From NCBI GenBank assembly GCA_964016885.1, contig OZ024740.1, positions 295,864,001 through 295,928,000 on the forward strand: DNA of 64,000 nt, given 5' to 3'. The position numbers were made by a program, and so were the translations under genes. Shown here in pieces: positions 1-64,000 of the stretch. Numbering within the stretch: the stretch's first letter is position 1; every line of letters begins with the position of its first letter. The notes under the pieces are model-generated. The model worked only from the letters and a program-made list of their open reading frames with translations, had not been told where the DNA came from and ran no database searches. This DNA is from Eledone cirrhosa. Lineage: Eukaryota.

Positions 1-3000
1 TGTACCCGAGAATATATTATATAGACACTGAGTGTACCTAAGAATATATTATATAGACAGTGAGTGTACCTAAGAATATATTATATAGACAGTGAGTGTA
101 CCTAAGAATATATTATATAGACAATGAGTGTACCTAAGAATATATTATATAGAGATTGAGTGTATCTAAGAATATATTATATAGACAGTGAGTGTACCTA
201 AGAATCTATTATATAGACAGTGAGTGTACCTGAGAATATATTATATAGACAGTGAGTGTACCTAAGGATATATTATATAGATAGTGAGTGTACCTGAGAA
301 TATATTATATAGACAGTGAGTGTTCCTAATAATATATTATATAGACAGCAAGTGTACTGAATATATATTATATAGACAATGAGTGTACCTAAGAATATAT
401 TATATAGACACTGAGTGTACCTAAGAATATATTATATAGACAGTGAGTGTACCTAAGAATATATTATATAGACAGTGAGTGTACCTAAGAATATATTATA
501 TAGACAGTGAGTGTACCTAAGAATATATTATATGGACAGTGACTGTTCTTAAGAATATATTATATAGACAGTGAGTGTACTGAATATATATTATATAGAC
601 AATGAGTGTACCTAAGAATATATTATATAGACAGTGAGTGTACCTAACAATATATTATATAGACAGTGAGTGTATCTAAGAATATATTATATAGACAGCC
701 AGTGTACTGAATATATATTATATATACAATGAGTGTACCTACGAATATATTATATAGACAGTGAGTGTACATAAGAATATATTATATAGACAGTGAGTGT
801 ACCTAAGAATATATTATATAGACAGTGAGTGTACCTAAGAATATATTATATATACAGTGAGTGTTCCTAAGAATATATTATATAGACACTGAGTGTACTG
901 AATATATATTATATAGACAATGAGTGTACCTAAGAATATATTATATAGACAGTGAGTGTACCTAAGAATATATTATATAGATAGTGAGCGTACCTGAGAA
1001 TATATTATATAGACAGTGAGTGTACCTAAGAATATATTATATAGACAGTAAGTGTACCTAATAAAATATTATATAGAGAGTGAGTGTACCTAAGAATATA
1101 TTACATAGACAGTGAGTGTACCTGACAATATATTATATAGATAGTGAGTGTACCTAAGAATATATTATATAGACAGTGAGTGTACCTAATAATATATTAT
1201 ATAGACAGTGATTGTACCTAAGAATATATTATATAGGCACTGAATTGAACTGAGAATATATTATCTAGACAATAAGTGTACCTAAGGATATATTATATAG
1301 AGAGTGAGTGTACTGAGAATATATTATATAGACAGTGAATGTATCCATGAATATATTATATAGACAGTGAGTGTACCTGAGAATATATTATATAGACAGT
1401 GAGTGTACCTAAGAATATATTATATAGATAGTGAGTGTATCCAAGAATATATTATATAGACAGTGAGTGTACCTGAAAATATATATTATATAGACAGTGA
1501 GTGTACCTAAGAATATATTATATAGACAGTGATTGTATCCAAGAATATATTATATAGATAGTGAGTGTATCTCAGAATATATTATATAGACAGTGAGTGT
1601 ACATAAGAATATATTATATAGATAGTGAGTGTATCCAAGAATATATTATATAGACAGTGAGTGTACCTGAGAATATATTATATACACAGTGAGTGTACCT
1701 AAGAATATATTATATAGACAGTGAATGTATCCAAGAATATATTATATAGATAGTGAGTGTATCTGAGAATATATTATATAGACAGTGCGTGTACATAAGA
1801 ATATATTATATAGACAGTGAGTGTACCTAAGAATATATTATATAGATAGTGAATGTACCTGAGAATATATTATATAGACAGTGAGTGTACCTAAGAATAT
1901 ATTATATAGATAGTGAGTGTACCTGAGAATATATTATATAGACAGTGAGTGTTCCTAAGAATATATTATATAGACAGCAAGTGTACTGAATATATATTAT
2001 ATAGACAATGAGTGTACCTAAGAATATATTATATAGAGAGTGAGTGTACCTAAGAATATATTATATAGACAGTGAGTGTACCTAAGAATATATTATATAG
2101 ACCGTGAGTGTACCTAAGAATATAATATATAGAGAGTGAGTGTACCTAAGAATATATTATATAGACAGTGAGTGTTCCTAAGAATATATTATATAGACAG
2201 TGAGTGTACTGAATATATATTATATAGACAATGAGTGTCCCTAAGAATATATTATATAGACAGTGAGTGTACCTAACAATATATTATATAGACAGTGAGT
2301 GTACCTAAGAATATATTATATATACAGCCAGTGTACTGAATATATATTATATATACAATGAGTGTACCTAAGAATATATTATATAGACAGTGAGTGTACC
2401 TAAGTATATATTATATAGACAGTGAATGTACCTAAGAATATATTATATAGACAGTGAGTGTACCTAAGAATATATTATATAGACAGTGAGTGTTCCTAAG
2501 AATATATTATATAGACAGTGAGTGTAATAAATATATATTATATAGACAATGAGTGTATCTGAGAATATATTATATAGACAGTGAGTGTACCTAAGAATAT
2601 ATTATATAGACAGTGAGTGTACCTAATAAAATATTATATAGAGAGTGAGTGTACCTAAGAATATATTACATAGACAGTGAGTGTACCTGACAATATATTA
2701 TATAGATAGTGAGTGTACCTAAGAATATATTATATAGACAGTGAGTGTACCTAATAATATATTATATAGACAGTGATTGTACCTAAGAATATATTATATA
2801 GGCACTGAATGGACCTGAGAATATATTATCTAGACAATAAGTGTGCCTAAGGATATATTATATAGAGAGTGAGTGTACTGAGAATATATTATATAGACAG
2901 TGATGTATCCAAGAATATATTATATAGACAGTGAGTGTACCTGAAAATATATATTATATAGACAGTGAGTGTACCTAAGAATATATTATATAGACAGTGA

Positions 3001-6000
3001 ATGTATCCAAAATATATTATATAGATAGTGAGTGTATCTGAGAATATATTATATAGACAGTGACTGTACATAAGAATATATTATATAGATAGTGAGTGTA
3101 TCCAAGAATATATTATATAGACAGTGAGTGTACCTGAGAATATATTATATAGACAGTGAGTGTACCTAAGAATATATTATATAGACAGTGAATGTATCCA
3201 AGAATATATTATATAGATAGTGAGTGTATCTGAGAATATATTATATAGACAGTGAGTGTACCTAAGAATATATTATATAGATAGTGAGTGTATCTAAGAA
3301 TATATTATATAGATAGTGAGTGTACCTAAGAATATATTATATAGACAGTGAGTGTACCTAAGAATATATTATATAGACAGTGAGTGTACCAAGGAATATA
3401 TCATATAGACAGTGAGTGTACCTAAGCATATATTATATAGACAGTGAGTGTACCTAAGATTATATTATATAGACAATGAGTGTAACTAAGAATATATTAT
3501 AAAGACAGTGAGTGTACCCGAGAATATATTATATAGACAGTGATTGTACCTAAGAATATATTATATAGACAGTGAGTGTACCTAACAATATATTATATAG
3601 ACAGTGAGTGTACCTAACAATATATTATATAGAAAGTGAGTGTACCAAACAATATATTATATTGACAGTGAGTGTACTAAAAGAATATATTATATAGACA
3701 GTGAGTGTACCTAAGAATATATTATATAGAGAGTGAGTGTACCTAAGAATATATTATATAGACAGTGAGTGTACCTAAGAATATATTATATAGACAGTGA
3801 TTGTACCTAAGAATATATTATATAGACAGTGAGTGTACCTGAAAATATATATTATATAGACAGTGAGTGTACCTAAGAATATATTATATAGACAGTGAAT
3901 GTATCCAAGAATATATTATATAGATAGTGAGTGTACCTGAGAATATATTATATAGACAGTGAGTGTACATAAGAATATATTATATATATAATGAGTGTAT
4001 CCAAGAATATATTATATAGACAGTGAGTGTACCTGAAAATATATATTATATAGACAGTGAGTTTACCTAAGAATATATTATATAGACAGTGAATGTATCC
4101 AAGAATATATTATATAGACAGTGAGTGTATCTGAGAATATATTATATAGACAGTGAGTGTACATAAGAATATATTATATAGACAGTGAGCGTACCTAAGA
4201 ATATATTATATAGATAGTGTGTGTACCTGAGAATATATTGTATAGAGAGTGAGTGTACCTAAGAATATATTATATAGAGTGTGAGTGTTCCTAAGAATAT
4301 ATTATATAGACAGTGAGTGTACTGAATATATATTATATAGACAATGAGTGTACCTAAGAATATATTATATAGACAGTGAGTGTACCTAAGAATATATTAT
4401 ATAGACAGTGAGTGTACCTAAGAATATATTATATAGACAGTGAGTGTACCTAAGAATATATTATATAGACAGTGAGTGTAACTAAGAATATATTATATAG
4501 TGTGAGTGTTCCTAAGAATATATTATATAGACAGTGAGTGTACTGAATATATATTATATAGACAATGAGTGTACCTAAGTATATATTATATAGACAGTGA
4601 GTGTACCTAACAATATATTATATAGACAGTGAGTGTACCTAAGAATATATTATATAGACAGCCAGTGTACTGAATATATATTATATATACAATGAGTGTA
4701 CCTAAGAATATATTATATAGACAGTGAGTGTACCTAAGAATATATTATATAGACAGTGAGTGTACCTAAGAATATATTATATAGACAGTGAGTGTACCTA
4801 AGAATATATTATATAGACAGTGAGTGTTCCTAAGAATATATTATATAGACAGTGAGTGTACTGAATATATATTATATAGACAATGAGTGTACCTAAGAAT
4901 ATATTATATAGACAGTGAGTGTACCTAAGAATATATTATATAGATAGTGAGCGTACCTGAGATTATATTATATAGACAGTGAGTGTACCTAAGAATATAT
5001 TATATAGACAGTGAGTGTACCTAATAAAATATTATATAGAGAGTGAGTGTAACTAAGAATATATTACATAGACAGTTAGTGTACCTGACAATATATTATA
5101 TAGATAGTGAGTGTACCTAAGAATATATTATATAGACAGTGAGTGTAACTAATAATATATTATATAGACAGTGATTGTACCTAAGAATATATTATATAGG
5201 CACTGAATGGACCTGAGAATATATTATCTAGACAATAAGTGTACCTAAGGATATATTATATAGAGAGTGAGTGTACTGAGAATATATTATATAGACAGTG
5301 AATGTATCCAAGAATATATTATATAGACAGTGAGTGTACCTGAGAATATATTATATAGACAGTGAGTGTACCTAAGAATATATTATATAGATAGTGAGTG
5401 TATCCAAGAATATATTATATAGACAGTGAGTGTACCTGAAAATATATATTATATAGACAGTGAGTGTACCTAAGAATATATTATATAGACAGTGAATGTA
5501 TCTGAGAATATATTATATAGACAGTGAGTGTACATAAGAATATATTATATAGATAGTGAGTGTATCCAAGAATATATTATATAGACAGTGAGTGTACCTG
5601 AGAATATATTATATAGACAGTGAGTGTACCTAAGAATATATTATATAGACAGTGAATGTATCCAAGAATATATTATATAGATAGTGAGTGTATCTGAGAA
5701 TATATTATATAGACAGTGAGTGTACATAAGAATATATTATATAGACAGTGAGTGTACCTAAGAATATATTATATAGATAGTGAGTGTATCTAAGAATATA
5801 TTATATAGACAGTGAGTGTATCTAAGAATATATTATATAGACAGTGAGTGTACCTAAAAATATATTATATAGACAGTGAGTGTACCTAAGAATATATTAT
5901 ATAGACAGTGAGTGTACCTAAGAATATATTATATAGACAGTGATTGTACCTAAGAATATATTATATAGACAGTGAGTGTACCTAATAATATATTATATAG

Positions 6001-9000
6001 ACAGTGATTGTACCGAAGAATATATTATATAGGCACTGACTGGACCTGAGAATATAATATATAGACAATAAGTGTACCTAAGAATATATTATATAGAGAG
6101 TGAGTGTACTGAGAATATATTATATAGACAGTGAGTGTACTGAGAATATATTATATAGACAGTGAGTGTACCTAAGAATATATTATATAGAGAGTGAGTG
6201 TACCCGAGAATATATTATATAGACACTGAGTGTACCTAAGAATATATTATATAGACAGTGAGTGTACCTAAGAATATATTATATAGACAGTGAGTGTACC
6301 TAAGAATATATTATATAGACAATGAGTGTACCTAAGAATATATTATATAGAGATTGAGTGTATCTAAGAATATATTATATAGACAGTGAGTGTACCTAAG
6401 AATATATTATATAGACAGTGAGTGTACCTGAGAATATATTATATAGACAGTGAGTGTACCTAAGGATATATTATATAGATAGTGAGTGTACCTGAGAATA
6501 TATTATATAGACAGTGAGTGTTCCTAATAATATATTATATAGACAGCAAGTGTACTGAATATATATTATATAGACAATTAGTGTACCTAAGAATATATTA
6601 TATAGACACTGAGTGTACCTAAGAATATATTATATAGACAGTGAGTGTACCTAAGAATATATTATATAGACAGTGAGTGTACCTAAGAATATATTATATA
6701 GACAGTGAGTGTACCTAAGAATATATTATATGGACAGTGACTGTTCTTAAGAATATATTATATAGACAGTGAGTGTACTGAATATATATTATATAGACAA
6801 TGAGTGTACCTAAGAATATATTATATAGACAGTGAGTGTACCTAACAATATATTATATAGACAGTGAGTGTATCTAAGAATATATTATATAGACAGCCAG
6901 TGTACTGAATATATATTATATATACAATGAGTGTACCTACGAATATATTATATAGACAGTGAGTGTACATAAGAATATATTATATAGACAGTGAGTGTAC
7001 CTAAGAATATATTATATAGACAGTGAGTGTACCTAAGAATATATTATATATACAGTGAGTGTTCCTAAGAATATATTATATAGACACTGAGTGTACTGAA
7101 TATATATTATATAGACAATGAGTGTACCTAAGAATATATTATATAGACAGTGAGTGTACCTAAGAATATATTATATAGACAGTGAGTGTACCTAATAATA
7201 TATTATATAGACAGTGATTGTACCTAAGAATATATTATATAGGCACTGAATTGAACTGAGAATATATTATCTAGACAATAAGTGTACCTAAGGATATATT
7301 ATATAGAGAGTGAGTGTACTGAGAATATATTATATAGACAGTGAATGTATCCATGAATATATTATATAGACAGTGAGTGTACCTGAGAATATATTATATA
7401 GACAGTGAGTGTACCTAAGAATATATTATATAGATAGTGAGTGTATCCAAGAATATATTATATAGACAGTGAGTGTACCTGAAAATATATATTATATAGA
7501 CAGTGAGTGTACCTAAGAATATATTATATAGACAGTGATTGTATCCAAGAATATATTATATAGATAGTGAGTGTATCTCAGAATATATTATATAGACAGT
7601 GAGTGTACATAAGAATATATTATATAGATAGTGAGTGTATCCAAGAATATATTATATAGACAGTGAGTGTACCTGAGAATATATTATATACACAGTGAGT
7701 GTACCTAAGAATATATTATATAGACAGTGAATGTATCCAAGAATATATTATATAGATAGTGAGTGTATCTGAGAATATATTATATAGACAGTGCGTGTAC
7801 ATAAGAATATATTATATAGACAGTGAGTGTACCTAAGAATATATTATATAGATAGTGAGTGTACCTGAGAATATATTATATAGACAGTGAGTGTACCTAA
7901 GAATATATTATATAGATAGTGAGTGTACCTGAGAATATATTATATAGACAGTGAGTGTTCCTAAGAATATATTATATAGACAGCAAGTGTACTGAATATA
8001 TATTATATAGACAATGAGTGTACCTAAGAATATATTATATAGACAGTGAGTGTACCTAAGAATATATTATATAGACAGTGAGTGTACCTAAGAATATATT
8101 ATATAGACCGTGAGTGTACCTAAGAATATAATATATAGAGAGTGAGTGTACCTAAGAATATATTATATAGACAGTGAGTGTTCCTAAGAATATATTATAT
8201 AGACAGTGAGTGTACTGAATATATATTATATAGACAATGAGTGTCCCTAAGAATATATTATATAGACAGTGAGTGTACCTAACAATATATTATATAGACA
8301 GTGAGTGTACCTAAGAATATATTATATATACAGCCAGTGTACTGAATATATATTATATATACAATGAGTGTACCTAAGAATATATTATATAGACAGTGAG
8401 TGTACCTAAGTATATATTATATAGACAGTGAATGTACCTAAGAATATATTATATAGACAGTGAGTGTACCTAAGAATATATTATATAGACAGTGAGTGTT
8501 CCTAAGAATATATTATATAGACAGTGAGTGTAATAAATATATATTATATAGACAATGAGTGTATCTGAGAATATATTATATAGACAGTGAGTGTACCTAA
8601 GAATATATTATATAGACAGTGAGTGTACCTAATAAAATATTATATAGAGAGTGAGTGTACCTAAGAATATATTACATAGACAGTGAGTGTACCTGACAAT
8701 ATATTATATAGATAGTGAGTGTACCTAAGAATATATTATATAGACAGTGAGTGTACCTAATAATATATTATATAGACAGTGATTGTACCTAAGAATATAT
8801 TATATAGGCACTGAATGGACCTGAGAATATATTATCTAGACAATAAGTGTGCCTAAGGATATATTATATAGAGAGTGAGTGTACTGAGAATATATTATAT
8901 AGACAGTGATGTATCCAAGAATATATTATATAGACAGTGAGTGTACCTGAAAATATATATTATATAGACAGTGAGTGTACCTAAGAATATATTATATAGA

Positions 9001-12000
9001 CAGTGAATGTATCCAAAATATATTATATAGATAGTGAGTGTATCTGAGAATATATTATATAGACAGTGACTGTACATAAGAATATATTATATAGATAGTG
9101 AGTGTATCCAAGAATATATTATATAGACAGTGAGTGTACCTGAGAATATATTATATAGACAGTGAGTGTACCTAAGAATATATTATATAGACAGTGAATG
9201 TATCCAAGAATATATTATATAGATAGTGAGTGTATCTGAGAATATATTATATAGACAGTGAGTGTACCTAAGAATATATTATATAGATAGTGAGTGTATC
9301 TAAGAATATATTATATAGATAGTGAGTGTACCTAAGAATATATTATATAGACAGTGAGTGTACCTAAGAATATATTATATAGACAGTGAGTGTACCAAGG
9401 AATATATCATATAGACAGTGAGTGTACCTAAGCATATATTATATAGACAGTGAGTGTACCTAAGATTATATTATATAGACAATGAGTGTAACTAAGAATA
9501 TATTATAAAGACAGTGAGTGTACCCGAGAATATATTATATAGACAGTGATTGTACCTAAGAATATATTATATAGACAGTGAGTGTACCTAACAATATATT
9601 ATATAGACAGTGAGTGTACCTAACAATATATTATATAGAAAGTGAGTGTACCAAACAATATATTATATTGACAGTGAGTGTACTAAAAGAATATATTATA
9701 TAGACAGTGAGTGTACCTAAGAATATATTATATAGAGAGTGAGTGTACCTAAGAATATATTATATAGACAGTGAGTGTACCTAAGAATATATTATATAGA
9801 CAGTGATTGTACCTAAGAATATATTATATAGACAGTGAGTGTACCTGAAAATATATATTATATAGACAGTGAGTGTACCTAAGAATATATTATATAGACA
9901 GTGAATGTATCCAAGAATATATTATATAGATAGTGAGTGTACCTGAGAATATATTATATAGACAGTGAGTGTACATAAGAATATATTATATATATAATGA
10001 GTGTATCCAAGAATATATTATATAGACAGTGAGTGTACCTGAAAATATATATTATATAGACAGTGAGTTTACCTAAGAATATATTATATAGACAGTGAAT
10101 GTATCCAAGAATATATTATATAGACAGTGAGTGTATCTGAGAATATATTATATAGACAGTGAGTGTACATAAGAATATATTATATAGACAGTGAGCGTAC
10201 CTAAGAATATATTATATAGATAGTGTGTGTACCTGAGAATATATTGTATAGAGAGTGAGTGTACCTAAGAATATATTATATAGAGTGTGAGTGTTCCTAA
10301 GAATATATTATATAGACAGTGAGTGTACTGAATATATATTATATAGACAATGAGTGTACCTAAGAATATATTATATAGACAGTGAGTGTACCTAAGAATA
10401 TATTATATAGACAGTGAGTGTACCTAAGAATATATTATATAGACAGTGAGTGTACCTAAGAATATATTATATAGACAGTGAGTGTAACTAAGAATATATT
10501 ATATAGTGTGAGTGTTCCTAAGAATATATTATATAGACAGTGAGTGTACTGAATATATATTATATAGACAATGAGTGTACCTAAGTATATATTATATAGA
10601 CAGTGAGTGTACCTAACAATATATTATATAGACAGTGAGTGTACCTAAGAATATATTATATAGACAGCCAGTGTACTGAATATATATTATATATACAATG
10701 AGTGTACCTAAGAATATATTATATAGACAGTGAGTGTACCTAAGAATATATTATATAGACAGTGAGTGTACCTAAGAATATATTATATAGACAGTGAGTG
10801 TACCTAAGAATATATTATATAGACAGTGAGTGTTCCTAAGAATATATTATATAGACAGTGAGTGTACTGAATATATATTATATAGACAATGAGTGTACCT
10901 AAGAATATATTATATAGACAGTGAGTGTACCTAAGAATATATTATATAGATAGTGAGCGTACCTGAGATTATATTATATAGACAGTGAGTGTACCTAAGA
11001 ATATATTATATAGACAGTGAGTGTACCTAATAAAATATTATATAGAGAGTGAGTGTAACTAAGAATATATTACATAGACAGTTAGTGTACCTGACAATAT
11101 ATTATATAGATAGTGAGTGTACCTAAGAATATATTATATAGACAGTGAGTGTAACTAATAATATATTATATAGACAGTGATTGTACCTAAGAATATATTA
11201 TATAGGCACTGAATGGACCTGAGAATATATTATCTAGACAATAAGTGTACCTAAGGATATATTATATAGAGAGTGAGTGTACTGAGAATATATTATATAG
11301 ACAGTGAATGTATCCAAGAATATTTTATATAGACAGTGAGTGTACCTGAGAATATATTATATAGACAGTGAGTGTACCTAAGAATATATTATATAGATAG
11401 TGAGTGTATCCAAGAATATATTATATAGACAGTGAGTGTACCTGAAAATATATATTATATAGACAGTGAGTGTACCTAAGAATATATTATATAGACAGTG
11501 AATGTATCTGAGAATATATTATATAGACAGTGAGTGTACATAAGAATATATTATATAGATAGTGAGTGTATCCAAGAATATATTATATAGACAGTGAGTG
11601 TACCTGAGAATATATTATATAGACAGTGAGTGTACCTAAGAATATATTATATAGACAGTGAATGTATCCAAGAATATATTATATAGATAGTGAGTGTATC
11701 TGAGAATATATTATATAGACAGTGAGTGTACATAAGAATATATTATATAGACAGTGAGTGTACCTAAGAATATATTATATAGATAGTGAGTGTATCTAAG
11801 AATATATTATATAGACAGTGAGTGTATCTAAGAATATATTATATAGACAGTGAGTGTACCTAAAAATATATTATATAGACAGTGAGTGTACCTAAGAATA
11901 TATTATATAGACAGTGAGTGTACCTAAGAATATATTATATAGACAGTGATTGTACCTAAGAATATATTATATAGACAGTGAGTGTACCTAATAATATATT

Positions 12001-13750
12001 ATATAGACAGTGATTGTACCGAAGAATATATTATATAGGCACTGACTGGACCTGAGAATATAATATATAGACAATAAGTGTACCTAAGAATATATTATAT
12101 AGAGAGTGAGTGTACTGAGAATATATTATATAGACAGTGAGTGTACTGAGAATATATTATATAGACAGTGAGTGTACCTAAGAATATATTATATAGAGAG
12201 TGAGTGTACCCGAGAATATATTATATAGACACTGAATGTACCTAAGAATATATTATATAGACAGTGAGTGTACCTAAGAATATATTATATAGACAGTGAG
12301 TGTACCTAAGAATATATTATATAGACAATGAGTGTACCTAAGAATATATTATATAGAGATTGAGTGTATCTAAGAATATATTATATAGACAGTGAGTGTA
12401 CCTAAGAATATATTATATAGACAGTGAGTGTACCTGAGAATATATTATATAGACAGTGAGTGTACCTAAGGATATATTATATAGATAGTGAGTGTACCTG
12501 AGAATATATTATATAGACAGTGAGTGTTCCTAATAATATATTATATAGACAGCAAGTGTACTGAATATATATTATATAGACAATTAGTGTACCTAAGAAT
12601 ATATTATATAGACACTGAGTGTACCTAAGAATATATTATATAGACAGTGAGTGTACCTAAGAATATATTATATAGACAGTGAGTGTACCTAAGAATATAT
12701 TATATAGACAGTGAGTGTACCTAAGAATATATTATATGGACAGTGACTGTTCTTAAGAATATATTATATAGACAGTGAGTGTACTGAATATATATTATAT
12801 AGACAATGAGTGTACCTAAGAATATATTATATAGACAGTGAGTGTACCTAACAATATATTATATAGACAGTGAGTGTATCTAAGAATATATTATATAGAC
12901 AGCCAGTGTACTGAATATATATTATATATACAATGAGTGTACCTACGAATATATTATATAGACAGTGAGTGTACATAAGAATATATTATATAGACAGTGA
13001 GTGTACCTAAGAATATATTATATAGACAGTGAGTGTACCTAAGAATATATTATATATACAGTGAGTGTTCCTAAGAATATATTATATAGACACTGAGTGT
13101 ACTGAATATATATTATATAGACAATGAGTGTACCTATGAATATATTATATAGACAGTGAGTGTACCTAAGAATATATTATATAGATAGTGAGCGTACCTG
13201 AGAATATATTATATAGACAGTGAGTGTACCTAAGAATATATTATATAGACAGTAAGTGTACCTAATAAAATATTATATAGAGAGTGAGTGTACCTAAGAA
13301 TATATTACATAGACAGTGAGTGTACCTGACAATATATTATATAGATAGTGAGTGTACCTAAGAATATATTATATAGACAGTGAGTGTACCTAATAATATA
13401 TTATATAGACAGTGATTGTACCTAAGAATATATTATATAGGCACTGAATTGAACTGAGAATATATTATCTAGACAATAAGTGTACCTAAGGATATATTAT
13501 ATAGAGAGTGAGTGTACTGAGAATATATTATATAGACAGTGAATGTATCCATGAATATATTATATAGACAGTGAGTGTACCTGAGAATATATTATATAGA
13601 CAGTGAGTGTACCTAAGAATATATTATATAGATAGTGAGTGTATCCAAGAATATATTATATAGACAGTGAGTGTACCTGAAAATATATATTATATAGACA
13701 GTGAGTGTACCTAAGAATATATTATATAGACAGTGATTGTATCCAAGAAT
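1..13750. repeat. Tandem block duplication within the satellite, period 6198/6006 bp (about 2.25 units)
   Basis: Marker TGTACCCGAG...GACACTGA at 1, 6199 and 12205. Identical spurious ORFs at 2889 and 8895 (offset 6006). The right boundary is approximate. Confidence 0.88.
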
Positions 13751-16700
13751 ATATTATATAGATAGTGAGTGTATCTGAGAATATATTATATAGACAGTGA
13801 GTGTACATAAGAATATATTATATAGATAGTGAGTGTATCCAAGAATATATTATATAGACAGTGAGTGTACCTGAGAATATATTATATAGACAGTGAGTGT
13901 ACCTAAGAATATATTATATAGACAGTGAATGTATCCAAGAATATATTATATAGATAGTGAGTGTATCTGAGAATATATTATATAGACAGTGAGTGTACAT
14001 AAGAATATATTATATAGACAGTGAGTGTACTTAAGAATATATTATATAGATAGTGAGTGTACCTGAGAATATATTATATAGACAGTGAGTGTACCTAAGA
14101 ATATATTATATAGATAGTGAGTGTACCTGAGAATATATTATATAGGCAGTGAGTGTTCCTAAGAATATATTATATAGACAGCAAGTGTACTGAATATATA
14201 TTATATAGACAATGAGTGTACCTAAGAATATATTATATAGACAGTGAGTGTACCTAAGAATATATTATATAGACAGTGAGTGTTCCTAAGAATATATTAT
14301 ATAGACAGTGAGTGTACCTAAGAATATATTATATAGACAGTGAGTGTTCCTAAGAATATATTATATAGACAGTGAGTGTACTGAATATATATTATATAGA
14401 CAATGAGTGTACCTAAGAATATATTATATAGACAGTGAGTGTACCTAACAATATATTATATAGACAGTGAGTGTACCTAAGAATATATTATATAGACAGC
14501 CAGTGTACTGAATATATATTATATATACAATGAGTGTACCTAAGAATATATTATATAGACAGTGAGTGTACCTAAGAATATATTATATAGACAGTGAGTG
14601 TACCTAAGAATATATTATATAGACAGTGAGTGTACCTAAGAATATATTATATAGACAGTGAGTGTTCCTAAGAATATATTATATAGACAGTGTGTGTTCC
14701 TAAGAATATATTATATAGAGAGTGAGTGTACCTAAGAATATATTATATAGACAGTGAGTGTACCTAAGAATATATTATATAGACAGTGAGTGTACCTAAG
14801 AATATATTATATAGACAGTGAGTGTTCCTAAGAATATATTATATAGACAGTGAGTGTTCCTAAGAATATATTATATAGACAGTGTGTGTTCCTAAGAATA
14901 TATTATATAGACAGTGAGTGTACCTAAGAATATATTATATAGACAGTGAGTGTTCCTAAGAATATATTATATAGACAGTGAGTGTACCTAAGAATATATT
15001 ATATAGACAGTGAGTGTTCCTAAGAATATATTATATAGACAGTGAGTGTACCTAAGAATATATTATATAGACAGTGAGTGTACTGAATATATATTATATA
15101 GACAATGAGTGTACCTAAGAATATATTATATAGACAGTGAGTGTACCTAAGAATATATTATATAGATAGTGAGCGTACCTGAGAATATATTATATAGACA
15201 GTGAGTGTACCTAAGAATATATTATATAGACAGTGAGTGTACCTAATAAAATATTATATAGAGAGTGAGTGTACCTAAGAATATATTACATAGACAGTGA
15301 GTGTACCTGACAATATATTATATAGATAGTGAGTGTACCTAAGAAGATATTATATAGACAGTGATTGTACCTAAGAATATATTATATAGGCACTGAATGG
15401 ACCTGAGAATATATTATCTAGACAATAAGTGTACCTAAGGATATATTATATAGAGAGTGAGTGTACTGAGAATATATTATATAGACAATGAGTGTACCTA
15501 AGAATATATTATATAGACAGTGAGTGTACCTAACAATATATTATATAGACAGTGAGTGTACCTAAGAATATATTATATAGACAGCCAATGTACTGAATAT
15601 ATATTATATATACAATGAGTGTACCTAAGAATATATTATATAGACAGTGAGTGTACCTAAGAATATATTATATAGACAGTGAGTGTACCTAAGAATATAT
15701 TATATATACAGTGAGTGTTCCTAAGAATATATTATATAGACACTGAGTGTACTGAATATATATTATATAGACAATGAGTGTACCTAAGAATATATTATAT
15801 AGACAGTGAGTGTACCTAAGAATATATTATATAGATAGTGAGCGTACCTGAGAATATATTATATAGACAGTGAGTGTACCTAAGAATATATTATATAGAC
15901 AGTAAGTGTACCTAATAAAATATTATATAGAGAGTGAGTGTACCTAAGAATATATTACATAGACAGTGAGTGTACCTGACAATATATTATATAGATAGTG
16001 AGTGTACCTAAGAATATATTATATAGACAGTGAGTGTACCTAATAATATATTATATAGACAGTGATTGTACCTAAGAATATATTATATAGGCACTGAATT
16101 GAACTAAGAATATATTATCTAGACAATAAGTGTACCTAAGGATATATTATATAGAGAGTGAGTGTACTGAGAATATATTATATAGACAGTGAATGTATCC
16201 ATGAATATATTATATAGACAGTGAGTGTACCTGAGAATATATTATATAGACAGTGAGTGTACCTAAGAATATATTATATAGATAGTGAGTGTATCCAAGA
16301 ATATATTATATAGACAGTGAGTGTACCTGAAAATATATATTATATAGACAGTGAGTGTACCTAAGAATATATTATATAGACAGTGATTGTATCCAAGAAT
16401 ATATTATATAGATAGTGAGTGTATCTGAGAATATATTATATAGACAGTGAGTGTACATAAGAATATATTATATAGATAGTGAGTGTATCCAAGAATATAT
16501 TATATAGACAGTGAGTGTACCTGAGAATATATTATATAGACAGTGAGTGTACCTAAGAATATATTATATAGACAGTGAATGTATCCAAGAATATATTATA
16601 TAGATAGTGAGTGTATCTGAGAATATATTATATAGACAGTGAGTGTACATAAGAATATATTATATAGACAGTGAGTGTACTTAAGAATATATTATATAGA

Positions 16701-18240
16701 TAGTGAGTGTACCTGAGAATATATTATATAGACAGTGAGTGTACCTAATAATATATTATATAGATAGTGAGTGTACCTGAGAATATATTATATAGGCAGT
16801 GAGTGTTCCTAAGAATATATTATATAGACAGCAAGTGTACTGAATATATATTATATAGACAATGAGTGTACCTAAGAATATATTATATAGACAGTGAGTG
16901 TACCTAAGAATATATTATATAGACAGTGAGTGTACCTAAGAATATATTATATAGACAGTGAGTGTACCTAAGAATATATTATATAGACAGTGAGTGTTCC
17001 TAAGAATATATTATATAGACAGTGAGTGTACTGAATATATATTATATAGACAATGAGTGTACCTAAGAATATATTATATAGACAGTGAGTGTACCTAACA
17101 ATATATTATATAGACAGTGAGTGTACCTAAGAATATATTATATAGACAGCCAGTGTACTGAATATATATTATATATACAATGAGTGTACCTAAGAATATA
17201 TTATATAGACAGTGAGTGTACCTAAGAATATATTATATAGACAGTGAGTGTACCTAAGAATATATTATATAGACAGTGAGTGTACCTAAGAATATATTAC
17301 ATAGACAGTGAGTGTTCCTAAGAATATATTATATAGACAGTGTGTGTTCCTAAGAATATATTATATAGAGAGTGAGTGTACCTAAGAATATATTATATAG
17401 ACAGTGAGTGTACCTAAGAATATATTATATAGACAGTGAGTGTACCTAAGAATATATTATATAGACAGTGAGTGTTCCTAAGAATATATTATATAGACAG
17501 TGAGTGTACCTAAGAATATATTATATAGACAGTGAGTGTTCCTAAGAATATATTATATAGACAGTGAGTGTACCTAAGAATATATTATATAGACAGTGAG
17601 TGTTCCTAAGAATATATTATATAGACAGTGAGTGTACCTAAGAATATATTATATAGACAGTGAGTGTACTGAATATATATTATATAGACAATGAGTGTAC
17701 CTAAGAATATATTATATAGACAGTGAGTGTACCTAAGAATATATTATATAGATAGTGAGCGTACCTGAGAATATATTATATAGACAGTGAGTGTACCTAA
17801 GAATATATTATATAGACAGTGAGTGTACCTAATAAAATATTATATAGAGAGTGAGTGTACCTAAGAATATATTACATAGAGAGTGAGTGTACCTGACAAT
17901 ATATTATATAGATAGTGAGTGTACCTAAGAAGATATTATATAGACAGTGATTGTACCTAAGAATATATTATATAGGCACTGAATGGACCTGAGAATATAT
18001 TATCTAGACAATAAGTGTACCTAAGGATATATTATATAGAGAGTGAGTGTACTGAGAATATATTATATAGACAATGAGTGTACCTAAGAATATATTATAT
18101 AGACAGTGAGTGTACCTAACAATATATTATATAGACAGTGAGTGTACCTAAGAATATATTATATAGACAGCCAATGTACTGAATATATATTATATATACA
18201 ATGAGTGTACCTAAGAATATATTATATAGACAGTGAGTGT
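13030..18240. repeat. Tandem block duplication, period about 2.6 kb
   Basis: Rare variants recur at offsets 2650 and 2586: GTGAGTGTACTTAAG 14021/16671, AAGAAGATAT 15341/17927, ACAGCCAATG 15581/18167. Boundaries are approximate. Confidence 0.82.
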
Positions 18241-21200
18241 ACCTAAGATTATATTATATAGACAGTGAGTGTACCTAAGAATATATTATATAGACAGTGA
18301 GTGTACCTAAGAATAAATTATATAGACATTGAGTGTTCCTAAGAATATATTATATAGACAGTGAGTGTACTGAATATATATTATATAGACAATGAGTGTA
18401 CCTAAGAATATATTATATAGACAGTGAGTGTACCTAAGAATATATTATATAGATAGTGAGCGTACCTGAGAATATATTATATAGACAGTGAGTGTACCTA
18501 AGAATATTTTATATAGACAGTGAGTGTACCTAATAAAATATTATATAGAGAGTGAGTGTACCTAAGAATATATTACATAGACAGTGAGTGTACCTGGCAA
18601 TATATTATATAGATAGTTAGTGTACCTAAGAATATATTATATAGACAGTGAGTGTACCTAATAATATATTATATAGACAGTGATTGTACCTAAGAATATA
18701 TTATATAGGCACAGAATGGACCTGAGAATATATTATCTAGACAATAAGTGTACCTAGGGATATATTATATAGAGAGTGAGTGTACTGAGAATATATTATA
18801 TAGACAGTGAATGTATCCAAGAATATATTATATAGACAGTGAGTGTACCTGAGAATATATTATATAGACAGTGAGTGTACCTAAGAATATATTATATAGA
18901 TAGTGAGTGTATCCAAGAATATATTATATAGACAGTGAGTGTACCTGAAAATATATATTATATAGACAGTGAGTGTACCTAAGAATATATTATATAGACA
19001 GTGAATGTATCCAAGAATATATTATATAGATAGTGAGTGTATCTGAGAATATATTATATAGACAGTGAGTGTACATAAGAATATAGTATATAGATAGTGA
19101 GTGTATCCAAGAATATATTATATAGACAGTGAGTGTACCTGAGAATATATTATATAGACCATGAGTGTACCTAAGAATATATTATATAGACAGTGAATGT
19201 ATCCAAGAATATATTATATAGATAGTGAGTGTATCTGAGAATATATTATATAGACAGTGAGTGTACATAAGAATATATTATATAGACAGTGAGTGTATCT
19301 AAGAATATATTATATAGATAGTAAGTGTATCTAAGAATATATTATATAGACAGTGAGTGTACCTAAGAATATATTATATAGACAGTGAGTGTACCTAAGA
19401 ATATATTATATAGACAGTGAGTGTATCTAAGAATATATTATATAGACAGTGAGTGCACCTAGGAATATATTATATAGACAGTGAGTGTACCTATGCATAT
19501 ATTATATAGACAGTGAGTGTACCTAAGATTATATTATATAGACAGTGAGTGTAACTAAGAATATATTATATAGACAGTGAGTGTACCCGAGAATATATTA
19601 TATAGACAGAGATTGTACCTAAGAATATATTATATAGACAGTGAGTGTACCTAACAATATATTATATAGACAGTGAGTGTACCTAAGAATATATTATATA
19701 GAAAGTGAGTGTACCAAACAATATATTATATAGACAGTGAGTGTACCTAAGAATATATTATATAGACAGTGAGTGTACCTAAGAATATATTATATAGAGA
19801 GTGAGTGTACCTAAGAATATATTATATAGACAGTGAGTGTACCTAAGAATATATTATATAGACAGTGAGTGTACCTAAGAATATATTATATAGACAGTGA
19901 GTGTACCTAGGAATATATCATATAGAAAGTGAGTGTACCTAAGCATATATTATATAGACAGTGAGTGTACCTAAGATTATATTATATAGACAGTGAGTGT
20001 AACTAAGAATATATTATATAGACAGTGAGTGTATTCGAGAATATATTATATAGACAGTGATTGTACCTAAGAATATATTATATAGACAGTGAGTGTACCT
20101 AAGAATATATTATATAGACAGTGAGTGTACCTAAGAATATATTATATAGAAAGTGAGTGTACCAAACAATATATTATATAGGCAGTGAGTGTACCTAAGA
20201 ATATATTATATAGACAGTGAGTGTACCTAAGAATATATTATATAGAGAGTGAGTGTACCTAAGAATATATTATATAGACAGTGAGTGTACCTAAGAATAT
20301 ATTATATAGACAGTGAGTGTACCTAAGAATATATTATATAGACAGTGTTTGTACCTAAGAATATATTATATAGACAGTGAGTGTACCTGAAAATATATAT
20401 TATATAGACAGTGAGTGTACCTAAGAATATATTATATAGACAGTGAATGTATCCAAGAATATATTATATAGATAGTGAGTGTACCTAAGAATATATTATA
20501 TAGGCACTGAATGGACCTGAGAATATATTATCTAGACAATAAGTGTACCTAAGGATATATTATATAGAGAGTGAGTGTACTGAGAATATATTATATAGAC
20601 AGTGAATGTATCCAAGAATATATTATATAGACAGTGAGTGTACCTGAGAATATATTATATAGGCAGTGAGTGTACCTAAGAATATATTATATAGATAGTG
20701 AGTGTATCCAAGAATATATTATATAGACAGTGAGTGTACCTGAAAATATATATTATATAGACAGTGAGTGTACCTAAGAATATATTATATAGACAGTGAA
20801 TGTATCCAAGAATATATTATATAGATAGTGAGTGTATCTGAGAATATATTATATAGACAGTGAGTGTACATAAGAATATATTATATAGACAGTGAGTGTA
20901 CCTGAGAATATATTATATAGACAGTGAGTGTTCCTAAGAATATATTATATAGACAGTGAATGTATCCAAGAATATATTATATAGATAGTGAGTGTATCTG
21001 AGAATATATTATATAGACAGTGAGTGTACATAAGAATATATTATATAGACAGTGAGTGTACCTAAGAATATATTATATAGATAGTGAGTGTGTCTAAGAA
21101 TATATTATATAGATAGGGAGTGTATCTAAGAATATATTATATAGACAATGAGTGTACCTAAGAATATATTATATAGACAGTGAGTGTACCTAAGAATATA

Positions 21201-23833
21201 TTATATAGACAGTGAGTGTACCTAAGAATATATTTTATAGACAGTGAGTGTACCTAGGAATATATTATATAGACAGTGAGTGTACCTAAGCATATATTAT
21301 ATAGACAGTGAGTGTACCTAAGATTATATTATATAGACAGTGAGTGTAACTAAGAATATATTATATAGACAGTGAGTGTACCCGAGAATATATTATATAG
21401 ACAGTGATTGTACCTAAGAATATATTATATAGACAGTGAGTGTACCTAACAATATATTATATAGACAGTGAGTGTACCTAAGAATATATTATATAGAAAG
21501 TGAGTGTACCTAAGAATATATTATATAGAGAGTGAGTGTACCTAAGAATATATTATATAGACAGTGAGTGTACCTAAGAATATATTATATAGACAGTGAG
21601 TGTACCTAAGAATATATTATATAGACAGTGAGTGTACCTAGGAATATATCATATAGACAGTGAGTGTACCTAAGCATATATTATATAGACAGTGAGTGTA
21701 CCTAAGATTATATTATATAGACAGTGAGTGTAACTAAGAATATATTATATAGACAGTGAGTGTACTCGAGAATATATTATATAGACAGTGATTGTACCTA
21801 AGAATATATTATATAGACAGTGAGTGTACCTAACAATATATTATATAGACAGTGAGTGTACCTAAGAATAAATTATATAGAAAGTGAGTGTACCAAACAA
21901 TATATTATATAGACAATGAGTGTACCTAAGAATATATTATATAGACAGTGAGTGTACCTAAGAATATATTATATAGAGATTGAGTGTACCTAAGAATATA
22001 TTATATAGACAGTGAGTGTACCTAAGAATATATTATATAGACAGTGAGTGTACCTAAGAATATATTATATAGACAGTGAGTGTACCTGAAAATATATATT
22101 ATATAGACAGTGAGTGTACCTAAGAATATATTATATAGACAGTGAATGTATCCAAGAATATATTATATAGATAGTGAGTGTATCTGAGAATATATTATAT
22201 AGACAGTGAGTGTACATAAGTATATATTATATAGATAGTGAGTGTATCCAAGAATATATTATAAAGAACAGTGAGTGTAGCTGAAAATATATATTATATA
22301 GACAGTGAGTGTACCTAAGAATATATTATATAGACAGTGAATGTATCCAAGAATATATTATATAGATAGTGAGTGTATCTGAGAATATATTATATAGACA
22401 GTGAGTGTACATAAGAATATATTATATAGATAGTGAGTGTATCCAAGAATATATTATATAGACAGTGAGTGTACCTGAGAATATATTATATAGACAGTGA
22501 GTGTACCTAAGAATATATTATATAGACAGTGAATGTATCCAAGAATATATTATATAGATAGTGAGTGTATCTGAGAATATATTATATAGACAGTGAGTGT
22601 ACATAAGAATATATTATATAGACAGTGAGTGTACCTAAGAATGTATTATATAGATAGTGAGTGTACCTAAGAATATATTATATAGATAGTGAGTGTACCT
22701 GAGAATATATTATATAGACAGTGAGTGTTCCTAAGAATATATTATATAGACAGCAAGTGTACTGAATATATATTATATAGACAATGAGTGTACCTATGAA
22801 TATATTATATAGACAGTGAGTGTACCTAAGAATATATTATATAGACAGTGAGTGTACCTAAGAATATATTATATAGACAGTGAGTGTACCTAAGAATATA
22901 TTATATAGACAGTGAGTGTACCTAAGAATATATTATATAGAGTGTGAGTGTGCCTAAGAATATATTATATAGACAGTGAGTGTACTGAATATATATTATA
23001 TAGACAATGAGTGTACCTAAGAATATATTATATAGACAGTGAGTGTACCTAACAATATATTATATAGACAGTAAGTGTACCTAAGAATATATTATATAGA
23101 CAGCCAGTGTACTGAATATATATTATATATACAATGAGTGTACCTAAGAATATATTATATAGACAGTGAGTGTACCTAAGAATATATAATATAGACAGTG
23201 AGTGTACCTAAGAATATATTATATAGACAGTGAGTTTACCTAAGAATATATTATATAGACAGTGAGTGTTCCTAAGAATATATTATATAGACAGTGAGTG
23301 TACTGAATATATATTATATAGACAATGAGTGTACCTAAGAATATATTATATAGACAGTGAGTGTACCTAACAATATATTATATAGACAGTGAATGTACCT
23401 AAGAATATATTATATAGACAGCCAGTGTACTGAATATATATTATATATACAATGAGTGTACCTAAGAATATATTATATAGACAGTGAGTGTACCTAAGAA
23501 TATATAATATAGAGAGTGAGTGTACCTAAGAATATATTATATAGACAGTGAGTGTACCTAAGAATATATTATATAGACAGTGAGTGTTCCTAAGAATATA
23601 TTATATAGACAGTGCGTGTACTGAATATATATTATATAGACAATGAGTGTACCTAAGAATATATTATATAGACAGTGAGTGTACCTAACAATATATTATA
23701 TAGACAGTGAGTGTACCTAAGAATATATTATATAGACAGCCAGTGTACTGAATATATATTATATATACAATGAGTGTACCTAAGAATATATTATATAGAC
23801 AGTGAGTGTACCTAAGAATATATAATATAGATA

Positions 23834-24097
23834 TATTTCTTTTATTTGCCACTGGGGCATCAAAAGTGGGACAAGTACAAAGGGGGGAGTTTACACAAAA
23901 AGGCGTCCTCAATAAGGAGGAGGCAATAACAAAATATAAAAATAAAATAAGATATAACAAAAAATAAAATTTTTAACAAAATCCTCAATAGAGAGGTGGC
24001 GCCTTGGGGGGTCGCACACACCCCCGAAAAAAGTGTGCAACCCTTCTCCTCAGGAGCACAGAGAAGGGGTGCTCCCTTGGTCTTTCATCTTCCTCAC
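23834..24097 (-). other. Structured 264-nt 3' UTR with a terminal AATAAA and no poly(A) tail (present in all four copies)
   Basis: The sense end is ...GGCAAATAAAAGAAATA, joined directly to the target. Complementary segments: 24009-24019/24033-24043, 24041-24048/24061-24068 and 24053-24059/24069-24075. Confidence 0.7.
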
Positions 24098-27000
24098 CTA
24101 TAGTCTGATGTAGAGTGAAGGCCCATTCACACGGGCCATTCTCGCCACTTTCACCCATCTTTCATAGAAACGGCTGGGGTGCAGCACCTCTCTCTCCATC
24201 CTGATCCTTCTTCCGAAATGATATCGGAAGAAACGGACCAGTTGTTGGCCAGAGAGAAAGGTGCCCGACCTCAGTCCTTTCAGACGCGTCCACCATACAA
24301 CCTCTTTCGCCATGGCTATTACGCACAGAAACACCGCCTCTGCTTCATCTTTGAAGGGGGGAGGCGGCTTGATCATTACAATAGACTCGGTGGTCAACCG
24401 GATCGGTCCCACCCTTGACAGCAGTTGTTCGACATAGCCCCACAGATCGGCTACGCCCGAGCAGTGTACTAATGCGTGTGCAACGGTTTCCTCGTCGCAC
24501 ACGCATCTGGGACAGATCTTTTTGGCGGGGTCCCTACCCGGGCGCCCGTGTCTGTAGAGCCTTTCTCGAACGGGTAAAGCCCCTCGGTAGCACTGCCAGG
24601 CCAGGGACTTCTGGAAGTTGTCCATAGGTCCCGGGCTGAATGTCCTACCGAACAGGCTGGCCAGTTCGTCCTCCTCCATGTCTAGGGCTTCTCCGAGGGC
24701 GTCGTCGCACCTGCTGCGTACCAGCCCTCTATAGAATGTTGCGGTGGAGTCTCCACTGATAACCGGATCCGCCTGCCAGAGGGCGGTGAGCGCCTGGGCA
24801 CACTCAGTGTGCCAGGCGCCCAGTTTTCTCGGTCTTTGCTTGACCCAGGATTGCAGCTCGGTGAGTGAGACGAGTCTGGGAAAGGTTCGTCTCACAAACG
24901 AGGCCCACACCGGTTGTCCGGTGAGGAATACGTAGAGGTGCCGTAGCCTTAATGCGTGTTTACGCATCATTAGCCACGGCATCCCCAGCCCTCCTTTCGA
25001 AGGGTGTTGACAGCAGATGGATCTCCTCACCATAGGAGCCCGCCTCTTCCAAAGGAATTGGAAGAGCGCGCGCTCCATCTTGGTGAGGGTTTCCCTTGGG
25101 CAGGGCACTACGGTCAGGCGGTAGTAGATGACGGACGCTATGTAGGTGTTCGCCACCTCCGCCCGGCCTTTCAGGGATAGTTTGCAACTGGCCCACTTCT
25201 GGGTCAGTGCAAACACCCTGTTCGTAACCTCCGCCCAGTTTTTCTCCACCTGGAGGTCCGGTCCGAACCAGACCCCGAGCAACTTCACCGGGCCCTCCGT
25301 CCAGCGTCCGACGACGCTATCGGAGGGCATCGGTCTGCCCCTCCATGTGCCGAGTTGCAAACCGATCGACTTGTCCCGGTTCAGCTTAGCCCCTGTGAAC
25401 TTTTCGTACTCCTCCAGTAAGGTGCCGACCGCCTCGATTTCGGAGGCCGTCGACACCATTACTGTCACGTCATCGGCGTAGGCCGACACCGCTTTCCGCA
25501 ATCCCGGTTCCAAAGGGATGCCCTGCAACAACTCCAACTTCCGCAGTAGTGGCTCGAGAGTCAACACATACAGAAGGGAGGAGAGAGGGCACCCTTGTCG
25601 GATGGACCGCGCGATTTTGAACGGCTCCGAGAGGTAGCCATTCACCTTGACCCTAGAGCAGATGCGGCTGCTGTGCATAGCAGTGATCCAGCCCCTGAAA
25701 ACGGGTCCGAAGCCTGCCGCCGCTAGCACCGCATCCAGGTAACCATGGTCGACCCTATCGAACGCCTTAGATTGATCCAAGTTGATCAGAGCCCCACCAA
25801 AGCCGGGTTCGTTCCCAACCCTCTCTATGATGTATCGCATGAGGTGGAGGTTGTCATGGATGGACCTGGACGGGATAGCGCATGTCTGCGCATCTCCCAC
25901 CAGGTTGCCCACGACAAGCGCCAACCTCTTTGCTAGCACCTTGGCCAAAATCTGTAACTCTGTATTTAGCAGTGTTATGGGCCTGAAGTTACTTATTTCG
26001 TCCCCCTTGTTCTCGTCCTTCCTCACTAGCGTGACTACGCCCTTGGTCACAGTACAGGGAATTCTCCCGTTCTGTTGCCAGTTGCAGTAGACCGCCTCGA
26101 GGAGATCGGGGAACAAGTCCGGCATAGCTAGATATAATTCGTAAGGAAGACCATCGAGACCCGGGGATTTGCGTTTGCCGCATTGGCTCAGCACGTCCTC
26201 TATCTCAGCGGCCGAAATCGGCTCTTCGCAGGACTTCGCCTCCCTGTCCGAGAGGCGCGGCAGGCCGTCGAGGTATGGACCGAAGTCCACGTTCCCAACC
26301 GGCTCCCCGCCCCTCCCGAACAGTCGGGCAAAGTGCCTTTGAAAGGCCTCACACATCTGCTTAGGCTCAAGAATCGCCCGTCCATCCAGGTCTCGCAAAG
26401 ACCGGATGGTGGATTTAGTTCCACTGTTGGCCTCTGTCACGCGGGCCCAGCTAACAGCTTTGGTCCCCTCGTTCCCTAGAGCACGTATTTTACTTCGGAC
26501 AACGCAGCCTTCGTGCTTTGCGTCGAAAAACTGGCTCAAAGCCGTTCTCGACGCTAGCACTCTGGCCACGTCGCCGCTTCTAATTGCCTCTTCTACTCTA
26601 TCTATTAGCTCCCTTTCCTTCCTATTCCTATCCGCAGCTAGAACCTTACTAAATTCTATCGAGACTACTCTAATCTCTCTCTTTAGAGATACCCACCACC
26701 TGCTGTTGACGATCGCTCCAGTCAACCGTTCCTTAACTAACGTACTAATCCGATTCCTGTAGGCTCTACTTGCCGGCAAGGACAAGTTGAGCTTCCAGTA
26801 ACCGGGGCCCTGTCTATGAGTTCTGTCAAGGTTGACCATGCAGGTCACTAATTTGTGGTCTGAATAGCCAACAATGCGCATTTTTGGACAACTTAAAAAG
26901 TCCTTATCCTTAATTCTAACTAAGAACCTATCTAGGTACGACCTAGATGATCCGCTACGATTTGCCCAAGTCCAGGTTGGCGCAGTCGGAAAATCTAGTC

Positions 27001-27535
27001 GATATCTATCGGCCAGGTCAAATCGACCGATTAACCCTTTGAGGCTATTACACCCCTCTCTATCGGGGCAGGCCCCTACGTAGTCCCAGCGTGCATCTAG
27101 GATACCATTCCAGTCCCCCACTAATAGCAAGGAGCGGGACGTCCCTAGAAAAGTCTCCAGACGATGGAAGAAGTCCGGCCGCATTGACCCGAAAGGGCCG
27201 TAGGCGGCTACCAACCTAAACGCTCCGCCTTTACCACTGCCAAGGTCCAGAACCACTAGTCGACCCTCCGGGTCCAAATGTACCATCTGTGTTGCGAGAC
27301 CCAGATGTTTTTGCAGCAGAACGACAACTCCACCCCCACCTCCGGGCTGACAGAGAGATGCGTGCATCTCAAAGTCATCAAAGGTGGGGGCCAGCTGTCG
27401 CACGTTGCTGATCCGGGCCTCGCAAATAACCATCACATCTATACGTTGTGACCTGAGGTCATTTAGAAGCATTGCTTGCTTCCAAGTTGAGCCCAGGCCA
27501 CGCGCATTTAAACAGCCTACTCTTAGCATAGCCAT
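24098..27535 (-). CDS. ORF2 pol protein (APE endonuclease, reverse transcriptase, C-terminal CCHC zinc finger), intact
   Basis: APE motifs VGCLNARG, ICEAR, LVGDWN, YLDRFLV, YSDHK. RT motifs KSPGLDG, FRPITLLN, DQSKAFDRV, RQGCPLS, YADD. Zinc finger CPRC-x8-H-x4-C. The frame is open from 27559 (GTG); the first ATG, in strong Kozak context (AACATGG), is at 27535. Confidence 0.95.
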   Translation of the reverse strand: MAMLRVGCLNARGLGSTWKQAMLLNDLRSQRIDVMVICEARISNVRQLAPTFDDFEMHASLCQPGGGGGVVVLLQKHLGLATQMVHLDPEGRLVVLDLGSGKGGAFRLVAAYGPFGSMRPDFFHRLETFLGTSRSLLLVGDWNGILDARWDYVGACPDREGCNSLKGLIGRFDLADRYRLDFPTAPTWTWANRSGSSRSYLDRFLVRIKDKDFLSCPKMRIVGYSDHKLVTCMVNLDRTHRQGPGYWKLNLSLPASRAYRNRISTLVKERLTGAIVNSRWWVSLKREIRVVSIEFSKVLAADRNRKERELIDRVEEAIRSGDVARVLASRTALSQFFDAKHEGCVVRSKIRALGNEGTKAVSWARVTEANSGTKSTIRSLRDLDGRAILEPKQMCEAFQRHFARLFGRGGEPVGNVDFGPYLDGLPRLSDREAKSCEEPISAAEIEDVLSQCGKRKSPGLDGLPYELYLAMPDLFPDLLEAVYCNWQQNGRIPCTVTKGVVTLVRKDENKGDEISNFRPITLLNTELQILAKVLAKRLALVVGNLVGDAQTCAIPSRSIHDNLHLMRYIIERVGNEPGFGGALINLDQSKAFDRVDHGYLDAVLAAAGFGPVFRGWITAMHSSRICSRVKVNGYLSEPFKIARSIRQGCPLSSLLYVLTLEPLLRKLELLQGIPLEPGLRKAVSAYADDVTVMVSTASEIEAVGTLLEEYEKFTGAKLNRDKSIGLQLGTWRGRPMPSDSVVGRWTEGPVKLLGVWFGPDLQVEKNWAEVTNRVFALTQKWASCKLSLKGRAEVANTYIASVIYYRLTVVPCPRETLTKMERALFQFLWKRRAPMVRRSICCQHPSKGGLGMPWLMMRKHALRLRHLYVFLTGQPVWASFVRRTFPRLVSLTELQSWVKQRPRKLGAWHTECAQALTALWQADPVISGDSTATFYRGLVRSRCDDALGEALDMEEDELASLFGRTFSPGPMDNFQKSLAWQCYRGALPVRERLYRHGRPGRDPAKKICPRCVCDEETVAHALVHCSGVADLWGYVEQLLSRVGPIRLTTESIVMIKPPPPFKDEAEAVFLCVIAMAKEVVWWTRLKGLRSGTFLSGQQLVRFFRYHFGRRIRMEREVLHPSRFYERWVKVARMARVNGPSLYIRL

Positions 27536-27559
27536 GTTGGTGGTGAAGAGAAAAGGCAC

Positions 27560-29023
27560 TTACCTCTCTGCGTTCCGGGTTTCGGGCTGCACAATTTCCA
27601 TTAGGGTGGGGGATGGGTTGTTGGGTGGGGTGGTGGTTTGTGGAAGTGTGGGGGCATCAGTGTGTTGTGTGGTTGGGGAGCTTGGAGTTGTGAGGGTGTT
27701 TGGGGAGGGGGTGGGATAGTTTTTTAGGAGGACGCGGTTAATGGGCCCGACGCAGGGGGGACCCACGTCCTCTTTAAAATTGTTTTTTAAAGTTTTATAG
27801 GTGTCCTGTGGGGCCTTAATCATTTTGAGGTGGGGGAAATCCCCTGCCTGGGTGAAGTTAGGCCCTTGTGTTTTTATTAGATTGTTGTTGTACACAATGT
27901 TTAACAGTTTTTTGTTTCTTGTATTTATGTATGTGTATGCATGTTTTTGTTTTTGTGTGGTGTTTTTTGTTTGCTGTTGTGAGCTCTTTTGTGTTGGTGT
28001 CAGTGTTATGTTTTGGGGAGGGTTTTTTTTCATTTGTGTGTCTGAGGTGTGTTTTCTTTTTTTTCTTTTGATTGTGTGGAAGTGCTCCTCCTCGTCTGAC
28101 GACGAACTAGGGTCATCTTCCGCGTTGGAGGGGAGGGGTATATTTTCGGGTTGTGTTTGCGGTACGGGTGTTTTGGAAATTGTTTTTGTTTTTTGAGTGG
28201 AGGGGATGGGTTGGACATTGTTTTGTTTTGGTTTGAGCTGTGGTGGTTGTTTTTGTAGTGGTAGTTGTGGTGATTGTGTTGGTTGTGCAGCTGTTGGTGG
28301 TGTAGGCAGGATTGGGGTTTTCTTATTAAGTTGGGGACAGACAGCCCTCAGGTGACCTCTGGTTCCGCAGAGGTAACACGAGGGCCGTCTACCCTCAACG
28401 GTAATGTTGATGAAGGTTAGATCATCCAGTATGACGCGTTCAGGGATCTGGGCGATCCTTTCGGGCCTCATTTGAACTACAAGTTCGAGGCTCGTTCCAC
28501 TGAACGCGTCACCCGATGCCTTTCCCATGGACACCAGCATGTCATCCTCCAGGTCCAGAAAACCTGTCAAAACCCACCATATGTCCATAATCGGCAGGAT
28601 GGTGTGGATTTTTATTTTTTGTGTTCTTCTACCCATGTACGTAGGGTAGAAGGTGTATGCGGTGGATGTGATTGGTTTGATGGACAGTTTCACTGCTGTG
28701 TCCCTGTCCTTCATGAGAATGGATAGACTCCCGTAGAGTCTATCCTTCTGAATGAAGGTGATGTCCTTCATGACGTCTTTTAAAACCAGCTCTATCTCGC
28801 TCTGTGATGGTTGAGCTGGTTTTTTACTTTTGTTCGAGATTGTCCTAAACATGACCGTGTTTAGGAGTCTCTGGCTTTTTAGTTCCGGGGGGGAATGGAT
28901 TGTGAATGAACCATTTTCCCCGTACACTATATATTTTTTCGCATCCGCCAGTAGCTCCTTCGCTTTTGTTATATCTACTGGCAGATAGTCGAGGGTTTTC
29001 CTTGTCGTCTCGGCGAAGGAGAA
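27560..29023 (-). pseudogene. ORF1 (gag-like nucleic-acid-binding protein), 5'-truncated
   Basis: Matches the C-terminal ~488 aa of copy 3 ORF1, including the CYLCGTRGHLRAVC knuckle. The native ATG and the poly-Asn N-terminus are missing. Confidence 0.88.
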
Positions 29024-32000
29024 ATATATAATATAGATAGTGAGCGTAACTGAGAATATATTATATAGACAGTGAGTGTACCTAAGAATATATTATATAG
29101 ACAGTGAGTGTACCTAATAAAATATTATATAGAGAGTGAGTGTACCTAAGAATATATTACATAGACAGTGATTGTACCTAAGAATATATTATATAGGCAC
29201 TGAATGGACCTGAGAATATATTATCTAGACAATAAGTGTACCTAAGGATATATTATATAGAGAGTGAGTGCACTGAGAATATATTATATAGACAGTGAGT
29301 GTACCTAAGAATATATTATATAGACAGTGAATGTATCCAAGAATATATTATATAGATAGTGAGTGTATCTGAGAATATATTATATAGACAGTGAGTGTAC
29401 ATAAGAATATATTATATAGACAGTAAATGTACCTAAGAATATATTATATAGATAGTGAGTGTATCTAAGAATATATTATATAGATAGTGAGTGTATCTAA
29501 GAATATATTATATAGACAGTGAGTGTACCTAAGAATATATTATATAGACAGTGAGTGTACCTAAGAATATATTATATAGACAGTGAGTGTATCTAAGAAT
29601 ATATTATATAGACAGTGAGTGTACCTAGGAATATATTATATAGACAGTGAGTGTACCTATGCATATATTATATAGACAGTGAGTGTACCTAAGATTATAT
29701 TATATAGACAGTGAGTGTAACTAAGAATATATTATATAGACAGTGAGTGTACCCGAGAATATATTATATAGACAGTGATTGTACCTAAGAATATATTATA
29801 TAGACAGTGAGTGTACCTAACAATATATTATATAGACAGTGAGTGTACCTAAGAATATATTATATAGAAAGTGAGTGTACCAAACAATATATTATATAGA
29901 CAGTGAGTGTACCTAAGAATATATTATATAGAGAGTGAGTGTACCTAAGAATATATTATATAGACAGTGATTGTACCTAAGAATATATTATATAGACAGT
30001 GAGTGTACCTAAGAATATATTATATAGACAGTGAGTGTACCTAGGAATATATCATATAGACAGTGAGTGTACCTAAGCATATATTATATAGACAGTGAGT
30101 GTACCTAAGATTATATTATATAGACAGTGAGTGTAACTAAGAATATATTATATAGACAGTGAGTGTATTCGAGAATATATTATATAGACAGTGAGTGTAC
30201 TGAATATATATTATATAGACAATGAGTGTACCTAAGAATATATTATATAGACAGTGAGTGTACCTAACAATATATTATATAGACAGTGAGTGTACCTAAG
30301 AATATATTATATAGACAGCCAGTGTACTGAATATATATTATATATACAATGAGTGTACCTAAGAATATATTATATAGACAGTGAGTGTACCTAAGAATAT
30401 ATAATATAGACAGTGAGTGTACCTAAGAATATATTATATAGACAGTGAGTTTACCTAAGAATATATTATATAGACAGTGAGTGTTCCTAAGAATATATTA
30501 TATAGACAGTGAGTGTACTGAATATATATTATATAGACAATGAGTGTACCTAAGAATATATTATATAGACAATGAGTGTACCTAACAATATATTATATAG
30601 ACAGTGAGTGTACCTAAGAATATATTATATAGACAGCCAGTTTACTGAATATATATTATATATACAATGAGTGTAACTAAGAATATATTATATAGACAGT
30701 GAGTGTACCTAAGAATATATAATATAGACAGTGAGTGTACCTAAGAATATATTATATAGACAGTGAGTGTACCTAAGAATATATTATATAGACAGTGAGT
30801 GTTCCTAAGAATATATTATATAGACAGTGAGTGTACTGAATATATATTATATAGACAATGAGTGTACCTAAGAATATATTATATAGACAGTGAGTGTACC
30901 TAACAATATATTATATAGACAGTGAGTGTACCTAAGAATATATTATATAGACAGCCAGTGTACTGAATATATATTATATATACAATGAGTGTACCTAAGA
31001 ATATATTATATAGACAGTGAGTGTACCTAAGAATATATAATATAGATAGTGAGCGTAACTGAGAATATATTATATAGACAGTGAGTGTACCTAAGAATAT
31101 ATTATATAGACAGTGAGTGTACCTAATAAAATATTATATAGAGAGTGAGTGTACCTAAGAATATATTACATAGACAGTGATTGTACCTAAGAATATATTA
31201 TATAGGCACTGAATGGACCTGAGAATATATTATCTAGACAATAAGTGTACCTAAGGATATATTATATAGAGAGTGAGTGCACTGAGAATATATTATATAG
31301 ACAGTGAGTGTACCTAAGAATATATTATATAGACAGTGAATGTATCCAAGAATATATTATATAGATAGTGAGTGTATCTGAGAATATATTATATAGACAG
31401 TGAGTGTACATAAGAATATATTATATAGACAGTAAATGTACCTAAGAATATATTATATAGATAGTGAGTGTATCTAAGAATATATTATATAGATAGTGAG
31501 TGTATCTAAGAATATATTATATAGACAGTGAGTGTACCTAAGAATATATTATATAGACAGTGAGTGTACCCGAGAATATATTATATAGACAGTGATTGTA
31601 CCTAAGAATATATTATATAGACAGTGAGTGTACCTAACAATATATTATATAGACAGTGAGTGTACCTAAGAATATATTATATAGAAAGTGAGTGTACCAA
31701 ACAATATATTATATAGACAGTGAGTGTACCTAAAAATATATTATATAGACAGTGAGTGTACCTAAGAATATATTATATAGAGAGTGAGTGTACCTAAGAA
31801 TATATTATATAGACAGTGATTGTTCCTAAGAATATATTATATAGACAGTGAGTGTACCTAAGAATATATTATATAGACAGTGAGTGTACCTAGGAATATA
31901 TCATATAGACAGTGAGTGTACCTAAGCATATATTATATAGACAGTGAGTGTACCTAAGATTATATTATATAGACAGTGAGTGTAACTAAGAATATATTAT

Positions 32001-33929
32001 ATAGACAGTGAGTGTATTCGAGAATATATTATATAGACAGTGATTGTACCTAAGAATATATTATATAGACAGTGAGTGTACCTATCAATATATTATATAG
32101 ACAGTGAATGTACCTAAGAATATATTATATAGAGAGTGAGTGTACCTAAGAATATATTATATAGACAGTGAGTGTACCTAAGAATATATTATATAGACTG
32201 TGAGTGTACCTAAGAATATATTATATAGACAGTGATTGTACCTAAGAATATATTATATAGACAGTGAGTGTACCTGAAAATATATATTATATAGACTGTG
32301 AGTGTATCTAAGAATATATTATATAGACAGTGAATGTATTCAAGAATATATTATATAGATAGTGAGTGTATCTGAGAATATATTATATAGACAGTGAGTG
32401 TACATAAGAATATATTATATAGACAGTGAGTGTACCTAATAATATATTATATAGACAGTGATTGTACCTAAGAATATATTATATAGGCACTGAATGGACC
32501 TGAGAATATATTATCTAGACAATAAGTGTACCTAAGGATATATTATATAGAGAGTGAGTGTACTGAGAATATATTATATAGACAGTGAATGTATCCAAGC
32601 ATATATTATATAGACAGTGAGTGTACCTGAGAATATATTATATAGACAGTGAGTGTACCTAAGAATATATTATATAGATAGTGAGTGTATCCAAGAATAT
32701 ATTATATAGACAGTGAGTGTACCTGAAAATATATATTATATAGACAGTGAGTGTACCTAAGAATATATTATATAGACAGTGAATGTATCCAAGAATATAT
32801 TATATAGATAGTGAGTGTATCTGAGAATATATTATATAGACAGTGAGTGTACATAAGAATATATTGTATAGATAGTGAGTGTATCCAAGAATATATTATA
32901 TAGACAGTGAGTGTACCTGAGAATATATTATATAGACAGTGAGTGTACCTAAGAATATATTATATAGACAGTGAATGTATTCAAGAATATATTATATAGA
33001 TAGTGAGTGTATCTGAGAATATATTATATAGACAGTGAGTGTACATAAGAATATATTATATAGACAGTGAGTGTACCTAAGAATATATTATATAGATAGT
33101 GAGTGTATCTAAGAATATATTATATAGATAGTGAGTGTATCTAAGAATATATTATATAGACAGTGAGTGTACCTAAGAATATATTATATAGACAGTGAGT
33201 GTAGCTAAGAATATATTATATAGACAGTGAGTGTACCTAAGAATATATTATATAGACATTGAGTGTACCTAGGAATATATTATATAGACAGTGAGTGTAC
33301 CTAAGCATATATTATATAGACAGTGAGTGTACCTAAGATTATATTATATAGACAGTGAGTGTAACTAAGAATATATTATATAGACAGTGAGTGTACCCGG
33401 GAATATATTATATAGACAGTGATTGTACCTAAGAATATATTATATAGACAGTGAGTGTACCTAACAATATATTATATAGACAGTGAGTGTACCTAAGAAT
33501 ATATTATATAGAAAGTGAGTGTACCAAACAATATATTATATAGACAGTGAGTGTACCTAAGAATATATTATATAGACAGTGAGTGTACCTAAGAATATAT
33601 TATATAGAGAGTGAGTGTACCTAAGAATATACTATATAGACAGTGAGTGTACCTAAGAATATATTATATAGACAGTGAGTGTACCTAAGATTATATTATA
33701 TAGACAGTGAGTGTACCTAGGAATATATCATATAGACAGTGAGTGTACCTAAGAATATATTATATAGAGTGTGAGTGTTCCTAAGAATATATTATATAGA
33801 CAGTGAGTGTACTGAATATATATTATATAGACAATGAGTGTACCTAAGAATATATTATATAGACAGTGAGTGTACCTGAGAATATATTATATAGACAGTG
33901 AGTGTACCTAAGAATATATTATATAGATA
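29023..33929. repeat. 32-bp satellite, segment 2
   Basis: Same monomer and orientation, between retrotransposon copies 1 and 2. Confidence 0.97.
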
Positions 33930-36587
33930 TGTTTCTTTTATTTGCCACTAGGGCATCAAAAGTGGGACAAGTACAAAGGGGGGAGTTTACACAAAAAGGC
34001 GTCCTCAATAAGGAGGAGGCAATAACAAAATATAAAAATAAAATAAGATATAACAAAAAATAAAATTTTTAACAAAATCCTCAATAGAGAGGAGGCGCCT
34101 TGGGGGGTCGCACACACCCCCGAAAAAAGTGTGCAACCCTTCTCCTCAGGAGCACAGAGAAGGGGTGCTCCCTTGGTCTTTCATCTTCCTCACCTATAGT
34201 CTGATGTAGAGTGAAGGCCCATTCACACGGGCCATTCTCGCCACTTTCACCCATCTTTCATAGAAACGGCTGGGGTGCAGCACCTCTCTCTCCATCCTGA
34301 TCCTTCTTCCGAAATGATATCGGAAGAAACGGACCAGTTGTTGGCCAGAGAGAAAGGTGCCTGACCTCAGTCCTTTCAGACGCGTCCACCATACAACCTC
34401 TTTCGCCATGGCTATTACGCACAGAAACACCGCCTCTGCTTCATCTTTGAAGGGGGGAGGCGGCTTGATCATTACAATAGACTCGGTGGTCAACCGGATC
34501 GGTCCCACCCTTGACAGCAGTTGTTCGACATAGCCCCACAGATCGGCTACGCCCGAGCAGTGTACCAATGCGTGTGCAACGGTTTCCTCGTCGCACACGC
34601 ATCTGGGACAGATCTTTTTGGCGGGGTCCCTACCCGGACGCCCGTGTCTGTAGAGCCTTTCTCGAACGGGTAAAGCCCCTCGGTAGCACTGCCAGTCCAG
34701 GGACTTCTGGAAGTTGTCCATAGGTCCCGGGCTGAATGTCCTACCGAACAGGCTGGCCAGTTCGTCCTCCTCCATGTCTAGGGCTTCTCCGAGGGCGTCG
34801 TCGCACCTGCTGCGTACCAGCCCTCTATAGAATGTTGCGGTGGAGTCTCCACTGATAACCGGATCCGCCTGCCAGAGGGCGGTGAGCGCCTGGGCACACT
34901 CAGTGTGCCAGGCGCCCAGTTTTCTCGGTCTTTGCTTGACCCAGGATTGCAGCTCGGTGAGTGAGACGAGTCTGGGAAAGGTTCGTCTCACAAACGAGGC
35001 CCACACCGGTTGTCCGGTGAGGGATACGTAGAGGTGCCGTAGCCTTAATGCGTGTTTACGCATCATTAGCCACGGCATCCCCAGCCCTCCTTTCGAAGGG
35101 TGTTGACAGCAGATGGATCTCCTCACCATAGGAGCCCGCCTCTTCCAAAGGAATTGGAAGAGCGCGCGCTCCATCTTGGTGAGGGTTTCCCTTGGGCAGG
35201 GCACTACGGTCAGGCGGTAGTAGATGACGGACGCTATGTAGGTGTTCGCCACCTCCGCCCGACCTTTCAGGGATAGTTTGCAACTGGCCCACTTCTGGGT
35301 CAGTGCAAACACCCTGTTCGTAACCTCCGCCCAGTTTTTCTCCACCTGGAGGTCCGGTCCGAACCAGACCCCGAGCAACTTCACCGGGCCCTCCGTCCAG
35401 CGTCCGACGACGCCATCGGAGGGCATCGGTCTGCCCCTCCACGTGCCGAGTTGCAAACCGATCGACTTGTCCCGGTTCAGCTTAGCCCCTGTGAACTTTT
35501 CGTACTCCTCCAGTAAGGTGCCGACCGCCTCGATTTCGGAGGCCGTCGACACCATTACTGTCACGTCATCGGCGTAGGCCGACACCGCTTTCCGCAATCC
35601 CGGTTCCAAAGGGATGCCCTGCAACAACTCCAACTTCCGCAGTAGTGGCTCGAGAGTCAACACATACAGAAGGGAGGAGAGAGGGCACCCTTGTCGGATG
35701 GATCGCGCGATTTTGAACGGCTCCGAGAGGTAGCCGTTCACATTGACCCTAGAGCAGATGCGGCTGCTGTGCATAGCAGTGATCCAGCCCCTGAAAACGG
35801 GTCCGAAGCCTGCCGCCGCTAGCACCGCATCCAGGTAACCATGGTCGACCCTATCGAACGCCTTAGATTGATCCAAGTTGATTAGAGCCCCACCAAAGCC
35901 GGGTTCGTTCCCAACCCTCTCTATGATGTATCGCATGAGGTGGAGGTTGTCATGGATGGACCTGGACGGGATAGCGCATGTCTGCGCATCTCCCACCAGG
36001 TTGCCCACGACAAGCGCCAACCTCTTTGCTAGCACCTTGGCCAAAATCTGTAACTCTGTATTTAGCAGTGTTATGGGCCTGAAGTTACTTATTTCGTCCC
36101 CCTTGTTCTCGTCCTTCCTCACTAGCGTGACTACGCCCTTGGTCACAGTACAGGGAATTCTCCCGTTCTGTTGCCAGTTGCAGTAGACCGCCTCGAGGAG
36201 ATCGGGGAACAAGTCCGGCATAGCTAGATATAATTCGTAAGGAAGACCATCGAGACCCGGGGATTTGCGTTTGCCGCATTGGCTCAGCACGTCCTCTATC
36301 TCAGCGGCCGAAATCGGCTCCTCGCAGGACTTCGCCTCCCTGTCCGAGAGGCGCGGCAGGCCGTCGAGGTATGGACCGAAGTCCACGTTCCCGACCGGCT
36401 CCCCGCCCATCCCGAACAGTCGGGCAAAGTGCCTTTGAAAGGCCTCACACATCTGCTTAGGCTCAAGAATAACCGTCCATCCAGGTCTCGCAAAGACCGG
36501 ATGGTGGATTTAGTTCCACTGTTGGCCTCTGTCACGCGGGCCCAGCTAACAGCTTTGGTCCCCTCGTTCCCTAGAGCACGTATTTTA
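33930..36587 (-). mobile_element. Tx1-like retrotransposon, copy 2, 5'-truncated within ORF2 (about 2.66 kb)
   Basis: Same 3' end as the other copies. Truncated at ...CTAGAGCACGTATTTTA. 13-bp TSD TATTATATAGATA at 33917-33929 and 36586-36598. Confidence 0.96.
34194..36587 (-). pseudogene. Truncated ORF2 (RT and zinc finger; endonuclease lost) with a frameshift near 36471
   Basis: 752-aa frame with YADD and about 5 substitutions relative to copies 1 and 3. AAGAATAACCGTCC replaces AAGAATCGCCCGTCC, a net 1-bp loss. Confidence 0.9.
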
Positions 36588-39500
36588 TTATATAGATAGT
36601 GAGTGTATCTAAGAATATATTATATAGATAGTGAGTGTACCTAAGAATATATTATATAGACAGTGAGTGTACCTAAGAATATATTATATAGACAGTGAGT
36701 GTACCTAAGAATATATTATATAGACAGTGAGTGTACCTAAGAATATATTATATAGACAGTGAGTGTACCAAGGAATATATCATATAGACAGTGAGTGTAC
36801 CTAAGCATATATTATATAGACAGTGAGTGTACCTAAGATTATATTATATAGACAGTGAGTGTAACTAAGAATATATTATATAGACAGTGAGTGTACCTGA
36901 GAATATATTATATAGACAGTGATTGTACCTAAGAATATATTATATAGACAGTGAGTGTACCTAACAATATATTATATAGACAGTGAGTGTTCCTAAGAAT
37001 ATATTATATAGAAAGTGAGTGTACCAAACAATATATTATATAGACAGTGAGTGTACCTAAGAATATATTATATAGACAGTGAGTGTGCCTAAGAATATAT
37101 TATATAGAGAGTGAGTGTACCTAAGAATATATTATATAGACAGTGAGTGTACCTAAGAATATATTATATAGACAGTGATTGTACCTAAGAATATATTATA
37201 TAGACAGTGAGTGTACCTGAAAATATATATTATATAGACAGTGAGTGTACCTAAGAAAATATTATATAGACAGTGAATGTATCCAAGAATATATTATATA
37301 GATAGTGAGTGTATCTGAGAATATATTATATAGACAGTGAGTGTACATAAAAATATATTATATAGATAGTGAGTGTATCCAAGAATATATTATATAGACA
37401 GTGAGTGTACCTGAAAATATATATTATATAGACAGTGAGTGTACCTAAGAATATATTATATAGACAGTGAATGTATCAAAGAATATATTATATAGATAGT
37501 GAGTGTATCTGAGAATATATTATATAGACAGTGAGTGTACATAAGAATATATTATATAGATAGTGAGTGTATCCAAGAATATATTATATAGACAGTGAGT
37601 GTACCTGAGAATATATTATATAGACAGTGAGTGTACCTAAGAATATATTATATAGACAGTGAATGTATCCAAGAATATATTATATAGATAGTGAGTGTAT
37701 CTGAGAATATATTATATAGACAGTGAGTGTACATAAGAATATATTATATAGACAGTGAGCGTACCTACGAATATATTATATAGATAGTGAGTGTACCTGA
37801 GAATATATTATATAGACAGTGAGTGTACCTAAGAATATATTATATAGAGTGTGAGTGTTCCTAAGAATATATTATATAGACAGTGAGTGTACTGAATATA
37901 TATTATATAGACAATGAGTGTACCTAAGAATATATTATATATACAGTGAGTGTACCTAAGAATATATTATATAGACAGTGAGTGTACCTAAGAATATATT
38001 ATATAGACAGTGAGTGTACCTAAGAATATATTATATAGACAGTGAGTGTACCTAAGAATATATTATATAGAGTGTGAGTGTTCCTAAGAATATATTATAT
38101 AGACAGTGAGTGTACTGAATATATATTATATAGACAATGAGTGTACCTAAGAATATATTATATAGACAGTGAGTGTACCTAACAATATATTATATAGACA
38201 GTGAGTGTACCTAAGAATATATTATATAGACAGCCAGTGTACTGAATATATATTATATATACAATGAGTGTACCTAAGAATATATTATATAGACAGTGAG
38301 TGTACCTAAGAATATATTATATAGACAGTGAGTGTACCTAAGAATATATTATATAGACAGTGAGTGTAACTAAGAATATATTATATAGACAGTGAGTGTT
38401 CCTAAGAATATATTATATAGACAGTGAGTGTACTGAATATATATTATATAGACAATGAGTGTACCTAAGAATATATTATATAGACAGAGAGTGTACCTAA
38501 GAATATATTATATAGATAGTGAGCGTACCTGAGATTATATTATATAGACAGTGAGTGTACCTAAGAATATATTATATAGACAGTGAGTGTACCTAATAAA
38601 ATATTATATAGAGAGTGAGTGTACCTAAGAAAATATTACATAGACAGTGAGTGTACCTGACAATATATTATATAGATAGTGAGTGTACCTAAGAATATAT
38701 TATATAGACAGTGAGTGTAACTAATAATATATTATATAGACAGTGATTGTACCTAAGAATATATTATATAGGCACTGAATGGACCTGAGAATATATTATC
38801 TAGACAATAAGTGTACCTAAGGATATATTATATAGAGAGTGAGTGTACTGAGAATATATTATATAGACAGTGAATGTATCCAAGAATATATTATATAGAC
38901 AGTGAGTGTACCTGAGAATATATTATATAGACAGTGAGTGTACCTAAGAATATATTATATAGATAGTGAGTGTATCCAAGAATATATTATATAGACAGTG
39001 AGTGTACCTGAAAATATATATTATATATACAGTGAGTGTACCTAAGAATATATTATATAGACAGTGAATGTATCCAAGAATATATTATATAGATAGTGAG
39101 TGTATCTGAGAATATATTATATAGACAGTGAGTGTACATAAGAATATATTATATAGATAGTGAGTGTATCCAAGAATATATTATATAGACAGTGAGTGTA
39201 CCTGAGAATATATTATATAGACAGTGAGTGTACCTAAGAATATATTATATAGACAGTGAATGTATCCAAGAATATATTATATAGATAGTGAGTGTATCTG
39301 AGAATATATTATATAGACAGTGAGTGTACATAAGAATATATTATATAGACAGTGAGTGTACCTAAGAATATATTATATAGATAGTGAGTGTATCTAAAAA
39401 TATATTATATAGATAGTGAGTGTATCTAAGAATATATTATATAGACAGTGAGTGTACCTAAGAATATATTATATAGGCAGTGAGTGTACCTAAGAATATA

Positions 39501-42500
39501 TTATATAGACAGTGAGTGTAACTAAGAATATATTATATAGACAGTGAGTGTACCCGAGAATATATTATATAGACAGTGATTGTACCTAAGAATATATTAT
39601 ATAGACAGTGAGTGTACTGAGAATATATTATATAGACAGTGAGTGTACCTAAGAATATATTATATAGAAAGTGAGTGTACCAAACAATATATTAAATAGA
39701 CAGTGAGTGTACCTATGAATATATTATATAGACAGTGAGTGTACTGAGAATATATTATATAGACAGTGAATGTATCCAAGAATATATTATATAGACAGTG
39801 AGTGTACCTGAGAATATATTATATAGACAGTGAGTGTACCTAAGAATATATTATATAGATAGAGAGTGTATCCAAGAATATATTATATAGACAGTGAGTG
39901 TACCTGAAAATATATATTATATAGACAGTGAGTGTACCTAAGAATATATTATATAGACAGTGAATGTATCCAAGAATATATTATATAGATAGTGAGTGTA
40001 TCTGAGAATATATTATATAGACAGTGAGTGTACATAAGAATATATTATATAGATAGTGAGTGTATCCAAGAATATATTATATAGACAGTGAGTGTACCTA
40101 AGAATATATTATATAGACAGTGAATGTATCCAAGAATATATTATATAGATAGTGAGTGTATCTGAGAATATATTATATAGACAGTGAGTGTACAAAAGAA
40201 TATATTATATAGACAGTGAGTGTACCTAAGAATATATTATATAGATAGTGAGTGTATCTAAGAATATATTATATAGATAGTGAGTGTATCTAAGAATATA
40301 TTATTTAGACAGTGAGTGTACCTAAGAATATATTATATAGACAGTGAGTGTACCTAAGAATATATTATATAGAGAGTGAGTGTACCTAAGAATATATTAT
40401 ATAGACAGTGAGTGTACCTAAGAATATATTATATAGACAGTGAGTGTACCTAAGAATATATTATATAGACAGTGATTGTACCTAAGAATATATTATATGG
40501 ACAGTGAGTGTACCTGAAAATATATATTATATAGACAGTGAGTGTACCTAAGAATATATTATATAGAGAGTGAATGTATCCAAGAATATATTATATAGAT
40601 AGTTAGTGTATCTGAGAATATATTATATAGACAGTGAGTGTACATAAGAATATATTATATAGATAGTGAGTGTATCCAAGAATATATTATATAGACAGTG
40701 AGTGTACCTGAAAATATATATTATATAGACAGTGAGTGTACCTAAGAATATATTATATAGACAGTGAATGTATCAAAGAATATATTATATAGATAGTGAG
40801 TGTATCTGAGAATATATTATATAGACAGTGAGTGTACATAAGAATATATTATATAGATAGTGAGTGTATCCAAGAATATATTATATAGACAGTGAGTGTA
40901 CCTGAGAATATATTATATAGACAGTGAGTGTACCTAAGAATATATTATAAAGACAGTGAATGTATCCAAGAATATATTATATAGATAGTGAGTGTATCTG
41001 AGAATATATTATATAGGCAGTGAGTGTACATAAGAATATATTATATAGACAGTGAGCGTACCTACGAATATATTATATAGATAGTGAGTGTACCTGAGAA
41101 TATATTATATAGACAGTGAGTGTACCTAAGAATATATTATATAGAGTGTGAGTGTTCCTAAGAATATATTATATAGACAGTGAGTGTACTGAATATATAT
41201 TATATAGACAATGAGTGTACCTAAGAATATATTATATAGACAGTGAGTGTACCTAAGAATATATTATATAGACAGTGAGTGTACCTAAGAATATATTATA
41301 TAGACAGTGAGTGTACCTAAGAATATATTATATAGACAGTGAGTGTACCTAAGAATATATTATATAGAGTGTGAGTGTTCCTAAGAATATATTATATAGA
41401 CAGTGAGTGTACTGAATATATATTATATAGACAATGAGTGTACCTAAGAATATATTATATAGACAGTGAGTGTACCTAACAATATATTATATAGACAGTG
41501 AGTGTACCTAAGAATATATTATATAGACAGCCAGTGTACTGAATATATATTATATATACAATGAGTGTACCTAAGAATATATTATATAGACAGTGAGTGT
41601 ACCTAAGAATATATTATATAGACAGTGACTGTACCTAAGAATATATTATATAGACAGTGAGTGTTCCTAAGAATATATTATATAGACAGTGAGTGTACTG
41701 AATATATATTATATAGACAATAAGTGTACCTAAGAATATATTATATAGACAGAGAGTGTACCTAAGAATATATTATATAGATAGTGAGCGTACCTGAGAT
41801 TATATTATATAGACAGTGAGTGTACCTAAGAATATATTATATAGACAGTGAGTGTACCTAATAAAATATTATATAGAGAGTGAGTGTACCTAAGAATATA
41901 TTACATAGACAGTGAGTGTACCTGACAATATATTATATAGACAGTGATTGTACCTAACAATATATTATACAGGCACTGAATGGACCTGAGAATATATTAT
42001 CTAGACAATAAGTGTACCTAAGGATATATTATATAGAGAGTGAGTGTACTGAGAATATATTATATAGACAGTGAATGTATCCAAGAATATATTATATAGA
42101 CAGTGAGTGTACCTGAGAATATATTATATAGACAGTGAGTGTACCTAAGAATATATTATATAGATAGTGAGTGTATCCAAGAATATATTATATAGACAGT
42201 GAGTGTACCTGAAAATATATATTATATAGACAGTGAGTGTACCTAAGAATATATTATATAGACAGTGAATGTATCCAAGAATATATTATATAGATAGTGA
42301 GTGTATCTGAGAATATATTATATAGACAGTGAGTGTACATAACAATATATTATATAGATAGTGAGTGTATCCAAGAATATATTATATAGACAGTGAGTGT
42401 ACCTGAGAATATATTATATAGACAGTGAGTGTACCTAAGAATATATTATATAGACAGTGAATGTATCCAAGAATATATTATATAGATAGTGAGTGTATCT

Positions 42501-45500
42501 GAGAATATATTATATAGACAGTGAGTGTACATAAGAATATATTATATAGATAGTGAGTGTATCCAAGAATATATTATATAGACAGTGAGTGTACCTAAGA
42601 ATATATTATATAGACAGTGAGTGTACCTAAGAATATATTATATAGACAGTGAGTGTACCCGAGAATATATTATATAGACAGTGATTGTACCTAGGAATAT
42701 ATTATATAGACAGTGAGTGTACCTAAGCATATATTATATAGACAGTGAGTGTACCTAAGATTATATTATATAGACAGTGAGTGTAACTAAGAATATATTA
42801 TATAGACAGTGAGTGTACCCGAGAATATATTATATAGACAGTGATTGTACCTAAGAATATATTATATAGACAGTGAGTGTACCTAACAATATATTATATA
42901 GACAGTGAGTTTACCTAAGAATATATTATATAGAAAGTGATTGTACCAAACAATATATTAAATAGACAGTGAGTGTACCTATGAATATATTATATAGACA
43001 GTGAGTGTACTGTGAATATATTATATAGACAGTGAATGTATCCAAGAATATATTATATAGACAGTGAGTGTACCTGAGAATATATTATATAGACAGTGAG
43101 TGTACCTAAGAATATATTATATAGATAGTGAGTGTATCCAAGAATATATTATATAGACAGTGAGTGTACCTGAAAATATATATTATATAGACAGTGAGTG
43201 TACCTAAGCATATATTATATAGACAGTGAGTGTTCCTAAGAATATATTATATAGACAGTGAGTGTACTGAATATATATTATATAGACAATGAGTGTACCT
43301 AAGAATATATTATATAGACAGAGAATGTACCTAAGAATATATTATATAGATAGTGAGCGTACCTGAGATTATATTATATAGACAGTGAGTGTACCTAAGA
43401 ATATATTACATAGACAGTGAGTGTATCTGACAATATATTATATAGATAGTGAGTGTACCTACGAATATATTATATAGACAGTGAGTGTAACTAATAATAT
43501 ATTATATAGACAGTGATTGTACCTAAGAATATATTATATAGGCACTGAATGGACCTGAGAATATATTATCTAGACAATAAGTGTACCTAAGGATATATTA
43601 TATAGAGAGTGAGTGTACTGAGAATATATTATATAGACAGTGAATGTATCCAAGAATATATTATATAGACAGTGAGTGTACCTGAGAATATATTATATAG
43701 ACAGTGAGTGTACCTAAGAATATATTATATAGATAGTGAGTGTATCCAAGAATATATTATATAGACAGTGAGTGTACCTGAAAATATATATTATATAGAC
43801 AGTGAGTGTACCTAAGAATATATTATATAGACAGTGAATGTATCCAAGAATATATTATATAGATAGTGAGTGTATCTGAGAATATATTATATAGACAGTG
43901 AGTGTACATAAGAATATATTATATAGATAGTGAGTGTATCCAACAATATATTATATAGACAGTGAGTGTACCTGAGAATATATTATATAGACAGTGAGTG
44001 TACCTAAGAATATATTATATAGACAGTGAATGTATCCAAGAATATATTATATAGATAGTGAGTGTATCTCAGAATATATTATATAGACAGTGAGTGTACA
44101 TAAGAATATATTATATAGACAGTGAGTGTACCTAAGAATATATTATATAGATAGTGAGTGTATCTAAGAATATATTAAATAATTAGTGAGTGTATCTAAG
44201 AATATATTATATAGACAGTGAGTGTACCTAAGAATATATTATATAGACAGTGAGTGTACCTAAGAATATATTATATAGACAGTGAATGTATCCAAGAATA
44301 TCTTATATAGATAGTGAGTGTATCTGAGAATATATTATATAGGCAGTGAGTGTACATAAGAATATATTATATAGACAGTGAGCGTACCTACGAATATATT
44401 ATATAGATAGTGAGTGTACCTGAGAATATATTATATAGACAGTGAGTGTACCTAAGAATATATTATATAGAGTGTGAGTGTTCCTAAGAATATATTATAT
44501 AGACAGTGAGTGTACTGAATATATATTATATAGACAATGAGTGTACCTAAGAATATATTATATAGACAGTGAGTGTACCTAAGAATATATTATATAGACA
44601 GTGAGTGTACCTAAGAATATATTATATAGACAGTGAGTGTACCTAAGAATATATTATATAGACAGTGAGTGTACCTAAGAATATATTATATAGAGTGTGA
44701 GTGTTCCTAAGAATATATTATATAGACAGTGAGTGTACTGAATATATATTATATAGACAATGAGTGTACCTAAGAATATATTATATAGACAGTGAGTGTA
44801 CCTAACAATATATTATATAGACAGTGAGTGTACCTAAGAATATATTATATAGACAGCCAGTGTACTGAATATATATTATATATACAATGAGTGTACCTAA
44901 GAATATATTATATAGACAGTGAGTGTACTGAATATATATTATATAGACAATAAGTGTACCTAAGAATATATTATATAGACAGAGAGTGTACCTAAGAATA
45001 TATTATATAGATAGTGAGCGTACCTGAGATTATATTATATAGACAGTGAGTGTACATAAGAATATATTATATAGATAGTGAGTGTATCCAAGAATATATT
45101 ATATAGACAGTGAGTGTACCTGAAAATATATATTATATAGACAGTGAGTGTACCTAAGAATATATTATATAGACAGTGAATGTATCAAAGAATATATTAT
45201 ATAGATAGTGAGTGTATCTGAGAATATATTATATAGACAGTGAGTGTACATAAGAATATATTATATAGATAGTGAGTGTATCCAAGAATATATTATATAG
45301 ACAGTGAGTGTACCTGAGAATATATTATATAGACAGTGAGTGTACCTAAGAATATATTATATAGACAGTGAATGTATCCAAGAATATATTATATAGATAG
45401 TGAGTGTCTCTGAGAATATATTATATAGGCAGTGAGTGTACATAAGAATATATTATATAGACAGTGAGCGTACCTACGAATATATTATATAGATAGTGAG

Positions 45501-48500
45501 TGTACCTGAGAATATATTATATAGACAGTGAGTGTACCTAAGAATATATTATATAGAGTGTGAGTGTTCCTAAGAATATATTATATAGACAGTGAGTGTA
45601 CTGAATATATATTATATAGACAATGAGTGTACCTAAGAATATATTATATAGACAGTGAGTGTACCTAAGAATATATTATATAGACAGTGAGTGTACCTAA
45701 GAATATATTATATAGACAGTGAGTGTACCTAAGAATATATTATATAGACAGTGAGTGTACCTAAGAATATATTATATAGAGTGTGAGTGTTCCTAAGAAT
45801 ATATTATATAGACAGTGAGTGTACTGAATATATATTATATAGACAATGAGTGTACCTAAGAATATATTATATAGACAGTGAGTGTACCTAACAATATATT
45901 ATATAGACAGTGAGTGTACCTAAGAATATATTATATAGACAGCCAGTGTACTGAATATATATTATATATACAATGAGTGTACCTAAGAATATATTATATA
46001 GACAGTGAGTGTACCTAAGAATATATTATATAGACAGTGACTGTACCTAAGAATATATTATATAGACAGTGAGTGTTCCTAAGAATATATTATATAGACA
46101 GTGAGTGTACTGAATATATATTATATAGACAATAAGTGTACCTAAGAATATATTATATAGACAGAGAGTGTACCTAAGAATATATTATATAGATAGTGAG
46201 CGTACCTGAGATTATATTATATAGACAGTGAGTGTACCTAAGAATATATTATATAGACAGTGAGTGTACCTAATAAAATATTATATAGAGAGTGAGTGTA
46301 CCTAAGAATATATTACATAGACAGTGAGTGTACCTGACAATATATTATATAGACAGTGATTGTACCTAACAATATATTATACAGGCACTGAATGGACCTG
46401 AGAATATATTATCTAGACAATAAGTGTACCTAAGGATATATTATATAGAGAGTGAGTGTACTGAGAATATATTATATAGACAGTGAATGTATCCAAGAAT
46501 ATATTATATAGACAGTGAGTGTACCTGAGAATATATTATATAGACAGTGAGTGTACCTAAGAATATATTATATAGATAGTGAGTGTATCCAAGAATATAT
46601 TATATAGACAGTGAGTGTACCTGAAAATATATATTATATAGACAGTGAGTGTACCTAAGAATATATTATATAGACAGTGAATGTATCCAAGAATATATTA
46701 TATAGATAGTGAGTGTATCTGAGAATATATTATATAGACAGTGAGTGTACATAACAATATATTATATAGATAGTGAGTGTATCCAAGAATATATTATATA
46801 GACAGTGAGTGTACCTGAGAATATATTATATAGACAGTGAGTGTACCTAAGAATATATTATATAGACAGTGAATGTATCCAAGAATATATTATATAGATA
46901 GTGAGTGTATCTGAGAATATATTATATAGACAGTGAGTGTACATAAGAATATATTATATAGATAGTGAGTGTATCCAAGAATATATTATATAGACAGTGA
47001 GTGTACCTAAGAATATATTATATAGACAGTGAGTGTACCTAAGAATATATTATATAGACAGTGAGTGTACCCGAGAATATATTATATAGACAGTGATTGT
47101 ACCTAGGAATATATTATATAGACAGTGAGTGTACCTAAGCATATATTATATAGACAGTGAGTGTACCTAAGATTATATTATATAGACAGTGAGTGTAACT
47201 AAGAATATATTATATAGACAGTGAGTGTACCCGAGAATATATTATATAGACAGTGATTGTACCTAAGAATATATTATATAGACAGTGAGTGTACCTAACA
47301 ATATATTATATAGACAGTGAGTTTACCTAAGAATATATTATATAGAAAGTGATTGTACCAAACAATATATTAAATAGACAGTGAGTGTACCTATGAATAT
47401 ATTATATAGACAGTGAGTGTACTGTGAATATATTATATAGACAGTGAATGTATCCAAGAATATATTATATAGACAGTGAGTGTACCTGAGAATATATTAT
47501 ATAGACAGTGAGTGTACCTAAGAATATATTATATAGATAGTGAGTGTATCCAAGAATATATTATATAGACAGTGAGTGTACCTGAAAATATATATTATAT
47601 AGACAGTGAGTGTACCTAAGCATATATTATATAGACAGTGAGTGTTCCTAAGAATATATTATATAGACAGTGAGTGTACTGAATATATATTATATAGACA
47701 ATGAGTGTACCTAAGAATATATTATATAGACAGAGAATGTACCTAAGAATATATTATATAGATAGTGAGCGTACCTGAGATTATATTATATAGACAGTGA
47801 GTGTACCTAAGAATATATTACATAGACAGTGAGTGTATCTGACAATATATTATATAGATAGTGAGTGTACCTACGAATATATTATATAGACAGTGAGTGT
47901 AACTAATAATATATTATATAGACAGTGATTGTACCTAAGAATATATTATATAGGCACTGAATGGACCTGAGAATATATTATCTAGACAATAAGTGTACCT
48001 AAGGATATATTATATAGAGAGTGAGTGTACTGAGAATATATTATATAGACAGTGAATGTATCCAAGAATATATTATATAGACAGTGAGTGTACCTGAGAA
48101 TATATTATATAGACAGTGAGTGTACCTAAGAATATATTATATAGATAGTGAGTGTATCCAAGAATATATTATATAGACAGTGAGTGTACCTGAAAATATA
48201 TATTATATAGACAGTGAGTGTACCTAAGAATATATTATATAGACAGTGAATGTATCCAAGAATATATTATATAGATAGTGAGTGTATCTGAGAATATATG
48301 ATATAGACAGTGAGTGTACATAAGAATATATTATATAGATAGTGAGTGTATCCAACAATATATTATATAGACAGTGAGTGTACCTGAGAATATATTATAT
48401 AGACAGTGAGTGTACCTAAGAATATATTATATAGACAGTGAATGTATCCAAGAATATATTATATAGATAGTGAGTGTATCTCAGAATATATTATATAGAC

Positions 48501-51500
48501 AGTGAGTGTACATAAGAATATATTATAAAGACAGTGAGTGTACCTAAGAATATATTATATAGATAGTGAGTGTATCTAAGAATATATTAAATAATTAGTG
48601 AGTGTATCTAAGAATATATTATATAGACAGTGAGTGTACCTAAGAATATATTATATAGACAGTGAGTGTACCTAAGAATATATTATATAGACAGTGAATG
48701 TATCCAAGAATATCTTATATAGATAGTGAGTGTATCTGAGAATATATTATATAGGCAGTGAGTGTACATAAGAATATATTATATAGACAGTGAGCGTACC
48801 TACGAATATATTATATAGATAGTGAGTGTACCTGAGAATATATTATATAGACAGTGAGTGTACCTAAGAATATATTATATAGAGTGTGAGTGTTCCTAAG
48901 AATATATTATATAGACAGTGAGTGTACTGAATATATATTATATAGACAATGAGTGTACCTAAGAATATATTATATAGACAGTGAGTGTACCTAAGAATAT
49001 ATTATATAGACAGTGAGTGTACCTAAGAATATATTATATAGACAGTGAGTGTACCTAAGAATATATTATATAGACAGTGAGTGTACCTAAGAATATATTA
49101 TATAGAGTGTGAGTGTTCCTAAGAATATATTATATAGACAGTGAGTGTACTGAATATATATTATATAGACAATGAGTGTACCTAAGAATATATTATATAG
49201 ACAGTGAGTGTACCTAACAATATATTATATAGACAGTGAGTGTACCTAAGAATATATTATATAGACAGCCAGTGTACTGAATATATATTATATATACAAT
49301 GAGTGTACCTAAGAATATATTATATAGACAGTGAGTGTACTGAATATATATTATATAGACAATAAGTGTACCTAAGAATATATTATATAGACAGAGAGTG
49401 TACCTAAGAATATATTATATAGATAGTGAGCGTACCTGAGATTATATTATATAGACAGTGAGTGTACCTAAGAATATATTATATAGACAGTGAGTGTACC
49501 TAATAAAATATTATATAGAGAGTGAGTGTACCTAAGAATATATTACATAGACAGTGAGTGTACCTGACAATATATTATATAGATAGTGAGTGTACCTAAG
49601 AATATATTATATAGACAGTGAGTGTAACTAATAATATATTATATAGACAGTGATTGTACCTAAGAATATATTATATAGGCACTGAATGGACCTGAGAATA
49701 TATTATCTAGACAATAAGTGTACCTAAGGATATATTATATAGAGAGTGAGTGTACTGAGAATATATTTTATAGACAGTGAATGTATCCAAGAATATATTA
49801 TATAGACAGTGAGTGTACCTGAGAATATATTATATAGACAGTGAGTGTACCTAAGAATATATTATATAGATAGTGAGTGTATCCAAGAATATATTATATA
49901 GACAGTGAGTGTACCTGAAAATATATATTATATAGACAGTGAGTGTACCTAAGAATATATTTTGTAGACAGTGAATGTATCCAAGAATATATTATATAGA
50001 TAGTGAGTGTATCTGAGAATATATTATATAGACAGTGAGTGTACATAAGAATATATTATATAGATAGTGAGTGTATCCAAGAATATATTATATAGACAGT
50101 GAGTGTACCTGAGAATATATTATATAGACAGAGAGTGTACCTAAGAATATATTATATAGACAGTGAATGTATCCAAGAATAGATTATATAGATAGTGAGT
50201 GTATCTGAGAATATATTATATAGACAGTGAGTGTACATAAGAATATATTATATAGACAGTGAGTGTACCTAAGAATATATTATATAGATAGTGAGTGTAT
50301 CTAAGAATATATTATATAGATAGTGAGTGTATCTAAGAATATATTATATAGACAGTGAGTGTACCTAAGAATATATTATATAGACAGTGAGTGTACCTAA
50401 GAATATATTATATAGACAGTGAGTGTACCTAAGAATATATTATATAGACAGTGAGTGTACCTAGGAAAATATTATATAGATAGTGAGTGTACCTAAGCAT
50501 ATATTATATAGACAGTGAGTGTACCTAAGATTATATTATATAGACAGTGAGTGTAACTAAGAATATATTATATAGACAGTGAGTGTACCCGAGAATATAT
50601 TATATAGACAGTGATTGTACCTAAGAATATATTATATAGACAGTGAGTGTACCTAACAATATATTATATAGACAGTGAGTGTACCTAAGAATATATTATA
50701 TAGAAAGTGAGTGTACCAAACAATATATTAAATAGACAGTGAGTGTACCTATGAATATATTATATAGACAGTGAGTGTACTGAGAATATATTATATAGAC
50801 AGTGAATGTATCCAAGAATATATTATATTGACAGTGAGTGTACCTGAGAATATATTATATAGACAGTGAGTGTACCTAAGAATATATTATATAGATAGTG
50901 AGTGTATCCAAGAATATATTATATAGACAGTGAGTGTACCTGAAAATATATATTATATAGACAGTGAGTGTACCTAAGAATATATTATATAGACAGTGAA
51001 TGTATCCAAGAATATATTATATAGATAGTGAGTGTATCTGAGAATATATTATATAGACAGTGAGTGTACATAAGAATATATTATATAGATAGTGAGTGTA
51101 TCCAAGAATATATTATATAGACAGTGAGTGTACCTGAGAATATATTATATAGACAGTGAGTGTACCTAAGAATATATTATATAGACAGTGAATGTATCCA
51201 AGAATATATTATATAGATAGTGAGTGTATCTGAGAATATATTATATAGACAGTGAGTGTACATAAGAATATATTATATAGACAGTGAGTGTACCTAAGAA
51301 TATATTATATAGATAGTGAGTGTATCTAAGAATATATTATATAGATAGTGAGTGTATCTAAGAATATATTATATAGACAGTGAGTGTACCTAAGAATATA
51401 TTATATAGACAGTGAGTGTACCTAAGAATATATTATATAGAGAGTGAGTGTACCTAAGAATATATTATATAGACAGTGAGTGTACCTAAGAATATATTAT

Positions 51501-53112
51501 ATAGACAGTGAGTGTACCTAAGAATATATTATATAGACAGTGATTGTACCTAAGAATATATTATATGGACAGTGAGTGTACATGAAAATATATATTATAT
51601 AGACAGTGAGTGTACCTAAGAATATATTATATAGACAGTGAATGTATCCAAGAATATATTATATAGATAGTGAGTGTATCTGAGAATATATTATATAGAC
51701 AGTGAGTGTACATAAGAATATATTATATAGATAGTGAGTGTATCCAAGAATATATTATATAGACAGTGAGTGTACCTGAAAATATATATTATATAGACGG
51801 TGAGTGTACCTAAGAATATATTATATAGACAGTGAATGTATCAAAGAATATATTATATAGATAGTGAGTGTATCTGAGAATATATTATATAGACAGTGAG
51901 TGTACATAAGAATATATTATATAGATAGTGAGTGTATCCAAGAATATATTATATAGACAGTGAGTGTACCTGAGAATATATTATATAGACAGTGAGTGTA
52001 CCTAAGAATATATTATATAGACAGTGAATGTATCCAAGAATATATTATATAGATAGTGAGCGTATCTGAGAATATATTATATAGGCAGTGAGTGTACATA
52101 AGAATATATTATATAGACATTGAGTTTTCCCTTAGAATATATTATATAGACAGTGAGTGTACCTAAGAATATATTATATAGACAGTGAGTGTACCTAAGA
52201 ATATATTATATAGACAGTGAGTGTTCCTAAGAATATATTATATAGACAGTGAGTGTACTGAATATATATTATATAGACAATAAGTGTACCTAAGAATATA
52301 TTATATAGACAGAGAGTGTACCTAAGAATATGTTATATAGATAGTGAGCGTACCTGAGATTATATTATATAGACAGTGAGTGTACCTAAGAATATATTAT
52401 ATAGACAGTGAGTGTACCTAATAAAATATTATATAGAGAGTGAGTGTACCTAAGAATATATTACATAGACAGTGAGTGTACCTGACAATATATTATATAG
52501 ATAGTGAGTGTACCTAAGAATATATTATATAGACAGTGAGTGTAACTAATAATATATTATATAGACAGTGATTGTACCTAAGAATATATTATATAGGCAC
52601 TGAATGGACCTGAGAATATATTATCTAGACAATAAGTGTACCTAAGGATATATTATATAGAGAGTGAGTGTACTGAGAATATATTATATAGACAGTGAAT
52701 GTATCCAAGAATATATTATATAGACAGTGAGTGTACCTAAGAATATATTATATAGACAGTGAGTGTACCTAAGAATATATTATATAGATAGTGAGTGTAT
52801 CCAAGAATATATTATATAGACAGTGAGTGTACCTGAAAATATATATTATATAGACAGTGAGTGTACCTAAGAATATATTATATAGACAGTGAATGTATCC
52901 AAGAATATATTATATAGATAGTGAGTGTATCTGAGAATATATTATATAGACAGTGAGTGTACATAAGAATATATTATATAGATAGTGAGTGTATCCAAGA
53001 ATATATTATATAGACAGTGAGTGTACCTGAGAATATATTATATAGACAGTGAGTGTACCTAAGAATATATTATATAGACAGTGAATGTATCCAAGAATAT
53101 ATTATATAGATA
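36586..53112. repeat. 32-bp satellite, segment 3
   Basis: Same monomer and orientation, between copies 2 and 3. Confidence 0.97.
40630..49455. repeat. Tandem block duplication, period 4412 bp
   Basis: Rare variants recur at offset 4412: (TATAC)AGGCAC 41971/46383, TGTGAATA 43011/47423, AATTAG 44181/48593, GTATCAAAG 40770/45182. Boundaries are approximate. Confidence 0.88.
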
Positions 53113-53376
53113 TATTTCTTTTATTTGCCACTAGGGCATCAAAAGTGGGACAAGTACAAAGGGGGGAGTTTACACAAAAAGGCGTCCTCAATAAGGAGAA
53201 GGCAATAACAAAATATAAAAATAAAATAAGATATAACAAAAAATAAAATTTTTAACAAAATCCTCAATAGAGAGGAGGCGCCTTGGGGGGTCGCACACAC
53301 CCCCGAAAAAAGTGTGCAACCCTTCTCCTCAGGAGCACAGAGAAGGGGTGCTCCCTTGGTCTTTTATCTTCCTCAC

Positions 53377-56300
53377 CTATAGTCTGATGTAGAGTGAAGG
53401 CCCATTCACACGGGCCATTCTCGCCACTTTCACCCATCTTTCATAGAAACGGCTGGGGTGCAGCACCTCTCTCTCCATCCTGATCCTTCTTCCGAAATGA
53501 TATCGGAAGAAACGGACCAGTTGTTGGCCAGAGAGAAAGGTGCCCGACCTCAGTCCTTTCAGACGCGTCCACCATACAACCTCTTTCGCCATGGCTATTA
53601 CGCACAGAAACACCGCCTCTGCTTCATCTTTGAAGGGGGGAGGCGGCTTGATCATTACAATCGACTCGGTGGTCAACCGGATCGGTCCCACCCTTGACAG
53701 CAGTTGTTCGACATAGCCCCACAGATCGGCTACGCCCGAGCAGTGTACTAATGCGTGTGCAACGGTTTCCTCGTCGCACACGCATCTGGGACAGATCTTT
53801 TTGGCGGGGTCCCTACCCGGGCGCCCGTGTCTGTAGAGCCTTTCTCGAACGGGTAAAGCCCCTCGGTAGCACTGCCAGGCCAGGGACTTCTGGAAGTTGT
53901 CCATAGGTCCCGGGCTGAATGTCCTACCGAACAGGCTGGCCAGTTCGTCCTCCTCCATGTCTAGGGCTTCTCCGAGGGCGTCGTCGCACCTGCTGCGTAC
54001 CAGCCCTCTATAGAATGTTGCGGTGGAGTCTCCACTGATAACCGGATCCGCCTGCCAGAGGGCGGTGAGCGCCTGGGCACACTCAGTGTGCCAGGCGCCC
54101 AGTTTTCTCGGTCTTTGCTTGACCCAGGATTGCAGCTCGGTGAGTGAGACGAGTTTGGGAAAGGTTCGTCTCACAAACGAGGCCCACACCGGTTGTCCGG
54201 TGAGGAATACGTAGAGGTGCCGTAGCCTTAATGCGTGTTTACGCATCATTAGCCACGGCATCCCCAGCCCTCCTTTCGAAGGGTGTTGACAGCAGATGGA
54301 TCTCCTCACCATAGGAGCCCGCCTCTTCCAAAGGAATTGGAAGAGCGCGCGCTCCATCTTGGTGAGGGTTTCCCTTGGGCAGGGCACTACGGTCAGGCGG
54401 TAGTAGATGACGGACGCTATGTAGGTGTTCGCCACCTCCGCCCGACCTTTCAGGGATAGTTTGCAACTGGCCCACTTCTGGGTCAGTGCAAACACCCTGT
54501 TCGTAACCTCCGCCCAGTTTTTCTCCACCTGGAGGTCCGGTCCGAACCAGACCCCGAGCAACTTCACCGGGCCCTCCGTCCAGCGTCCGACGACGCTATC
54601 GGAGGGCATCGGTCTGCCCCTCCACGTGCCGAGTTGCAAACCGATCGACTTGTCCCGGTTCAGCTTAGCCCCTGTGAACTTTTCGTACTCCTCCAGTAAG
54701 GTGCCGACCGCCTCGATTTCGGAGGCCGTCGACACCATTACTGTCACGTCATCGGCGTAGGCCGACACCGCTTTCCGCAATCCCGGTTCCAAAGGGATGC
54801 CCTGCAACAACTCCAACTTCCGCAGTAGTGGCTCGAGAGTCAACACATACAGAAGGGAGGAGAGAGGGCACCCTTGTCGGATGGACCGCGCGATTTTGAA
54901 CGGCTCCGAGAGGTAGCCGTTCACCTTGACCCTAGAGCAGATGCGGCTGCTGTGCATAGCAGTGATCCAGCCCCTGAAAACGGGTCCGAAGCCTGCCGCC
55001 GCTAGCACCGCATCCAGGTAACCATGGTCGACCCTATCGAACGCCTTAGATTGATCCAAGTTGATCAGAGCCCCACCAAAGCCGGGTTCGTTCCCAACCC
55101 TCTCTATGATGTATCGCATGAGGTGGAGGTTGTCATGGATGGACCTGGACGGGATAGCGCATGTCTGCGCATCTCCCACCAGGTTGCCCACGACAAGCGC
55201 CAACCTCTTTGCTAGCACCTTGGCCAAAATCTGTAACTCTGTATTTAGCAGTGTTATGGGCCTGAAGTTACTTATTTCGTCCCCCTTGTTCTCGTCCTTC
55301 CTCACTAGCGTGACTACGCCCTTGGTCACAGTACAGGGAATTCTCCCGTTCTGTTGCCAGTTGCAGTAGACCGCCTCGAGGAGATCGGGGAACAAGTCCG
55401 GCATAGCTAGATATAATTCGTAAGGAAGACCATCGAGACCCGGGGATTTGCGTTTGCCGCATTGGCTCAGCACGTCCTCTATCTCAGCGGCCGAAATCGG
55501 CTCCTCGCAGGACTTCGCCTCCCTGTCCGAGAGGCGCGGCAGGCCGTCGAGGTATGGACCGAAGTCCACGTTCCCAACCGGCTCCCCGCCCCTCCCGAAC
55601 AGTCGGGCAAAGTGCCTTTGAAAGGCCTCACACATCTGCTTAGGCTCAAGAATCGCCCGTCCATCCAGGTCTTGCAAAGACCGGATGGTGGATTTAGTTC
55701 CACTGTTGGCCTCTGTCACGCGGGCCCAGCTAACAGCTTTGGTCCCCTCGTTCCCTAGAGCACGTATTTTACTTCGGACAACGCAGCCTTCGTGCTTCGC
55801 GTCGAAAAACTGGCTCAACGCCGTTCTCGACGCTAGCACTCTGGCCACGTCGCCGCTTCTAATTGCCTCTTCTACTCTATCTATTAGCTCCCTTTCCTTC
55901 CTATTCCTATCCGCAGCTAGAACCTTACTAAATTCTATCGAGACTACTCTAATCTCTCTCTTTAGAGATACCCACCACCTGCTGTTGACGATCGCTCCAG
56001 TCAACCGTTCCTTAACTAACGTACTAATCCGATTCCTGTAGGCTCTACTTGCCGGCAAGGACAAGTTGAGCTTCCAGTAACCGGGGCCCTGTCTATGAGT
56101 TCTGTCAAGGTTGACCATGCAGGTCACTAATTTGTGGTCTGAATAGCCAACAATGCGCATTTTTGGACAACTTAAAAAGTCCTTATCCTTAATTCTAACT
56201 AAGAACCTATCTAGGTACGACCTAGATGATCCGCTACGATTTGCCCAAGTCCAGGTTGGCGCAGTCGGAAAATCTAGTCGATATCTATCGGCCAGGTCAA

Positions 56301-56814
56301 ATCGACCGATTAACCCTTTGAGGCTATTACACCCCTCTCTATCGGGGCAGGCCCCTACGTAGTCCCAGCGTGCATCTAGGATACCATTCCAGTCCCCCAC
56401 TAATAGCAAGGAGCGGGACGTCCCTAGAAAAGTCTCCAGACGATGGAAGAAGTCCGGCCGCATTGACCCGAAAGGGCCGTAGGCGGCTACCAACCTAAAC
56501 GCTCCGCCTTTACCACTGCCAAGGTCCAGAACCACTAGTCGACCCTCCGGGTCCAAATGTACCATCTGTGTTGCGAGACCCAGATGTTTTTGCAGCAGAA
56601 CGACAACTCCACCCCCACCTCCGGGCTGACAGAGAGATGCGTGCATCTCAAAGTCATCAAAGGTGGGGGCCAGCTGTCGCACGTTGCTGATCCGGGCCTC
56701 GCAAATAACCATCACATCTATACGTTGTGACCTGAGGTCATTTAGAAGCATTGCTTGCTTCCAAGTTGAGCCCAGGCCACGCGCATTTAAACAGCCTACT
56801 CTTAGCATAGCCAT
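53377..56814 (-). CDS. ORF2 pol protein (APE, RT, zinc finger), intact
   Basis: Same motifs as copy 1 with only two amino-acid differences seen (SLRD/SLQD, FPRL/FPKL). The frame is open from 56838; the first ATG is at 56814. Confidence 0.96.
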   Translation of the reverse strand: MAMLRVGCLNARGLGSTWKQAMLLNDLRSQRIDVMVICEARISNVRQLAPTFDDFEMHASLCQPGGGGGVVVLLQKHLGLATQMVHLDPEGRLVVLDLGSGKGGAFRLVAAYGPFGSMRPDFFHRLETFLGTSRSLLLVGDWNGILDARWDYVGACPDREGCNSLKGLIGRFDLADRYRLDFPTAPTWTWANRSGSSRSYLDRFLVRIKDKDFLSCPKMRIVGYSDHKLVTCMVNLDRTHRQGPGYWKLNLSLPASRAYRNRISTLVKERLTGAIVNSRWWVSLKREIRVVSIEFSKVLAADRNRKERELIDRVEEAIRSGDVARVLASRTALSQFFDAKHEGCVVRSKIRALGNEGTKAVSWARVTEANSGTKSTIRSLQDLDGRAILEPKQMCEAFQRHFARLFGRGGEPVGNVDFGPYLDGLPRLSDREAKSCEEPISAAEIEDVLSQCGKRKSPGLDGLPYELYLAMPDLFPDLLEAVYCNWQQNGRIPCTVTKGVVTLVRKDENKGDEISNFRPITLLNTELQILAKVLAKRLALVVGNLVGDAQTCAIPSRSIHDNLHLMRYIIERVGNEPGFGGALINLDQSKAFDRVDHGYLDAVLAAAGFGPVFRGWITAMHSSRICSRVKVNGYLSEPFKIARSIRQGCPLSSLLYVLTLEPLLRKLELLQGIPLEPGLRKAVSAYADDVTVMVSTASEIEAVGTLLEEYEKFTGAKLNRDKSIGLQLGTWRGRPMPSDSVVGRWTEGPVKLLGVWFGPDLQVEKNWAEVTNRVFALTQKWASCKLSLKGRAEVANTYIASVIYYRLTVVPCPRETLTKMERALFQFLWKRRAPMVRRSICCQHPSKGGLGMPWLMMRKHALRLRHLYVFLTGQPVWASFVRRTFPKLVSLTELQSWVKQRPRKLGAWHTECAQALTALWQADPVISGDSTATFYRGLVRSRCDDALGEALDMEEDELASLFGRTFSPGPMDNFQKSLAWQCYRGALPVRERLYRHGRPGRDPAKKICPRCVCDEETVAHALVHCSGVADLWGYVEQLLSRVGPIRLTTESIVMIKPPPPFKDEAEAVFLCVIAMAKEVVWWTRLKGLRSGTFLSGQQLVRFFRYHFGRRIRMEREVLHPSRFYERWVKVARMARVNGPSLYIRL

Positions 56815-56838
56815 GTTGGTGGTGAAGAGAAAAGGCAC

Positions 56839-58626
56839 TTACCTCTCTGCGTCCCGGGTATCGGGCTGCACAATTTCCATTAGGGTGGGGGATGGGTTGT
56901 TGGGTGGGGTGGTGGTTTGTGGAAGTGTGGGGGCATCAGTGTGTTGTGTGGTTGGGGAGCTTGGAGTTGTGAGGGTGTTTGGGGAGGGGGTGGGATAGTT
57001 TTTTAGGAGGACGCGGTTAATGGGCCCGACGCAGGGGGGACCCACGTCCTCTTTAAAATTGTTTTTTAAAGTTTTATAGGTGTCCTGTGGGGCCTTAATC
57101 ATTTTGAGGTGGGGGAAATCCCCTGCCTGGGTGAAGTTAGGCCCTTGTGTTTTTATTAGATTGTTGTTGTACACAATGTTTAACAGTTTTTTGTTTCTTG
57201 TATTTATGTATGTGTATGCATGTTTTTGTTTTTGTGTGGTGTTTTTTGTTTGCTGTTGTGAGCTCTTTTGTGTTGGTGTCAGTGTTATGTTTTGGGGAGG
57301 GGTTGTTTTCATTTGTGTGTCTGAGGTGTGTTTTCTTTTTTTTCTTTTGATTGTGTGGAAGTGCTCCTCCTCGTCTGACGACGAACTAGGGTCATCTTCC
57401 GCGTTGGAGGGGAGGGGTATATTTTCGGGTTGTGTTTGCGGTACGGGTGTTTTGGAAATTGTTTTTGTTTTTTGGGTGGAGGGGATGGGTTGGACATTGT
57501 TTTGTTTTGGTTTGAGCTGTGGTGGTTGTTTTTGTAGTGGTAGTTGTGGTGATTGTGTTGGTTGTGCAGTTGTTGGTGGTGTAGGCAGGATTGGGGTTTT
57601 CTTATTAAGTTGGGGACAGACAGCCCTCAGGTGACCTCTGGTTCCGCAGAGGTAACACGAGGGCCGTCTACCCTCAACGGTAATGTTGATGAAGGTTAGA
57701 TCATCCAGTATGACGCGTTCAGGGATCTGGGCGATCCTTTCGGGCCTCATTTGAACTACAAGTTCGAGGCTCGTTCCACTGAACGCGTCACCCGATGCCT
57801 TTCCCATGGACACCAGCATGTCATCCTCCAGGTCCAGAAAACCTGTCAAAACCCACCATATGTCCATAATCGGCAGGATGGTGTGGATTTTTATTTTTTG
57901 TGTTCTTCTACCCATGTACGTAGGGTAGAAGGTGTATGCGGTGGATGTGATTGGTTTGATGGACAGTTTCACTGCTGTGTCCCTGTCCTTCATGAGAATG
58001 GATAGACTCCCGTAGAGTCTATCCTTCTGAATGAAGGTGATGTCCTTCATGACGTCTTTTAAAACCAGCTCTATCTCGCTCTGTGATGGTTGAGCTGGTT
58101 TTTTACTTTTGTTCGAAATTGTCCTAAACATGACCGTGTTTAGGAGTCTCTGGCTTTTTAGTTCCGGGGGGGAATGGATTGTGAATGAACCATTTTCCCC
58201 GTACACTATATATTTTTTCGCATCCGCCAGTAGCTCCTTCGCTTTTGTTATATCTACTGGCAGATAGTCGAGGGTTTTCCTTGTCGTCTCGGCGAAGGAG
58301 AAATTTTGTTTGTTTGTGTTGTTGTTGTCGTTGGTGGTGTTGTTGTTATCATTGTTGTTGTTGTCACCGTTATTGGTCTTGTTGTTGTTATTGTTATTGT
58401 TATTGGTGTTGCTTTCGTCCGTCGCATTGTTGTTGTTGTTGCTGTTGCTGCTGGTTCTTTGGGTAGTTGCCATGGCAACGTCAAGTTGTCGGTTAACAGG
58501 TGGAGAGAATTCTTCCTCTGGCTGACCTATCTTCTTGACCTCTGCTACTGTGACAGTGGCAGGGGGAAGCTGTAAGTTCATCTTCCCCTTTCCTCCTTCG
58601 AATTTTGGTGAAGAAGCTTCGGCCAT
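56839..58626 (-). CDS. ORF1 protein, 595 aa, gag-like with one CCHC zinc knuckle
   Basis: ATG start and a poly-Asn/Thr tract. C-x2-C-x4-H-x4-C (CYLCGTRGHLRAVC) at 57616-57657, then a P/Q/T-rich linker, an acidic patch and a basic KRKKRK motif. Lies immediately upstream of ORF2, as in L1/Tx1 elements. Confidence 0.92.
   Translation of the reverse strand: MAEASSPKFEGGKGKMNLQLPPATVTVAEVKKIGQPEEEFSPPVNRQLDVAMATTQRTSSNSNNNNNATDESNTNNNNNNNNKTNNGDNNNNDNNNTTNDNNNTNKQNFSFAETTRKTLDYLPVDITKAKELLADAKKYIVYGENGSFTIHSPPELKSQRLLNTVMFRTISNKSKKPAQPSQSEIELVLKDVMKDITFIQKDRLYGSLSILMKDRDTAVKLSIKPITSTAYTFYPTYMGRRTQKIKIHTILPIMDIWWVLTGFLDLEDDMLVSMGKASGDAFSGTSLELVVQMRPERIAQIPERVILDDLTFINITVEGRRPSCYLCGTRGHLRAVCPQLNKKTPILPTPPTTAQPTQSPQLPLQKQPPQLKPKQNNVQPIPSTQKTKTISKTPVPQTQPENIPLPSNAEDDPSSSSDEEEHFHTIKRKKRKHTSDTQMKTTPPQNITLTPTQKSSQQQTKNTTQKQKHAYTYINTRNKKLLNIVYNNNLIKTQGPNFTQAGDFPHLKMIKAPQDTYKTLKNNFKEDVGPPCVGPINRVLLKNYPTPSPNTLTTPSSPTTQHTDAPTLPQTTTPPNNPSPTLMEIVQPDTRDAER
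58305..58452 (-). repeat. Imperfect (AAC/AAT)n trinucleotide tract encoding poly-Asn in ORF1
   Basis: TTG/TTA runs on the + strand; translates to ...NNNNNATDESNTNNNNNNNNK... Confidence 0.85.
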
Positions 58627-58827
58627 TTAAAAAAATATTGACTTTTCAACAAGAAAAAAAACTTTTTTTTTAACTATTTCGCCTAAAGGCGTAGAATATT
58701 TTGAGAGACTGACCAGATCAAAGTTTGACCTGGCAGTCCCTCTACAAAATGGTACAAAAATTAAAGTTATCAGACAAGAATTTCTATAGAAATTTAAACA
58801 GAACTTACTCAGCAAGTTATACGCGTG

Positions 58828-58860
58828 TGTCCATCCCAGAGATAGATAGATAGATAGATG
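58828..58860 (-). promoter_or_regulatory. Possible internal Pol II core promoter (CA start plus DPE-like GGACA at +28 to +32)
   Basis: With A at 58859 as +1, the sense strand reads GGACA (RGWYV) at 58832-58828. The motif is short and degenerate, and the initiator match is weak. Confidence 0.3.
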
Positions 58861-58864
58861 GATA
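58841..58864 (+). repeat. (GATA)n microsatellite at the 5' junction of copy 3
   Basis: GATAGATAGATAGATAGATGGATA. I saw no other tandem GATA run in the window. Confidence 0.9.
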
Positions 58865-61529
58865 TATTATATAGATAGTGAGCGTACCTGAGAATATATT
58901 ATATAGACAGTGAGTGTACCTAAGAATATATTATATAGACAGTGAGTGTACCTAATAAAATATTATATAGAGAGTGAGTGTACCTAAGAATATATTACAT
59001 AGACAGTGAGTGTACCTGACAATATATTATATAGATAGTGAGTGTACCTAAGAATATATTATATAGACAGTGACTGTACCTAATAATATATTATATAGAC
59101 AGTGATTGTACCTAAGAATATATTATATAGGCACTGAATGGACCTGAGAATATATTATCTAGACAATAAGTGTACCTAAGGATATATTATATAGAGAGTG
59201 AGTGTACTGAGAATATATTATATAGACAGTGAATGTATCCAAGAATATATTATATAGACAGTGAGTGTACCTGAGAATATATTATATAGACAGTGAGTGT
59301 ACCTAAGAATATATTATATAGATAGTGAGTGTATCTGAGAATATATTATATAGACAGTGAGTGTACATAAGAATATATTATATAGACAGTGAGTGTACCT
59401 AAGAATATATTATATAGATGGTGAGTGTATCTAAGAATATATTATATAGATAGTGAGTGTATCCAAGAATATATTATATAGACAGTGAGTGTACCTAAGA
59501 ATATATTATATAGACAGTGAGTGTACCTAAGAATATATTATATAGACAGTGAGTGTACCTAAGAATATATTATATAGACAGTGAGTGTACCTAGGAATAT
59601 ATTATATAGACAGTGAGTGTACCTAAGCATATATTATATAGACAGTGAGTGTACCTAAGATTATATTATATAGACAGTGAGTGTAACTCAGAATATATTA
59701 TATAGACAGTGAGTGTACCCGAGAATATATTATATAGACAGTGATTGTACCTAAGAATATATTATATAGACAGTGAGTGTACCTAACAATATATTATATA
59801 GACAGTGAGTGTACCTAAGAATATATTATATAGACAGTGAATGTATCAAAGAATATATTATATAGATAGTGAGTGTATCTGAGAATATATTATATAGACA
59901 GTGAGTGTACATAAGAATATATTATATAGATAGTGAGTGTATCCAGGAATATATTATATAGACAGTGAGTGTACCTGAGAATATATTATATAGACAGTGA
60001 GCGTACCTAAGAATATATTATATAGACAGTGAATGTATCCAAGAATATATTATATAGATAGTGAGTGTATCTGAGAATATATTATATAGACAGTGATTGT
60101 ACCTAAGAATATATTATATAGACAGTGAGTGTACCTAACAATATATTATATAGACAGTGAGTGTACCTAAGAATATATTATATAGAAAGTGAGTGTACCA
60201 AACAATATATTATATAGACGGTGAGTGTACCTAAGAATATATTATATAGACAGTGAGTGTACCTAACAATATATTATATAGACAGTGAGTGTACCTAAGA
60301 ATATATTATATAGACAGTGAGTGTACCTAAAATATATTATATAGAGAGTGAGTGTACCTAAGAATATATTATATAGACAGTGAGTGTACCTAAGAATATA
60401 TTATATAGACAGTGAGTGTACCTAAGAATATATTATATAGACAGTGATTGTACCTAAGAATATATTATATAGACAGTGAGTGTACCTGAAAATATATATT
60501 ATATAGACAGTGAGTGTACCTAAGAATATATTATATAGACAGTGAGTGTACCTAAGAATATATTATATAGAGTGTGAGTGTTCCTAAGAATATATTATAT
60601 AGACAGTGAGTGTACTGAATATATATCATATAGACAATGAGTGTACCTAACAATATATTATATAGACAGTGAGTGTACCTAAGAATATATTATATAGACA
60701 GCCTGTGTACTGAATATATATTATATATACAATGAGTGTACCTAAGAATATATTATATAGACAGTGAGTGTACCTAAGAATATATTATATAGACAGTGAG
60801 TGTACCTAAGAATATATTATATAGACAGTGAGTGTACCTAAGAATATATTATATAGACAGTGAGTGTTCCTAAGAATATATTATATAGACAGTGAGTGTA
60901 CTGAATATATATTATATAGACAATGAGTGTACCTAAGAATATATTATATAGACAGAGAGTGTACCTAAGAATATATTATATAGATAGTGAGCGTACCTGA
61001 GATTATATTATATAGACAGTGAGTGTACCTAAGAATATATTATATAGACAGTGAGTGTACCTAATAAAATATTATATAGAGAGTGAGTGTACCTAAGAAT
61101 ATATTACATAGACAGTGAGTGTACCTGACAATATATTATATAGATAGTGAGTGTACCTAAGAATATATTATATAGACAGTGAGTGTAACTAATAATATAT
61201 TATATTGACAGTGATTGTACCTAAGAATATATTATATAGGCACTGAATGGACCTGAGAATATATTATCTAGACAATAAGTGTACCTAAGGATATATTATA
61301 TAGAGAGTGAGTGTACTGAGAATATATTATATAGACAGTGAATGTATCCAAGAATATATTATATAGACAGTGAGTGTACCTGAGAATATATTATATAGAC
61401 AGTGAGTGTACCTAAGAATATATTATATAGACAGTGAATGTATCCAAGAATATATTATATAGATAGTGAGTGTATCTGAGAATATATTATATAGACAGTG
61501 AGTGTACATAAGAATATATTATATAGATA
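58862..61529. repeat. 32-bp satellite, segment 4
   Basis: Same monomer and orientation, between copies 3 and 4. Confidence 0.97.
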
Positions 61530-61940
61530 TGTTTCTTTTATTTGCCACTAGGGCATCAAAAGTGGGACAAGTACAAAGGGGGGAGTTTACACAAAAAGGC
61601 GTCCTCAATAAGGAGGAGGCAATAACAAAATATAAAAATAAAATAAGATATAACAAAAAATAAAATTTTTAACAAAATCCTCAATAGAGAGGAGGCGCCT
61701 TGGGGGGTCGCACACACCCCCGAAAAAAGTGTGCAACCCTTCTCCTCAGGAGCACAGAGAAGGGGTGCTCCCTTGGTCTTTCATCTTCCTCACCTATAGT
61801 CTGATGTAGAGTGAAGGCCCATTCACACGGGCCATTCTCGCCACTTTCACCCATCTTTCATAGAAACGGCTGGGGTGCAGCACCTCTCTCTCCATCCTGA
61901 TCCTTCTTCCGAAATGATATCGGAAGAAACGGACCAGTTG
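61530..61940 (-). mobile_element. Tx1-like retrotransposon, copy 4, severely 5'-truncated (411 bp)
   Basis: 3' UTR plus the last ~48 codons of ORF2 (61794-61940). 7-bp TSD ATAGATA at 61523-61529 and 61941-61947. Confidence 0.95.
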
Positions 61941-64000
61941 ATAGATAGTGAGTGTATCCAAGAATATATTATATAGACAGTGAGTGTACCTGAGAATATA
62001 TTATATAGACAGTGAGTGTACCTAAGAATATATTATATAGACAGTGAATGTATCCAAGAATATATTATATAGACAGTGAGTGTACATAAGAATATATTAT
62101 ATAGACAGTGAGTGTACCTAAGAATATATTATATAGATAGTGAGTGTATCTAAGAATATATTATATAGATAGTGAGTGTATCTAAGAATATATTATATAG
62201 ACAGTGAGTGTACCTAAGAATATATTATATAGACAGTGAGTGTACCTAAGAATATATTATATAGACAGTGAGTGTACCTAAGAATATATTATATATACAG
62301 TGAGTGTACCTAGGAATATATTATATAGACAGTGAGTGTACCTAAGCATATATTATATAGACAGTGAGTGTACCTAAGATTATATTATATAGACAGTGAG
62401 TGTAACTAAGAATATATTATATAGACAGTGAGTGTACCCGAGAATATATTATATAGACAGTGATTGTACCTAAGAATATATTATATAGACAGTGAGTGTA
62501 CCTAACAATATATTATATAGACAGTGAGTGTACCTAAGAATATATTATATAGAAAGTCAGTGTACCAAACAAAATATTAAATAGACAGTGAGTGTACCTA
62601 TGAATATATTATATAGACAGTCAGTGTACTGAGAATATATTATATAGACAGTGAGTGTACCTAAGAATATATTATATAGATAGTGAGTGTATCTAAGAAT
62701 ATATTATATAGATAGTGAGTGTATCTAAGAATATATTATATAGACAGTGAGTGTACCTAAGAATATATTATATAGACAGTGAGTGTACCTAAGAATATAT
62801 TATATAGACAGTGATTGTACCTAAGAATATATTATATAGACAGTGAGTGTACCTGAAAATATATATTATATAGACAGTGAGTGTACCTAAGAATATATTA
62901 TATAGACAGTGAATGTATCCAAGAATATATTATATAGATAGTGAGTGTATCTGAGAATATATTATATAGACAGTGAGTGTACATAAGAATATATTATATA
63001 GATAGTGAGTGTATCCAAGAATATATTATATAGACAGTGAGTGTACCTGAAAATATATATTATATAGACAGTGAGTGTACCTAAGAATATATTATATAGA
63101 CAGTGAATGTATCAAAGAATATATTATATAGATAGTGAGTGTACCTGAGAATATATTATATAGACAGTAAGTGTACCTAAGAATATATTATATAGACAGG
63201 GAATGTATCCAAGAATATATTATATAGATAGTGAGTGTATCTGAGAATATATTATATAGACAGTGAGTGTACATAAGAATATATTATATAGACAGTGAGC
63301 GTACCTACGAATATATTATATAGATAGTGAGTGTACCTGAGAATATATTATATAGACAGTGAGTGTACCTAAGAATATATTATATAGAGTGTGAGTGTTC
63401 CTAAGAATATATTATATAGACAGTGAGTGTACTGAATATATATTATATAGACAATGAGTGTACCTAAGAATATATTATATAGACAGTGAGTGTACCTAAG
63501 AATATATTATATAGACAGTGAGTGTACCTAAGAATATATTATATAGACAGTGAGTGTACCTAAGAATATATTATATAGACAGTGAGTGTACCTAAGAATA
63601 TATTATATAGACAGTGAGTGTACCTAAGAATATATTATATAGAGTGTGAGTGTTCCTAAGAATATATTATATAGACAGTGAGTGTTCTGAATATATATTA
63701 TATAGACAATGAGTGTACCTAAGAATATATTATATAGACAGTGAGTGTACCTGACAATATATTATATAGACAGTGAGTGTACCTAAGAATATATTATATA
63801 GACAGTGAGTGTACCTAAGAATATATTATATAGACAGTGAGTGTTCCTAAGAATATATTATATAGACAGTGAGTGTACTGAATATATATTATATAGACAA
63901 TGAGTGTACCTAAGAATATATTATATAGACAGAGAGTGTACGTAAGAATATATTATATAGATAGTGAGCGTACCTGAGATTATATTATATAGACAGTGAG
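61941..64000. repeat. 32-bp satellite, segment 5 (runs off the right window edge)
   Basis: Same monomer and orientation, after copy 4. Confidence 0.97.

Follow-up and report, generated by a model that had tools for sequence, protein, structure and literature searches.

A one-base satellite variant in Eledone cirrhosa likely mimics the GATA-repeat target of a LINE family

Copies of a LINE interrupt a satellite array of Eledone cirrhosa, each at a monomer that differs by one base from the commonest form. This raises the question of why a minority variant is used, and whether the choice belongs to the satellite or to the element. The window (the 64,000-nt stretch analysed here) consists of 32-bp AT-rich monomers interrupted by four inserts, and belongs to a single array that was fetched entire (C1:295,731,900–296,048,414). 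C-type monomers form the majority, T-type (GATAG) monomers the minority, and higher-order repeats are present. Exact matching in the window gave 206 copies of TATAGATAGTG against 957 of TATAGACAGTG (206 of 1,163, 17.7% T) and a fuzzy-anchor count gave 211 T monomers of 1518 (13.9%), where an earlier note on this DNA had put GATAG by eye at very roughly one in six. Across the 316-kb array the share is 11–18%. Genome-wide, the exact 23-mers occur 690 times in the T form and 3761 times in the C form, every one within this array. The first 12,000 positions of the window (1–12000) hold a recent 6,006-bp tandem duplication of the satellite, recognizable by the marker monomers 4184/10190 and 4946/10952.

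Window 1..64000, plus strand: satellite array of 32-bp AT-rich monomers, part of the single 316.5-kb array on C1.
C1:295,833,877, 30 kb upstream of the window: I0, the fifth array copy.
23833..29022, minus strand: I1, 5′-truncated LINE copy of 5.2 kb, ORF2 open, ORF1 without a start.
23817-23832 / 29023-29038: I1 target-site duplication, 16 bp, with a rare TATAAT variant on both sides.
33929..36585, minus strand: I2, 5′-truncated copy of 2.66 kb.
33917-33928 / 36586-36597: I2 duplication, 12 bp, ending AGAT.
53112..58841, minus strand: I3, full-length copy, both ORFs open, 3′ UTR of 265 bp.
58842..59323, plus strand: I3 extra 5′ segment, a GATA run, an I0-type junction and satellite.
58842-58876: short GATA run and I0-type junction within that segment.
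Satellite block of the same segment: 447 bp, 14 monomers, identical to the flank of I0.
59305-59323: true target junction of I3.
61529..61940, minus strand: I4, 3′ fragment of 412 bp.
61523-61528 / 61941-61946: I4 duplication, 6 bp.

I1–I4 are ~99%-identical copies of one element, all on the minus strand; with I0 they are the only copies in the 316.5-kb array that carry the LINE 3′ end, and all five share one orientation. The earlier note had claimed that all four targets in the window read GATAG on the genomic side, and the motif is indeed present at 29036-29040, 36595-36599, 58874-58878 and 61944-61948. The 3′ junctions of the four copies also end in AGAT, and I0 likewise lies at a T monomer, so insertion in the array at GATAG monomers only is confirmed. 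The exact count and binomial test that the note had called for give p = 9.8e-4 for four of four at T (17.7% T), and the chance that all array copies lie at GATAG monomers is about 1e-3 to 1e-4. The variant position was picked post hoc and this small-n P value is soft, which is why the genome-wide junction counts below carry the case.

One of the four positions had to be reassigned. The GATAG at 58874-58878 is the junction of I0, followed by 459 bp identical to the flank of I0, and was brought in with the 447-bp satellite block. The left flank of I3 joined to the flank past 59323 re-forms an empty site with 1 mismatch in 256 bp, whereas none of 22 other candidate positions does so (best, 4 mismatches). 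The true junction is therefore at 59321-59325, and it too reads GATAG. I3 as a plain duplicate of I0, which lies 83 kb upstream, was considered and rejected, since the two bodies differ at 22 positions, their left flanks are unlike, and I3 agrees with I2 in two states that set both apart from I0 and I1. The body of I3 comes from another sublineage than its I0-type 5′ block, and this arrangement suggests that satellite sequence may have moved with the LINE by transduction, template switch or conversion.

The wider family shows where the element usually lands. Copies counted through patterns of the 3′ end number about 2,000 (1,931 3′ ends; 1,991 with a shorter pattern). At the last base before the 3′ junction (−1), T occurs 1,922 times and C, with the pattern otherwise the same, not once; insertion into C monomers in proportion to their abundance, the outcome that the earlier note had set against its own claim, is thus not what the genome holds. 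Among the 1,991 copies, 1,738 match ANANA(G/T)AT (ANANAKAT), and about 85% (1,666, with a slightly different suffix pattern) end in AGAT. The first 30 copies on C1 all have AGAT or ATAT ends and lie mostly within (GATA)n or (TA)n; further copies fetched were nearly all of the same two types and mostly in the same repeats. Most of the ~2,000 copies sit in (GATA)n or (TA)n, and 5 in the satellite array. Of 86 copies that were read (21 of them selected by pattern, and exact duplicates such as L117 left out), 68 end in AGAT, 17 in ATAT and 1 in TGAT, with A at −2 and T at −1 invariant. Of the first 100 listed junctions that fit the motif, 73 read AGATAGAT (counted by hand), as do 40 of the 86. Background abundance was taken from 39 evenly placed 10-kb stretches (390 kb), which contain 185 ANANAGAC^A and 273 ANANAGAT^A sites and 17,227 ANANATAT^A sites, the last being 63 times commoner than ANANAGAT^A; C-ending sites are thus in ready supply. 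The same background holds 16 (GATA)4 and 0 (GACA)4, numbers too small for comparing the two microsatellites.

The 5′ side of the insertions agrees. After exclusion of 17 of 81 outside copies (full-length or with a junction missing), 64 truncated copies outside the array were available: 39 have a T-ending duplication of at least 7 bp, 14 of these in repeats that are not pure; 1 (L144) has the C version of the duplication; and 24 are without a clear duplication. At L144, on C24, the 3′ junction has T whereas the apparent 5′ duplicate has C; templating of the T by RNA would produce this mismatch, and so would a mutation that came afterwards. At the GACA-rich sites L138, L140 and L141 the insertion is at their AGAT, and at L020 a second, unrelated minisatellite (36 C units, 7 T matches) carries the insertion at a T unit. 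Other minisatellites have insertions at AGAAATAT, ACATATAT or AAATATAT (L116–L118 at C1:108.72–108.82 Mb, L081 and L087); the junctions of L116 and L117 are identical, so these represent one insertion, duplicated. In GATA runs, copies are stacked in tandem, often beside related families with similar 3′ ends (L090, L091, L096, L104, L105, L106 and L111); at L090 three copies lie 10–19 bp apart.

Returning to the array with the genome-wide motif, ANANA(G/T)AT^A occurs 999 times on the plus strand (875 AGAT sites, 836 of them plain T monomers, and 124 ATAT sites in rarer variants) and 5 times on the minus strand. The C version of the motif has 7,059 matches in the array, and the consensus C monomer matches the motif on neither strand. 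Absence from the C monomer and near-absence from the minus strand account for both the choice of T and the single orientation of the copies. The short rule A(G/T)AT^A was rejected as an explanation, with about 37,000 array matches on both strands; it is the 9-base motif that explains the choice. The element is thus no satellite specialist, and on these counts the T monomer likely mimics its GATA-repeat target. An unrelated 3.5-kb insert lies inside a C monomer of the same array (C1:295,955,9xx-295,959,4xx; L062:7900 to L063:1480), between A and T and without a duplication. Its minus strand opens with TC and closes with CTAG, the hallmark termini of Helitrons. C monomers are therefore open to other elements.

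A T at the 3′ junction could have been copied from RNA, and empty higher-order paralogues of the insertion sites were therefore compared. For I1 there is one exact paralogue:

31032..31047, plus strand: empty higher-order paralogue of the I1 site, identical over 256 bp, with T already at the variant base 31047.

Paralogues within 4 mismatches carry T in 20 of 20 cases for I0, and T is likewise found in 9 of 9 for I3 and 33 of 33 for I4. For I2, paralogues of the left flank carry C (11 of 11), those of the right flank T (9 of 11), and the nearest paralogues of both flanks, at 6 mismatches, C (4 of 4); a left-C/right-T split of this kind occurs at 63 of 840 T sites against 8 of 900 sampled C sites. 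Where a neighbour within 4 mismatches exists, the comparison calls the variant base correctly for T sites in 736 of 748 cases and for sampled C sites in 770 of 771. Judged by these paralogues, the T preceded insertion at four of the five sites (I0, I1, I3 and I4), and I2 is ambiguous. The proposal of the earlier note that a single C>T change makes a monomer a landing site is supported, both by these four sites and by the genome-wide junction counts.

These observations are best accommodated by the element's own endonuclease: the T monomer is probably chosen because the enzyme would nick ATATAGAT^A and not ATATAGAC^A, and the family ends at A(G/T)AT junctions throughout the genome. The putative sequence of events is that of target-primed reverse transcription. 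The APE endonuclease would nick the AGAT-reading strand at the T-A step, with a one-base ambiguity in position because the last base of the element also pairs there; the freed DNA end would prime cDNA synthesis; and a second nick 6–19 bp away would give rise to the duplication, 6–19 bp being the range of target-site duplications in the family. Against this reading stand L144, the 24 truncated copies that show no clear duplication, and the C in the nearest both-flank paralogues of I2. The human L1 endonuclease nicks 5′-TTTTT/AA-3′, probably through recognition of the DNA shape that T-A steps adopt (PMC8565326), and the C>T change in the monomer creates such a step.

Selection could also act after cleavage. 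Nicking would then be loose at AT-rich sites, and reverse transcription would start only where the RNA 3′ end, extended by read-through into AUCU or AU repeats, can pair with an AGAT or ATAT end, the T again pre-existing. We regard this as unlikely but worth keeping in view: invariance is concentrated at the last bases of the would-be primer (−1, −2 and −4) and relaxed at −5, a position that accepts C; for human L1, the abstract of PMC3649969 puts the terminal match required at about 4 bases; and most donors lie in GATA runs, from which read-through RNA would carry AUCU. Yet 54 of the 56 copies have A immediately after the duplication, a regularity that suggests a rule of cleavage provided that the nick does not lie one base beyond, and ATAT sites, for all their 63-fold excess in the background, receive a minority of insertions. 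None of the 124 ATAT-type matches in the array is used, a result for which five events are too few to judge. Endonuclease choice and primer–template pairing are predicted to give nearly the same junctions, and junction data separate the two poorly. That insertion itself wrote the T, the nick in a C monomer lying a few bases before the junction and the RNA tail supplying AGAT, would account for the lack of C at 3′ junctions and fits L144 and the C in the left-flank paralogues of I2. On this view, however, empty paralogues and 5′ junctions should show C, whereas every 5′ junction in the array has T, as do the paralogues of four of the five sites, and duplications outside the array are T in 39 cases against C in 1. 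This alternative is largely refuted, and we consider it very improbable.

Two further readings concern the array as a whole. An element co-evolved with the array and specific for its satellite, reading the satellite variant, would be in keeping with 5 copies in 316.5 kb, a density some 25-fold above the average of the genome (Poisson p = 2.5e-6), but a family of this kind would have most of its copies in satellite; only 5 of ~2,000 are in the array, and those elsewhere, mostly 97–99.8% identical, lie in simple repeats, which leaves such specificity with hardly any probability. Slighter still is the chance that coincidence, or one or two insertions multiplied through duplication of the array, produced the pattern. 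I3 and I0 do share a 5′ junction, short GATA run included, together with 459 bp of adjoining flank, I0 and I1 belong to the same higher-order position class, and I2 and I4 are identical across 412 bp; against this, I1, I2 and I4 differ in truncation point, flanks and duplication length (16, 12 and 6 bp), I0 and I3 differ in body and left flank as described, and the genome-wide junction counts refute it. We count five likely independent insertion events in the array, or four on a cautious reading. Nicking by the endonuclease at the T-A step of the T monomer is the reading that we favour.

The earlier note went further and held that variant composition would set the local density of insertions. 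The copies do lie in T-rich parts of the array, but their clustering exceeds what T content would predict. When the array is divided into sixteen 20-kb bins, all five copies fall within four of the five richest in T. The local T fraction around the copies averages 0.163 (±5 kb), against 0.119 from sampling T sites proportionally (p = 0.008; p = 0.067 at 2.5 kb and p = 0.007 at 10 kb), and the span of the five copies is short (p = 0.025). With five copies on ~875 array sites, the number per ANANAGAT^A site is several-fold above a rough genome-wide estimate, an excess that the motif alone does not explain. T is therefore necessary, but T count alone does not explain the clustering; five partly linked events carry little weight in either direction, and they give weak support to control of insertion density by T composition. 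A more ambitious and rather doubtful reading makes satellite variants a switch within a feedback loop, in which a spreading one-base variant would turn an immune satellite into a sink, T-rich stretches would attract more than their proportional share, and the element would move blocks of monomers with new T sites (447 bp with I3). If this were true, the turnover of satellite variants would predict where retroelements accumulate in arrays.

I3, with both frames intact, allows the element to be placed.

53377..56838, minus strand: I3 ORF2, with APE-type endonuclease, reverse transcriptase (YADD) and C-terminal CCHC zinc finger.
56839..58626, minus strand: I3 ORF1, 595 aa, with a CX2CX4HX4C zinc knuckle.

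ORF2 matches the Pfam families Exo_endo_phos, RVT_1 and zf-RVT (the last under its curated cut-off), and protein clusters (Atlas) with the same three families were found; ORF1 has no Pfam match. The best solved relative of ORF2 is human L1 ORF2p (E = 5e-48, residues 8–856), to which the endonuclease and reverse transcriptase motifs can be aligned, whereas the alignment with R2 (E = 3e-19) covers the reverse transcriptase core only. Several features are those of the L1 clade in the wide sense: two ORFs, of which ORF2 combines an N-terminal APE endonuclease, a reverse transcriptase and a C-terminal CCHC finger; a closest characterized relative that is L1 ORF2p and not an R2-type protein; and 5′ truncation with duplications of variable length (64 of 81 outside copies are truncated with the junction in hand). 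ORF1 of the Tx1 clade carries a gag-like CCHC zinc knuckle, as ORF1 does here, and from its resemblance we take the element to be Tx1-like; the relatives returned by the homologue searches included no named Tx1 reference. Four full-length copies (L079, L095, L101 and L123) are just 88% identical to I3 overall, with 3′ end and target unchanged, which suggests a possible second subfamily or recombinant lineage. The last four bases of the copies fall into five classes, ATA (25), AAG (18), ATG (15), AGG (2) and AGA (1), each followed by T (61 matches; for example, window 23833-23836 and 33929-33932), and these resemble a target unit that has decayed and become fixed at the end of the element.

As a case of target preference, the choice of the T monomer is fairly ordinary. 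It allows the target rule of a LINE to be read at single-base resolution within a genome, thousands of near-identical C and T sites serving as internal controls, and it delimits a family directed to (GATA)n, with intact ORFs and an endonuclease that could be assayed directly. In the literature searched we found neither a description of a GATA-targeting Tx1 family, which Repbase, the original Kibi/Koshi paper or Fig. 3 and the supplements of PMC4494074 could hold, nor a report of monomer-variant choice by a LINE. The passages found on the repeat annotation of Octopus vulgaris (PMC13282606) describe recently active L1-Tx1 families and leave target sites unmentioned.

Human LINE-1, whose ORF2p aligns with ORF2 here over 850 residues, is the best solved relative of the element, and the two would share, as proposed above, a nick at a T-A step. 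Duplication lengths in human LINE-1 are similar. Human LINE-1 ends in poly(A) and inserts at T tracts; in the element here the junction lacks a poly(A) run, ORF1 bears a zinc knuckle and the target follows an alternating A-N pattern. Waldo, Mino and Dong, which belong to other clades, resemble it in microsatellite-specific insertion and differ in the repeats used. ACAY and AC repeats are the targets of Waldo and Mino, and Dong inserts into TAA repeats (PMC3812793). Tx1 targets include ‘Sat, satellites’ by the Fig. 3 legend of PMC4494074; relative to such families, the satellite here would be an incidental mimic and not the main target. Nearest in kind of target are the Tx1-clade families Kibi, for (TC)n, and Koshi, for (TTC)n, in teleosts, and the crocodilian Tx1 families for (TTCC)n/(TTTC)n (PMC4494074 and PMC3812793), likewise APE-type non-LTR elements in microsatellites. 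PMC4494074 speaks of target specificity where more than 20% of flanks lie in one repeat type, a share that the present family far exceeds. The likeness is one of target type, and the target here is (GATA)n/(TATC)n, with (TA)n second, and not (TC)n or (TTC)n, so that the element is neither Kibi nor Koshi; the known list of microsatellite-targeting LINEs thereby grows by one target, with no principle changed.

Follow-up and report, generated by a model that had tools for sequence, protein, structure and literature searches.

The element whose 5' end abuts a GATA tract in the window (the whole stretch of 64,000 nucleotides that was analysed) is a LINE found mostly in (GATA)n arrays, and the tract (58844-58861) together with 463 bp of satellite was probably copied from a sister insertion, L066, where the tract would in turn be a leader brought from the GATA array of a donor. 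The window (1..64000, forward strand) is filled by a satellite with a 32-bp monomer and higher-order variants, inside which lie four co-oriented insertions of this one element. The array is more than 264 kb long, and the 690 variant monomers found genome-wide were all on the same strand, those among the 100 matches listed clustering together. The satellite seems to be confined to a single genomic locus.

The full-length copy (53113..58843, reverse strand; 5,731 bp) is an L1/Tx1-type non-LTR retrotransposon without a poly(A) tail. ORF1 (56839..58626, reverse strand; 595 aa) contains a possible, weak CCHC zinc knuckle (zf-CCHC at residues 323-339, E 0.05, below the Pfam cut-off). ORF2 (53377..56814, reverse strand; 1,145 aa from the first ATG) contains an AP-type endonuclease, a reverse transcriptase and a C-terminal zinc-binding region; its Pfam matches above the cut-off were Exo_endo_phos (23-227) and RVT_1 (512-755), and its best solved match, only distantly similar, was human L1 ORF2p (residues 8-856, E 5e-48), the value for R2 being 1e-19. 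The predicted ORF2, with an N-terminal AP-type endonuclease and a reverse transcriptase, assigns the element to the L1 group, and two ORFs, 5' truncation and target-site duplications, which are traits of this group, are present. The Tx1 label is our assumption from the zinc-knuckle ORF1, the absence of a poly(A) tail and the target preference; a CCHC zinc knuckle in ORF1 is common in Tx1. The other three window copies, all on the reverse strand and without the GATA tract, comprise two 5'-truncated copies (23834..29022, of the L066 sub-lineage, with a 17-nt duplication that carries a private variant on both sides; and 33930..36585, with a 13-nt duplication) and a short 3' fragment (61530..61940, with a 7-nt duplication). 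Duplications thus range from 7 to 17 nt at the truncated window copies, and from 9 to 23 nt at other copies.

A 26-nt pattern taken within the 5' end of the element, with the tract excluded, had 372 exact matches in the genome, and three GATA units followed it directly in 145 of them. Altogether 159 copies were examined, 60 of which had been chosen by their 5' letters; the unselected set consisted of 99 copies, i.e. the 100 matches listed of the 372 minus one nested in another copy. In this set (GATA)3 lay no more than 45 nt from the 5' end in 86 of the 99 copies. Among the 92 unselected copies with an intact far end, (GATA)3 was present at the 3' side in 67 and on at least one side in 84, arrays flanked both sides in 62, and the 3' joint ended in TAGATA in 82 and in the reverse word in none. 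A control repeat family had (GATA)3 within 300 bp at 0 of 20 loci. Genome-wide, 1,926 3' ends were found with a 31-nt pattern and about 1,284 adjoining GATAGATA with a slightly shorter one, a ratio of about two-thirds that is approximate, as the two patterns differ by 6 nt. The same repeat therefore stands at the flanks in a single orientation and register, in far more than the 20% of flanks that the accessible part of PMC4494074 gives as the rule for target-specific LINEs. Both ends of the element bear out the proposal of the first-pass annotation that the GATA microsatellite is the primary target, and copies embedded in such arrays, which it had expected, are found in quantity.

Copies are inserted behind TA(G/T)ATA; most of these sites lie in GATA arrays, some in (TA)n and a few at a TAGATA monomer of the satellite. 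TA(G/T)ATA is presumably the word that the endonuclease recognises. Pure (TA)n adjoined 8 of the first 30 3' joints, as counted by eye, so that (TA)n outranks the satellite as a secondary target; together with the one third or so of 3' ends that lack GATAGATA, this indicates a loose specificity. A GATA tail on the 3' end of the RNA was also considered and rejected: units had been added at none of the five satellite joints, and the eight joints mentioned above consist of pure (TA)n.

Other features of these arrays were observed. Two copies of an older subfamily, L033 and L034 (18-19 Mb on the contig of the window), lie in (GGTA)n and not in (GATA)n arrays, possibly through target drift or later array turnover. 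In 31 of the 159 copies the GATA run gives way to the 3' end of another, related family, of which there are several variants (e.g. L054, L058, L061 and L195), which points to a guild of sister LINEs stacking in shared arrays. Another abundant repeat (3,260 matches; L263-L282), possibly a (TA)n-seeking LINE, has a fixed end that adjoins (TA)n in most of 20 loci.

The satellite proved to be a secondary target, as the first-pass annotation had suggested, and a rare one: most copies lie elsewhere, with 5 satellite 3' joints against about 1,926 3' ends in the genome, and specificity for the satellite was not found. All five insertions occurred at TAGATA monomers, which account for 726 of 6,506 monomer boundaries (11%; p ~2e-5), and none at TAGACA monomers, although these are 7 times commoner. 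The satellite hence offers a natural test of a one-letter change in the target. The five insertions are confined to about 95 kb (295.83-295.93 Mb) in an array that exceeds 300 kb. Some 28 kb beyond the window the array is interrupted by a 3.5-kb non-satellite island (L113:7950 to L114:1465), which opens with an inverted repeat several hundred bases long. Two further copies, L045 and L199, are inserted in two other satellites with a monomer of about 48 bp; TAGATAGA is present in the monomer at L199 and absent from that at L045.

The GATA tract of the window copy, GATAGATAGATAGATAGATGG, occupies 58841-58861. At least three consecutive GATA units occur at just two places in 264 kb of array, the window junction and an identical junction 83 kb upstream, both of them insertion junctions; the tract is thus real and foreign to the satellite, as had been noted. 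Its length as extra flank has to be corrected. Extra letters are indeed present, but the first GAT (58841-58843) belongs to the family's modal 5' terminus (58830..58843, reverse strand), whose last letters, GAT on the forward strand, are in register with a GATA array. This leaves 18 nt instead of the approximately 20 nt first proposed: four AGAT units (58844..58859, forward strand), identical at L066, and a GG at the joint (58860..58861, forward strand). As 58830-58835 and 58857-58862 are reverse complements of each other, the GG may come from snap-back copying, the alternative being untemplated addition. A pre-existing GATA scar in the satellite, hit by both copies, was rejected, since no tract-bearing empty site exists in the 264 kb.

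Copies at foreign or broken targets end at CCCAGAGAT, a base other than A coming next in 11 matches, and in 57 of the 99 unselected copies the terminus runs directly into GATA. Whether units are added beyond it can be read where the duplication contains non-repeat letters. By a fixed rule such junctions were resolved in 15 of 143 intact copies (mismatched-pair control, 3.2 ± 1.7), a set that leaves out the window copy and two tandem copies. No full extra unit was present at 8 of the 15, and therefore four units are not a fixed terminus; at the remaining 7, one to four units stood between terminus and duplication, so that extra units do recur beyond the window copy, the point on which the first-pass annotation had proposed to compare 5' ends. 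Five of these 7 were scored as unseeded by the duplication (against 0.9 in the control; p 0.006 for at least 4), including L234, which the script scored as unseeded and which is partly seeded; the duplications of L066, L087, L190 and L250 begin without the repeat, and later slippage there had no seed. These counts are small and come partly from copies chosen for at least three GATA units (4 of 11 in the unselected set), one case lies on a 9-nt duplication and two may be later slippage. Within pure arrays, register was lost 7-23 nt from the start of the run at 6 of 68 5' joints but at just 1 of the 92 3' joints (p 0.04). A short variable GATA leader thus likely recurs at 5' joints, and it likely derives from a transcription start inside the array of the donor. 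The rare insertions at foreign targets would reveal this putative leader, which is invisible within GATA arrays.

The extra units of L066 might instead have been made at the joint, by a jump to GATA DNA or RNA or by slippage on TAGATAG, the RNA having no leader while the target and the capture from L066 stay the same. We regard this as possible but unlikely. Non-repeat extras at other 5' joints (a palindrome at L037, and L041, L048 and L165) indicate that the cDNA end is promiscuous, joints of the 'snap-back' and 'extra template' kind are described for R2 in the available sections of PMC11331408, and the donor flank is untraced among the 159 copies. Against it, a leaderless RNA would hold no second AUC for slippage, slippage on the satellite target would require several cycles on a 7-nt word, and most extras keep register with the terminus. 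We favour a leader carried by the RNA, because nearly every donor has an in-register array upstream and a leaderless RNA gives no slippage template.

The terminal extras lie inside duplications and are pure repeat, which names no donor. No GATA-array donor carrying the window junction was found genome-wide, the junction being present at two satellite copies only. Similarly, among the 159 copies no non-repeat donor flank was common to sister copies, besides the pair formed by the window copy and L066 and two apparent duplications. A short variant of the terminus was clearly inherited in a single clade comprising four to five copies, but the signal over all copies was weak (5 of 13, p 0.07). Two other candidates were discarded. 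A base derived from the cap does not explain the joints, as the commonest letter after the GAT end on the cDNA strand was G (12 of 19) and not the C expected from a copied cap. The 33-nt insert at L237 is the end of the 3,260-match repeat adjoining (TA)n, and is more likely a separate insertion than a transduced flank. In addition, L033 and L035, 1.4 Mb apart and of different subfamilies, have in common a GACA-variant start of the 5' run that is unique in the genome. It was not accepted as proof of transduction, since the two copies come from different subfamilies and their bodies show no switch close to the 5' end; it is perhaps a second case of neighbours sharing a junction.

Full-length copies join the satellite at two places only, the window copy and L066, 83 kb away, and the two junctions are identical. 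The bodies differ at 23 sites, the last diagnostic one being 58668 (T in the window copy). From 53199 to 58668 the window copy has the haplotype of L062 and L085, both in GATA arrays, from which its body differs by 2 and 3 changes, respectively, whereas L066 groups with L036, L071, L088 and the truncated copy at 23834. L066 has the tract, the GG and a clean 16-nt duplication, and its flanks rebuild the empty satellite site, mismatching it at 3 positions in 768 bp. The naive join of the window copy gave 36 mismatches in 768, reduced to 8 in 768 when the right flank was taken from 59325; compared with the empty site over 512 bp, the left flank plus the sequence from 59325 had 3 mismatches and the naive join 16, this boundary being the best of 67. 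From 58878, 458 bp are identical to the L066 flank, after which the two diverge.

The block identical to the 5' flank of L066 spans 58862..59324 (forward strand; 463 bp) and consists of the 16-nt duplication followed by 14 monomers (447 bp). Other satellite blocks come within 2-4 mismatches of the 447-bp part, a point against the copying. At the 3' end of the element lies the left copy of the window insertion's duplication (53093..53112, forward strand; 20 nt), which ends in the TAGATA monomer variant. The 20 nt at 59305..59324 (forward strand) match it and are probably the right copy, with the original target resuming at 59325; the 16 nt at 58862-58877, considered as the window copy's own target-site duplication, belong to L066. 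The best reading of this arrangement is that 58844-59324 would be the leader, duplication and 14 monomers of L066, placed between the 5' UTR of the window copy and its own target. Because the junction and about 460 bp of flank match L066 while the bodies are of different sub-lineages, tract and satellite were likely copied from this neighbour. The source named by the 463-bp block is a copy of another sub-lineage than the window copy, and no GATA-array copy has the same junction; the proposal that the tract of the window copy came straight from a GATA-array donor has accordingly been abandoned. The window copy has no private changes relative to L062 and L085, and L066 is 6 from its nearest relative, which fits the proposed order of events. 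The copying, a single event in one assembly, may have occurred either during insertion (by cDNA strand invasion or by switching to a read-through L066 transcript) or afterwards, through gene conversion.

An assembly mosaic, in which the shared junction merges two copies or haplotypes of the repetitive array, appears improbable. The joint is known from the assembly alone and satellite arrays are difficult to assemble, but a mosaic would take two switches, with the second falling precisely at the return to the original target, the 264 kb contain zero N, and the results on target and leader would be unaffected. Less probable still is the direct route, with the window copy coming from a GATA-array donor with about 20 nt of flank, 58862-58877 as its duplication and L066 as a duplicate or coincidence. 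The nearest bodies do sit in GATA arrays and 16 nt match on both sides; nevertheless, the empty site is rebuilt by the flanks of L066 and not by the naive join, the two bodies are of different sub-lineages over their whole length, and it is improbable that an identical 18-nt extra arose twice independently at one monomer variant. Equally remote is the idea that the units belong to the element or that GATA arrays grew from element ends after insertion at random sites: many copies run from the terminus directly into GATA, but the 8 resolved junctions without a full extra unit exclude the intrinsic terminus of four units that had been raised as an alternative, 11 copies have GAT followed by another base, truncated copies also adjoin GATA at the 3' end, arrays on both sides are frequent (62/92), and no units were added at the 3' joint of any of the five satellite insertions.

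The favoured reading, capture from L066 with a leader from the donor's array, can be put as a sequence of events. Insertion occurs after TA(G/T)ATA, presumably through recognition of the word by the endonuclease. Transcription would begin in an upstream unit of the host array, at the equivalent base, giving an RNA that carries a few target units; these would vanish seamlessly in GATA arrays and become visible at foreign targets only. The tract of L066 would have come as such a short leader from the GATA array of its donor, with a putative short 5' transduction as the preferred route. The cDNA end of the window copy, or a later break near its 5' end, would then have paired with L066 at some point in the final 175 bp of the 5' UTR, and copying through the L066 junction and 14 monomers would have ended by rejoining its own target via 20 nt of monomer homology. 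More tentatively, and with less confidence than in the capture itself, the RNA of the family may start in the host GATA array so that the piece of target serves as a handle for 5' joining; in the satellite the handle would be unmatched, and the cDNA would finish on a neighbour and move 14 monomers over 83 kb. If this were true, LINE insertion would be a direct cause of higher-order reshuffling of the satellite.

Microsatellite targeting by Tx1 elements is already known, and insertion in (GATA)n is a variant of this habit. The accessible parts of PMC4494074 and PMC3812793 describe the families Kibi, in (TC)n, and Koshi, in (TTC)n, and crocodilian elements in (TTCC)n/(TTTC)n. Like them, the present element is an AP-endonuclease LINE that inserts in a microsatellite, and it passes the above rule of more than 20% by a wide margin; it is set apart by its target, (GATA)n/(TATC)n, with (TA)n and the satellite monomer as secondary ones. 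No GATA-targeting Tx1 was found in the literature searched, whose scope excluded Repbase and subscription papers, and nothing relevant to satellite transduction by LINEs was found among the literature matches listed. The part consulted of an octopus repeat annotation reports 13 recently active L1-Tx1 families and does not give their target (PMC13282606). (GATA)n joins the targets of microsatellite-seeking LINEs, with genome-wide counts instead of single loci.

In R2, as far as the available text of PMC11331408 goes, upstream target sequence on the RNA anneals for 5' joining, snap-back and extra-template joints being minor classes. A few upstream target letters on the RNA would likewise let the cDNA end of the present element anneal and give seamless joints. 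The R2 leader, in the same text, is fixed, derived from a ribozyme-cut rRNA co-transcript, and R2 has a restriction-like endonuclease; here the putative leader is variable (0-4 units) and the endonuclease is of the AP type. Complex insertions of human L1 include template switching, chimeras and templated genomic insertions (PMC11702581, in the portion available), and a new insertion of the present family may similarly finish its 5' end on a second template, carrying copied genomic DNA. Unlike in human L1, the second template would be a sister insertion located in the same array, and 14 satellite monomers would make up the copied DNA. The borrowed junction provides a worked case of satellite DNA duplication at a LINE insertion; it also cautions that apparent duplications within satellites are open to misreading.

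Both long frames were intact in 56 of 146 copies, from which the family is judged to be active, and the 5'-end joining of such elements becomes testable in an active family. When 57 copies were aligned (window 53450-56200), 15-35 sites per 400 bp separated the old from the young subfamilies over much of ORF2. In ORF1 and the 5' UTR, several old copies were just 1-8 sites per 400 bp from the young subfamily, a contrast that suggests a recombinant origin of one subfamily. Three full-length copies, L017-L019 (L225, L226), lie head-to-tail with identical spacers, which is likely the result of tandem amplification.
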